In this document: piece by piece, positions 1-64,000 of the stretch
How positions within the stretch are numbered: position 1 is the stretch's first letter
Layout of the letters: each line of letters starts with the position of its first letter
Assembly (NCBI GenBank): GCA_052327205.1
Contig: CM126205.1
Coordinates: forward strand, 212,040,001-212,104,000
Origin: Somniosus microcephalus
Taxonomy: Eukaryota
Length of the DNA stretch: 64,000 nt
Reading direction: 5' to 3'
Made by a program: the position numbers and the translations under genes
The notes under the pieces: model-generated
Told to the model about the DNA's origin: nothing
Seen by the model: the letters and a program-made list of their open reading frames with translations, nothing else
Database searches by the model: none

Positions 1-3000
1 CCCTCAACCTCGATCTCCAGCCTCCCCTCAAACCCGATCTCCAACATCCCTTCAACCCCAATCTCCAAGCTCCCTTCAAACCTTATCTCCAGCCTCCTGT
101 TAACCCCATTCTCCAACTTCCCCTCAACCCCAATCTCCAACCTCCCTTCAACCACAACCTCCAACCTCCGTTCAACGTCAATCACCAGCCTCCCTTCAAC
201 CCCAAACTCCAGCCTTCCCTCAACCCCGATCTCCAACCTTACCTGAACCCCAATCTCCAACCTCTACTCAACCCCAATCTCCAAACTCCCCTCAACCACA
301 AACTCCAGCCTCCCATCATACGCGATCTCCAAACTCCTCAAACACGATCTCCAGCCTCCCCTCAACCCCGATCTCCAGCCGCCCTTCAACGCCGATCTCC
401 ATCCTCCCCTCAACAACGATCTCCAGATTCCCCACAACCCCAATCTCCAGCCTCCACTCAATACCAATCTCCAAAGTCCCCTCAACCTCAATCTCTAGCC
501 TACTCTCAACCCCAATCTCCAACCTTCCCTGAACCCCAATCTCCAGCCTCCCCTCAACCCCTATCTCCCACCTCCCCTGAACCCCAATCACCAACATCCC
601 CTCAACACCGATCTCCAAACTCCTCTACACCAATCTCCAAACTCCCCTCAACCCCAATCTCCAGCCCCCCTCAACTCCAATCTCCAGCCTCCCCTCCACC
701 CCAATCTCCAACCTCCCTTCAAAACCGATCTGCAGCCTCCCCTCAAGCACGATCTCCAACCTCCCTTCAACCCCGATCTCCAGCATCCCCTCCAACCGAT
801 CTCCTACCTCCCCTCAACCCCGATCTCCAGCCTCCCCTCAACCCCAATCTCCAGCCCCACCTCAAACCCGATCTCCAGCCTCCACTCAACCCCAATCTCC
901 AACCTCCCTTCAACCCCAATCTCCAACCTCCCTTCAACCCCAATCTCCAGCCTCTCTTGAACTCCGATCTCAAGCCTCCCTTCAATTCATATCGCCAGCC
1001 TACCCTCAACTCCAATCTCCAATCTTCCTTCAACACCAATCTCCAGCCTCCCTTCAACCCCAATCTCCAACCACCCCTCAACCCCTATCTCCAAACTCCC
1101 CTTAACCCCAATCCCCACCCTCCCTTCAACCCCAAACTCCAGCCTCTCATGAACCCCGATCTCAAGCCTCCCTTGAAGCCAGATCTCCAGTCTCCACTCA
1201 AGCCCAAGCTCCAACCTCCCTTCAACCCCAATCTCCAGCCTCCCTTCAACTCCAATCTCCAACCTCCCTTCAACCCCAACCTCCAGCCTCTCTTGAACCC
1301 TGATCTCAAGCCTCCCTTCAAGCCAGATCTCCAACCTCCCCTCAACCCCGATCTCCAGCCTCCTCCAGCCCCAATCTCCAAACTCCCCTCAATTCCGATC
1401 TCCAACCTCCCTTCAAATGCGATCTCCAACCTCCCCTCAACCCCCACCTCCAGCCTCCAATCAACCCCAATCTCCAACCTCCACTTAAACCCAATCTCCA
1501 GCCTCCTCTCAACCCCGCTCTCCAGCCTCCTCTCAACCCCAATCTCCAACCTCCCATCAACCCCGATCTCCAACCTCCCATCAACCCCGATCTCCAACCT
1601 CCACTAAACCTTGAACTCCAGAATCCCTTCAACACCGATCTCCAACGTCCCCTCACCCACAATCTCCAACCTCCCCTCAACCGCAATCTGCAACCTCTCC
1701 TCAACCCTGATTTCCAACCTCCCTTCAACTCCGATCTCCAGCTTCCCCTCAACCCCGATCTCCAACCGACCCTCAACCCCGATCTACAACCTCCTCTCAA
1801 CCCTGATCTCCAGCCTCCCTTCAACCCCGAACTCCAGCCACCCCTCTACCCCAATCTCCAATTCCCCCTCAACAGCAATCCCCAGCCTCCCCTCAACACT
1901 GTTCTCCAATCTCCCCTGAACCCCAATCTCCAGCCTCCTCCAGCCCCGATCTCCAATCTCCCCTCAATCCCGATCTCCAACCTCCCTACAAATGCGATCT
2001 CCAACCTCCCTTGAAATGCGATCTCCAACCTCCCCTCAACCCCGAACTCCAGCCTCCAATCAACCCCAATCACCAAACTCCCCTCAACCCCGATCTCCGA
2101 CCTCCCCTCAACACCGGTCTCCAACCTCCACTTAAACCCAATCTCCAGCCTCCTCTCAATCCCGATCTCCAACCTCCACTCAACCGTGAACTCCGGGCTC
2201 CCTTCAACACCGATCTCCAACCTCCCTTCAAACCCAATCTCCAGCCTCCCCTCAACCACAATCTCCAACTTCCCCGCAACCCTGACCTCCAACCTCCTAT
2301 CAACCCTAATCTCCAGCCTCCCATCAACCCCAATCTCCAACCTCCCCTCAACCCCAATCTCTAACCTCCCCTCAGCCCCGATCTCCAGCCGCCCTTCAAA
2401 CCCAATATTCCAACCTCCCTCAACCAAAAACTCCAACCTCCCTTCAATCCCGATGTCCAGCCTCATTTCAACCCCAATCTCCAACCTGCGCTCAACCCCA
2501 ATCTCCAAACTCCACTCAACCCTGATCTCCAACATCCCCTCACCCCCGATCTCCAGCCTCCCATCAACCCCAATCTCCAGCCTCCTCCAGCCATAATCTC
2601 CAGCCCCACTTCAACCCCAATCTCCAACCTCCCCTCAACCCCAATCTCCAGCCTCTGCTCAACCCCAATCTCCAAACTCCCCTCAACCACGATCTCCAAA
2701 CTCCCTTGAAACTCAATCGCTAACCACCCCTCAACCTCGATCACCAGCCTCCCCTTAACCACAATCTCCAGCCTCCCGTCAACCCTGATCTCCAGCCTCC
2801 CCTGAACACCAATCTCCAACCTCCCCACTACCCCGATCTCCAAACTCTCTTCAAACTCAATCACCAACCTCTCCTCAACCTCGATCGCCAGCCTCACCTT
2901 AACCCCAATCTCCAGCCTCCCATCAACCCCGATCTCCAGCCTCCCCTCAGCACCAATCTCCAACATCCCTTCAACCCCGATCTCCAAGCTCCCTTCAACT

Positions 3001-6000
3001 CCAATCTCCATCCTCCCCTCAACCCCAAACTCCAACCTCCCTTCAACCTGGATCTCCAAACTCCCATCAACCCCAATCTCCAACCTCCCCTCAACCCCAA
3101 TCTCCAGCCTCCCGTCAACCCTGATCTCCAGCCTCCCTTCAACCCCAGTTTGCAACTTCCCCAACACCCCGATCTCCAACCTCCCCTCAACACCAATCTC
3201 CCGCCTCCTCCAGCCCCGAATTCCAACCACCCCTCAACACCAATCTCCAAACTCCCTTCAAACACGATCGCCAACCTCACCTCAACCTCGATCTCCAGCC
3301 TCCCATCTACACCAATCTCCAAGCTCCGCTCAAACACAATCTCCAACCTCCCCTCAACCCCGTTCTCCAGCCTCCCCTCACCCCCGATCTCCAGCCTCCC
3401 CTCAACCCCAATTTCCAACCTCCCTTCAACACCAATCTCCAACCTCCCTTCAACCCCAATCTCCAGCCTCCCTTCAACCCCAACCTCCATTCAACCACAA
3501 TCTCCAGCCTGCCTTCAACTCCGATCTCCAGACTCCCTTCAACCCCGATCTCCAGCTTCCCCTGAACCCCGAACTCCAACCTCCCTTCAACCCCAATCTC
3601 CATCCACCCTTCAACCCCGATCTCCAACCTCCCCTCAACCCCAAACTCCAACCTCCCTTCAACCCCAATCTCCAACCTCCCTTCAAACCCGATTTCCAAT
3701 CTCCCCCAACTCCCATCTCCAGCCTCCCTTCAACCCCGATCTCCAACCACCCCTAAACCCCGATCTCCAGCATCCCCTCAACCGTGATGTCCAGACTCCC
3801 CTCAACTCAATCTTCAACCTCCACTCAACTCCAATCTCATACCAGCATTAAACCCGATCTCCAACCTCCCCTCAACCCCGATCACCAGCCTCCCTTCAAA
3901 CCCACTCTCCAACCTGCACTCAACTCCAATCTCCAACCTCCCATCAACCCCCACTGCCAGCCTCTCTTGAACCCCGATCTCAAACCAACCTTCAAGCCTG
4001 ATCTACAGCCTCCCCTCCACCCCAATCTCCAACCGCCCCTCAACCTCAATCTCCAGCCTCCCATCTACCCCGATCTCAAACCTCCCTTCAACCCGAATCT
4101 CCAGCCTCCCCTCAACACTGATCACCAACCTCCCCTCAACCCCGATCTCCAACCTCCCCTTAACCACAATCTCCACCCTCCCTACAACCCCAATCTCCAG
4201 CCTCTCTTGAACCCCGATCTCAGCCTCCCTTCAAGCCAGATCTCCAATCTCCCCTCAAGCCCAATCTCCAGCCTCTTTTGAACCCTGATCTCAAGCCTCC
4301 CTTCAAGCCAGATCTCCAGCCTCCCCTCAATCCCAATCTCCAACCTCCCCTCAACAGCAATTCTCAGCCACCCCTCAACTCTGTTCTCCAACCTCCCTTC
4401 AAACGCGATCTCCAACCTCGCTTCAAACGCGATCTCCAACCTCACCTCAACCCCGACCTCCAGCCTCCAATCAACCCCGATCACCAACCACCCCTCAACC
4501 CCGATCTCCAGCCTCACCTCAACCCAATCTCCAACCTCCCATCAACCCCAATCTCCAACCTCCACTCAACCTTGAACTCCAGAATCCCTTCAACACCGAT
4601 CTCCAACGTCCCCTCAACCACAATCTCCAAACTCTGCTCAACCGCAATCTGCAACCTCTCCTCAACCCTGATTTCCAACCTCCCTTCAACCCCAATCTCC
4701 AGCCTCCCCTCAACCCTGATCTCCAACCTACCCTCAAACCCGATCTCCAACCTCCCCTCAACCCCAATCTCCAGCCTCCCCTCAACCCCGACCTCCAACC
4801 TCCCATCAACCCCAATCTCCAACCTCCCCTTAACTCCAATCTCCACCCTCCCTTCAACCCCAATCTCCAGCCTCTCTTGAACCCTGATCTCAAGCCTCCC
4901 TTCAAGCCAGATCTCCAGCCTCCCCTCATGCCCAATCTCCAACCTGCTTCAACCCCAATCTCCAACCACCCTTCAAAGCCAATCTCCAGCCTCCCTTCAA
5001 CCCCAATCTCCAACCTCCCTTCAACCCCAACCTCCAGCCTCTCTTGAACCCTGAACTCCAGCCTCCCTTCAAGCCAGATCTCCAGCCTCCCCTCAACCCC
5101 AATCTCCAACCTTCCCTCAACAGCAGTCCCCAGCCTCCCCTCAATACTGTTCTCCAACCTCCCTTCAAACCCGATCTCCAGGTTCCTCCAGCCCCCATCT
5201 CCAAACTCCCCTCAATCCCGATCTCCAACTTCCCTTCAAACGCGATCACCAACCTCCCTTCAAATGCGATCTCCAACCTCCCCTCAACCCCGACCTCCAG
5301 CCTCCAATCAACCCCGATCACCAACCTCCCCTCAACCCCGATCTCCAACCTCCCCGCAATACCGATCTCCAGCCTTCCCTCAACCCCGATCTCCAATCTC
5401 CACCTAAACCCAATCTCCAGCCACCTCTCAAACCCGATCTCCAGCCTCATGTCAACCCCAATCTCCAACCTCACATCAACCCTGATCTCCAAACTCCACT
5501 CAACCTTGAACTCCAGACTCCCTTCAACACCGATCTCCAACGTCCCCTCAACCACAATCTCCAACCTCCCCTCAACCGCAATCTGCAACCTCTCCTCAAC
5601 CTTGATTTCCAACCTCCCTTCAACCCCGATCTCCAGCCTCCCCTCAAGCCCGATCTCCAACCTACCCTCAACCCTGATCTCCAACCTCCTCTCAACCCCG
5701 ATCTCCAGCGTCCCTTCAACCTCGATCTCCAGCCTCCCCTCAACCCCAATCTCTTACTTCCCCTCAACCCCGACCTCCAACCTCCCATCAACCCCAATCT
5801 CCAGCCTCCCCTCAACCCCAATCTCCAACCTACCCTCAACCCCGATCTCCAACCTCCTCTCAACCGCAATCTGCAACCTCTCCTCCACCCTGATTTCCAA
5901 CCTCCCTTCAACCCCGATCTCCAGCCTCCCCTCAACCCTGATCTCCAAACTACCCTCAACCCCGATCTACAACCTCCTCTCAACCGTGATCTCCAGCCTC

Positions 6001-9000
6001 CCTTCAACCCCGATTTCCAACCTCCCCTCAACCCCAATCTCCAGCCTCCCCTCAACCCCGACCTCCGACCTCCCATCAACCCCGATCTCCAACCTCCACT
6101 TAACTCCAATCTCCACCCTCCCTTCAACCACAATCTCCAGCCTCTCTTGAACCCCAATCTCAAGCCTCCCTTCAAGCCAGATCTCCAGCCTCCCCTCAAC
6201 CCCAATCTCCAACCTCCCTTCAACCCCAATCTCCAGCCTCCCTTCTACCCCAATCTCCAACCTCCCTTCAACCACAACCTCCAGCTTCTCTTGAACCCTG
6301 AACTCCAGCCTCCCTTCAAGCCAGATCTCCAGCCTCCCCTCAAACCCAATCTCCAACCTCCCCTCAACAGCAGTCCCCAGCCTCCCCTCAACTCTGTTCT
6401 CCAACCTCCCCTCAAACCCGATCTCCAGGTTCCTCCAGCCCCCATCTCCAAACACCCCTCAATCCCGATCTCCAACCTTCCTTCAAAGGCGATCTCCAAC
6501 CTCCCCTCAACCCCGACCTCCAGCCTCCAATCAATCCCAATCACCAATCTCCCCTCACCCCGATCTCCAACCTCCCGGCAACACCGATCTCCAGCCTTCC
6601 CTCAACCCCGATCTCCAAACTCCACCTAAACCCAATCTCCAGCCTTCCCTCAACACCGATCACCAAACTTCACCTAAACCCAATCTCCAGCCTCCTCTCA
6701 AACCCGGTCTCCAGCCTCATGTCAACCCCAATCTCCAACCTCCCATCAACCCTGATCTCCAAACTCCACTCAACCTTGAACTCCAGACTCCCTTCAACAC
6801 CGATCACCAACGTCCCCTCAACCACAATCTCCAACCTCCCCTCAACCGCAGTCTGCAACCTCTCCTCAACCTTGATTTCCAACCTCCCTTCAACCCCGAT
6901 CTCCAGCCTCCCCTCAACCCCGATCTCCAACCTACCCTCAACCCCGATCTCCAACCTCCTCTCAACCCCGATATCCAGCGTCCCTTCAAACTCGATCTCC
7001 AGCCTCCCCTCAACCCCAATCTCCAGCCTACCCTCAACCCCGATCTCCAACCTCCTCTCAACCCCAATCTCCAACCTCCCTTCAAACCTGATCTCCAGCC
7101 TCCCTTCAACCCCGATCTCCAACCAACCCTCAACCCCAATCTCTTACTTCCCCTCAACCCCGATCTCCAACCTGCCCTCAACCCCGATCACCAGCCTCCC
7201 CTCAACCCCAATCACCAGCCTCCCCTCAACCCCGATATCCAGCCTCCCCTCAACCCCGATCTCCAACCTCCTCCAGCCGTAATCTCCAGCCCCCCTTCAA
7301 CCCCAATCTCCAACCTGCCCTCAACCTCAATCTCCAACCTCCCCTCAGCCTCAATCTCCAGCCTCCCCTCAACCCCAATCTCCAACATCCCCTCAACCCC
7401 GATCTCCAACCTCCCCTCAACCGCAATCTCCAACCTCCCCTCAACCCCAATCTCCAAAGTCCCCTCAAACCCAATCTCCAGCCTCCGCTCAACCCCAATC
7501 TCCAAACTCCCCTCAGCCGCGATCTCCAAACTCCCTTCAAACTCAATCACCAACCTCCCCTCAACCTCGATCGCCAGCCTCCCCTTAACCCGAATCTCCA
7601 ACCTCCCGTCAACCCTGATCTCCAGCCTCACCTGAACACCAATCTCCAACCTCCCCTCAACCCCGATCTCCAAACTCCCTTCAAACTCAATTGCCAACCT
7701 CCCCTCAACCTCGATCGCCAGCCTACCCATAACACCAATTTCCAGCCTCCCGTCAACCCTGATCTCCAGCCTCCCCTCAACCCCAATCTCCAGCCTCTCT
7801 TCAAGCCCGATCTCAAGCCTCCCTTCAACCCCGATCGCCATCCTCCCCTCAACCCCAAACTCCAACCTCCCTTCAACCCCGATCTCCAGCCTCCCCTCAA
7901 CCCCGACCTCCAAACGCCCCTCAACCCTGATCTCCAGCCTCCCTTCAACCGCGATATCCAGCCACCCTTCAACCCGAATCTCCATACTCCCACCAACTCC
8001 AATCTCCAACCTCCCCTCAACCCCAATCTCCAGCCTCCCGTCAACCCTGATCTCCAGCCTCCCTTCAACACCAGTTTCCAACTTCCCCAACACCCCGATC
8101 TCCAACCTCCCCTCAACACCGGTCTCCCGCCTCCTCCAGCCCCGAATTCCAACCTCCCCTCAACACCAATCTCCAAACTCCCTTCAAATGTGATCGCCAA
8201 CCTCACCTCAACCTTGATCTCCAGCCTCCCATCTACCCCGATCTCCAAGCTCCGCTCAAGCCCAATCTCCAACCTCCCCTCAAGCCCGATCTCCAGCCTC
8301 CCCTCAACCCAAATTTTCAACCTCCCTTCAACACCTATCTCCGAACTCCCTTCAACCCCAATCTCCAGCCTCCCTTCAACCCCGATCTGCAGCCTCCCCT
8401 CAACTCCAAATTCCAACCGCCCTTCAACTCCAATCTCCAACCTCCCTTCAACCACAATCTCCAGCCTTCCTTCAACCCCGATCTCAAGAATCCCTTCAAC
8501 CCCAATCTCCAGCTTCCCCTCAACCCCGACCTCCAACCTCCCATCAACCCTGATCTCCATCCTTCCTTCAACCCCAATCTCCAAACTCCCCTCCAACCCA
8601 ATCTCCAACCTCCTCTCAACCCCAATCTCCAGCCTGCCTTTAACCCCAATCTCCAGCCAGCCCTCAACCCCAATCTCCAGCCTCCCCTCAACCCCAATCC
8701 CCAGCCTCTCTTCAAACCCGATCTCCAGCCTCCCCTCAACAACAATCTCCAAACTCCCTTCAACCCCACTCTCCAGCCTCCCTTCAACACCAATCTCCAA
8801 ACACCCCTCAACCCTGATCTCCAACTTCCCCTCAACCCTGATCTCCAACCTCCCCTCAACCCTGATCTGCAACTTCCCCTCAATCCCGATCTCCAGCCTC
8901 CCCTCAACCCTGACCTCCAACCTCCCCTCAATCTAGATTTCCAGCTTGCCTTCAACCTGGATCTCCAAACTCCCATCAACCCCAATCTCCATCCACCCTT

Positions 9001-10893
9001 CAACCCCGATCTCCAACCTCCCCTCAACCCCGAACCCCAACCTCCCTTCACCCCCAATCTCCAACCTCCCTTCAACTACAATCTCCAGCCTTCCTTCAAA
9101 CCTGATCTCCAGACTCCCTTCAACCCCGATCTCCAGCCTCCCTTCAACCCCGACCTCCAACCTCCCCTCAACCCTGATCTCCAGCCTCTTTTCAAACTCG
9201 ATCTACAGCCTCCCTTCAACCCGGATCTCCAAAATCCCATCAACACCAATCTCCATCCTCCCTTCAACCCCAATCTCCAACCAGCCCTCCAACCCGATCT
9301 CCAACCTCCTCTCAACACCAATCTCCAGCCTGCCTTCAACTCCAATGTCCAGACTGCCCTCAACCCCAATCTCCAACCTCCACTCAACCCCAATCTCCAG
9401 AATGCCCTCAAACCCAATCTCCAACCTCCCCTCAACCCCAATCCCCAGCCTCTCCTCAACACAAAATTCCAAACTCCCCTCAAACCCGATCTCCAGCCTC
9501 CCATCTACCCCGATCTCCAACTTCCCCTCAACCCCAATCTCCAGCCTCCCCTCAACCCTGAAATCCAACCTCCCCTCAACCCCGATCTCCAACCTCCCTT
9601 TACCCCCAATCTCCAGCCTCCCTTCAACCCCAATCTCCAGCCTCCCTTCATCCCCGATCTCCAACCACCCCTCAACCCTGATCTCCAACTTCCCCTCAAC
9701 CCCGATCTCCAACCTCCCCTCAACCCCGATCTCCAACCTCCCCTCAACCCCAATCTCCAACCTCCCCTCAACCCTGATCTGCAACTTCCCCTCAAGCCAG
9801 ATCTCCAGCCTCCCCTCAACCCCAATCCCCAGCCTCTCCTCAACCCCGATCTCCAAGCTCCCTTGAAATGCGATCTGCAACCTCCACTGAACCCCGATCT
9901 CCAGCCTCCCGTCTACCTCAATCTCCAGCCACCCTTCAACCCCGATCTCCAGCCTCCCTTCAACCCCAATCTCCAACCTCCCTTCAACATCAATCTCCAA
10001 CCACCCCTCCAACCCGATCTCCAACCTCCTCTCAACACCGATCTCCAGCCTGCCTACAACCCCAATCTCCAGATTGCCCTCAACTGCAATCTCCAACCTC
10101 GCCTCAACCCCAATCCCCAGCCTCTCCTCATCCCGAAATTCCAACATCGCCTGAACCCCGATCTGCAGCCTCCCCTTAACCCTGATCTCCAGCCTCCCCT
10201 CAACACCAATCTCCAACCTCTCTTCAACCCCAATCTCCAGCCTCCCTTCAACCCCGATCTCCAACCACCCCTCAACCCTGATCTCCAACTTCCCCTCAAC
10301 CCCGATCTCCAACCTCCCCACAACACTGATCTGCAACTTCCCCTCAAGCCAGATCTCCAGCCTCCCCTCAACCCCAATCACCAACCTCCCCTCAACCCCA
10401 ATCCCTAGCCTCTCCTCAACCCCAATCTCCAACCTCCCTTGAAATGCGATCTCCAACCTCCCCTGAACCCCAATCTCCAGCCTCCCGTCTACCCCGATCT
10501 CTAGCCGCCCTTCAACCCCGATCTCCAGCCTCCCTTCAACCCCAATCTCCAACCTCCATTCAACCACAACCTCCAGCCTCTCTTGAACCCCAATCTCAAG
10601 CCTCCCTTCAAGCCAAGTCTCCCTCTTCCCCTCAACCCCAATCTCCAACCACCCCTCAACCCCAATCCCCAGCCTCTCCTCAACCCCGATCTCCAACCTC
10701 CCTTGAAATGCGATCTCCAACCTCCCCTCAACCCCGATCTCCAGCCTCCCGTCTACCCCGATCTCCAGCCGCCCTTCAAACCCGATCTCCAGCCTCCCCT
10801 CAACTCCGATCTCCAACCTCCCCTCAACCTCGATCTCCAACCTACCTTCAAACCCGCTCTCCAACCTCCCCTCAACCCGATCTCCAACCTCCC
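1..10893. repeat. Giant 24-bp C-rich minisatellite, consensus ~AACCCCRATCTCCARCCTCCCYTC; begins before the window
   Basis: Continuous tandem units. ORF translations repeat every 8 aa (LEIGVEGR, PSTPISNL, QPPLNPDL), i.e. a 24-nt period. G is scarce on the + strand. Confidence 0.97.
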
Positions 10894-10939
10894 CCCAGTG
10901 CTCCTGCTCCTCGCCTGCCCACAGCCCTCCCGATCACCG

Positions 10940-11190
10940 ATGGGCTGAGAGAGGCTGGTGTTCAGGAGGGCTGGGGGGGAGGCTGTGATCAGGAGGGCTG
11001 TGGGGAGGCTGGTGATCGGGATGGCTGAGGGGAGGCTGCGATCTTGAGGGTTGGTGGGAAGCTGGTAATCAGGATGGCTGGGGGGAGGCTGCGATTGGGA
11101 GGGCTGGGGGGAGGCTGATGATCGGGAGGGCTGGGGGGGGCATCGATCGGGAGGGTTGGGGGGAGGCTGGTAATCAGGATGGCTGGTTGG
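10940..11190 (-). repeat. Short G-rich tandem array (~26-27 bp unit GATCGGGAGGGCTGGGGGGAGGCTGGT), an inverted relative of the main minisatellite
   Basis: The reverse complement of the unit (ACCAGCCTCCCCCCAGCCCTCCCGATC) shares CCAGCCTCCCC and CCCGATC with the 24-mer. About 9 units. Confidence 0.75.
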
Positions 11191-11689
11191 AGGTCATAAT
11201 CCTTGATACTTCCTTGAGGGGCCTGGGGGTGAGGGGGGGGGGCACTCCTGCTCCTCGTGGTCCACAGGGAGTGCTAAAAGAGCTGGCAGCTCCCACCTAG
11301 GATAAACTGCCGGGAGACCCACATGTTAGGCCTCCCTGTCACTTACAGTTAAAGTTAAGTCGCGGCGCCAATGTTGCGACTATTGTATGTTAATTAGGGC
11401 CCTGCCTGCCTTTTGGGGAAGCCTTGTCCATGGCCTGATTTCTGCGCTTTAAAATTTAAAGGGGAGGGAATGGGGTAGGTTTGGAGTCGGGTTGCCCAAT
11501 TCTGATATTTTAATGCCCCTCCCCCCTCACCCCGACCATGTCCTGCCCATCAGGGAGAGATTAAAATTGAGGCTATTGTTTCCGAAGAGATTAGCTTTGA
11601 ATTTACCGCCCTTCAAGCGCGGGCCATGTCCTCTGGTTCTATTGTTCTGACAAGGTGAAATAGCTTGTCATGACTTTCTATAACTGACT

Positions 11690-11950
11690 TAAAAAAATAT
11701 CTATTTGTTCTTGAGGCGTGGGTAGCACAGGCAAGGGATTGGAGTCATATGTAGGCCAGATCATATAAAGTTGGCAGGTCCCTTCCTGAAGGCTGGTCAT
11801 GAACTAGTTGGGTTTTTACAGCAATTCAGCTTTTTTTCCCTTCTTTTACCAGTGCTAGCCCTCAAATTACTGGATTTATATAATTGAATTTCATAATTTA
11901 CCATGGTGGGATTGTGAACTCGAGCCCCAAAGTTGCCAGTCTATTACTAT
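11690..11950 (-). mobile_element. Degraded tRNA-derived SINE remnant
   Basis: CCATGGTGGGATTGTGAACTC resembles an antisense tRNA B-box head. The left end resembles the LINE 3' tail at 39360. Confidence 0.4.
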
Positions 11951-12821
11951 AATCACTAGGCTACAATATCCACTCTGTATAGGTGCATGCATAGTCTATT
12001 TGCTTTATTAATACCCCAAAAAGGCTTATATTGCATTACGAAAGAGGAAAATAAACAGTACTTTTGTTCTTTAAAATATAATTATTATCTCAATGGCAAT
12101 GTTGATGGATCCCCCAGGAACAACAAGTAATTATTTTCTTGCCTTTTAAGTCTTTGTGGTTCCATTGAAATGCTCTCAGACACAAATAAGCACAAGATGA
12201 AATATTTCTGCAAAATACAGAAACAGATGGCAATTTTTACGTTATTATTCTAGGTTGAGAACCCTTACATTCCTCCTGGATAAGGGAGTGTTTTATCATT
12301 TGCAAGTCTGAGCATGCATTTACTCTACAAGTTTAGCTTTGGTGCAAAACAATTTTAGCTTTACACTGGCATTAAACTTGTGCCGTATAAATGGGGTATT
12401 AATCTCAAACCAACTCCAAAAGGCATTGGAATAAGACTCTCTGCTTGAGAAAAATCTCACTCCATTTCGCTAAGATGTCCACTCCAGTCCTGACTTTGGG
12501 TTCAGGCTGTATTTTCTCTTTATCTGCTGTATTACTACGAAGTAAAACCACTTTGCATTAACACTACAGTCGTAGTGCAAAGTCACCAGTTATTGGAGAA
12601 TGGAGAGCATGGTTGTACAGGTCCATGGATGGCTCACATTAACATGGGTAAATAAATCATTGGAGGCTTGCAGTTCTCACCATACTATACCTCCCATAGG
12701 AATTGTCCAAGTTTGGATACCAACAACTGGTTAGGTCCTTGGTATACAGAATCTTTTTTACTATTCAGAGCTGGTAGTTGTGTCAATTTTGTCTTACGCC
12801 CTCTGGGTCTTTGACATCCAT

Positions 12822-13598
12822 CAACAACAACAACAACTTGTATTTATATAGCACCTTTAACGTAGTAAAACATCCCAAGACACTTCACAGGAGTATAAAA
12901 GAAGAAAATTTGACACCAAGCCACATAAGGAGAAATTAGGGCAGGTGACCAAAAGCTTGGTCAAAGAGGTAGGTTTTAAGGAGCGTCTTAAAGGAGGAAA
13001 GAGAGGTAGCAAGGCAGAGAGGTTTAGGCAGGGAATTCCAGAGCTTAAGGCCTAGGCAACAGAAGGCACGGCCACCAATGGTTGAGCAATTATAATCAGG
13101 GATGCTCAAGAGGGCAGAATTAGAGGAGCGCAGATATCTCGCAGGGTTGTGGGGCTGGAGGAAATTACAGAGATAGGGAGGGGCGGGGCCAAGGGGGGAT
13201 TTGAAAACAAGGATGAGAATTTTGAAATTGAGGCGTTGCTTAACCGGGAGCCAAAGTAGGTCAGCAAGCTCAGGAGTGATGGGCGAATGGGACTTGGTGC
13301 GAGTTAGGACACGGGCAGCTGAGTTTTGGATCACCTCAAGTTTACGTAGGGTAGAATGTGGGAGGCCAGCTAGGGGTGCGTTGGAATAGTCAAGTCTAGA
13401 GGTAACATAGGCGTGGATGAGGATTTCAGCAGCGGATGAGTTGAGGCAAGGACGGAGACGGGTGATGTTACGGAGGTGGAAATAGGCGGTCTTAGTTATG
13501 CTGCGGATATGTGGTCGGAAGCTAATTTCAGGGTCAAATATGAAACCAAGGCTGCAAACAGTGTGATTCAGCCTCAGACAGATGTTAGGGAGAGGAAT
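12822..13598 (-). mobile_element. L2-clade LINE, 5'-truncated 3' fragment
   Basis: ORF 12936-13334 (IQNSAARVLT...WLPVKQRLNFKILILVFK...GGRAF...LWNSLP...FKTLLKTYLF) is an L2 ORF2 C-terminus. The L2 3' end reads (CAA)n CTTGTATTTATATAGCACCTTT. Confidence 0.9.
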
Positions 13599-14710
13599 CA
13601 GTTTAACAAGCTAAGTTTTAATCATATGTAGAGGAGGTTCCGATGTTCTGATCCATCAACTCAGAGGGAATGAATGCTTACATTCCTATTGCATGTTTTG
13701 CTCATGATCACTATCTAAGTTAGAATTTCAAAATGCAACCAATCCCTTTTCCCTGTCACGTCGATCACATCTATTGTTTGTAGATTTTCTAAACATCAAT
13801 TTCTTATTTCTGGAAGGACATGTACTGTTCCGATAGTGAGAGACTCCCCATGGACTGACCAAATTCCTTATGCTGGAATTAAAGGTGCTATTAACATTGC
13901 CTTGCCTGTTTAGTTAAGTTTCTATGGGATTCAGCTCCCACCCGCCAGCAATCCTTCCTGTGCGACTGCTTAGCACTTGATCTCTGGTACAGATGATCCC
14001 CTTCAGGCCTGTTAACCCATCACTTTGCTCTTTGTTGTTCATTTTTCAGACTTCCCCAGAGATTGTCAACTAAGATCATGAGGGAAGCCCCCTCCTCTCC
14101 TTTTTATAGCTCCTCTGAGTTGTACAATGACATATTACTGTGTTGTTTCCCTTCTTTGGTTTATAAAGGCAGGGATTTTGTTTTATACCATTAGTGAATT
14201 TATTAGCCTTCTTTTGCAAAGCTTCTCACTATTGATTTATATCTCAGTCCTGTCTTGGTCTATAATTAATATTTAGTGCACTAGGTATTTTCATTCAGAA
14301 CTGCATTCTAATCTTTTTCTTTATGGATATTTTCTCTCATCTACTGTAGACCTAGCCACCCCTGATTCTCCATTATTTTATCACAATATTAGGACTATGG
14401 AAGGAAGGTCCTCATGATAGATGAGGCACGTTTCTTTGAATATTATGCCTTTGACATCAGCATTTATTTCTAATCGAACCTCTCTACTTTCCATCTATGC
14501 TTTCTAGAGTGCAACTCTATACTGAGATGTTAGTTGCAATCTGAAGTCTGGATCTCAGGGATTAGACCCCGTTCCATCATTTCGCCCCTATATGTATCAT
14601 GCCTTGTGTAATCTTATCCCTTGTTAATTCATGATCTCCAGGCTCCTACTTTTCTTTTCATACGAGGAAATTTCTCATACTCAATCCTATAGGAATTTTT
14701 GAACTATCTA

Positions 14711-15517
14711 AAAGTGTGAGGTGATACATTTTGGTGGGAAGAATGAGGAGAGACAATACATGCTAAATGGTACAATTTTAAAAGGGGTGCAAGAAGGGAG
14801 ATACCTGGGGGTGTTTATACACAAATCTTTGAAGGTGGCAGGACAGGTTAACAAAGCAATTAATAAAGCATATGGATCCTGGGCTTTATAAATAGAGGCA
14901 CAGAGTACAAAAGCCAGGAAGTTATGCTAAACCTGTATAAAACACTAGTTCGGCCCCAGCTGGAGTATTGTGTCCAATTCTGGGCACCTCACTTTAGGAA
15001 GGACATGAGGGCTTTGGAGAGGGTACAGAAGAGATTTACTAGAATGGTTCCAGGGATGAGGGACTTCAGTTATGTGGAAAGACTGGAGGAGCTGGGGTTG
15101 TTCTCCTTAGAGCAGAGAAGGGTAAGAGATTTGATAGAAGTCTTTAAAATCATGAGGGGTTTAGACAGAGTAGATAGAGAGAAACTGTTTCCAATGGCTG
15201 CAGGGTCAATAACGAGAGGGCACAGATTTAAGGTGATTGGCAAAAGGACCAGAGGCGACATGAAGAAAAACTTTTTTACACAACCAGTGGTTACAATTTG
15301 GAATGCTCTGCCTGATAGGGTGGTGGACACAGATTCAATAGTAGCCTTCAAAAGGGAATTGGATAAATACTTGAAGGAGAAAAAATTGCAGGGATATGGG
15401 CAAAGAGCCGGGAAGTGGGACTAACTGGATTGCTCTTTGAAAGAGCCAGCACAGACTCGACATGCCGAATGGCCTCCTTATGTGCTGTACTATTTTATAT
15501 TTCTATGATTCTATGAT
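14711..15517 (+). mobile_element. CR1 LINE 3' fragment
   Basis: ORF 14924-15424 (LYKTLVRPQLEYCVQFWAP...ERVQKRFTRMVPG...TRGH...FFTQ...WNALP) plus a TTCTATGA tail repeat at 15501-15517. Confidence 0.93.
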
Positions 15518-18153
15518 ACCTGACAGCATTCTCATCAATTAACTTCTTCTTTTAGGAATATATGGGATATCCATATTTTTGTCCCTTTGAGCATGGTATT
15601 GATTTTAGTTAAATTCTTATTCCATTTTATCATGGGTTGAGAGGTACATCTTGTTTCAGTCCACTTTACCTCCATTTTTCTTGGATCAGTGTTGTTTCCC
15701 TTGTTTGTCAACGCATCTTATTCCTTGAGTTGTCACTTGCGTTATGCATGACATCCTGTGAATTTGGATATCGTCATCCTCCTTCTCTACTGTTCCACTT
15801 ACACTTTTCTTTTTCTTGATATGTGGGCAACCTCTAACCCATCTGCACATTTTAAAATTATTTTTTCACCATAGAACTAACTGGGTGGATTGATCTGAGT
15901 AAGTCCACCACTGTCACAATGGTCTGAGTTCACCATCCCTGCAGGGTAAACTCATTTGCGTGCTCCCTTGCTAACTCTTCTTGCCTGCACTGTAAAATGG
16001 CTTGCTATAAAATGTGCAAAACTGAATAATCCAGTTTCTAAAGTAGACTGAGACTTTTAATTGTGAAAATCCATTTAAAATGTGTGGGTGGGACCCACTG
16101 GCGTGAAAGCAAGTGGATATATGGACAGTAGCGATTATAATTAAAGTTGCGTTAAACTGCAGTCTGGCCCTGTCTAACCTTCAAATAAACCTTTTTCGAG
16201 TTGCATTTGAGGAATGAATTAAAATGGAACATCAAGCTCTCAAAGGAAATATTTAGCAAGGTAGAGTGAAAAAACCAAGGATTGTACTATCAAAACTAAA
16301 ATGAAAAACTTAGGTACAAGTTTTGGTTTCTAGTGGACCCATCTGCCCTAGTTGAAGGACAGCTTTTGCCTGGCAAAGATGAATCGCCCTTTGAGATTAG
16401 AAAGCACTGATAGTGTACATGTATTTTTGAAATCACAACTCAATTGGACCTGGAACTCTAAACCAGCCAATTCCATAGCCAGATTTTCACTCACCAGCTG
16501 CCAGGATGAGTAGGTACAGATATACAGTAGCTACCGATTTAGGAGGCAAGGATAAAGACCCTTTTTCCTCAATAGTATTATTTGTAATGTCACAACTATC
16601 TTACATCACATGTTGGTACTAGTGACAACGTCTTTGGTATTGTCACTGTATAAAGGCAAGTATAAAGCTTAGTGTATAAATATTTATATAAATTTATTGT
16701 GTGCTGTACAAATGTAGAGCTAAGGATGTGCATGGTCTAAAATGGCTGCTCAGCATGCCTAACTTCCAGAGGATGGCTTTTGTCTTCAACTTCCATACAA
16801 TTTTCTGTCTTTTTTTAAGCCAGAAAGACATCATTTGAGAGGAGTGAACACCTACTTATAGATCATTCAACCTGGAAATGGGACCATCAGAGGAAACATT
16901 AACCCATTAACTGCATTTCAGGCAGTTCAAAATCTAATGAACCATTTCAGCCAGCTATCTCTATGACTGAGGGAGAGAGGAAAACTGGGGCACAAAAGCA
17001 TAGGAACCAGGTGGTCCTGGGTGAAGTAGAACTGAAAGCAGGTATTACAGATTGCTGCTGAAGAGACTGGCTGCATTCTCTGTTGTCAGGAGCAGAGCAT
17101 AGTTTTTTAAAGATCAGGCCATTTACTGCAGTCATTGTACATAAGCTTGTGCTGTTTGTATGGTGTTTAATTTCTGTAAATAAATCTACATAATTAATGT
17201 GGAATCAGAGCCCAGCTCAAATGTGGTGTGTTGACACTGCTATCTTCCAGAACGGTTTAGAGAGGAATAAAGTGCAGTAAGTGTTAGCAATCTATGATTG
17301 TGTGAGTCTTAAATGGTGTGAGGTCTCTGCAGCAGCAGTAAACTGTAAGCTAACACTTCTGTTTCATACAGGATCTGAGGTCTACTTACAGGAAGTACAT
17401 TGCAAGAAGGAATTGCTCTTTTCAATAACCTGAAATTACATCAAACTAATAGCAGCAGGTTTTGAGAGATGTCTGTGCAGTCAACTATGCTTTTACATAC
17501 CATTTTCAGTCTGTAATGGCTTTGAGTAGTGTATACTTCGTGGTGTATATGTGTATTTGAGGTTACTTTTTGACCAAGATCCACTGACAGTCATTGAACA
17601 GTAGCTATATACTCTGATTCCTACTTCTTCTCAAACTCTCTTCTACTCCATTTTCTAATTTTTTTTCTGCTTGTTTATGTTACATGTGCTCTGTACAGAT
17701 TAGTAAAGATTGCTTATCATCATTACAGTTGTAGTCCTTATCTCACCTGGACCTCATATGGATCTTGGATCTGTGCCTCTGTCAGAATGTCCAGCAGTTA
17801 AAATGCTTGACCCATCTCATGTGCTCATAATTGCTTCTTCTAATTGCTAAGTAGAGCATCCGGAGCTCAATTGTCCTTCTAATTACAGCCTGTTTTCAGG
17901 CAGTTTTGGGATGCTAAAAAGAGTAAAATGGAGTGGTAAGATACACTGCCTCAAATCTGCCCCAAAAATTGCACCATACTTCTCCTTAAAAAAAGGAATT
18001 CCTCTTTAACACCCGCTTGGAGCCTACTTTGACACATTTAAATGGGATTGGTTGGGTGTGGTTAATATTTCCACTTCATTTCTCTAACTTCTGCTCCAAA
18101 TCTGACGCAAGTTGAAGCCACCACTATATGAGTGGTAACCCTGAGGTGGATAC

Positions 18154-18661
18154 TGTAATGTATATACGTTTAAGTGGGGAACTATCTTTTACAGCTCATG
18201 TATACTGCAGTACCGGCAGTGACCACACCTTTATATAGCCCTGTGTAAGTAATCTGTACAGATCAGTTCGGGCAGCACGGTGGCATAGTGGTTAGCACTG
18301 TTGCCTCACAGAGCCAGAGACCCAGGTTCGAATCCGGCCTCGGGTGATGGTCTGTGTGGAGTTTGCACATTCTCCCCGTGTTTGCGTGGGTTTTCTCCGG
18401 GGGCTCCGGTTTCCTCCCACAGTCCAAAGATGTGCGGGTTAGGTTGATTGGCTATGATAAATTGACCGGTATGGGGATAGGGTGGGCTATGTGTTACAGG
18501 GATCGGGTAGGATATGTGTCGGTGCAGGCTCGATGGGCCAAAATGGCCTCTATCTGCACTGTGGGGTTTCTGTGATTTCTGTGAACTGTGAGCCACGTTG
18601 AGTAAACACCTGTTGTACCGTTTCTGCTGCAATCTGTATCTTATTATACACGGACATAACA
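18154..18661 (+). repeat. 5' LTR (194 bp net: 18154-18269 + 18584-18661), split by an HE1 SINE
   Basis: Starts TGTAATGTATATAC and ends GGACATAACA. Collinear with the three 3' LTR pieces. Confidence 0.93.
18270..18583 (+). mobile_element. HE1-type V-SINE inserted in the 5' LTR
   Basis: tRNA-like head (TGGCATAGTGG A-box, GGTTCGAATCC B-box), V-core GGAGTTTGCACATTCTCCCCGTG...CCGGTTTCCTCCCACAGTCCAAAGA, CR1-like tail. Absent at the matching 3' LTR position (GATCAGTTC|AACTGTGAG). Confidence 0.92.
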
Positions 18662-18959
18662 TTGGCAACGAGGCAGGTTCGAACCTACCTGCAACTCTGC
18701 ATCACCTCCCGGGGATTCGTTCCTGGAGATCAGTGGATTGGAGGTCAAGGCCAGAGACTCGGGCATCAACCACGGGCAACCACCCAGTCATCCAGCAGAG
18801 ACTCGACAATTGCGGGGGAGGCTGTCGAGAGCCAGACTTGGCTTTCCAGTCGAGGTGGTCCAGCGAAACGGGCTGGCAACAGGTAGTGCGCAGACCCTTC
18901 CCGGACAGCGGCGGGCTAGAGCCCGACCGAGCGGCAGAGCAAAGGGCCGAGCAGTGTCG

Positions 18960-19106
18960 ACGGGGGAGAGAGAGAGAGGGCAGAGCGCACAGGGCGCAGC
19001 CGGTGTTCAGGGGCTGAGCAGCGTCGAAGAGAGGGAGAGAGAGAGAGGGCAGAGTGCACAGGGCGCAGCCGGTGTTCAGGGGCCGAGCAGCGTCGGAGAG
19101 AGAGAC
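18960..19106 (+). repeat. ~70-bp tandem duplication in the Gypsy leader
   Basis: GAGAGAGAGGGCAGAGYGCACAGGGCGCAGCCGGTGTTCAGGGGCYGAGCAGCGTCG occurs twice. Confidence 0.85.
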
Positions 19107-19226
19107 GCGCAGAAACCCGCAAGGCGCCGTCATTGCCACAAGAACCGCCGGGAGCGGGGGAGGAAGGAAAGCGCGGGAGACGCCATTTTAAGCTATTGGG
19201 AGACGCCATTTTAAACCAGACCCAAA

Positions 19227-22200
19227 ATGCCGAAGAGTGGCAGTATCACCACATTTGACTATGAAGTCGAAGATTGGACTACATATGTCGAAGGAATAGA
19301 GGTGTACTGCAAGGCAAATGAGGTGTCAGATGACAAGAAAGCGCCGGTATTGTTAAATTTAATGGGTGCAAAGACGTATGGTTCATTACGAAATCTAGTA
19401 ACCCCAACGAAGCCAATGGAAAAGAGTTTTGAAGACATAGTAACGATACTAAAGGAACATTTAAACCCCACACTGCTGCTGATAGCAGAAAGATTCAAGT
19501 TTCACAAACGGAACCAGCATAAGGATGAAAGCAATGCTGATTATTTAATAGAACTGTGCAAACTATCGAAACACTGCCAGTTTGGAGCGGGACTGACAGA
19601 TACCTTAAGGGACAAGTTTGTGTGTGGGCTTCAAAGTGAAGGAACCCAGAAACGGCTTTTATCTGAAAAGGACCTTACGCTGGAAAAGGCTTTCAGCATT
19701 GCGGTATCATATGAAGCAGCAGCACAGGGTGCTGCAGAGATACAACAGAGACCGCAAGAATATGGCACAAACGAAATGTCATATGGAACAGAGAAGTGCT
19801 ATCACTGCGGCAGAACAACACACGACCACAATGATTGCTGGTTCAAAGACAAAGTGTGCAGACAGTGTGGAAAAGTAGGATACATAGCAGGAGTCTGCAG
19901 GTCGGGAAAGAAAACCAGCAATAAGAAACCTATCAAAGAAAAGTACAAGAAGGTACATAAGGTGACGGAGAATAGTTCAGACAAACAAAAGAGTGATAAT
20001 GACTCTGAAAGCAGGGAACTGAGTTGTCTGAAACTACATAATGTGATCACAATGGAGGATCACCGAACCATTTGGGTCACTCTCAAGATAGCAGGAGTCC
20101 AGGTAAAGATGGAATTGGACACAGGATCAGCCCTAACAGTCATAAACCGACGCGACTATGAGCGGCTACTCTCACACATACCCTTGAGAGACACAAAAAT
20201 TATTTTGAAGACGTACACGGGGCAAAATGTCTACCCCAAAGGAAAAATAAGGGTGACCATTATATATAACGGTAAGGAAACACCAAAACTAGAACTGTAT
20301 GTATTGCAAGATGGAGGACCACCATTACTGGGACGTGAATGGATCTGGAACATACAACTGGATTGGCATTCCATACAGGCACTGACTGTGGCTGACAAAA
20401 AGGATGATGACGTCACACCTGGGCGACTGTCAAAGATCCTAACTGACGCAAAAGAAGTGTTCCAGCAAGGACTCGGAACACTAAAAGGCATGACAGCGAC
20501 AATTAAAATTGAAGAAAACGCAAGCCCAAAATTTTGTAAGGCCAGACCGGTACCTTATGCGATCCGCCCAGCCGTCGAAGCAGAGCTGGAGAGTCTGGAA
20601 CGTTCAGGTGTACTGTCCAAGATAGACTGGAGCGAGTGGGCTACACCCATCGTCCCTGTGATGAAAAAGTCGTTGAGCAGCATGCCTGGGGAACCAAGGA
20701 AGGTTCGCATCTGTGGGGACTTTAAGGTAACAGTGAACCCGGTCCTTCACACTGTACAATATCCACTTCTGCGGATTGAAGATATTTTCGCCTCGCTACC
20801 TGGAGGGAAATGCTTCACTAAGATTGATCTGGCCCAGGCGTATCTGCAAATGGAGGTAGAAGAAGCATCAAAAAAATACCTCACAATCAACACCCATAAA
20901 GGTCTCTACCAATACAACCGGCTGGTATTCGGGGTAGCATCAGCTCCGGCTATTTGGCAGAGGGCAATGGAACAAGTCCTGCAAGGGATCCCAGGGACCC
21001 AGTGTTATTTGGACGACATCCTGGTCACGGGCGAAAATGACAGTGATCACCTTGCCAACCTGGAGCAGGTGCTCACTAGATTGCAGGAATATGGGCTCTG
21101 AGCTAACCGCCCCAAATGCGAGTTTTTTAGAAAACAGATCTCGTATTGTGGCCACGTTATCGATAAAGAGGGGTTACATAAGTCCCCAGAGAAGATTGAG
21201 GCAGTAGTCAAGGCTCCAGCACCGGAAAATGTGTCACAACTGAGGTTGTTCCTCGGGCTGGTAAACTACTACCATAAGTTCTTGCCAAATTTGTCTACAA
21301 TACTACACCCACTGAACACCCTACTGCAAACTGGGTGCCATGGAAGTGGAGTGACGAATGTAGACGAGCTTTCCAGAAGAGCAAAACACTAATCACATTG
21401 AAAGAGGTATTGGCCCATTACAACCCAGCATTACCAATTCGGTTGGCATGTGATGTGTCACCCTACGGCATTGGAGCAGTGCTGTCGCACAAATTCTCGG
21501 GCGGCTCAGAGAGGCCAATAGCCTTTGCGTCACGATCACTAACCTCAGCCGAGCGTAACTACGCCCAGATTGACAGGGAGGCCCTCAGCCTAGTGTGGGG
21601 AGTGAAAAAGTTCAATCACTATCTGCACGGGCAGAAATTCACCTTGCTGACTGATCACCAGCCTCTTGTCTACATTTTTAATCCGAAGAAGGGCGTTCCG
21701 GTGATGACTGCGCAATGACTACAAAGATGGTCACTTTTTCTAGGGGCGCACCACTATGAGATTGAATATAAGGGCACGAAACAGCATGGAAATGCTGATG
21801 GGCTATCACGCCTGCCACTGCCTACTGCGGAGGAAGCACCAGCAGTGGATCCTGTCGAAATATTCCATTCGACTATAGTTGAATACCTACCGGTAACTAA
21901 CGCTTGTATCGAAAAGGAAACCCGAAATGACCCGACACTGTCTCGGGTATATGATTTGACGGTGAAGGGATGGCCAGCACATGGCGACTCACTGTTGCCA
22001 GCATTCTCGACAAGGAGAGAACAGCTGTCAGTGTGCCGGGGGACCTTGATGTGTGGATCCCGAGTGGTAATTCCACCCAAGTTAAGGGATAGAGTGCTCA
22101 ATGAGCTTCATGAGGGTCATGTGGGAGATGTAAAAATGAAAAGCCTAGCCAGGGCTTATGTGTGGTGGCCGGGAATCGATAAACAAATCGAGGACCTGAC

Positions 22201-23179
22201 CAAGAGCTTCTCAGGATGCCAGAAAGTCCAAAATGCACCACCACAGGCCCCTCTACACCCATGGGAGTGGCCCTCATCTCCATGGCAACGGGTGCATATT
22301 GATTTTGCTGGTCCATTCATGGACTCAATGTTTTTAATAGCCGTGGATGCACACTCGAAATGTCCTGAGGTCATCAAAATGTCCTCCACCACCATGGAGA
22401 AAACTATTGCAGTCCTATGGACCATTTTTGCCAGGAATGGCTTGCCAGAACAGATTTGCTCCGACAACGGACCACAGTTTGTGTCCGAAGAGTTCCGGAG
22501 GTTCTTGAAAAAGAATGGGGTAAGGCATTACACATCCGCCCCGTAATATCCAGCCACAAATGGATTGGCTGAGAGGTTCGTACAAACCTTTAAGAAGGCA
22601 ATAAAGGCTATGTACAATGACAACATTCCGCTGCAGCACAAGGTGGACAATTTCCTGTTCGCCTACCGGAATGCGACACATGCAGTCACCAACCAGGCCC
22701 CAGCCATGATGTTCTTTAACCGAAGGTTAAGATCTCGCCTGGATTTGCTCAGACCAAACGTACAAAGAGATGTTGAGAGTAAGCAATTCCAGCACATCAA
22801 TGAGAAGCCAACAAGGAGCTTCAATGTAGGGCAACCAGTCTTGGCCCACGACTACCGAACAGAAAAATGGCAGCCAGGAATGATATGCACACGGCAGGGC
22901 CCACTAATGTACACAGTGGACGTTGGGGAGAGCATCGTGAGACGCCATGCTGACCAGATCCTAGAGTCACAGGAACAAGTCAACCCCATGCCTCGCCCAT
23001 ACGTATCTGGTGATGAACCCGATGTACAGGTCGCATCTACCCCAGAAACAGTAGCATCGGAAGCTGATGAACCAACTGACGACAGGGGGCCAGAATCGCC
23101 TCCGCACCAAGAGCAAGACACTCGGGAAAGGCGCTATCCAGAAAGGATCAGGAAGCCTCCCCAAAGACTGAATATATAA
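19227..23179 (+). pseudogene. Gypsy gag-pol polyprotein, disrupted
   Basis: Zn knuckle CYHCGRTTHDHNDC; protease LDTGS; RT ICGDFK/IDLAQAY/YLDD; RNase H LACD..PYGIGAVLS and TDHQPL; integrase HIDFAGP/SDNGPQF/AERFVQT. Stops at 21099, 21716 and 22544 and a frameshift near 21335. Confidence 0.95.
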
Positions 23180-23342
23180 ATAGACTATTTTCAGCTAATG
23201 TTGCATGTTAAAAGTGTTAATTGTAATTAGTTTGATATTTAATTGTTAAATGAGTGTTATGGTACTGTTAATCTAAAAGGGGAGGAATTGTAATGTATAT
23301 ACCTTTAAGTGGGGAACTGAATTTAGGGAGTTAGGAGCTAAA

Positions 23343-23606
23343 TTGAAAAGTAGGACCTCAAAGGTAGTAATCTCTGGATTGCTACCAGTGCCACGAGCTA
23401 ATAAGTTTAGAGAGAGTAAGATAGATAAGCTAAATACGTGGCTTGAGCAGTGGTGCAAGGGAGAGGGATTTAAATTCTTGAGGCATTGGAACCAGTTCTT
23501 GGGGAGGAGGGACCTGTACCAAGGGGACGGTCTACACCTGAACTGTGAGGGAGCCGATGTCCTCGGGGTAATATTTTCTAGGGCGGTTCGGGAGGATTTA
23601 AACTAA
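23343..23606 (+). pseudogene. CR1 ORF1 C-terminal SGNH esterase-like fragment
   Basis: KVVISGLLPVPR...LNTWLEQWC...DGLHLN motif typical of the CR1 ORF1 esterase domain. Confidence 0.85.
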
Positions 23607-23653
23607 TTTGGCAGGGGGATGGGAACCTAGGTAGTGGAAAAGAGGGAAGTCAT

Positions 23654-26563
23654 ATGAAGTCAGAAATAGATGGTAGAAAGGTGAGAAGCAATAAGCAAAG
23701 GAGAGAAACACAAAGGGCCAAACTAATTCATAATGAGAGTGTGAAAAAAGCAAGCCTGAAGGCTTTGTATCTTAATGCTAGAAGCATTAGGAACAAGGTG
23801 GATGAATTAGTTGTGGAAATAGAGGTAAACAAGTATGATTTGATTGGGATTACAGAAACGTGGCTGCAGGGTGGGCAAGGCTGGGAACTTAACATCCAGG
23901 GATATACAATATTTAGGAAGGATCGGCAAAAAGGTAGGGGAGGTGGGGTAGCATTGCTGGTAAAGGAGGGGATTAATGCAATGGAAAGGAAGGATATTAA
24001 CTCGGATGAAACGGAATCTGTATGGGTAGAAATGAGAAATAGCAAGGGGAGGAAAACGTTAGTGGGTGTGATATATAGGCCTCCAAATAGTAATATGGAG
24101 GTGAGGGAAGGCATAAAAAGGGAAATTAGAGAAGCGTGCGATAAGAGCACAGCTGTCATCATGGGTGACTTTAATTTACATATTGATTGGACTACCCAAA
24201 TTAGTTAAAATTCTGAGGAGGAGGAATTCCTGGAATGTTTTCGGGACGGTTATCTGGACCAATATGTCGAGGAGCCGACTCGAGATCAGGCCATTTTAGA
24301 CTGGGTATTGTGCAATGAGAAGGGACTTATCAGCAATCTTCTTGTACGAGGCCCCTTGGGTCAGAGCGATCATAATATGATCGAGCTCTCAGTCGAGATG
24401 GAGAGTGAGGAAATTGAATCAGAGACTAAGGTCCAGAACTTAAATAAAGGGAATTACGAGGGTCTGAGACGGGAATTGGGTAAGATTGATTGGGTGGTGT
24501 TTCTGGGGGGATTGACAGTAGAGAGACAATGGCAAGCATTCAAAGATAGAATGGAAGAATTCCAGAACATGTTTATACCGGTTTGGCATAAAAATAAACC
24601 TAAAAAGGTGACTCAACCGTGGATAACGAGGGAAATTAGGGACAGCATAAAATCAAAAAAAAGGGCATATCAACTGGCAAAAAAAAGCACCAGACCGGAA
24701 GATTGGGGGCAGTACAGGATACAGCAAAAGAGGACAAAGGGATTAATCAGGAAGGGGAAAATAGAATACGAAAGTAAACTTGCAGCAAACATAAAGACAG
24801 ACTGCAAAAGCTTTTATCGGTATATCAGGAGGAAAAGACTGGTAAAATCCCAAGTCGGTCCCTTGCAGTCCGATTCGGGAGAATATATAATGGAGAATAA
24901 GGAAATGGCAGACCAATTAAACTCATACTTTGGTTCTGTATTCACAAAGGAGGACACAAATAACCTCCCAGGAATATCGGCAAACATGGGGACTAATGAG
25001 AGGGAGGAGCTGACAGAAATTAGTATCTCTAGGGATATGGTGTTGGGTAAGTTGAGGGGACTGAAGGCCGACAAATCCCCGGGGCCTGATAAACTACATC
25101 CTAGGGTACTTAAGGAGGTGGCCCTGGAGATAGCAGATGCTCTAAGGATCATCTTCCGGAACTCCATTGACTCGGGAACAGTACCTGTGGATTGGAGGGT
25201 AGCTAATGTTACCCCAATATTTAAAAAGGTGGGTAGAGAGAAAGCAGGGAATTATAGACCAGTAAGCCTTACATCGGTTGTGGGCAAAATGCTAGAGTCT
25301 ATTATTAAGGATAAAATAGCGGAGCACTTGACAAATGGGGAAAGGATCGGACAGAGTCAACATGGATTTACAAAGGGTAAATCGTGTTTGACTAATCTGC
25401 TGGAATTTTTTGAGGAAGTAACTGGTAAAATAGATGGGGGAGAGCCAGTGGATGTGGTGTACCTTGACTTCCAGAAAGCCTTCGATAAGGTTCCACACAA
25501 AAGATTATCATGCAAAATTAAGGCTCATGGAATTGGGGGCAAAGTATTAACGTGGATAGAGAACTGGCTGGCGGATAGAAAACAGAGAGTTGGAATAAAC
25601 GGCTCGTTTTCGGAGTGGCAGGCAGTGACCAGCGGGGTGCCGCAAGGATCTGTCCTGGGACCCCAGCTGTTCACAATATATATAAATGATCTGGATCAGG
25701 GAATTGGATGCAATATTTCCAAATTCGCTGACGACACTAAACTAGGAGGAGGGGTGGGCTCTGATGAGGATGTCAGGAGGCTACAGTGCGATTTGGACAG
25801 GTTGGGGGAATGGGCGGATACGTGGCAGATGCACTATAATGTGGATAAATGCGAGGTTATCCACTTTGGGGGTAAAAACAGGAGGGTAGATTATTATCTA
25901 AATGGCAATAGATTGGGAGATGGGGAAGTGCAGAGGGACCTGGGTGTTCTTGTGCACCAGTCACTGAAGGAGAGCATGCAGGTGCAACAGGCGATTAAGA
26001 AGGCAAATAGTATGTTGGCCTTCATATCAAGGGGGTTCGAGTATAGGAATAGAGATACCTTACTACAGCTGTACAAGGTGCTGGTGAGACCGCATCTGGA
26101 GTATTGTGTACAGTTTTGGTCGCCCCATCTGCGGAAGGATGTTCTTGCCATGGAAAGAGTGCAACGGCGATTCACCAGGCTGATACCTGGAATGGCAGGA
26201 ATGACCTACGAAGAGAGATTAAATAGTTTGGGCTTGTACTCACTGGAGTTTAGAAGATTGAGAGGGGATCTCATCGAAACATATAAAATTATGGCAGGCC
26301 TGGACAGGCTGAATTCAGAGAGAATGTTTCCAATGGCCGGGGAGCACAGAACCAGGGGCCACAGTCTAAAAATAGCGGGCAAATCATTTAAAACAGAGAT
26401 GAGGAAGAATTTCTTCACTCAAAGAGTGGTGAGCCTGTGGAATTCCCTGCCACAGAGGGCTGTGAAGGCTAATTCAATAAATATTTTCAAGAGAGAATTG
26501 GATATATTTCTGAAGGCTAAGGGGATTAAGGGTTACGGAGAAAAGGCGGGGACGGGGTACTGA
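23654..26563 (+). pseudogene. CR1 ORF2 (APE endonuclease + reverse transcriptase) with a single in-frame TAA at 24206-24208
   Basis: Endonuclease motifs YLNARSI, GITETW, GVIYRPP, MGDFN, SDHN. RT motifs NYRPVSLTS, QHGF, YLDFQKAFD, GVPQGSVLGP, FADD. ORFs 23654-24208 and 24308-26563 are in the same frame. Confidence 0.93.
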
Positions 26564-26798
26564 ACTGGTAAGATCAGCCATGATCTCATTGAATGGCGGA
26601 GCAGGCTCGAAGGGCCGAATGGCCTACTCCTGTTCCTATCTCTATGTATCTATGAACTATCTTTTACAGCTCATGTATACTGCAGTACCGGCAGTGACCA
26701 CACCTGTATATAGCCCTGAGTAGTAATCTGTACAGATCAGTTCAACTGTGAGCCACGTTGAGTAAACACCTGTTGTACCTTTTCTGCTGCAGTCTGTA

Positions 26799-27492
26799 TC
26801 TATATATATAAAGGAATCGTTCTGTCTGTCTATCTGTCTGTCCTTCTGTCTGTCTGTCTGTCCTCGGGTGTGCGTCTGTCCGGCTATGCGCTCGAAAGTT
26901 ATACGGCGTACCTACGCGCGCATTACCTCCGAAGAAAGCTGACGCTGGTAAGCGTATTTACTTTTCGGTCGGACGAAAATTGTTCGCGCCTTATGCAAAA
27001 AACCTTCAAAATTAAACTCATTATCTGCTAGCATTGATTGACTGACGTCAAGGTTCGACCAATCCTGTGCCGTCACGATTGACCAATCCTACAGTACGGT
27101 CCCCTGATGGTTGGCCAATCGGTGTGTGTGTGTGTGTGGGCGGGACTAATCGTTTTCATCTCGGGGATCTGGCAGCCATTGTTTCAGTGCCATGACTTCA
27201 GCTTCCAGCTCAAACTACTTTGAAAGTTAGTATCTCTTTTAAAAATAACATAAGATTTACCAAAAACGTTTTATAAGTACTTTCACTTTCATCTTTCAAG
27301 GTATTAAGTGTGTGTGTGGGCGGGACTAATCGTTTTCATCTCAGGGATCTGCCAGCCATTGTTTCACAAAGGGACACAGACAGGGCCCCAAAGCCTGGCA
27401 CTCGATTTAAACCGCCCGGCCCAAAACAGCCCTGGCAAAGCCGGGCTCCCCAGCCCAAAACAGCCCTGGCAAAGCCGGGCTCCCCCAGCAAG
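26799..27492 (+). mobile_element. Non-autonomous Helitron (694 bp) inserted in the 3' LTR
   Basis: Inserted between A and T of LTR TCTGTA|TCTTATT with no TSD. Starts TC(TA)n. Ends with hairpin GCCCTGGC-AAA-GCCGGGC followed by CCAGCAAG (CTAG-like). (TCTG)n lies near the 5' end. Confidence 0.85.
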
Positions 27493-27684
27493 TCTTATTA
27501 TACACGGACGTAACAGATACTACATTAAGGAACCCATTTTGTTCGCTGAAACTGATGGTTTGTGTGACTGCCTGCATATTGAATTTAGCTTTTTGCTGCT
27601 CTAGAGGTTTCTATTAACACTTTTCTGGCATATTTAATCAGCACCATAGAAAGTACAGGTTACGACTGGAGACTTGTTTTCCCA

Positions 27685-28030
27685 ATGGGAATTGCTCTAA
27701 TTCTATGTTTTGAAGAGGCAGATGATGACAATATGGAAGAGTCTAAGTTGGAGGTATTAAGAGTGAGACATCACAGAACATATTTGGTTCCAATATATGG
27801 ATACCCACTCCACATGACTTATAGACCTAGAAGGACTTACTTAGATTTCTCTGGACGTCACTACCTTAGAAGGATTTCCTTCCCTTCCTTTCCCTCGAGG
27901 CAATTAGGGAGATATGTCAGCTGCTTACTGAAGACCTACAGCCCACTTACATAAGAGAACAGCATTGTCTGTACTTGTCAAAGTCATTGCTGCTTTGAAT
28001 TTCTTTCTAATTGGATTGTTCCAGGCACCC
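27685..28030 (+). pseudogene. Degraded PIF/Harbinger-like transposase N-terminal remnant
   Basis: YRPRRTYLDFS..HYLRRISF and SVLVKVIAALNFFLIGLFQ resemble recalled Harbinger transposase motifs (L.V.VKV..ALNF..SGSFQ). Frameshifted. Confidence 0.6.
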
Positions 28031-29264
28031 TGCCACCCTCACAAAGTCCTTTCAAAGACTTCTGCCTATTCCCTTCATAAGATAGAAGTCCAAATTTTAC
28101 ACACCTTGATCCAACTCCAAAAAGTTGCAAGCATGCACAGAAATCGACTCTGAGGTCTATGTGGTCAAGTTATGTTTACTTTCCAGCACAACATTCACCA
28201 AAAGATGGCAAAATTCTATAGATGACTGGTTCTAACTGCTGCCAGCTACTATTGCTGTATCTCCTAATCTACTACTTCTATGAGATACTCCTTGGGTGAG
28301 ATGAGGTACAGCGATGGTTGGCTGGGTAAGTGCCCCTGGAGCCTTAGATCCCTGAGGGGACTTACATTTCAGGGAAGTAGCTGTCCCAAAGGGACCAGCA
28401 TCCAAAGCCTTTCTCTTGCAGTGTTAAGGACTGCCAAGCCCCTGTCTGAACCTCTCTCATGTGCAGGCTTTGGAGCGGGCTTTGAGGAATTAGGCGTATT
28501 GCCAATCATTGGAGAGACAGTGACATCTGTGATTACTCTTTGCAGCATGCTGGTGCAGGGCACAGGCTCTGATGTGCTAATGGTCAGTCTGATGGCAAAT
28601 CTAATAGTCCCAATCAGGTCTTGGAAGCCCTGTGAACTGGTGCTGTTCAGATTAACCCTCAAGGCATGTATTAAAGCAATGGTAACTGCCACTCCCAAAG
28701 CCACCAATGTCTTTAATGCCTCTGTCTGGCACTTTGCTGTTGCAGAAACCTCATGAACTGTCACTAGGGTTTTTCTGCATAGCGTGAAAAATTTCCTGCA
28801 AAGTGTTGCAGATGCCTGTAATGAATCCTCCTGCTTCTTCATCATCTCAACCATATGCATGGAAACCCTTTCCACTGTCTGCACATGAGAGCAATACTCC
28901 CTTAGCACTGTTCTTTTGAAGACTGGGCTCTGAGATCTGGGACTCCTTGGCTTCGGGCAGTTCTTTCTCCACTATATGTGGAGGAATGGTACTCTCCCTT
29001 TCTTCCACTTCCAGGTCCTTACTAATTCTCAGTGCTTCACCTAGTGAAAACCTTTCTGACTCTTTAAATATTTCCCCTGAATGGGTGCCTCTGGACTGGT
29101 GCTGGAGTAGGTGAGAAGCCATGTCGGAGTTGATGAGGATGTGGCAGAAGTTATGTATCTGGACATGGCAGCAGGTGCGGATCTGGAAGTCCCTGGGCGG
29201 TAATTTCAGTGGCTGGCCTCTTCCTCCAAGGCACTCCCAATGATGTCAAAAACAGAAAAGCTTA

Positions 29265-29558
29265 TTTCACAGAATCTACAGTGCAGATAGAGGCCATTTT
29301 GGCCCATCGAGCCTGCACCGACACATATCCCCGTAACCCCAAGTATTTAATCCCCTAACACTAAGGGTCAATTTATCATAGCCAAATCAACCTAACCTGC
29401 ACATCTTTGGACTGTGGGAGGAAACTGGAGCACCCGGAGGAAACCCATGCAGACACAGGGAGAATGTGCAAACTCCACACAGACAGTCACCCGAGGCCGG
29501 ATTTGAACCCGGGTCCCTGGCGCTGTGAGGCAACAGTGCTAACCACTATGCCACCGTG
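29265..29558 (-). mobile_element. HE1-type V-SINE
   Basis: Reverse complement of the SINE at 18270: TCTTTGGACTGTGGGAGGAAAC...GGAGAATGTGCAAACTCCACACAGAC...TGCTAACCACTATGCCACCGTG. Confidence 0.92.
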
Positions 29559-30544
29559 TGTGCCACTGTATTTAGCTGTGCCACTGTGATATTTACCTTG
29601 AAGAAATAGTGGCTAAGTGTAAGGGCACTGCAATACTTTCAGAAAACACATGAAGCTGACACTACCTGTCCCAGCCTTGCCCAGACTTTATCAACCTTCC
29701 CTTGCCACCTCACCTCCAACCTTACAATCTCTCACAGACTTTCCTGTCTGTCTACCTATTATCTGCTGCTCCTTCAGACATCAAGAGCTATCCAGCTAGT
29801 CTCATTCTCCAGCCAAACCCCTGGTTCTTATTACATTTTTATTTTTCAAAGTATATCCAATTCCCCTTTAAAAGCAATTATGTATTATAGATTCTGAAAA
29901 AAATCTTCAGCTCCTGTAGGAGTCATTACTGTTTAAATGAAGGTAGTCAATCCCCTGCAGGATCACATATCTTAGCGCTGGCAAGGTCTGGGGCCTTTTC
30001 TGGTGCCTCAGCAGGAGCAGCTCTCAGCTGGAGAGAGTTCCGCTGAGACCTTTTAACGGTGTAAAAAGCGAAATTCTTGGAGTAGTCTAGGAACCCCCGG
30101 GTTCCACCCACTTGATATAGAGGACAGATGGAAAAGCCATCATCAGCTTTCTCAACAGAAAATGGCAAAAAGAAAAACACAGTGCAGAGCCAGGCACTCA
30201 CCACATCTTCCGGACCCTTGTCAGGCAATCCTCCCAGGGTGCCATCATAATTTTGAGCCCTCAGTTTTTTTCAAATGAGCAGGGTTGCCTTACAACAGTT
30301 GAGCAGCTTTCCTGAGTACAAAAGGAAGGAAGGATTACTGGAGAGGCATTATACAGGTAACTCCTGGAATGTGATCTAAATATCTTACCTTGCTGCTTTG
30401 GTAAGAGAAACAATATATTAAATAGCAGGAGAATCCATGAACTTATTGGGCCAGCTGGATGCAGTGTAAGAGGAGAGGAATTTGGGAGATCAGGTTCACA
30501 AGACATTTAAAGCAGTATTTCAAGTAGATAAGATGATTAAAAAT

Positions 30545-31083
30545 AAAACTAATGGAATACTGGGATTTATGGCAAGAGGTATAGGACATAAAAGTCAGGA
30601 TGTGCTGGTGAATTTATATAAAAACATAGGCTAAATTTGGAGTACAATGTGTAGTTTTGGGCTCCATACAATAGGAAGTATGTTGAGGCAATGGAGAGGG
30701 TACAGAGCAAATTCACTAGGGTGCTGCCTGGGTATGAGGAAATACAAATACAAAGGATGGGACACAGTAGATAGAAACAAACTGTTCCAGTGATTGAGAT
30801 GATAAAAGATTAAATGTAAGACGTTAGGACAGAGAGCAGGAGAAACTTGCCTTACACAGAGGGCTGTGAGGCTGTGGAATGCACGACCATAGTCATTGAA
30901 GCAGAGATCGCATCAACATTTAGAGTAGTTTAGGTAGGTGTTTGAAGAATAGGGAAATAAAGGAATATAGGAATAGGACAGGCACATGGGTTTAGGGCTA
31001 CTACTCGTGTGGAGGACAAACACCAACACAGACTGGGTGGGACGAATGGCCTGTTTCTGTGTTGTAATTTATATGTAATTCTA
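30545..31083 (+). mobile_element. Old, degraded CR1 3' fragment
   Basis: Decayed similarity to the other CR1 3' ends (GCAATGGAGAGGGTACAG, CTGTGGAATGCAC, GACGAATGGCCTGTTTCTGTG). Confidence 0.7.
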
Positions 31084-31280
31084 AAAAGAACCTTACAATG
31101 TCTGATAAATGATTTACCAGTTTTATGTGTGACACTCCTTCTAATGCATTTTTATGAGTTTTTATATTCCTTACTTAATGTATTCTCATGTTCTTATTCC
31201 TGGTTCACTGATGTTGACAGCTATTTTAGGCAGCAAAGCCTTTTGGCATTGAAAGCCTTCTGCTAGGGCTTAAGTGTGTG

Positions 31281-31321
31281 TAACATAGGAACAGGAGTAG
31301 GCCATTCGGCCCCTCGAGCCT
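31281..31321 (-). mobile_element. ~40-bp CR1 3'-tail-only insertion
   Basis: ATAGGAACAGGAGTAGGCCATTCGGCCCCTCGAGCCT is the near-exact reverse complement of the CR1 tail at ~26603-26639. Confidence 0.8.
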
Positions 31322-31880
31322 AAACGGGCTGTAACCTAGATGCTCAAGTGAAGCATCAACAATTTTCAAGTGATAAAATGAGTGATGCAGTGCGACAATG
31401 CAACAGTACCTTCTTGAATTATGTGAAATAATGTTTCAAGTTAAAATGTTATAATACCTAAAATCTTGATCTAATGTGTAGTTAAGATTAATGTGCATTA
31501 TATAAAAGCCACATTTTAATCCCATCCATTTATATGAATAGTGGAATGACGCAGCAGCAAGGATTGTGTGTGAAAAAGATGAAGAGAGTATATATAATAA
31601 ATATATATAGATACACACACAGACACATATATATACACATACCTGGACAGACAGGAAATGTGAGTGACATGGATGAATCAAGGATTGTAGCTATTACTAT
31701 TTCTGTTTTTCCTAGCCATTTTAAGATCACTAAAAATAAACCTAATTTGCCAGTGTGAAATATTACTTTATGTTGCTCTCTCTTCACTTTAAAATGGCTC
31801 AAGAAGAAAAGGATTAAGGGTACTCTATTATTCCTTTCTTGCTCTAAAATTATTCAAATTAACCCAATCATAGATATAAT

Positions 31881-34800
31881 GGCCTGGGTTTTATGCTGCT
31901 CTCTGCCAAGGGCAGAGTGGGGGGCATAAATCCACATGGGGACACGCTCCGCTAACTCCAGGCCTTTTTATGTATCCCTCCTGATTTACGCCGGCAGTTA
32001 CGCCGGGAGCCCGAAGCGCCTGCCCACTGTCCAGCAAAGCCCGCAAATAAGGCTGTTGCGGCAGTTTGATGTCACACATCACAACTTTTTCCCAGATGCC
32101 ACTCTGACGGCCTGAATGAAACAGGCTTTCCCCCTTATCAAGATGCACTGAGTAAAGGGAAAAGTGGTGTCATTGTTAACTAAAGCCACAACCACAGAGT
32201 GTTGTCAGTCGGAACATTACAACTCTTTCTTAAATGCTTTTCTTTAACACTCTTTTTCTGGGAAGTCAATCCGTCAGCCAAGGAGAAGGCTCTGCAGTGA
32301 GTTTATCCCAAGCATCTCCTCTCCCTCCTCACAAACCACTGCAGCACCTGCAAGGCGATCACTTTCCCCAAAGGGATTCTCCTATTCCTGGCTGCAATGG
32401 AAGATGAAGAGAGTAAACAACAGAAAGAAAGGAGGAGAATGCAGCTTTACCAAAGCGTATGATCGCCTCCTTGCTGTACTCAGCTACAAGAAAGTAACAA
32501 TACCATTAGAGTTTCAGAAACCTTACCCAGGAGCAGTGTGTCAAGAAGCTTTGCTTTACCCAAGGAAGCAATCCAGGAACATTGTGATACGTTGCGCTTG
32601 AACCTCAGCCCCACTTCCTGAACTTCAACTACCTTCCCTGTGGCAGTAAAGGAAACATTAGCCATCATTTTTTATTGCCTCAGGTTTATTCCAGGCTGGC
32701 AACGGGGACGCTAGTAATGAGAACACACACTCTGTAGCAGCTAGCCACAAAACCCGACTCATGACTCTGGGTGGGAAATTGACGTATGATATATCAAACT
32801 ACCACTCGCTACACTACCAATTACTGTTCACCAATATGGTGCATCCTGTTCATGCCTCTATGCATTCCTCTAAATGCTCCTAACCTCCTGTCTCTTGTTG
32901 GTTCCCCACTAAGCTTCCCTAGTGCTTGGAGATGGTGAGGTGGTTGGCTGCCCAGCAATATCATGTACCTCTTGGTCCTGAAGCGGCCTTCCTTTCATGT
33001 TGCCTATGTCCTACAATTGACCAGTATGGTTTCTGTAACTGCAGACCTTCGATCTGGGCAGCTTGACATTGCCACGAGTATGTCCCCTATGGTGACTCAT
33101 CAGATGTGTTGCTTGCTATACTGTCCTGAGTGACATTATGATCAACCAATCAGCTCCCTGCCAATGCACTGGCTCATGGCATTGCCTCTATAAGGCCAAT
33201 GGACTGAGAGACTGTAGTCACAATGGTCCATGAAAGTTCAGTGAAACCATGGCTAATGGCTCTCTTCATCCTGTTACCAACTTCCAATAGGCCTGTGGAG
33301 AAGCCTCATCACCCAAGGTCTACATGACAGAATTAAGGCTTGCCACACAGCATCCTGCTTCTGACCCTTGAGCCTCTTTAATTGTGGTGTCCTCTGCAGG
33401 CATACTGGGAGCAGCCATTTGATCAAGGAATGCCTCCAGTACTCTGAATCAATCCATCATGGTTGGACCCATGTCAGCCGTGGACTCCTCCAACTGAGCT
33501 GACAAGTGCTGAACATGGTGGGAAACCAGCCTTGAAGCCTCCATATAGGTTTGATGCTCTGTGAGTATCTGTCTCTTGAAGGTCACGCCCGCAAGATCTG
33601 GGTCCAACGGTTCCTGAGGGCTTCTGTCGCTTTACCCTCTGGCCAGGAACTGCAATATAATTTTCTTCCTTGTCTCCCTCCTCCTGACAACTCAGTGTAT
33701 CACACAATGCTATTCCTTGCTGGAAACTATCTAGTGGCCCCTGAGTGCATGTCCCATGCTGTGCTTGGCCAGGAGAAAGTGCATGATGGCGGTGGAAGCT
33801 GGTAAACTTCCTCCACATCCTCTTCTTCTTCCTTGCCACTGCTTTTTGCAATGCCAGGTGGCACAGGGCAAGAAGAGGGAGGTAAAATGACAATGTGACA
33901 TGCAGGCTTATCTATTGACTTGCACAATAGGCCTCAGCTTGATTGTGCTGTGAAATTTGCTTTTGAATTCTATATAAGCAGCACCAGGTGGAGAGTCTGG
34001 GAGTAATTTGATGAACTTTGAACTGGCACCTGCCCTCACACTTCAGCATCACCTACACCTTCAGCCATGGGCCCTCCCAGGATTTCTATGGCCTCCTCTA
34101 AAGACGCTGTAGGTTCACTTGCCCACTTCCAGTTGCCTTATTTTCCCTCAGGTAGTGGAACATCTTTTTTACCTGCAAGCGTAATGTAGGATATGTGACA
34201 AACATAATGGTGTTTCATCCTACTTAGTGCTGGACATGCTGATCATTCAAGTGAGTGAGTAACGATTTTTGTAATAAGTAACATGGCCAGTTTCAAGTGG
34301 GAGCAGGCAGACAGGTCTGAGGGACACATGGTGTGGGTAATGTGGTGGGGAAATTGGGAAAGTACTGAAGGCATTTCAAAAAGTTCTGAAGTGTCCAGTG
34401 GCTAAGTAGTGGGGAGCCTACACGCCTGGCAGCACAAATGTTTACGTTGAGCTTCAAGCGCCCACTCTTACATAACCCATCCTCTTCGGGTTTGTTGCAC
34501 TGAAACAGTTGACCACGAGGTTTTGGATGAGTCATTCAAAGTCTGTGACACCTCCCTCCAACATGTTGCCACTACCAATCTCAAAGAACTTCTTTACCTG
34601 TCCACAAAAAGGGTTTCCCTCCTCTTTCTGACTTCCTGAAGGATCACCTGTAGCTGCCCAACAGTGAACTTGTTTGAGAGGCATCCCATTTGTACCCTTG
34701 AAGCCATTCCTTAAAACCTTGCATTTCTCTCCTGCTCTTTTCCTTCTCTCCAGGTTCCTCATTGAACTCTTATGCAGCACAGTCTGAACACAGCCTTCTT

Positions 34801-35069
34801 CTTTTCTTTCTGTCTTGTTACTCTTCCTCCAAATACAACTACAAACTCTCAGGAAACTCCACAGATGATCCCAGTCCCAGCGGGACTTTAAGTCTTGCTG
34901 CAATACTATGACATCCACCTTCATAGTGCCCATGCCCAATCTTGGGTGGATCTCCCATCAGGGTCCAACCTTGCTCATGCAAGTGAACTGACCCCGAAAA
35001 ACACAGTGGGATCAGTGGCACACATGTTGGGCGGAAGCCACTACATCAGCCTTGAGGAAATCCCAGGCT
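31881..35069 (+). mobile_element. Putative degraded Harbinger-like DNA transposon
   Basis: Imperfect TIRs GGCCTGGGTTTT / AAATCCCAGGCT (10/12). Frameshifted transposase remnant at ~32400-32710 (LTQEQCV....F.KEA; FPVAVKE.LAI.F..SGLFQAG.GD). Confidence 0.5.
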
Positions 35070-36955
35070 AGCGTGTATATTTATATAAACAGCAATCAAC
35101 CTTGTATCTACTACCTGCAGCACACCCTATTCAAACTAATGCATGGGTCTCTGCTTGTGAAGGGGTTATGCCTAATAGTATCATACAGCACTTAAATGGT
35201 CTGTTTTTAAATACTTTGACTACTTTAAGTCTGCAGTTCAGTTTCTTCTCTACCCAATGTGCTTTTATGTTGATTTTTAAGTAAATGTAAAGAAATTTAA
35301 AATGACAATGATGGAATATAAAAATTCTCACCACGATACACATTTTGGCTGAGGCCACCTTCCATGACTCTGTTACCAAGCCTTAGGTTTAATTTGGTGA
35401 GTTATTTTAAACTAATTCAATTTTGCAGGATTCTTAAAAAAAGAATATGCTGATGATGGTGCACTGCAAGAGTTATTAAAATATTTATAGTTCCCAGACA
35501 CCATCTCCCTTCAAGAAGTGCAAGTATACCGATTTCCATGTTTCCAATCTCCTACAACCAACATCCGCAGCAGGTTATTTACTTTTATGGCACAATACAC
35601 ACCCTATTTACCTTTCTTTGTTTCCCTTGTGTCTAAGCCAGAAATGTTTAATTAATCATATCAACATGACATACTTCCACATTAAAAATGCTACTCATTT
35701 CCCCTGAAGGAACTGAGTACAATTTGAACAAACTAGAATGACTGAAGATAGGCTCGTACTTAATTCAGAACCTGCTGCTTGTTAGAAGGATGGATACCTT
35801 TTAGTAGTTGCATGTCCCAGATCAATATGGTCTTAAAGAACTGAAGTAACTACCAGAAGTGTCAGAAATAATTCTTTTGGGGATCTATGTGTTTTAACTT
35901 GAACTGGAGTGCAGTGAGGACTAGGAAAACAGAAATTGACAACATGAAATATGGAATAAGATTGATTGTGGTAAGTTACAAATGACTGATTTGCTAGGTT
36001 CAGGAAACAAATGGCTTAAGTTTAGGCTAGAATGTCTTTTGATCCAGGTTTCAGTGTTATGCAGCTAACTTGGTAGGTTTAATGATTTGTTGGTATTTCC
36101 AAAAGCTTCTCTCAGCAATACATTGCTAGATAAACATTTATGGAAATAAACCAGCACACGTGGTATTGGTTGCCTTGTGATGCTTTCCATTTATGCAATG
36201 CCTCTGCACTACTTTAAGTAATTTTTTTGAAGTATCTCAATTTTGTGTGTCAGTTTTGCACCACACTTGGGTGCACAGTTACTGCAAGGTATGTATGAAT
36301 CTCTACATATGACTGGTGTTCACATCAAATATTTTGGCATCTTGAGAAATCATGTCTATTCTTCTGTGATGCAAAGCAGAAACCATAAGGTGCTGGGCAC
36401 TGGTGCATATTGTAGAAGTAACATTTTTGCAGAACTGATCATTTCCTAAACTGGAGTTTAATTTGTGTTAGGAATGATGGAAGTGATTGTCTGACTGTTC
36501 ATATCAATGAATATTTATAAGCTCAACATGATTGCATTTCTGTTTGGCAGTGTTTAGTCATTTGATTTGCTTTAATTATGGTGAGTAAAGGTCAAATAGC
36601 TGCGTCAATGTAATGTTACTGCCCAGTTTCCTCTTTCAGTTAAACCTGTGTGCATCTCTGATGTGTGCAGATCTCTGATATATGCAAATTATCTCCAGGT
36701 CCCTATTCCTCTGTCATAAATATACACTTTGCCTCTTAATAGGAAATCTGATTATAGCTGACATTTTTGTCCTATAACCTACAGCATATAACAAAGATCC
36801 ACCGTATATACATCAGTTTGTATAAAAAATGTTCCCTTGTGAGGGTGTTTCTTTCTGATAGTTCAGTTTCTGGTGCTACAAAATTGTGCTTGCCCGTAGT
36901 AATTACATTTTCATTGTACCATTGCCAAAGCTTTTCAGTAAGGATTTCAATTTTT

Positions 36956-37781
36956 TGTCATAAGTTAATGCTAAAAATATATTATACCGGAAGTGATTAT
37001 GAAAGTAATTGCATCATCTGATTACTCACTGCATCATTGCATATTTTGTGTCTAAGCATGTTTCTCGGTGCTGACATCGCTGTATAATATTTGAGTCCCC
37101 AAAGCCTTTCTGGAATACTAGTGAATTCCCAGTGGTGTTGCCCACAGTACATAAGTTTTTCATATATATATAAAATGGTGATGGAGTTGGGACCAAATCT
37201 TCAGAAACTCGGTCCACAGAGCCACCTAGTGGACACGGACTACACCGTGACAGTTGACGTAGCAAAATCAAATGTGAAATGTTGACATAGCAATTTACAA
37301 TGTTAAAAGTTGACAGAAAAGCGTGACCAAAATTCATGAAAACAAGAAGTACGTTTTGTGGACTGACACAAAAAATTTAATAATATGTATTATTACGTAT
37401 GTAAGGATAGGCGCATATAGATTAGTAAATAGAATGAGCTAGTTGGCATTATATAGAATTATATAATATTGAGCTAGTGTACTTAGGTTAAAACACACTT
37501 CAGAAAGATACATAGATGTAGCAGACAGACTTTTAGCACAACAGGGGGAAACTTCTATCTAGTCTGGCTGAGGCTAGTAAACACAGCCAAGATGGCATGC
37601 TTGCAATCTCTTGAAGGAGTTCTTGATATGTGAGTATCATTCGTACCTATATTTCATATACACTGCATGTAAGGGGTTGTGTATTATTATCTCATTGACT
37701 GGATTTAATAAAGAGTATTAACCAGACTTGTCAGTGTTTCCTAATCCTTGAACTTGTATTAGAGGCAAAGGACTTATGACA
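36956..37781 (+). mobile_element. Possible solo LTR
   Basis: Terminal inverted repeat TGTCATAAGT...ACTTATGACA, with AATAAA ~70 bp from the 3' end. No TSD found. Confidence 0.35.
37219..37232 (-). promoter_or_regulatory. CTCF motif
   Basis: The minus strand reads CCACTAGGTGGCTC, close to the core CCASYAGRKGGCRS. Confidence 0.55.
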
Positions 37782-39358
37782 ATATCCTATAATACCTCCA
37801 CATAATGGCAATTGGGATATATGACAATATTCTATATAAACCCAACAATGCGCAACAGGAAAGGCGTTGCAGGTTCATCAATCCCCACTGCAGACATTCT
37901 AATTTTAGTCAAAACATGTAAGCTGTTTCTCAATGGGGTGCCTTAATGCTTTACTGTTGCCTTGCACTAAATGAAAGAGTTTCTGCAAAAGTGGTGATGT
38001 AATTCCAAAGTCGGGTCCCCTCTGATCCTGGAGTGTATGGATTGAAACTCCAGTGTGGTGTCCAGCCGAGTTTAAAAAGCGCTGAGGGATTCCGTTTACC
38101 TGTGCATATAATAAACTGAAGGAGAGTTGTTTTTAATGCTTTGAGAGTTTGGGAGCACCTGCCCACTTTCAAAACGTTTCAACTTTAATTTCTGGCAGCA
38201 GAGCCATGCATATACGTGTAACCATGCCTGCACACGGTGCTCCTGGCAGCACGAATGTTGATTTATAGTCGTGCATAGTCCACAGTAGAACTCCGATGCT
38301 CCCAGTGCAACTATCAATCCCAGACCATTAATGTCGTAAAACTGCAGTCCGTGTCTCAGTGAAAGTGAACAGAATTTCAGACAGATTAACTTTGCAAAAG
38401 ACTTTCTGGGAGTTTGGGACTTGTTACTTCATTGGGAACACATCAGCTATAGTTTCAGTGTCATGTGTTTCAGTGACCAATGAACATGAGTGCCCTTTTG
38501 ACTGGTCGGTGTGATATTAACCACTGTCACTCAGAGTGTGTCGTGCATCGGACAATTTTACAGAAAGCACAAGTTCGTACCCATATTGCAGAAAGTCTTC
38601 AGGCTTCTGTGGGATACAGAAAAGTTGGTCTATAATCCAGGATGTCAGTAATTGTAGGAGTTTTGCATTGTCTGGCAGTTAAATTGGTTTGGTAAACGTG
38701 TCTTGTTCTTTCATTCCCATAAAACCTCACTTCCAACAGACCTCATCATAATATGTAATTAAGCACAAATAGGCAGTTCTAAAAAAAATAAGAATTGTTA
38801 CAGAGAATTATGGCCCTTATTGTTGAATCTTAGTGTTGCAGCAAAGAAACAGCCCATTCAGCCTATTAAGTCTGTGCACTGTTTTTCTTTCCATGAGCCA
38901 CCTAGAGAGCCTTCACACTGCAACATTAACCTTGATCATTACTTCAAAGTAAACCAAGAACGTCTGACCAGATGACATTAATAGAAATGAATGAGAAGTA
39001 AATTTTGAACAGACACTAGGAAAAACGCCTTTACTCAAAGAATGATAATTTGCATTATTTAAAATACAATTGGTTATCATGTTGGGGAATCAATGTACTA
39101 GAGGGATGAGCTAAATAGCCTTTTTCATTCTTTGACTTTTCTTAAATTCTTAATGAAACTAAGTTTCTGTAAACAACAAGGCAAGGTTATTTAACACTTT
39201 ATTATATATCGACTTATTGTTTTTAAAATTCTCAAATTCTAAGTCTAAAAAAATGTTCAAATGAAAGCATGTGTGTGGCACTAATCGGGGCTTGGCATTA
39301 ACTGGAAATAATCATTTTCCCCTCCACAAGAATGTGCTTCTATGAATTTAGAGTGACA

Positions 39359-39795
39359 AGTTTTTTTGTATTCGTTCATGGGATCAGGACGTCGCTGGCA
39401 ATGCCAGCATTTATTGCCCATCCTTAGTTGCCCTTGAGAAGGTGATGGTGAGCCACCTTCTTGAACCACTGCCGTCCGTGTGGTGATGGTACTCCCACAG
39501 TGCTGTTAGGTAGGGAGTTCCAGGATTTTGACCCAGCGACGATGAAGGGTTGGTGATATACTTCTAAGTCAGGATGGTGCATGACTTGGAGGGGAACTTG
39601 GAGGTGGTGGTGTTCCCATGCGCCTGCTGCCCTTGTCCTTCTAGGTGGAATAGGTCGCAGGTTTGGGAGGTTCTGCTGAAGAAGCCTTGGCGAGTTGCTG
39701 CAGTGCATCTTGTAGATGGTACACACTGCAACCACAGTACGTGGTGGTGGAGGGAGTAAATGTTTAAGGTGGTGGATGGGGTGCCAATCAAGTGG
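39359..39795 (-). mobile_element. CR1-group LINE 3' fragment (a family distinct from the CR1 at 23319)
   Basis: Translation RTVVAVCTIYKMHCSNSP...VAGSKSWNSLPNSTVG...FKKVAHHHLLKGN followed by AATAAA and an A-rich end on the minus strand. Confidence 0.8.
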
Positions 39796-40039
39796 GCCAA
39801 TCAAGTTGTGTCTACAAGTCATGCCATCTGAGGTAACACATTCAAAATGTCTGTCAAATGATGTTTGAGGGCCCTGCAACGAGTTCTCTGTTATAGAAAC
39901 GCATGGGGAGTAATTCCAAGGAATTGGCACATCAGCTGCTTTTGAATCAACCCTTACGGACATGTCCGTTTTATTTGCAAGCTTTCCGCACGTGGTGCAC
40001 CTTGAAGAATACATGTCGGTGGCAAGTGAGGTAAATAAC

Positions 40040-40330
40040 GATGCAGGCGGGCTTGGCAAACTTCTTTGAAGTGCTAATGCGTGCTGTTTATTTGACTGAC
40101 TCCGAGTTTGGGGGGCGCCCTCTTTTGTTTCCGAATAACTTGCAGCAACCGCGCCCGCTGCTCGCCTCGCCCCCCCTCGCCCCGCCTGGCAGCCGAGTGC
40201 AGAGGCTGCGCAGTGCGGCGCCTCGTGCCCGTCACCCAGTCAGCGCCCAGCCCGGAGCGCGTGCGGCGGAGAAGCCCGCTTCCCAGCGCGCGCCACAACA
40301 CCTGGTTACAGCCTGACACTGCTCGAGAGC
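40040..40330. promoter_or_regulatory. CpG island, promoter-like
   Basis: Very GC/CpG-dense, with GC boxes (CCCCGCC) and an NRF1-like GCGCGTGCG. Twin YY1-like ATATGGCG motifs lie downstream at 40575-40594. Confidence 0.65.
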
Positions 40331-41959
40331 TGCACTGCATCTCACCAAAACATCCCAGTAAATCTCACCGAGATACTTGGTATCACAGAGAACTGTTATA
40401 TATTGGCACCAATGAAATCACCGCGGATAGTGACCTGCTCTTCATTTCCATTGTACCCCTGACATTGAAACACGATCCAACCATTAAGAGTAATTATTTG
40501 AAGACTGTGACCAGTTTTGCATCACCAAGGTCACTGGTCCCTAGTATCCAAAGCAAAGACTCACAAATTGGCAAATATGGCGTCTTATATGGCGTTAAGT
40601 ATTGCCCAGGTGTTTTGGAGCCAATAGGTCAGGTGTAAAAAGGGTTTGTGTTTACTTGCTTGATTTTATACTTCAAGATTATTCAAAATGCAATGATGGT
40701 GGCTTCAATACGAAGATTGCTTCTAGAGCGACATGCAATATATCTAAATGAGATGAGCATGAACAGATGTTTGTGCATTTTGTACCTCCTGCAAGAAAGA
40801 CGCGCCGCAATGCTTAAACATTACACGAAACTTTCATTTATCTCTCTTTAATTCTCATCGTTTTCCAGTTACTGGTAGCTGTTTTAATCTTTATTTTTTA
40901 AAACTTTCGTCCGCACAAAGTTCAAAAGCCAGTACAAATAACGTGAACTTCCCATTCCGAGCGAATTGGTACAAAAATAACTATCAAAGTGGCGCGCGTT
41001 CCAATCATTTCTGCTGGAAATTTAGGTTTAATTGTGTGTTTGGAGAGTGAAGCGAATAAGTGGGACGATATTTACTTTCAAAGTTCTTTTTCACGCTTTG
41101 TTTATTGACTCAATTTAAGTAAGTCAAGCGCACGCAGCAGCGCAATTCCTTTTGGCAAAAAATGTAAGAGAATTACAAATTATTGGAGCGTTTACAGGTG
41201 GCCCTGGCTGTCACTGCTGGGGCTCGGTGACAAATCGCAGAGATTTCACATCAGCAGCTCCCTGCACAGATTTATGTAAAATGTCCAGAGTGTTGTAATG
41301 TCTAGGATTTATTCATAAAGGCAATGCAATTACTTTGCATGCACTTCATGAAAACACAACGTGAAACTGCTTGAACCATTGTAAGTAAACAGCAAGCGTT
41401 ATAGCGACCGTTCGGCGACTATCTGTTAATAAAAAGTTTTACTGGGAGAAAATGTGTCACCGAGAATGCTATACGTTTTGAGTTGTCTATGAAATAATGT
41501 AATCAAATATTTGGTACTCTATGGTTATATTTCATAAAGAATGCTCTTTGCAACAATGTATCAACAAGTGCAGCCAAGCAAAACGCGAGTGTTCAGTAAA
41601 ATGTGTGAAATAAAACAGACCAGTGTTAAGGGTCAGATGACAAGTGTTAGGAACCTTTCCCAGCTGCTGTAAATAGGCACTGAAAACTAGATTGTTACAG
41701 GAACTGGCCGTGCCCGCTAACTGCAGCTTCACCGCACTGATGGTGCCTGGCTGCAGACATATAGTGCGAACATCTTTCAGGTGTTTGAAGGAAAGCGACG
41801 GCGTATCAGCCAGTAATTCAGCCGCATTTTTGTGCTTGGTGTCGAATGAGTTAGTTTTAAGAGACATACAAACTGAATAGCTTCTAAGGCCGACGAGAAT
41901 GGTGATAGCAGTCTACATGAATAACTATATATAGACATATCTATCGATAGAAAGATCAG

Positions 41960-42290
41960 AGACATGGAATTTTACAGCACCGAAGGAGGCCATTTGGCTT
42001 TCTAAATGAGTTGTCCATTTAGTCCTATCCCCATGCCATTTCCCCATACCCTGTCTCCTTTTTCAAATATGTATCCTCTTCTCTTTAAACCTATTGTGTG
42101 GCTTCTATATCCATCATTTTTTCTGGTAGGGTCGTCCCTGACCTAGTGAACCGTTTAACAATTCTCCGAACCTCTTCCTTTGGTTCTTTTGTTAATGATC
42201 TTAAATTGTCTTGTCTTTTAACTTACTGCCTCGCCCCCAGAGAAAATAGTTCCCTCTATTTACTTTACCAAAACCTCTCCCATAGATAGA
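41960..42290 (-). mobile_element. Degraded CR1-type 3' end
   Basis: ACATGGAATTTTACAGCACCGAAGGAGGCCATTTGG tail-like sequence followed by decayed antisense CR1. Confidence 0.5.
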
Positions 42291-42987
42291 AACAAAACGC
42301 ATTAACAAGTACCAATAAATTGTGTAGTTCTATTTTAAGATAAAGTGTCCTGGAATTCTAAATGGTCCGCTGTAAATGTATTTCGTTCCACTGAAGCATC
42401 ACCCGTGTCACCGAGCTAAGGATGAAACTGGTCCCCAGTCCGGCTGACACTCACACTTCTCTCATATGTGTCATTGTATAATAAAAAAGACCGAAAGTCC
42501 CCGTTTTGCTTTTAACGGGACCAAAATAAAGGATTATTTAAAGCCAATCCATTATTAAAGTGTGTTCGATACAGAAACGTGTCGGTGAGAAAAGCAGAAT
42601 CACGTAGTTCGTGTTGGTCGGAACAACGTTCTTACTCTGTGTTTTGTATAGTATTTAATTGGCGCTCAATTAACAAGAACCCCCCGAATGAATGAATTGT
42701 GCAAGTGCCGTTTACCACTAGTTTAGATCAGAATAAAGAATGCAGACATGGTCCGTCAGTATTAGGGATTCCATCGGAGGACAGAATGGTAAAGTTGACT
42801 TGGCTGATTGGGGGGGGGGGGGCGGGGTATGGTGGTGTCACACCTCTTGAGGCGAAGGCTTCTTTGAAATCCGAAGGTGTATGGGCAAATCTTTGAATCT
42901 GGTGTAATTCACGTCCTGCGCCCTGTAGCCGCCCCCCCCCCCCCCCCCATTACCTGAGCTACGCTTTCGCCAAGGTGATGCCACATG

Positions 42988-43105
42988 GAATTGGATCAAT
43001 ACTGCAGGGCTCTGGGAAAAGGGCAGGGGAGTGGGACTAATTGGATAGCTCTTTCAAAGAGCCAGGCACAGGCACGATGGGTCTGTGCTGTATCATTCTC
43101 TGATG
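42988..43105 (+). mobile_element. Short CR1 3' fragment
   Basis: TGCAGGGCTCTGGGAAAAGGGCAGGGGAGTGGGACTAATTGGATAGCTCTTTCAAAGAGCC matches the 3' UTR at ~15387-15450. Confidence 0.75.
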
Positions 43106-46100
43106 TCTCCCATCATTGTACCTGATCTCATTAAAAACAGGGATCAATTCACGCAGTTCTTGCTTGAAGCCAGAAGCGATCCCATAACAGAAACGGTTAC
43201 AAGTGTTGGCATTGCGGTACTTCAGGGCTTCCGTTTCAGCTCTGAGGTTTCGACTAAGTACAGGGCGAATAGCTGGCGATAATTAAAAACGAACGGAATT
43301 AAATGCTAACCCCCGCCCCTTGGATTTTGTGTAAAGTCTGCTGTAAAGCGGGCATTTTCACACCGATGAAACCTTTCAGTGCTGTACACAGCACCGATTA
43401 CTGATAGGCCCGCACTGTGTTGTACCGGGGCAGCTATTTGGTCATGATCGCCTATACCACAGTAAATGCATCATGTAGTTGAGATTCATTTTTTAATCCG
43501 CGGTTTAACCGGAGTTAACAGCACTCCGCAATCTCAATCCCACAGCGGAGCGAACACCTCGCTGGCCAAGAATCAGTGGCCGGCCAGAGATAGTTTGCGA
43601 ATAGTTGCAAAATGCATCATTTAAGGCGTTTTAATCCCTACCTACACGGTACAATTCATAAAGACGGAAAAATTAGTTATCGATTAGCACTTATCACTTT
43701 AAAAAAAGTAAACGATTCACATCCAACAATTGAATAATTAGGTGTCGTGTTTTATAGAAAATTACTAATAAAAAGATTCGTTGAGGATTTTGTTTTACTT
43801 TGCAAGCTTTACTTTAATGCCATAGCAAGGTCAGTTTGCTATGACAGTGTAAAACTTGCTTGGGACCCTCCGCTTGCCATTTACCCCTGACAAGGGATCC
43901 TCTTCATATTCTGCACATATACTGAGGCACCGTTGTATTCCTGGGAAATCACATTCCCAACATGCAAAGAACAAGCAGCAGTTGTTCACGAAGATAAGAC
44001 AAGAAGTTTGAAATGTTTTGCTTTACCAAGTGTACCGCAAACGTTCCCATGTGGCATTCGGGAGCTGTAATGATTTCTTCTGTTTCGGGGCGGATGTTCT
44101 GTCTGACTTGATCCTTTCGGAATATCGATTTCAAACAAAGCTCCTGCTTTCAGACGGCTCGGGGAAGCCTTGAAACCTCGGTTTCTGCTCGGAGTGTCCC
44201 AAGCGCGGCTTTAAACCTAGATTGGTCTTGCTGTAAATAGGTTAACTAGTGAATTTTGTTAAGATCCATTTTCAAATTGTGATTATATCTGTTGTTGGGG
44301 GGCGGGGGGAGGTGGGGTGGACATTAATAAAAAGAAAACTAGAACTTGGAGTTCTGGAAAATAAAGAACCGCGAGCAAACGGAATAAAGGCTTGGTTAAA
44401 TAAATCTCAAGGTGTCTGCCGCAAAAATTAATCCTTTTCTATAGATCGGTGTTTATTTGTTTAATACAAGTATTTTAGACTCGCTAAGACGTCAGAACAA
44501 TTCGCTTTGAAAAGTATAATGCCCTTACTTTTTATGTGCTTTGAATCAATCTATAAAAGTAAGTGGCGGTGTTTTATAGAGTTGGTCAATAGCAGCACTC
44601 TCCACCGGCTCGAGTGACAGCACTGGAAGATTCCTCTCAACCGGTACAGGTCGTTTGCAATCGGATTCCTGCAGTTTGGGGACATGGGGAGCATATATCA
44701 CTGTAAAAAAGGGAAGTTTCTGTTGTATAAATCCGATTGCTGGATGATTGAAAGGGCTACACTTGTGAATTACCCAGGCCGCTTTTTTCTGTCGAGTCTC
44801 CTGTCAAGGTACAGCGCGGCTGTTGGATGACCCCCGCTTTGCAATGGGATTACACTTGCAGAGCGAATTGTTCTGAAGTCTTGACGGGTCTAAAATACTT
44901 TTATTAAACAAATACACTAAAATATGAAACCATTCTCATGAAACTTTATACCCGATGGTAGAACACTCTAATTGTGCCAGGAACTCAGTGATTGTATTTT
45001 CCCAGCCTTCTGTGCCAGATAGGCACCGCCAGAAGTGTAACCAGATTACACTTTCGATTTTAAAGGTTTTTGCACATGTAAAAGATTCTACTAGAAACGG
45101 CGAAGGTACAGCACTTGAACTAGTAGATGTGGATTACATTGTATTCCCATAACACAGACAAGCTGCTTCATTTACCACTGCTGTTAACTTCAGTCCAGCA
45201 CGACAGCTCAAACACAGCCGCTGCATCCAGTATACACTGGACAGATCCTCATACAGTTGGGAGTTTGGCATTGTGTATTTAGTATGAACCATTATTCCGC
45301 GCAGTTAACGCAGGTTGCCATTATATTTGCATTATTTGGTCGACAACCAGCGATTTTACTGCTATTCAATCAAACATTTTTATACGGTGCCATAAGCGTT
45401 TATATATTCCAAAATGCTGAAGAAAATCATAGTGGCTGGATGGTACATTTCACGGGGATGTCTGTTTGTGGTGTAAGGGAGATTTGCACTGAGTCCCGGG
45501 CAGGTAACCATCGACTTCTTTTTCTCACTGTGCTACAGGTGTGCGAGTGAAGGAGCTGCGTGTCTTTGAGAGACTTTACCCGAGAGAAGCTTTCGTTTCC
45601 AAATAAATAAGAACTACGACCTGGAAGCGTGTGGCTTTCACATTGATCGTTACACAAATGTCTCAGTATACTAAATGTTGTTAAACGACACATCTGTTTT
45701 TCTCTGGGTGGTGGTGGCGGGGGGGAGGGGGGGGGGGGAGGTTGGAGGAACGAAATGTTAGCGATTATTGCTGAATACTAATTCTCCCCTCTGGTCATAA
45801 ATAAGACCATTGAAGTTTTCCAGTAAGCATTTATAAAAATATAAGTACCAGGTCGGGTAATATTTTATGGCATATAATTAAGTTTAAATTCGGTGTAATT
45901 GGCCGTTTATATAAATATCCTCAGTCATTCTTAAATAGCCGTGTGATTTATGAAAGTTACTAAAAAGATAATCGCTCCTTGACCAAGCCCTGTTCAGTAA
46001 AAGTGACGTCTTTGCCATTTCTGTGTGTGGCACAGTTTTCAGGATTATATTAATATTTTAAAGATCTATTTCACTTACGCGTTTCTTTGCCAGAACATAT

Positions 46101-46557
46101 GATATCGTTTCTTTACTGAAAATACCAAACGTTGTACTGAAAATAACTAGAAGACGGATGTTTTAGAATTACTGTCGCTCTCTGTCTTTTATTCGGTCAA
46201 TGATTTCTCGTCGTGCTGAAATGTTTGACACTCCCTCATTCTCACTGATGGTTATGAACCAAACATGCCCATTCCCTTGTCACAGATGCCTGGGCTAAAG
46301 ATAAACCCGTGGGCACCTCAATATTCGCATGGTTTGGAAGACAGAAAAAAACTTCCAAACAGAAATGAGGAGAAACAAACTTGGTGTACAGACTTGGTAA
46401 ATAGCAATAGTAAATGACAAAGCTTCCACCTATAAACCGCGCAGAGAGTCGCGGCGCCACTGAACCGATAATTGGGAGATTAAGTTGAGTTTGGTGCAGT
46501 TATGTGTGTGTGTGTATACAGTATCTATATATATAAAATGTGTGTGATATGTTTGTG

Positions 46558-46620
46558 TAGATAGACAGACAGATAGAGAGACAGACAGATGATAGATAGA
46601 CTGACAGATAGACAAGTAAC

Positions 46621-46651
<31 letters not shown>
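46558..46651. repeat. (GATA/GACA)n microsatellite
   Basis: Direct reading. Confidence 0.95.
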
Positions 46652-47586
46652 AAGCAGAACAATGCTTGTGCCCGTCAATAAACGAGAGAAGGGTGACACG
46701 GAGAAGCTTCTTTTTCTATTCATGTTTAAGTACTTCTGTTTTGTTTTGACATTCGACAGATGTGCTGCTTCCTCTAAGAATGTGGGTTTAGGACTCAATT
46801 ATAGTATGACAGGTTTTGTTGTGGTATGATAGTGATTACAGGGACAGTGCCAATTCTGTGCACACCGCACAACTCCAAGTTCCAAACTCCACAGAACCCT
46901 TTATCGCCCGCTCCAATACCTACTGCCCAGGATTTAATATTCTAAGACCGCGCATTTGGAAACTAATCAATGAAAATAACAAGGAAACATTCGCATTGTT
47001 AAAAATTGTTGCGAAAATGTCTGAAAATAATTTGACTGATTTTAAAGGAGCGTATTAATAGAAAGCATTCTAATTATTCTATAGGTAAAATACAAATGCA
47101 CTATTTCAATAGACTGCAAGTTTGTCACCATTTATGTGACCAATGAACAGTTTTGCACCGAATGAGGCGTTTTGTCCACGAAGGTCGTGTTTTAACATTG
47201 ACGGAGGTAAGTCGAGCTCCCTTTTATTTATTTTGCATAACTTCATGTAACCTGTTAATGCTAAGTCGTGCTTTTATAAAACATGCCCGAAAGTGTAATA
47301 TTTGATGCAAGATATGGTTTCAAACGACCTTAACACCTTTAAAAAACATTGGTAATATGTTACAACCTTAGCCAGCTTTGCTGGCGGATCACCCAAACTT
47401 GGGAAAGCCACGCGTGATATTTTATACAACCCTATTTAGACTGAAGTGTATTTGTTAAGTTGAATTGAATGACTTAAAATAACACGTTTCACGATGGTAA
47501 CACAACTGTTTCCCTTTTATGATTCGTGATTTATTTTAAAAAGTGTTTCTGACATTACTGTTAAAGTGCTGTAGTCACTGCATGAT

Positions 47587-47600
47587 CCACTAGATGGTGC
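47587..47600 (+). promoter_or_regulatory. CTCF motif
   Basis: CCACTAGATGGTGC, one mismatch to CCACTAGATGGCGC. Confidence 0.55.
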
Positions 47601-50600
47601 TCTGAGCACCGGCTCTCCAGTAAAATCAAACTTAACAGTAGAATTGGAAGATGTAAGGAATCGTGACATTACTCGAGCCATTTCAAGAGCTGCTCAGAAG
47701 GAATACGATTTAACCGGACGGGGGAGTGCGCAAACTTGAATACCGAATACATAATTTCTTCTAAATTTACTAGTTTTAATCATACTTTTACAGTGTATGT
47801 TGAAAGTGATACAGTAGTTAATTATAACAGAGGTCCTGTGAGGGAACACTTAGGATACGGAGTTATTCATTACATGCTTAAAAAGACCAGCATTGTCGTG
47901 TACTGGGCAAAACACCATGGACTAAAATGATCTTTAAGTTTCAGTGAGTGTTATCTTGTCGGACTTCTGCGAGTAAATTCGTCTCTGATACATTATATAA
48001 ACAGTAAAGGGAAAACATGATCAAGTCTGCGTTAAAATAAATTAGCAGTTCTTTAATATGTTTGGAAGCAGCCAAATTAAAGTTTAAATGTATGAGGAAG
48101 AAGTTTTTAGTGATGATTCGCATCCTACTAAAAAAAAGTGCAAAAGCGAGGGCAAAACAAGATGTAGTGAGAGTTGGAGCGTGCGGCGTCCCGATCGCCC
48201 TGATAGTTTGACCGCGTCTCGACATGTTTTGTGGCTTGTGTCGGAGTTTGTTATGACAGGTCCAGCAGACACAACCAAGGCCACCGACTGAGATGAGAAA
48301 AAGTTAACTTTTTGCATGGACAGGAGTGAACCGTGTCATACAATTCTTCAGATAAACTTAGTGGCGTGTCACCAAGTTGCTATGAGTTGGGTTCAATCAC
48401 TGTGTACTTAATGTCATCTCGCCGAAGGGCACCAGCAAACGGCGTTGGGGGCAAATTTTTCATCCCTCAGAAAAAAGGTGGAAAACTTATTTCTGGAGCC
48501 ATTTACTCCAGAAAAAAGACCCGATTTATTAGTTTCGTGACCTAGAAGCGAGGTACGGTGTTCGGCAGAGTGTGCCCCCATCCTATCTGAAATATATATT
48601 AAATAAACTGGCTGCAGTTGTGAGCTTAGCACATTTTAATGCAAAAGTTAATAAATAATCTTTATAGGCCATTTCTGGAGTTTTAAGTTCTATGCATGAC
48701 CGCCTATTTAATTAAGCGTATTATTCGATACAGTATTAACAAAATTCAACGGAACCTGTTGATCTGAGAGCTTTCAAGGTGGATTAATAGATCGTCGGTG
48801 TGACTTTAAATGCTAAGCCTAGAAGTTCTTTAAGGTATCTTATTTTAATCGATCCCAAAATATTGTGGTTGATGAAAAATGTAATTTCTTTTCCTTGCTT
48901 TTTTAAAAACTTGATCAAATCACCCAACTAAACCCCGGGTGTTAGCAGCTAAAATCAGACGTCACAGAAGCGACTTTCAATTTCAAAATTAATGTCGGAG
49001 TGTAGACTTCTGATATAACGTTTTTAGAGTCTTATTCTACACATATGAATTCGCACACAGGTAAATGTATGCATACCACATGCATCTACAGATGCACATA
49101 GTGATATATATGCAGGCATACTTACATGTATTTAAGCAGACATATACACAGATACATATGTCATACGCGTCTAATACCTTATACCTCCAAGCAAAGCAAA
49201 TATATTCAGAACGGTCTGTCCGCCTGTTTCCTTTTACTTAGAAGCAAAGCGCTTCGATTTCTCCCCCTTACATATGATTATGTGGACACTATTCCAGACA
49301 GTCATACACTTAACAACAAGTAAAAGAACAGGACTTCGTGCTGTGTTTCGGACCTTCCTTATGGGAAAAAATTGAGAACAGAAACACATTAGGTGAGAGC
49401 GAATTTATAGTAAACCGCACAACCGGGTTTTGCACACAATGACCCTTTTCCAGTGGCCATTGATGGCTCCATTCGGGGCACCGAATTTCCTCCTGTGGAC
49501 TCCCACAAACAAAACACAGCAGAAGTATTCTAGACCTCTGTTTGATGTCCCGGCTTTTTTTTCCTTTTACCAGTTTGAAACTTAACATTTGAACTTCATA
49601 AACACAAAATCACATCCAGATTAATTCTTCAAACTTTTATTGTTAAAATGTCAACAATAACTGAATATCAACATATATTACATCTTGTATCATACGTGCA
49701 ATGAAATGAAACAGTAAGGAGATTCTAAATATTGACAACTTTAAAAAAAACTTAAAGGCCGTTTTCATGGGCCTATTGAGATTCAACTCCACTAAAATGC
49801 ACTTTTCAATGAGTTGGGAATTGGAAGCACTTGCTATGTACCGTCTCCTCGGAAAAGGAATCCTACATTTCAGTTGTGACAATCGGTTCACCGCATCTCC
49901 TCTCCGCAGTAATCCTGGGCACACAGACACATAATTTAATTCTGAATTTATGAAATCGACCGTAAACTGACAAGTTGTCCTTGAAGAAAATATTGCAGCT
50001 TCTTTGCGCATTAGTTATGTTACAGAACATAATCCTACATTGCCTTTTTAAAAGTTTTCTCTATTACTTAGACTGCCCCACAAGGCTGTAACATCACTTA
50101 ACGTCAGTGAGATCTTGCCGCCAGCAGTGTGGAAAGCCGTGCATAGGGCAGATTTGTTATTCTATTGACAATCAATAGCAATGGGAATGCTTCCTTTTAC
50201 TGACGTTTTTGACTGTTGACAGAATTGTTTGTAGATCTGTAGCGATACTCTTAAGAATTATTAAGTACATAGGGAAACCGCAGAATTTTCTAACCAACTA
50301 TAGAGTTTGTCATTTTATAGTCAGCCTCGTGAATTCAAAGTATAATTTGAATGATTACAATTAAAAAAAACATTTATTTTTAAGAGAAAAATCTCGAGTA
50401 TTTACAAAAAACATGAGGCGGCGGGTGTCCTTTAATCGGTTGCAGAGTCTGGCCTGTGCAGGGTCTGAGAGTGGCCAAACTGTCACATCGAGCGACCTTT
50501 ACTACTTTTAAAAGGCGTGACGTTCTGATCCTTTTCTTAATTTTTCCTCGCTGTCTTTCTCCTATGAAATATCTGTTTTCAAAACTGGAGTCTGACAGGG

Positions 50601-53529
50601 ACTGTCACAGAATGCTACGGTCATGTTGTCTAAAACAAATCCAGCCTGAAGCGACGCACTCGCCTGGGTTCAAAATCGCCAGTGAGTGATAGTTAAATGT
50701 AGGATGATAGCAAAGGAATAATCCTAGCAGTCTCTCAAACCGTCTTCCCCTAATTCAGTGAACTGCATCTTCGTTCGTGACAGTCTTACATGTGGAATAA
50801 ATATATTTTATTTACACAATCGACCCTTCCGATTTGGCCGTGGGTTGGAACAGATTAATTTCTGAAAGACTTGATCGTTTGGGGGGAGGGGGTGAAGTAA
50901 AACACAATCCAGACAGATTACTGTTTTTTTACATATTTGCTTCAGACAGTGGCAAATAAAACAGAGAACTGCTCACTCTGTCTTACTTAACACAGCCGAA
51001 TTCTAGGAAGAGCCGGCCGTGCTGGGGAGGGGTGAAGCTGCTCGGTGAAAAATGATCCAACTTTCTATTACAATCAGCTACATCTGCGGGCTTTTCAATT
51101 TTAGGGACTTTTTTTCTGGATCGTCAAACTTCCGCCACTTAAAAAAAAACTTCTGTAATTAATTGTCGCACCATGGAGTCAGCCGTCATATTTTATGCAT
51201 CAAATAGTTAATAAATGATACCACACTGGAGATAAACACTCAGACTTCCACCGCCGCTTTATATAAAGAAAGATTGTGTGGAGGAAAATGCAAATCACTG
51301 CGAGCTTCAATTGGAAACTACTCAATATCCACCCAGTGTGTCGGCAGATGCCATCCGATGGGCATTAAACTGCCGGTCTATAAATAAAACCAATTATAAT
51401 GCAATGAATATCGACCGAGACCGTATTGAACGCAAACACGCTTATCATTCTGGCGATAGATATTATCAGGCTATTGATGTGTGCTTTCTGAGGGCTTTAC
51501 TCACTGACTCTTCGGCGTCTGAGGCCGGGTCACTTCACACAACTCTCCGGGACTGTTTGACATTTATTTCGGAAGATCCCCGGTTGCTTCCAAGTTTTAT
51601 TTCTCTTCCTCGTCCTGCGATTGTTCCAGTCTATTCGTCTCTCCCGAAAGGTAATGTTTGCTCTTTCTGCTTCGCGTCCCCCCCCCCCCCCCCAACTCAC
51701 AACACCCCATCCAAATCCCGATTGGCCCTACTTTATTTTATTTTCGAGGTGATGAGGGCGATTGACATGTGAATGGGTGGCCGGGGCAGGCCAGAGCAAG
51801 CAGGAATTTCGAGTTGTGCGATCCGGTTACGCTTTGCTGCTCGTGTATGGCACAGTGGCGCCACCGTACGGGCAGCTCTCCCACCTTAATTTAAGGAGGA
51901 TTTGTGTCGAAGGGACTGGGGAGAGGGGAAGCATTATCATTAACCTTTTATTGTTTGAAAAATGCAACGGAACAGTCTCAAAAAGAAAATAACAATCACT
52001 TGCAAAAATCTTTAATTTTGCTCCCGCGGAAGAAATATTATACTGCAATCTCTTAATAGACATTTTGCATCATTACATAAATGCAGCTACAGTATTCGAA
52101 TTAGTGTTTGGAGATGAACCAAAGTTAATAGATAACACATTTTGTCGGGTTTCTTTCCGTATTCAGAGTCATGGTGGTACAAAAGAATGTGGCTGGATGC
52201 TTGAGAAGCCCAATGTTGTAGCTGGGTGCATTTTACTGTTCAGGGAGGCAGGACATTTGGCTTGTGGGTTCAGAGACTGAGTTAAAATAACTGTATTGAT
52301 TTTTCTTTGGCATCTAAAATGTTGGTAATTAGTCTGGGGTTAAAATCAAGCTTAAAACCCGTGGTTAATTTTAAAGATAGATGTTTCATGTAACCCTTTA
52401 AGTCCTGACCAGCACTTATTTTTAGTATTCAAATAAGGAGTTAAATAATGTGGAAATCAGAAATCGCAGCCGTGTACTTTTTAACTCGGCTTTTAATCGG
52501 TTTCATTGTGCACTTTGCTTCCTAAAATGGAGCAAATTGGTTTTATACGGTTACGAGCCACCTTAAACAGACAGCTCTCTTTGACTGAGTCACCAGCACA
52601 AGCGAGTAACAAAATAATGCCAGCAAGTTTCTGTCATTTGGTCACAGCGAGTGTGCTAGCGTCGTGTCGCTAGATGTGCTCAGTCTCAGATTGCATAATT
52701 CGTGATGCAGAGACCCTGGTAAATAAAGGCTCAGGAGAGCAAAGATATTAAGAATGTTTTTTCTGGAGGTTCTCTGCATTGGGTTTAAGAGCAGCGGGCT
52801 AGCTGGCTGGTGTCAAATTTGAGAACAGAACGAGAAAGCGAGAGCGAAAGAGAAATAAGAGTCTCTTCACTCCCACATTCCCAGATACGGAGCTCCTCCG
52901 ACGCGTTGCAAAGCCCAGAAACTCGCGGTGCGCTCCTCGGCCAGTCTAAAACCCTTCAGTACACACACAGGACTTCTTGACATTTCCAGACATTCGGGTT
53001 TCATAGAAAAAAGAAGCGGAAAGAGAGAGGGGCTGAGAAAAAAAGGGACTTGACTTTATTAAATATTCAACACAGGCTCTAGACAAATTTACGTTCACTC
53101 TCATAAATTATTAAAAGCCGAAAGCATCTGTCTATCAAGAATGCAGTTTATTATTAACTAATTTCACATGACAGTGCACTTGTTTTATTTATACAACGCC
53201 TCTTTGAAAAATAAAAAGCAGAGCAGTACTATGCTTTTGATTGTCCATTAACGCCCGGGGGAGAAACTGTGTGATAAACGCATCTCCCCTTTACAGGAAC
53301 TTCTGTATGTGTATATATTATTTATATATATAGTTTAGTACGTTGGGTTTTGTAAGGAGCGTGCGCTCCTGTATATATATATAAATAAATATATACGTAT
53401 CTCTGTGGGTCTGTATGGCTACATGTGTGAATTTGTATCCGTGTGACTGCACATGTGTATCTCAATCTGTGTATATCTGCATCTGAGTGTGTTTGTCTAT
53501 GTGTGTGTGTGTGCAATGTTTGCTGTATT

Positions 53530-54173
53530 GCGTGCATCTATTCAGAGGGCCCAGCCAGCCATCTAATGATCTGATCATGTGGTGTTATTATCTGTAATAA
53601 ATGCGAACCGTCTTACAGTAATCAAGCTGATTAAAAATTCTTGCGCGCCAAGGACGGGAAGAGGGTGGGGGGCGATTTTCTCCCGTGTTAGTTCTTTAAT
53701 CAAACTGAGCGCCGCCGTCCGAGCGACCGGCAGCAAGAGCGGCAGCAAGACTCTGCCGCCCCCCTCCCTCTCTCCCTCCCTCCTTCACCTTGGGGGCTCG
53801 ATCACTCTTACCTTTGAATGCAAAAAAAAGTCTCTCCCGGACCAGGAACGGAAGCGAGCAGTGATATGGAGAAAGGAGGACAACCCAGAGGAGTGCTGAT
53901 GAGTCAACGCAACTAATAATTTCTCTCTCATTCTGTCGCTGTCAGTCCCAACGTTTCGACCGTGGAGATATGATCAAAGTGACACCGGGCTACCCTTCCC
54001 CTCCTTCTGCATTGGATCGGCAGCTCCCCTGAAAGTTTTTTTTTAAATATATAGAATCTTCGAAGTGATTGCTTTCAATCTGTTTCTTTTTTTTTAAATA
54101 GTTTTTTTTTTACTATTATTGATTTGTGACAAGGAGTGACCGCTTGAAGGAAATCCTCTGGAGTGGAGTGTAT
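53530..54173 (+). promoter_or_regulatory. Putative SATB2 proximal promoter and first non-coding exon
   Basis: GC/CpG-rich segment (GAGCGCCGCCGTCCGAGCG, CCGCCCCCTCCC) with TAAT-rich motifs upstream, ending at donor-like GTGAGT at 54174. TSS not determinable. Confidence 0.5.
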
Positions 54174-54243
54174 GTGAGTTCCACTTTCTTTCGCCCCCAC
54201 CCCCCCCCCCCCCTCTCTCTCCATCCACCCCCCTCTCTGCCAG

Positions 54244-54403
54244 ATCGGACAGGAGCCGTCATCACCACAGCGGGAGATACAGAGAGGATCTGAGTCGGTG
54301 ACTAAGATCCAGCCTGCTAAACTTCCAGACCTGGATCCCCTGCTTCTCACACATGGACAGAGTCATACTTCAGCACATCCAGCTTACAGGCACATCCTAG
54401 ATA
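54244..54403 (+). other. Putative SATB2 5'-UTR exon
   Basis: Preceded by a long polypyrimidine tract ending in CAG (54241-54243) and followed by donor GTAAGT at 54404. Confidence 0.5.
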
Positions 54404-55271
54404 GTAAGTCACAGGGACACAGTGGGAGAAATTCTTTTCAAACTGCAGGGGGGAGAGAGGGAGAGAGAGAGAGAGAGAGGCGGCCTCGTCTCCAGCGAAC
54501 GAGCTACCTAAAAAAGAGAGGAGCAGTTGTTAAAAGTTGGATTTAAACCAAGAGAGATAGTGACAGAAACACTCGATTTGGTTACGATGTCATATTAAAT
54601 CACTTTGATCTTTCCGAGCGTGGTATTACTACGTTTTGATGCATTTAAACGGCGGAATTCCCCCAAGTGTTGCAAAAAAAATGCTCTTGTCAGAGTTAAA
54701 AATGTCAAACAGCTGTTTAAAGCGTTATAAAGTGACAAGTTCGTTTAAGAGAAAGCTTCTATATAATGCATTTTGATGCCATAATTTTCGTTTCCCGCAG
54801 CCAATTAAAAGGATTTAGCGTTTGTTTAAGTTGACAAAGTCTTAACTTTCAGTGTCACATTTACAGCAGCCTGAAATTATTGGCTGCGGATTTTCTAAGA
54901 TATTAGCTTTTAGGAACAGTTTTGGGTCGGATGAGTCACTATATATTTGTGTAGGTATGTTTGCATGTGCCTCTGTTTGAGAGAGAGTATCTTTAATTCA
55001 GGCTCCACTTTTACTACAACTGTTGTTCGTAAGAATCAAAGCGATTTAATTTGAAATCTTCACTTAACAAGGGACATCAGGTCTGTATGTGCGTGTGTGA
55101 TCTGTCGAAATGCATCGGTAGATATTTGCTTTTCGAGGTCGGGCAAGCTCGTGCACTGTGATCATAACAGACTTGACACATATTCGATTCTTCCGATTGT
55201 CTTTCTTTCTAGGTCTATGCACTCTCCACGGTGATCTGCATTCGGGAGCTCTCACACACTGGTGGCGGAGA

Positions 55272-55449
55272 ATGGAAATGAAAAGTGCGAGCCCCTGCCC
55301 CTACCCCCGAGACAGCCCGGAAAGAAAGAGCAGCAGCCCAGAGGCGCAAGGTCCACCTCCCGGTAAGAAGGCCAGGCTGGAGCCGAATGGTAGCCCGACA
55401 GACGGAGGCAGACGGAGATCCACTGGCTCCCCTGTCAAGGCGCTGGGAG
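55272..55449 (+). CDS. SATB2: SATB2 first coding exon (exon 55213-55449; ATG at 55272; phase-1 intron follows)
   Basis: [42 protein letters not shown]...VKALGG resembles recalled human SATB2 [40 protein letters not shown]...AKAVGG. Acceptor TTTCTTTCTAG ends at 55212; donor G|GTACG at 55450. Confidence 0.88.
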
Positions 55450-58400
55450 GTACGATGCAGCAGCCTGCAAACTGACAGCAGGGCCACATTCAGACTGGGT
55501 GTCAGGGTTCATGTTGATTAAACTTTCTGTGTGCTTGGTGTAGGATTACAGGAAGAAGCTCGGCCGATTTCCAGCTCATTGATGCCCTGCCCAACACCAG
55601 CAGCACCTATCAGCCCCCTTGTCACCATTCAGTAGAAAACGCCAGGCTTTCCCCGGAGGGGGGACTTAATGGGCTCCTCGCCACTTGAGTGGTTTCCACG
55701 CCGCCGCCAGGTTCATGTCCTAGCTGTCTAGTTCCGTCTTTTGTTTCTAACTTACCAGAAGTGATTCTCAGTCCGTTTAAAACCGGTCCTCACGTTGAGA
55801 GAGGGTCCAAACGCACAACTTGAAAGGGAACTTTAGTACTTTCAGGGTTGGGTGGGGGGCGGTCTGTAGGTATTCGCACGTAAAAAGTGACATGCACACC
55901 AAGATTACACTAACTTCCAAAGCATGGAGCTGTCCTCAATGATCAGTTCAAAAGCAGAAACAAAACGCAGCTCAACTCCCTGACTGAAGCCCGCTAGTAA
56001 ATTAAGGAGATTTACCTAATGCTGATATTAATTGCAATATTTAGCAATTGTGATATTAATATCTTGTTATCACAACTTGTTTGCTAGTTCTTCTTTGGTC
56101 AGTATCCTTTCAAATACGATGTCGCGTACAAGCAGTTGTTTAAAACATCACACCGTCCTTGAGGAGCTATAGAAAATGAGTTGGAACTGAGCTCTCGAAA
56201 TAGCACAGACCCACTCCCCACCCACGCTGCCCCGACTGCTGCATACAGTGTAAAATGCCCAATTTATTTATCCTATACCCCTAATATAGATAGAACCGCT
56301 GAACGTGGGTGTGAAAATTACTTGTCTATTCATTGGGTCTAAGAGTTTTTATAGGAGACGGGGGACACCAACAGGGATTGTACTTTCTATATTTAGAAAG
56401 AGTTGCAAAGCAGGATTATTAAAACCAGCAGTTTTAACCATTAATAGTTACATTTACTTTGCCAAACCAGACCGAGAACACAAAACATGTCACCTGCTAA
56501 ATTAAAGGTTAATATTAGTTTTAAATGTCAGTCCTGTCCACTGAATAATTAATAATTAGGCAAAATTCAAAATGATGTAGTTGTTCTCAAGTAGGACAAA
56601 GGCAGTATGCAGTATTATAATCTCTCCAGGAGACCCGTGTGCTCTTAAAATATGTCCAATATATGTGTAATCGTGTTCTTTTGTGAATCTGACCAAGGGA
56701 ATAACTAATCTCCCATGTGCATGGGTTGTTATTAGGGTATTTATTTGTTAGCAGTCAATATGCCCATGATACTCCAGGACAGTATTCTGTTTTGAGATAT
56801 TTAGATGTCAGCCCTCTCAGTGTGGTATTCTTAGTTTAACTTTAATCTCTGTCCAAAGTCTGAACAAATGAGGTGTTGATTTGACCCCACGACAGTGATA
56901 GGTTCAGGTCATAGGTTTTTAGAATAACTAAAAGATTACAATCTTGTTACTCTAATTAATATTACTCCAGTTAAATAAAGAAAAGATTAGGAAATAACCT
57001 CCACATACATTTTTAAAGAATCAAATACATTTCAGGAAAGAAGGCTAATCTCCAAGTGACAACTTGGTAATCAAACCACACTTGGTGAAGGCAGGGTTTA
57101 TATAGGTTAATAAGGACCACTGGATGAAGAAGCTGTTATGTATGATGACTGCACTATTAAGATTTTTGGACTGTGAAACTTGGAGTGAACATATTGACAC
57201 TACTGTACCGTGCTGGAGTTGTGGATATGCGATATTGATTGTTGTTGCACTTGTTGAAAGGATATGCAAGTGGTTTGTTGCACTGTAAAGTGTTGTGGAT
57301 ATAAAAAAAATTAAGAGAATTTGCAAAATAAGTCATAAATATTCATGAGGAACAAAGTGCATGTAAAACAGAGACTCAGTAATCAAATTCCATTTGTCAC
57401 AAGAGCATTGTGCCATATACATAGGTCAAATTACATTATAATATGGCACAAAGTGTCAAATATGTTGAACTTTCAAGGCTAATGGATTAACAATCTTTCA
57501 ATTAGCAAATCACTAAGGTTCTGTAATCATGTTTTAGGTTTGCAAACTGTAAGGTTACAGGAAAGTAGGGTTTAAATGTAAGTTTATATTTATAAGCATA
57601 TTTTTATAAAGCTTACCTACAGACTGCATTTATCATCTTCCAACTGGCAATGGGTGTCCCCTCCTCCTCCAGTGCCTCATAAGAATATATAAAAACAAAG
57701 AATGAGAAAAGGTCATTTGGCCCATTGAAGTTTATCCAATTCTAGCACATTCACTCTCCAACCATGGCATCTGATTGTATTTTGTATCTCAATCAAGACT
57801 GCAATTTATAGAATGGGACTGTTAAATTCTCTTTGTAAATTTATTTGCTAAGGATAAATTACTAGATGGAAAAGTATAGCCATACACAATTATTGTGCTG
57901 AGTACACTCTATAAACTTACCAGTGAGTTTTCAGTATTGAATATTCTTGCTTTCTGCTGATCACATTTGCTAAGTAATGTATTCATTGAAGGAAGTACAG
58001 ACTGGCCTGACTAGGATCACCTATCGCCTTCTGGTTTGATTGCCCCTATTTGTTTTTTGTATCTGGCATCTTAATTGAATTGGTATTTAGAGACAACTAT
58101 CACCAGCAGGGGCCCCTTAAAAATCAGACTTACAAAGAACTATAATCAACTTTAGAATTCATATTTCCTCTCAATTTTGTCCCTTTGGTTTTTAAAAAAA
58201 TGTTATTTTAAAAATCAAGAGACAGGAATAAAGTTAAACTGAATGAGAATATTTTGCAATGGTTTGAATTTTTTTTAATTGAGGTCCTAATGGGGATGCA
58301 ACTTCTTAAAAAAAACTGATCGCTTCCTTCTAGAAGAATGTTAATTCCTCCTGTTTAAACCGTTGGGAAGTGTAACAGGATTCTTTTGCAGCTGAATTTT

Positions 58401-58836
58401 GCAGCGAATGTTTTCTATTTGCTCAGAGGACTTTGCAAATACAGATTTGTTCTGCGATCTCATGCATCTAATGCGTTTATTGTGTATATCATCAAAGTTT
58501 CAAAGGAAATTAAGTATAAGTATTTTTTGGTCATACAAAAACTAAAATGTCGTTAAAGCAGTCTCCCCAGTGACTTTTAGAGCTTGTCAGGGGCAAAGGA
58601 AAGGACAGTGGCAGTAGTGCATAGAGCTGAGGTATACAATAAAGACAGTCTCTGAGTTCTGTAATCTGGTCTGTTTACCAAAACCAATGGTGTACTGCTA
58701 GTATTAATAAACAAATCAATGACCAAAATCTACGTGCTGTCAAACAGCATTACTGGTGATTGGGCTGTGATCAGTTCTGACTGTTTCCGAAACAAAAGCC
58801 TGTGTATTATTTGGATTTTGTTTTCCCCCCATTCAG

Positions 58837-59013
58837 GATCAACCCTGCCAGTGTTTTGTGTGGTGGAGCAATCAGACAATCCTGTAGAATGCGAAGGGAA
58901 AGAAGAGCATGCCGAATTTGTGCTGATCCGTAAAGATGTGCTGTTCAATCAGCTCATCGAGACAGCCCTTTTATCCCTTGGATATTCCCACAGTTCTGCA
59001 GCACAGGCTCAAG
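58837..59013 (+). CDS. SATB2: SATB2 second coding exon (177 bp; start of the ubiquitin-like ULD domain)
   Basis: (G)[11 protein letters not shown]...[38 protein letters not shown]. Acceptor CCCCCCATTCAG ends at 58836; donor AAG|GTAGG at 59014. Phase is compatible with the previous exon. Confidence 0.95.
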
Positions 59014-60469
59014 GTAGGATCCATTTTTCTTTACTTGGCCACTGTATTTGTGTTCTGATTTGGAGAACAATTTCCTAATTAAATCTAGCATCAGAAACTT
59101 GCTGTAGAGTGAAGGCAAAAAACACAGTGTATCTAAGGGTTATACAGTCGGTTTTCACTGCGATGTAAAAATGTCTTAGCAATGAGAGGTTGGTCACTAT
59201 TTCTGTGAAGTGTAACCTCACAATGGTAAAGTCCCACAGAATTCATATCAATAGGACCTCAAGCGGTTTGGGGATGACACAGTATCGTAATCATTACAAT
59301 ATTATTATGTCTTATGGCATCAGAAATCATCTGTTAGTAATTTTATGTGGAAGAGTTCCTAATTTTATACTTTTTGGTTGGGAAATAAATGTGCAGTATC
59401 ACGAACAACAAGATATAATGACATTTGACTGAGGAGTTGTAATTTCCCAAAAGTTGTGACATTAAGCAATTTGTTTTAATGGTGGCCCATGCAATGGAAA
59501 GCAAGGTGCTGTGATATGTCTATAACCATATAATGAATCATGTTTTTGAAATACTTGGAGAGTGTTATGGTACTGCTGGGCAGGTCAAGCTGTTTTCAGC
59601 AATTATTTTTTTCCACCGACCTAGGAGGCATGTACACTAGAATTGCAGTGTCAGTGTGAAGGTCTGCAGTTGTAATGTAAATGAAGCCTGAATCTAGAGT
59701 CAGAGCTTGACCCTAACACAGGAGCAAAGCTTTGCTTTGGAGTCAGTTTGGGCCTTAAAAACCAATATACAAAGCACAAATTTAGTAACAGCGTGAAGCC
59801 AAAAAAAGACTTTGTGTCAATCACATAAACACATCCTAAGATACTTTTTGTATTGTCCCATGCATTTTGTTTTTTTATCATCTGACTGAAAATCACATTT
59901 TCTAATTCATTGTTATCAGGTCTTAACTACCATTTGTGTGGAAGTTTAACATTTAGAATTAATTTCAATACATTAAGATGGGATCACGCGTGTCAGTCTA
60001 CATACAGAAGGACTTGCTTTGTTCCTTCACCTTAGTTTGTTTGAACTGGGCTGAACTGTGTGTGGGGTTAGTCCATGTACGATTTGTGTGTTTTGATACT
60101 GATACAGACACAACCATGCCATTCATGGCAATTTTCATTAATAGATTGGTTTAAAAAATGCTCAAGACAATATTAAAAATTCTGTAATGGGGACTTGAAG
60201 ACCATCAAAGGACTTCAACTTACCTTGTCCTAATACAGCATATGATCATTATAACCGTAAATAAGATTCTAGGTAGTCTAATAACTCCAGCAGTATTTGG
60301 GGTGAGCTAGATTGGCCTTTTACCTGTTCGTACTGCCTTACGCGCAATAAAGCACTGAACTGCCATTCTAAGAACCTGGGTTTGAACTCCAGTCTTGGAT
60401 GCCACTCTAATTCTGTTCATCACAATGAACGAGTTTCCTGGGCTTTCATCCTGGTTTCCAAAACAAGAA

Positions 60470-60915
60470 AAAGAAAAGAAAGACTTTCTATAGCGCCTTT
60501 CATGACCTCAGGACGTCCCAAAGCACTTTACAGCCAATGAAGTACTTTTGAAGTGTCGTCACTTCTGTAATGTAGGAAATGCAGCAGCCAATTTGCACAC
60601 AGCAAGCTCCCACAAACAGCAATGACCAGATAATCTGTTTTAGTGATGATTGTTGAGGGATAAATATTGACCAGGGTATCAGGGATAACTCCCCAGGCTC
60701 TTTCTTCAAAATAGTGCCTTAGGACCTTTCACATACACCTGATAGAGCAGTACAGGGCCTCGGTCTGAAAGATAGTACATCTGACAATGCAAAACTCCCT
60801 CAGGACTACACTGGAGTGTCAGGCTAGATTTGTGCTTAAGGCTCTGGAGTGGGGCATGAGCCCATAACTTTCTGACTCAGAGGCGAGAGTGCTACCCACT
60901 GAGCCATGGCTGACA
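60470..60915 (-). mobile_element. SacSINE1-like DeuSINE in a SATB2 intron
   Basis: Antisense tRNA head (CTGACTCAGAGGCGAGAGTGCTACCCACTGAGCCA), Deu-like core (GAGGGATAAATATTG..CAGG) and an L2-like tail (CTATAGCGCCTTT...GTCCCAAAGCACTTTACA). Confidence 0.85.
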
Positions 60916-61029
60916 ACGTTCTCCTCTGGTGTCAGGCTCTCTAGCTTGATGGGAGGAAAACCCAGGCTGCAGAAGCACATCTTCAGTGGGCGCTGCCACT
61001 GGCCATGTAGAAATCCACATCCTGACTAT

Positions 61030-61178
61030 CAACTACAACTCGCATTTATATAGCGCCTTTAACATAGTCAAATGTTCCAAGACTTTTCACGGGAGTGTAA
61101 TCAGAAAAAAAAATGAACACTGATCCTAAGAAGGAGACATGAGGGCAATTGATTAAAAGCTTGATCAAATAGGTAGCC
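61030..61178 (-). mobile_element. L2 3' end fragment
   Basis: ACAACTCGCATTTATATAGCGCCTTTAAC...AAAAGCTTGATCAAA matches 12835-12965. Confidence 0.75.
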
Positions 61179-62339
61179 TTACCTCTTGGATGAGCCAAGA
61201 AATAAGGGAGAATCAAGCAACAGCAAAAACAAATGGGAAAAAAATTCTAAATTTAAATGGTGGTCCCTATGTTATGTGAATGAGATCAGCTATTAAGGTT
61301 GGGTTCTAAGAAGAATTAGTCCATTTCCAATTGCACTCCATTCCATCCCACATATTGAAAGTAGGTCTATTTATGGACCATCATAGGGAGCAAACAGGCA
61401 TGGGGGGGGGGGGGAAACGGGGGAGGGAGTGTGGGGTTTGTTTGCCTCACAGGGGGCCCTGGGCACAGTTTTGTTCTGGAGACTGGATCTGCTTGGGGCC
61501 ACTGACTTGGTCGGGTTGCACTGTCCTAACCTGGCCCCTGACTTCGCCAATTATAGGGGAAGGTCCACATGGATCAGTCATGTAGAACTGGAGTATGTTA
61601 GGCTGAGAGCTTATCCTGCCTGGACTGACTAATGCTTCCAGTGGGGGGCGGCCACGGGACAGGGATCCACTTGGGGTCTTTGACTGGCTCAGGGCCCCGT
61701 CCAATTACATGGGTTTCAGGGCCCTAATGCCACCCCTGCAAAATGGTTAAAAAATACATTATATGTGTAACTGAGAGTTGGAGTAATGAATATATGGGAG
61801 TGAGGATAAGCTTCTGAAATCTGGTTAGATTACAGCCTAAAACCGACTCTCTGATACCTGCCAGATGACATATTAGATACTGTTTAGCCTCGGGAGAGTG
61901 GTGTAGTGCTGAACCAGTTTTATTAAGTTATCTCCTTGATTTTATATCATGAGGTAATTTTCCAACTATGAGCTGCGGGGCGAGGGTGACCCTTTCCTGC
62001 CAGCAGCAGGTTAAACACCTGGGTATGTACTGCATGTTCACCCAAACGTTAACTTAATGATTGGAAAATTGTGTATAGCGCATGCCCCAATTCTCAGCAT
62101 GCACTGCCAGTGGGTGAGCCTCCAAGGCGAGAAAATAGCCCCTCGCGTATCCTTCTCTCAGTGCTTTTCATAGTGTGAGGTGCTCTCTCTGAGTGAGAGG
62201 ACAGGCAGAGCCCAATCCCACAGTCCTACTGCTGGTGCTCTGTAACCACTGATAGAGATTCCACATGATTGATGGCGATTAGCTATTGGGAAGACCAAAG
62301 CCATTGCCTTCTGCATCTGCCACAAACTCTGTACCCTTG

Positions 62340-63027
62340 CCATTGACGTCACTCCCCTTCCCAGCCACTGTCTCAGGCTGTATCAGACTGTTTACAATCT
62401 CAGCATCCTATTCAACCCTGAGCTGAGCTCCCCACCTCATATCCTCTCCATCACAAAAACTGCCTACATCCACCTCAGTTTATCTGCCACTGAAACCCTC
62501 ATCCATGCCTTTGTCACCTCCAAACTTGATTATTCTAAAGTTGGCAGCTCATCCAAAATCCTGCTGCCTGTATCCTATCCAACACCAAGTCCCGCTCACT
62601 CACCACTCATGTCCTTGCTGACCTATATTGGCTCCTGGTCCACGACACCTCAGATTTAATATTCTCATTCTCCTGTTTAAATCTCTTTGTGATCTTGTCC
62701 TCTCTAACCTCCGCCAGCACTACAGCACCCCTCCAGAACTCTGCATTTGTCTGCGTCTGGCCTCTTGTGCATCCCCCTTCCTTCATTCCAGCATTGGCGG
62801 CTGTGCCTTCAGCTGCCTCGGCCTCATGCTCTTGAATTTCCTCTCAAAACCTCTCTGCCACTCTCTCCTCTTTTAAGACTCTCCTTGAAACTCACCTCTT
62901 TGATCTACTTTTTTGTCCCCCTCCTAATATCCTTTTTTGGCTTGACATCCTTTTTTTAATTATACCTCTGTGAAGCACTTTGATACATTTTTCTACATAA
63001 AAGGCACTATATAAAGGCAAGTTGTTT
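62340..63027 (+). mobile_element. Degraded L2 3' fragment
   Basis: ETLIHAFVTS-, IQN.AA-, FNILILLFKSL- and IGGCAFS-like pieces; ends GGCACTATATAAAGGCAAGTTG. Confidence 0.8.
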
Positions 63028-63823
63028 TTTGAGAGTTGTGGTTATCTAGTGTTTGCACCTTAAGTAGTTATATTTAACAAATAAGCTGCTAAAATGAAGC
63101 TTTTAAAAACTAAATTTTTTATGAAGGAGCTTTAGGGCCATGCCTGGCTGTTGTCTTATTTGAAGCTTTATTTTTTTATAGTCTGGTTGCAGCCACTGTG
63201 TTGAGATCAGGAAGATGTCCTCTGGTGTAAATGGATTAATTGGCTATATTTGAGAATCCCTGTTGTTGCACTTATGGAATCATCAGGGTTTGGAAATAAA
63301 ACAAGGATGATGTTGGAGTGATGATGAGTTTTGCTTACTTTTAAAAGTTACATTCACATTTAGGGGGGAATTTCCTTTCCATCTGCCACTTCCTGGGCTG
63401 CCATATGAAAGACAGTGTTAGGCACTGGGGGATGGTGGTAAAAGCCTCAAGCCCCCCACTGGAGTGAGAATGCTTTGTTGTGACCTCCTCTCCCTCCAGT
63501 CGGCCCCAAACACTTAGTTGCTCAATGTCTCGGTCTTGGTGGAGGCCTTCAGTGCGAGCCTTCACTCTCATCCTTGAGGTGCTTCTGCTCCTTTAAGGTC
63601 CCTCGCTACCTCTTCTGGTGCTGCAATCATATCCCTGCAATAGCAACACCGGAGTTTCCTTGCATGCATTGGTAAGTGCCCTCTCGATGGTGGGAATCCC
63701 ACCAGGAGCCTGCAATGCATATGGAATGAGCCCCAATGCAGGAAATTTGGTCGGGGTAGGGGCAGATGGAGGGGTGGGTTGAAGTCCCATCCCACCGGAT
63801 CTCTGTCCCAAAGAGGAGAATTA

Positions 63824-64000
63824 CATGGAACTACATAGAATTTACAGCACAGAAACAGGCCATTCGGTCCAACTGGTCAATGCCAGTGATAATGCTCCAT
63901 ACGAGCCTCCTCCCATCCTACTTTATCTAACCTTATTATCATATCCTTCTATTTCTTTCTCCCTCATATACTTATCTAGCTTCCCCTTAAATGCATCTAT
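63824..64000 (-). mobile_element. CR1 3' end running off the window
   Basis: TACATAGAATTTACAGCACAGAAACAGGCCATTCGG...CTTCCCCTTAAATGCATCTAT is an antisense CR1 tail. Confidence 0.75.

What the first reader, a model, noticed from the sequence alone, without database searches (positions are those of the whole stretch)
18154..27515. Nested TE stack: three unrelated elements all landed in the ~194-bp LTRs and none in the 4.6-kb interior
Seen at base-pair resolution, because each LTR supplies the empty site for the other. HE1 SINE 18270-18583 sits in the 5' LTR; CR1 23319-26653 and Helitron 26799-27492 sit in the 3' LTR. The LTRs make up ~390 bp of a ~5-kb native element. All three insertions postdate the Gypsy integration (LTRs differ by 6 substitutions + 1 indel, ~3%), which bounds the activity of SINE, LINE and rolling-circle families. 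Inference: these LTRs may be germline-accessible or sequence-preferred landing pads.
Basis: partly seen in the sequence, partly recalled or inferred. Interest (0 to 1): 0.7.

Follow-up and report, generated by a model that had tools for sequence, protein, structure and literature searches.

The report
One base creates a Helitron hotspot
A broken jumping gene carries three later insertions in its short end repeats; across its family the ends are hit about 2-3 times as often as the middle, one of the three spots has been hit again and again only in copies with an A instead of a G there, and the triple hit itself is likely chance on top of such sequence preferences.

Summary
The anatomy is exactly as described: a broken Ty3/Gypsy element (18154-27515, GATAC target duplication, LTRs differing by 6 substitutions and 1 indel) with a SINE in the 5' LTR and a CR1-type LINE and a Helitron-like element in the 3' LTR. 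The family test gives a mixed answer. In about 143 sister copies, interiors are hit often (56 insertions in 548 kb) and LTRs about 2.6-fold more densely (11 in 42 kb; 95% CI 1.2-5.0; 0.67-5.9 in the LTR-blind sample). An empty interior is ordinary (62%), and about 0.8 triple-LTR copies are expected among some 8,000. The SINE and LINE sites do not recur, and these two share a 3' tail, so they are not unrelated. The Helitron site is a true single-nucleotide hotspot: 8 independent Helitrons sit at TGTA^TCTTATTATAC in the minority LTR variant (about 430 copies), none was found against 8,942 empty copies of the majority variant TGTG^TCTT of similar age. A second LTR hotspot (G-run) takes other LTR elements (37 hits). 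This supports sequence-preferred sites rather than general LTR accessibility, which was not tested. Known kind of phenomenon, with a clean natural experiment.

The parts
18149..18153 (+). left target-site duplication GATAC of the LTR element
18154..18269 (+). 5' LTR, first part (starts TG; holds the G-run near 18174-18179 and the empty LINE site)
18270..18583 (+).
18584..18661 (+). 5' LTR, second part; holds the empty Helitron site TGTA^TCTT at 18638/18639; ends CA
18662..23288 (+). Gypsy interior, 4,627 bp: primer-binding-site-like start, 69-bp tandem repeat 18944-19102, gag-protease-RT then integrase in frames broken by stops and frame changes, polypurine tract; no insertion, no extra env-like frame seen
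23289..23318 (+). 3' LTR, first part
23319..26654 (+). CR1-type LINE, likely 5'-truncated; endonuclease (23582-24208) and RT (24209-26563) separated by a stop; short-repeat tail; (G)AACT duplication
26655..26798 (+). 3' LTR, middle part; holds the empty SINE site at 26743/26744
26799..27492 (+). non-autonomous Helitron-like element, 694 bp, TC start, subterminal hairpin, CAAG end, in A^T; family-wide hotspot
27493..27515 (+). 3' LTR, last part (TCTTATTATAC..., the downstream half of the Helitron target; ends CA)
27516..27520 (+). right target-site duplication GATAC

Best explanation
This is a broken Gypsy retrotransposon copy that was hit three times after it integrated, and the stack is likely a chance tail event on top of site-specific sequence preferences that make these AT-rich LTRs 2-3 times denser targets than the interior. 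Shown: the Helitron used a bond that independent Helitrons used in 7 other copies (plus one 5'-only case), all in the minority LTR variant with A^T at that bond, none in the far commoner G^T variant. Inferred: the A supplies the AT dinucleotide that Helitrons need, and the downstream TCTTATTATA, which resembles the element's own 5' end and holds the TATA-like word seen 3' of most insertion sites, makes it a strong target. Shown: the SINE and LINE sites do not recur. Inferred: both came by the same CR1-type machinery with little site preference, perhaps primed by short matches between tail and target.
For: Anatomy. Family counts: (11 LTR insertions in 41.8 kb, 56 interior in 547.5 kb; ratio 2.57). 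Expected triple-LTR, empty-interior copies about 0.8 per 8,000 at these rates, 0.06 at uniform rates (family size is my estimate). Helitron site: 8 of 22 hits of the 3'-junction pattern are Helitron-filled, all 8 with TGTA upstream, against about 425 empty A-type (509 x 106/127) and 8,942 empty G-type; Fisher p 2e-11, 4e-10 without the window's copy. A and G types have similar LTR-pair divergence (median 2.6% n=30, 2.1% n=21, p=0.53). The inserted Helitrons differ (20 of 21 pairs detected; 60-83% identical, one pair 95%) and lie in 5' or 3' LTRs at different loci. Motif T-N(2-7)-TATA/ATAA follows 32 of 39 non-tandem Helitron ends vs 2.9% of background AT sites; 4 such sites in two LTRs vs 11 in the interior. 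SINE/LINE sites: 3 hits, 2 are the window's own, the third is not an LTR.
Against: A position weight matrix from the 39 non-tandem sites does not place the LTR site among the top 25 of 622 AT sites of a sister copy, so why this site is so strong is not explained by the simple motif; the 5'-end mimicry is inference. The LTR excess rests on 11 hand-classified events; the LTR-blind sample alone has CI 0.67-5.9, and without the Helitron site the ratio is 2.1 (CI 0.92-4.3). Exposure figures are approximate. Three LTRs at one locus (L177-L179) read CTAG at the site in a G-type background and are unexplained. A and G variants differ at other nearby bases too, so the A is confounded with subfamily. 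Chromatin was not measured.
Confidence: 0.72

Rival explanations
1. The LTRs are open chromatin in the germline and attract all element classes.
For: LTR density is 2-3 times the interior and several classes are among the LTR hits: Helitron, TA-duplicating DNA transposon, TIR element, LTR elements, a short fragment.
Against: 5 of the 11 LTR hits fall on two bonds or runs with class-specific recurrence (2 Helitrons at one bond, 3 LTR elements at the G-run); one base goes with all-or-none use of the Helitron site; interior sites are also slightly AT-biased (46.7 vs 49.2% GC, p=0.03), so composition may explain the rest. No SINE or LINE recurrence.
Confidence: 0.13
2. Pure chance: density is equal in LTRs and interiors and this copy was picked out after the fact.
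For: The LTR-blind sample is compatible with a ratio of 1 (p=0.09). Multi-hit copies with the opposite layout exist (L211: three interior hits, intact 5' LTR). The SINE and LINE sites are unique.
Against: Cannot explain 8 Helitrons at one bond or 37 LTR-element ends at the G-run; pooled ratio 2.6, p=0.007.
Confidence: 0.1
3. The Helitron-bearing LTR arose once and was spread by copying of the composite (retrotransposition, duplication or conversion).
For: One pair of inserts is 95% identical (L162/L173); mixed A/G LTR pairs (4 of 55) show that LTR sequence is exchanged.
Against: Inserts differ in length (about 0.7 to 4.5 kb) and are mostly 60-83% identical; the partner LTR is empty in the window, L004 and L097; flanks differ.
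Confidence: 0.05

Closest known systems
Helitron (HLE1) target preference, Helraiser (PMC4778049, passages read; PMC11417382, passages read)
   Same: Insertion between A and T, no target duplication, TC start, hairpin and CTRR-type end; preference for AT-rich DNA, strongest 3' of the insertion.
   Different: Here the preference is seen as repeated use of one bond in a multicopy target, with a natural A/G contrast over about 9,400 LTRs and a TATA-like word 3-8 bases downstream; this copy ends CAAG.
Non-random nesting in plant LTR retrotransposons (PMC6911290, abstract and section 7 read)
   Same: Nesting is common in large genomes and favours particular regions and motifs of the host element.
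   Different: That study found LTRs the least-hit region and counted LTR-into-LTR nesting only; here LTRs are hit more densely than the interior, by several element classes.
Repeated insertion at preferred sites forming TE dimers (PMC5932611, abstract read; tandem and self-inserted Helitrons, PMC5148889, passages read)
   Same: Site preference makes independent insertions pile up at the same place; 28 of 67 Helitron ends here are followed by another Helitron start.
   Different: The preferred site here lies inside an unrelated element's LTR.
SINE/LINE pairs with a shared 3' tail, e.g. HE1 with HER1 in sharks and rays (PMC3747384, passages read)
   Same: The window's SINE and LINE share a 3' tail segment (28 of 33 columns).
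   Different: Identity with HE1 or HER1 was not tested against reference sequences; the LINE copy here need not be the SINE's exact partner.

Membership tests
Ty3/Gypsy LTR retrotransposon | Direct LTRs with TG...CA ends and a short target duplication | tested here: met
   194/193-bp LTRs, GATAC duplication
Ty3/Gypsy LTR retrotransposon | Protease, RT, then integrase after RT | tested here: met
   Asp_protease_2 and RVT_1 in 19215-21098, Integrase_H2C2 and rve in 21719-22543
Ty3/Gypsy LTR retrotransposon | RNase H between RT and integrase; lineage by RT tree | not tested
   the frame 21278-21715 was not scanned and no tree was built
CR1-clade LINE | APE endonuclease plus RT, short-repeat 3' tail instead of poly(A) | tested here: met
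   Exo_endo_phos, RVT_1; tail
CR1-clade LINE | Placement in the CR1 clade by RT phylogeny | not tested
HE1 / V-SINE | 3' tail shared with a CR1-type LINE | tested here: met
   28 of 33 columns
HE1 / V-SINE | tRNA-derived head | tested here: inconclusive
   no Rfam match at E<=1; a diverged head would not be expected to match
HE1 / V-SINE | Central V domain and identity to the HE1 reference | not testable with these tools
   no repeat library on hand
Helitron (HLE1), non-autonomous | 5' TC, insertion in A^T, no target duplication | tested here: met
Helitron (HLE1), non-autonomous | Subterminal hairpin | tested here: met
   -7.2 kcal/mol, z -2.07, closing 11 nt before the end (modest)
Helitron (HLE1), non-autonomous | 3' CTRR | tested here: inconclusive
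   this copy ends CAAG; 27 of 30 relatives with the same subterminal sequence end CTAG
Helitron (HLE1), non-autonomous | Autonomous RepHel partner with the same ends | not tested
   not searched

The most novel reading that the evidence does not exclude
These Helitrons choose targets that mimic their own 5' terminus (A^TCT-TATA), so one G-to-A change in a retrotransposon LTR turned a whole subfamily into a Helitron trap used at about 2% per copy; the same rule would explain head-to-tail Helitron stacks and repeated hits at fixed sites of other repeats, giving a readable target code beyond 'AT in AT-rich DNA'.
Probability: 0.35. Interest if true: 0.6.

Novelty: new member of a known kind. Interest (0 to 1): 0.38.

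Why it matters
Multicopy repeats act as thousands of replicate targets. Here they give an in-genome experiment on transposon target choice: same flanks, similar age, one base different at the cut site, 8 insertions against 0. This makes the extended target code of vertebrate Helitrons measurable, and warns that insertions at identical positions in repeat copies can be independent. It also shows an LTR excess opposite to the plant pattern. The locus itself is an ordinary dead nest.

Tried and rejected
A shared AACT target for SINE and LINE: both window junctions are followed by AACT, but only 2 of 40 distinct tails in the fetched loci are, and they are these two. Recurrence of the SINE or LINE site: none. 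A weight matrix as predictor of the Helitron site: failed. Age difference between A and G variants as the cause of the contrast: not seen. DNA search with an interior stretch found nothing because common words are skipped; patterns were used instead. Presence/absence across individuals: of four runs laid, only X23 covers the unique flanks, so polymorphism could not be judged. Rows dropped before the counts: L023 (duplicate of L022); LTR cases L005, L112, L236 (5' piece not found within 11-15 kb; with them and 3 unresolved interior breaks the ratio is 3.1), L197, L204, L212 (deletions), L082 (chimeric LTR); interior L102, L199, L221 (unresolved), L079, L085, L191, L231 (rearrangements of own sequence), L123 (30 bp). 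Earlier-finding look-ups returned nothing. Literature searches listed no paper whose title or abstract start describes a Helitron hotspot inside an LTR; subscription papers and supplements were not seen, so absence from print is not shown.
Full report
Observation. The region reads as described. The LTR element spans 18154-27515 between GATAC duplications; its LTR parts, compared piece by piece, differ by 6 substitutions and one 1-bp indel. The interior (18662-23288) encodes protease, RT and integrase in frames broken by stops and frame changes and aligns to sister copies without an insertion. The SINE (18270-18583) has no target duplication, the LINE (23319-26654; endonuclease and RT) duplicates (G)AACT, and the 694-bp Helitron-like element starts TC, has a hairpin near its end, ends CAAG and sits in A^T. 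Since each partner LTR is empty, all three postdate integration. The LTR pair divergence (3.1%) is a little above the median of its subtype (2.6%; 70% of 30 pairs are no more diverged). One public run has single-copy contigs across the right junction and into the left LTR; it may be the source sample.

Not three unrelated machines. The SINE tail and the LINE tail share 28 of 33 aligned columns. Shared tails mark SINEs that borrow a LINE's enzyme, and HE1 is listed with the LINE HER1 (PMC3747384, passages read).

Family size. The genome has 6.45 Gb. Exact interior patterns occur 4,268 and 2,665 times; with an exact-match share of about a third I estimate some 8,000 copies. Most LTRs read TGTG^TCTTATTATAC (8,942 hits); the window belongs to a minority reading TGTA^TCTT (509 hits of a 22-mer).

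Density test. Sample A: 91 stretches of 10 kb around LTR hits (the 40 best and the first 100 listed of 509), 84 elements after merging split stretches and dropping one duplicate; it is biased against LTR insertions. Sample B: 60 of the first 64 listed of 2,665 interior-anchored places (four already held in A were skipped, one more is the other half of an element in A), blind to LTR state, all on contig C1. Junctions were classified by eye. Result: 11 LTR insertions in about 41.8 kb and 56 interior insertions in 547.5 kb: ratio 2.57, CI 1.22-4.96, p=0.007; A alone 2.9 (0.98-7.1), B alone 2.2 (0.67-5.9); with unresolved cases 3.1; without the Helitron site 2.1 (0.92-4.3). At these rates an empty interior has probability 0.62, and three or more LTR hits with an empty interior 1e-4, about 0.8 copies in 8,000 (0.06 if density were uniform). 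Copies with two or three interior hits exist (L211, L197, L223, L072/73). So interiors are not spared, LTRs are moderately denser targets, and one such stack in the family is not surprising.

The Helitron site is a hotspot. A pattern joining the LTR to a Helitron start found 5 loci, all with Helitron starts. A pattern for the 3' junction, blind to subtype, found 22: 8 Helitron-filled, 10 a TCTGAG sequence variant, 3 a CTAG variant at one locus, 1 a short deletion. All 8 have TGTA upstream; a ninth (L034) shows only the 5' junction. The inserts range from about 0.7 to 4.5 kb and are mostly 60-83% identical. Against about 425 empty A-type and 8,942 empty G-type sites, Fisher p is 2e-11. The two types are of similar age (p=0.53). 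Two Helitron end patterns matched 3,832 and 1,699 times; by my arithmetic even ten times that sum would give about 0.004 expected hits at one random base in 430 copies.

Why this bond. Helitrons insert between A and T and prefer AT-rich DNA on the 3' side (PMC4778049, PMC11417382, passages read). Here 32 of 39 non-tandem ends are followed by T and a TATA/ATAA word 3-8 bases on, against 2.9% of background AT sites; the LTR site fits, and such sites are about four times denser in the LTRs (4 in two LTRs, 11 in the interior). Of 67 distinct ends, 28 are followed by another Helitron's start, and the LTR target TCTTAT.. resembles that start. I infer that the target mimics the 5' terminus. Against this: a weight matrix from the non-tandem sites does not rank the site in the top 25 of 622, tandem units can also arise from rolling-circle copying (PMC5148889, passages read), and the A is confounded with other subfamily differences.

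A second LTR hotspot. Three sampled LTRs had LTR-type elements at the G-run near position 21-26 (L093, L115, L191). A genome-wide pattern gave 37 hits; 12 of 12 examined look like ends of LTR elements of several kinds (full duplication seen in two). With about 8,400 such sites (8,942 x 48/51) that is some 40 times the interior average, by my arithmetic. The window's LINE lies a few bases further on and is a different class. Interiors have recurrent sites too (three LTR elements at about 2434-2438, three TIR elements at 1135-1147), though clustering overall is weak (14 close pairs vs 8.4 expected, p=0.05).

SINE and LINE sites. One degenerate pattern covering tail plus either site gave 3 hits, two of them the window's own and one unrelated. 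AACT follows only these 2 of 40 tails. Short matches between tail repeat and target (CTGTGA; CTATCT) are visible in the sequence and may have primed insertion; this was not tested statistically.

Comparison and verdict. Non-random nesting is known; in plants LTRs were the least-hit region (PMC6911290, section 7 read), and repeated use of preferred sites is known to build TE dimers (PMC5932611, abstract read). My searches listed no report of a Helitron hotspot inside an LTR, but coverage is partial and supplements were not read. The locus is an ordinary nest; the family-level A/G contrast is the part worth keeping. Accessibility remains untested.

Noticed in passing
window 1-10894 and 10951-11193: A 24-bp tandem array of about 455 copies (77% matches, strongly C-rich strand), followed by a short related 53/27-bp array in the opposite orientation.
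   Followed up: no
window 29267-29558 (-): A second copy of the same SINE, 86% identical over 301 bases.
   Followed up: no
L021, L024, L083; L117, L197, L281: TIR elements starting GGCCTAG/GGCCCAG recur at two interior sites of the Gypsy family (about 1135-1147 and 3618-3622), apparently with 3-bp duplications; a Harbinger-like label is recalled, not tested.
   Followed up: partly
L112, L125, L211; L087/L088, L237: Different LTR elements recur at interior sites about 2434-2438 and 1967-1971.
   Followed up: partly
listing; L127, L130, L142, L133, L147, L154: Among 100 listed Helitron ends the same downstream 13-mers recur (4, 3 and 4 times); two look like fixed sites in CR1-type LINEs, one lies about 3.4 kb from a Gypsy pol match in 4 cases. 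Independent hits or co-amplification not resolved.
   Followed up: no
L177-L179 (G000:C19, about 61.93-61.94 Mb): Three tandemly spaced LTRs read CTAG directly before the Helitron target in a G-type background; point changes or a Helitron remnant, unexplained.
   Followed up: no
L007 7422-8145; L005, L112: A 723-bp TIR element duplicating TA sits in the palindrome near the LTR start in L007; L005 and L112 lose the LTR start at the same TA, unresolved.
   Followed up: partly
samples A and B: 4 of 55 LTR pairs mix the A and G variants, and L082 has a chimeric LTR, pointing to exchange between subfamilies.
   Followed up: no
L022, L023: Two near-identical copies with the same nested insertion 110 kb apart on C1, likely a segmental duplication.
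   Followed up: no
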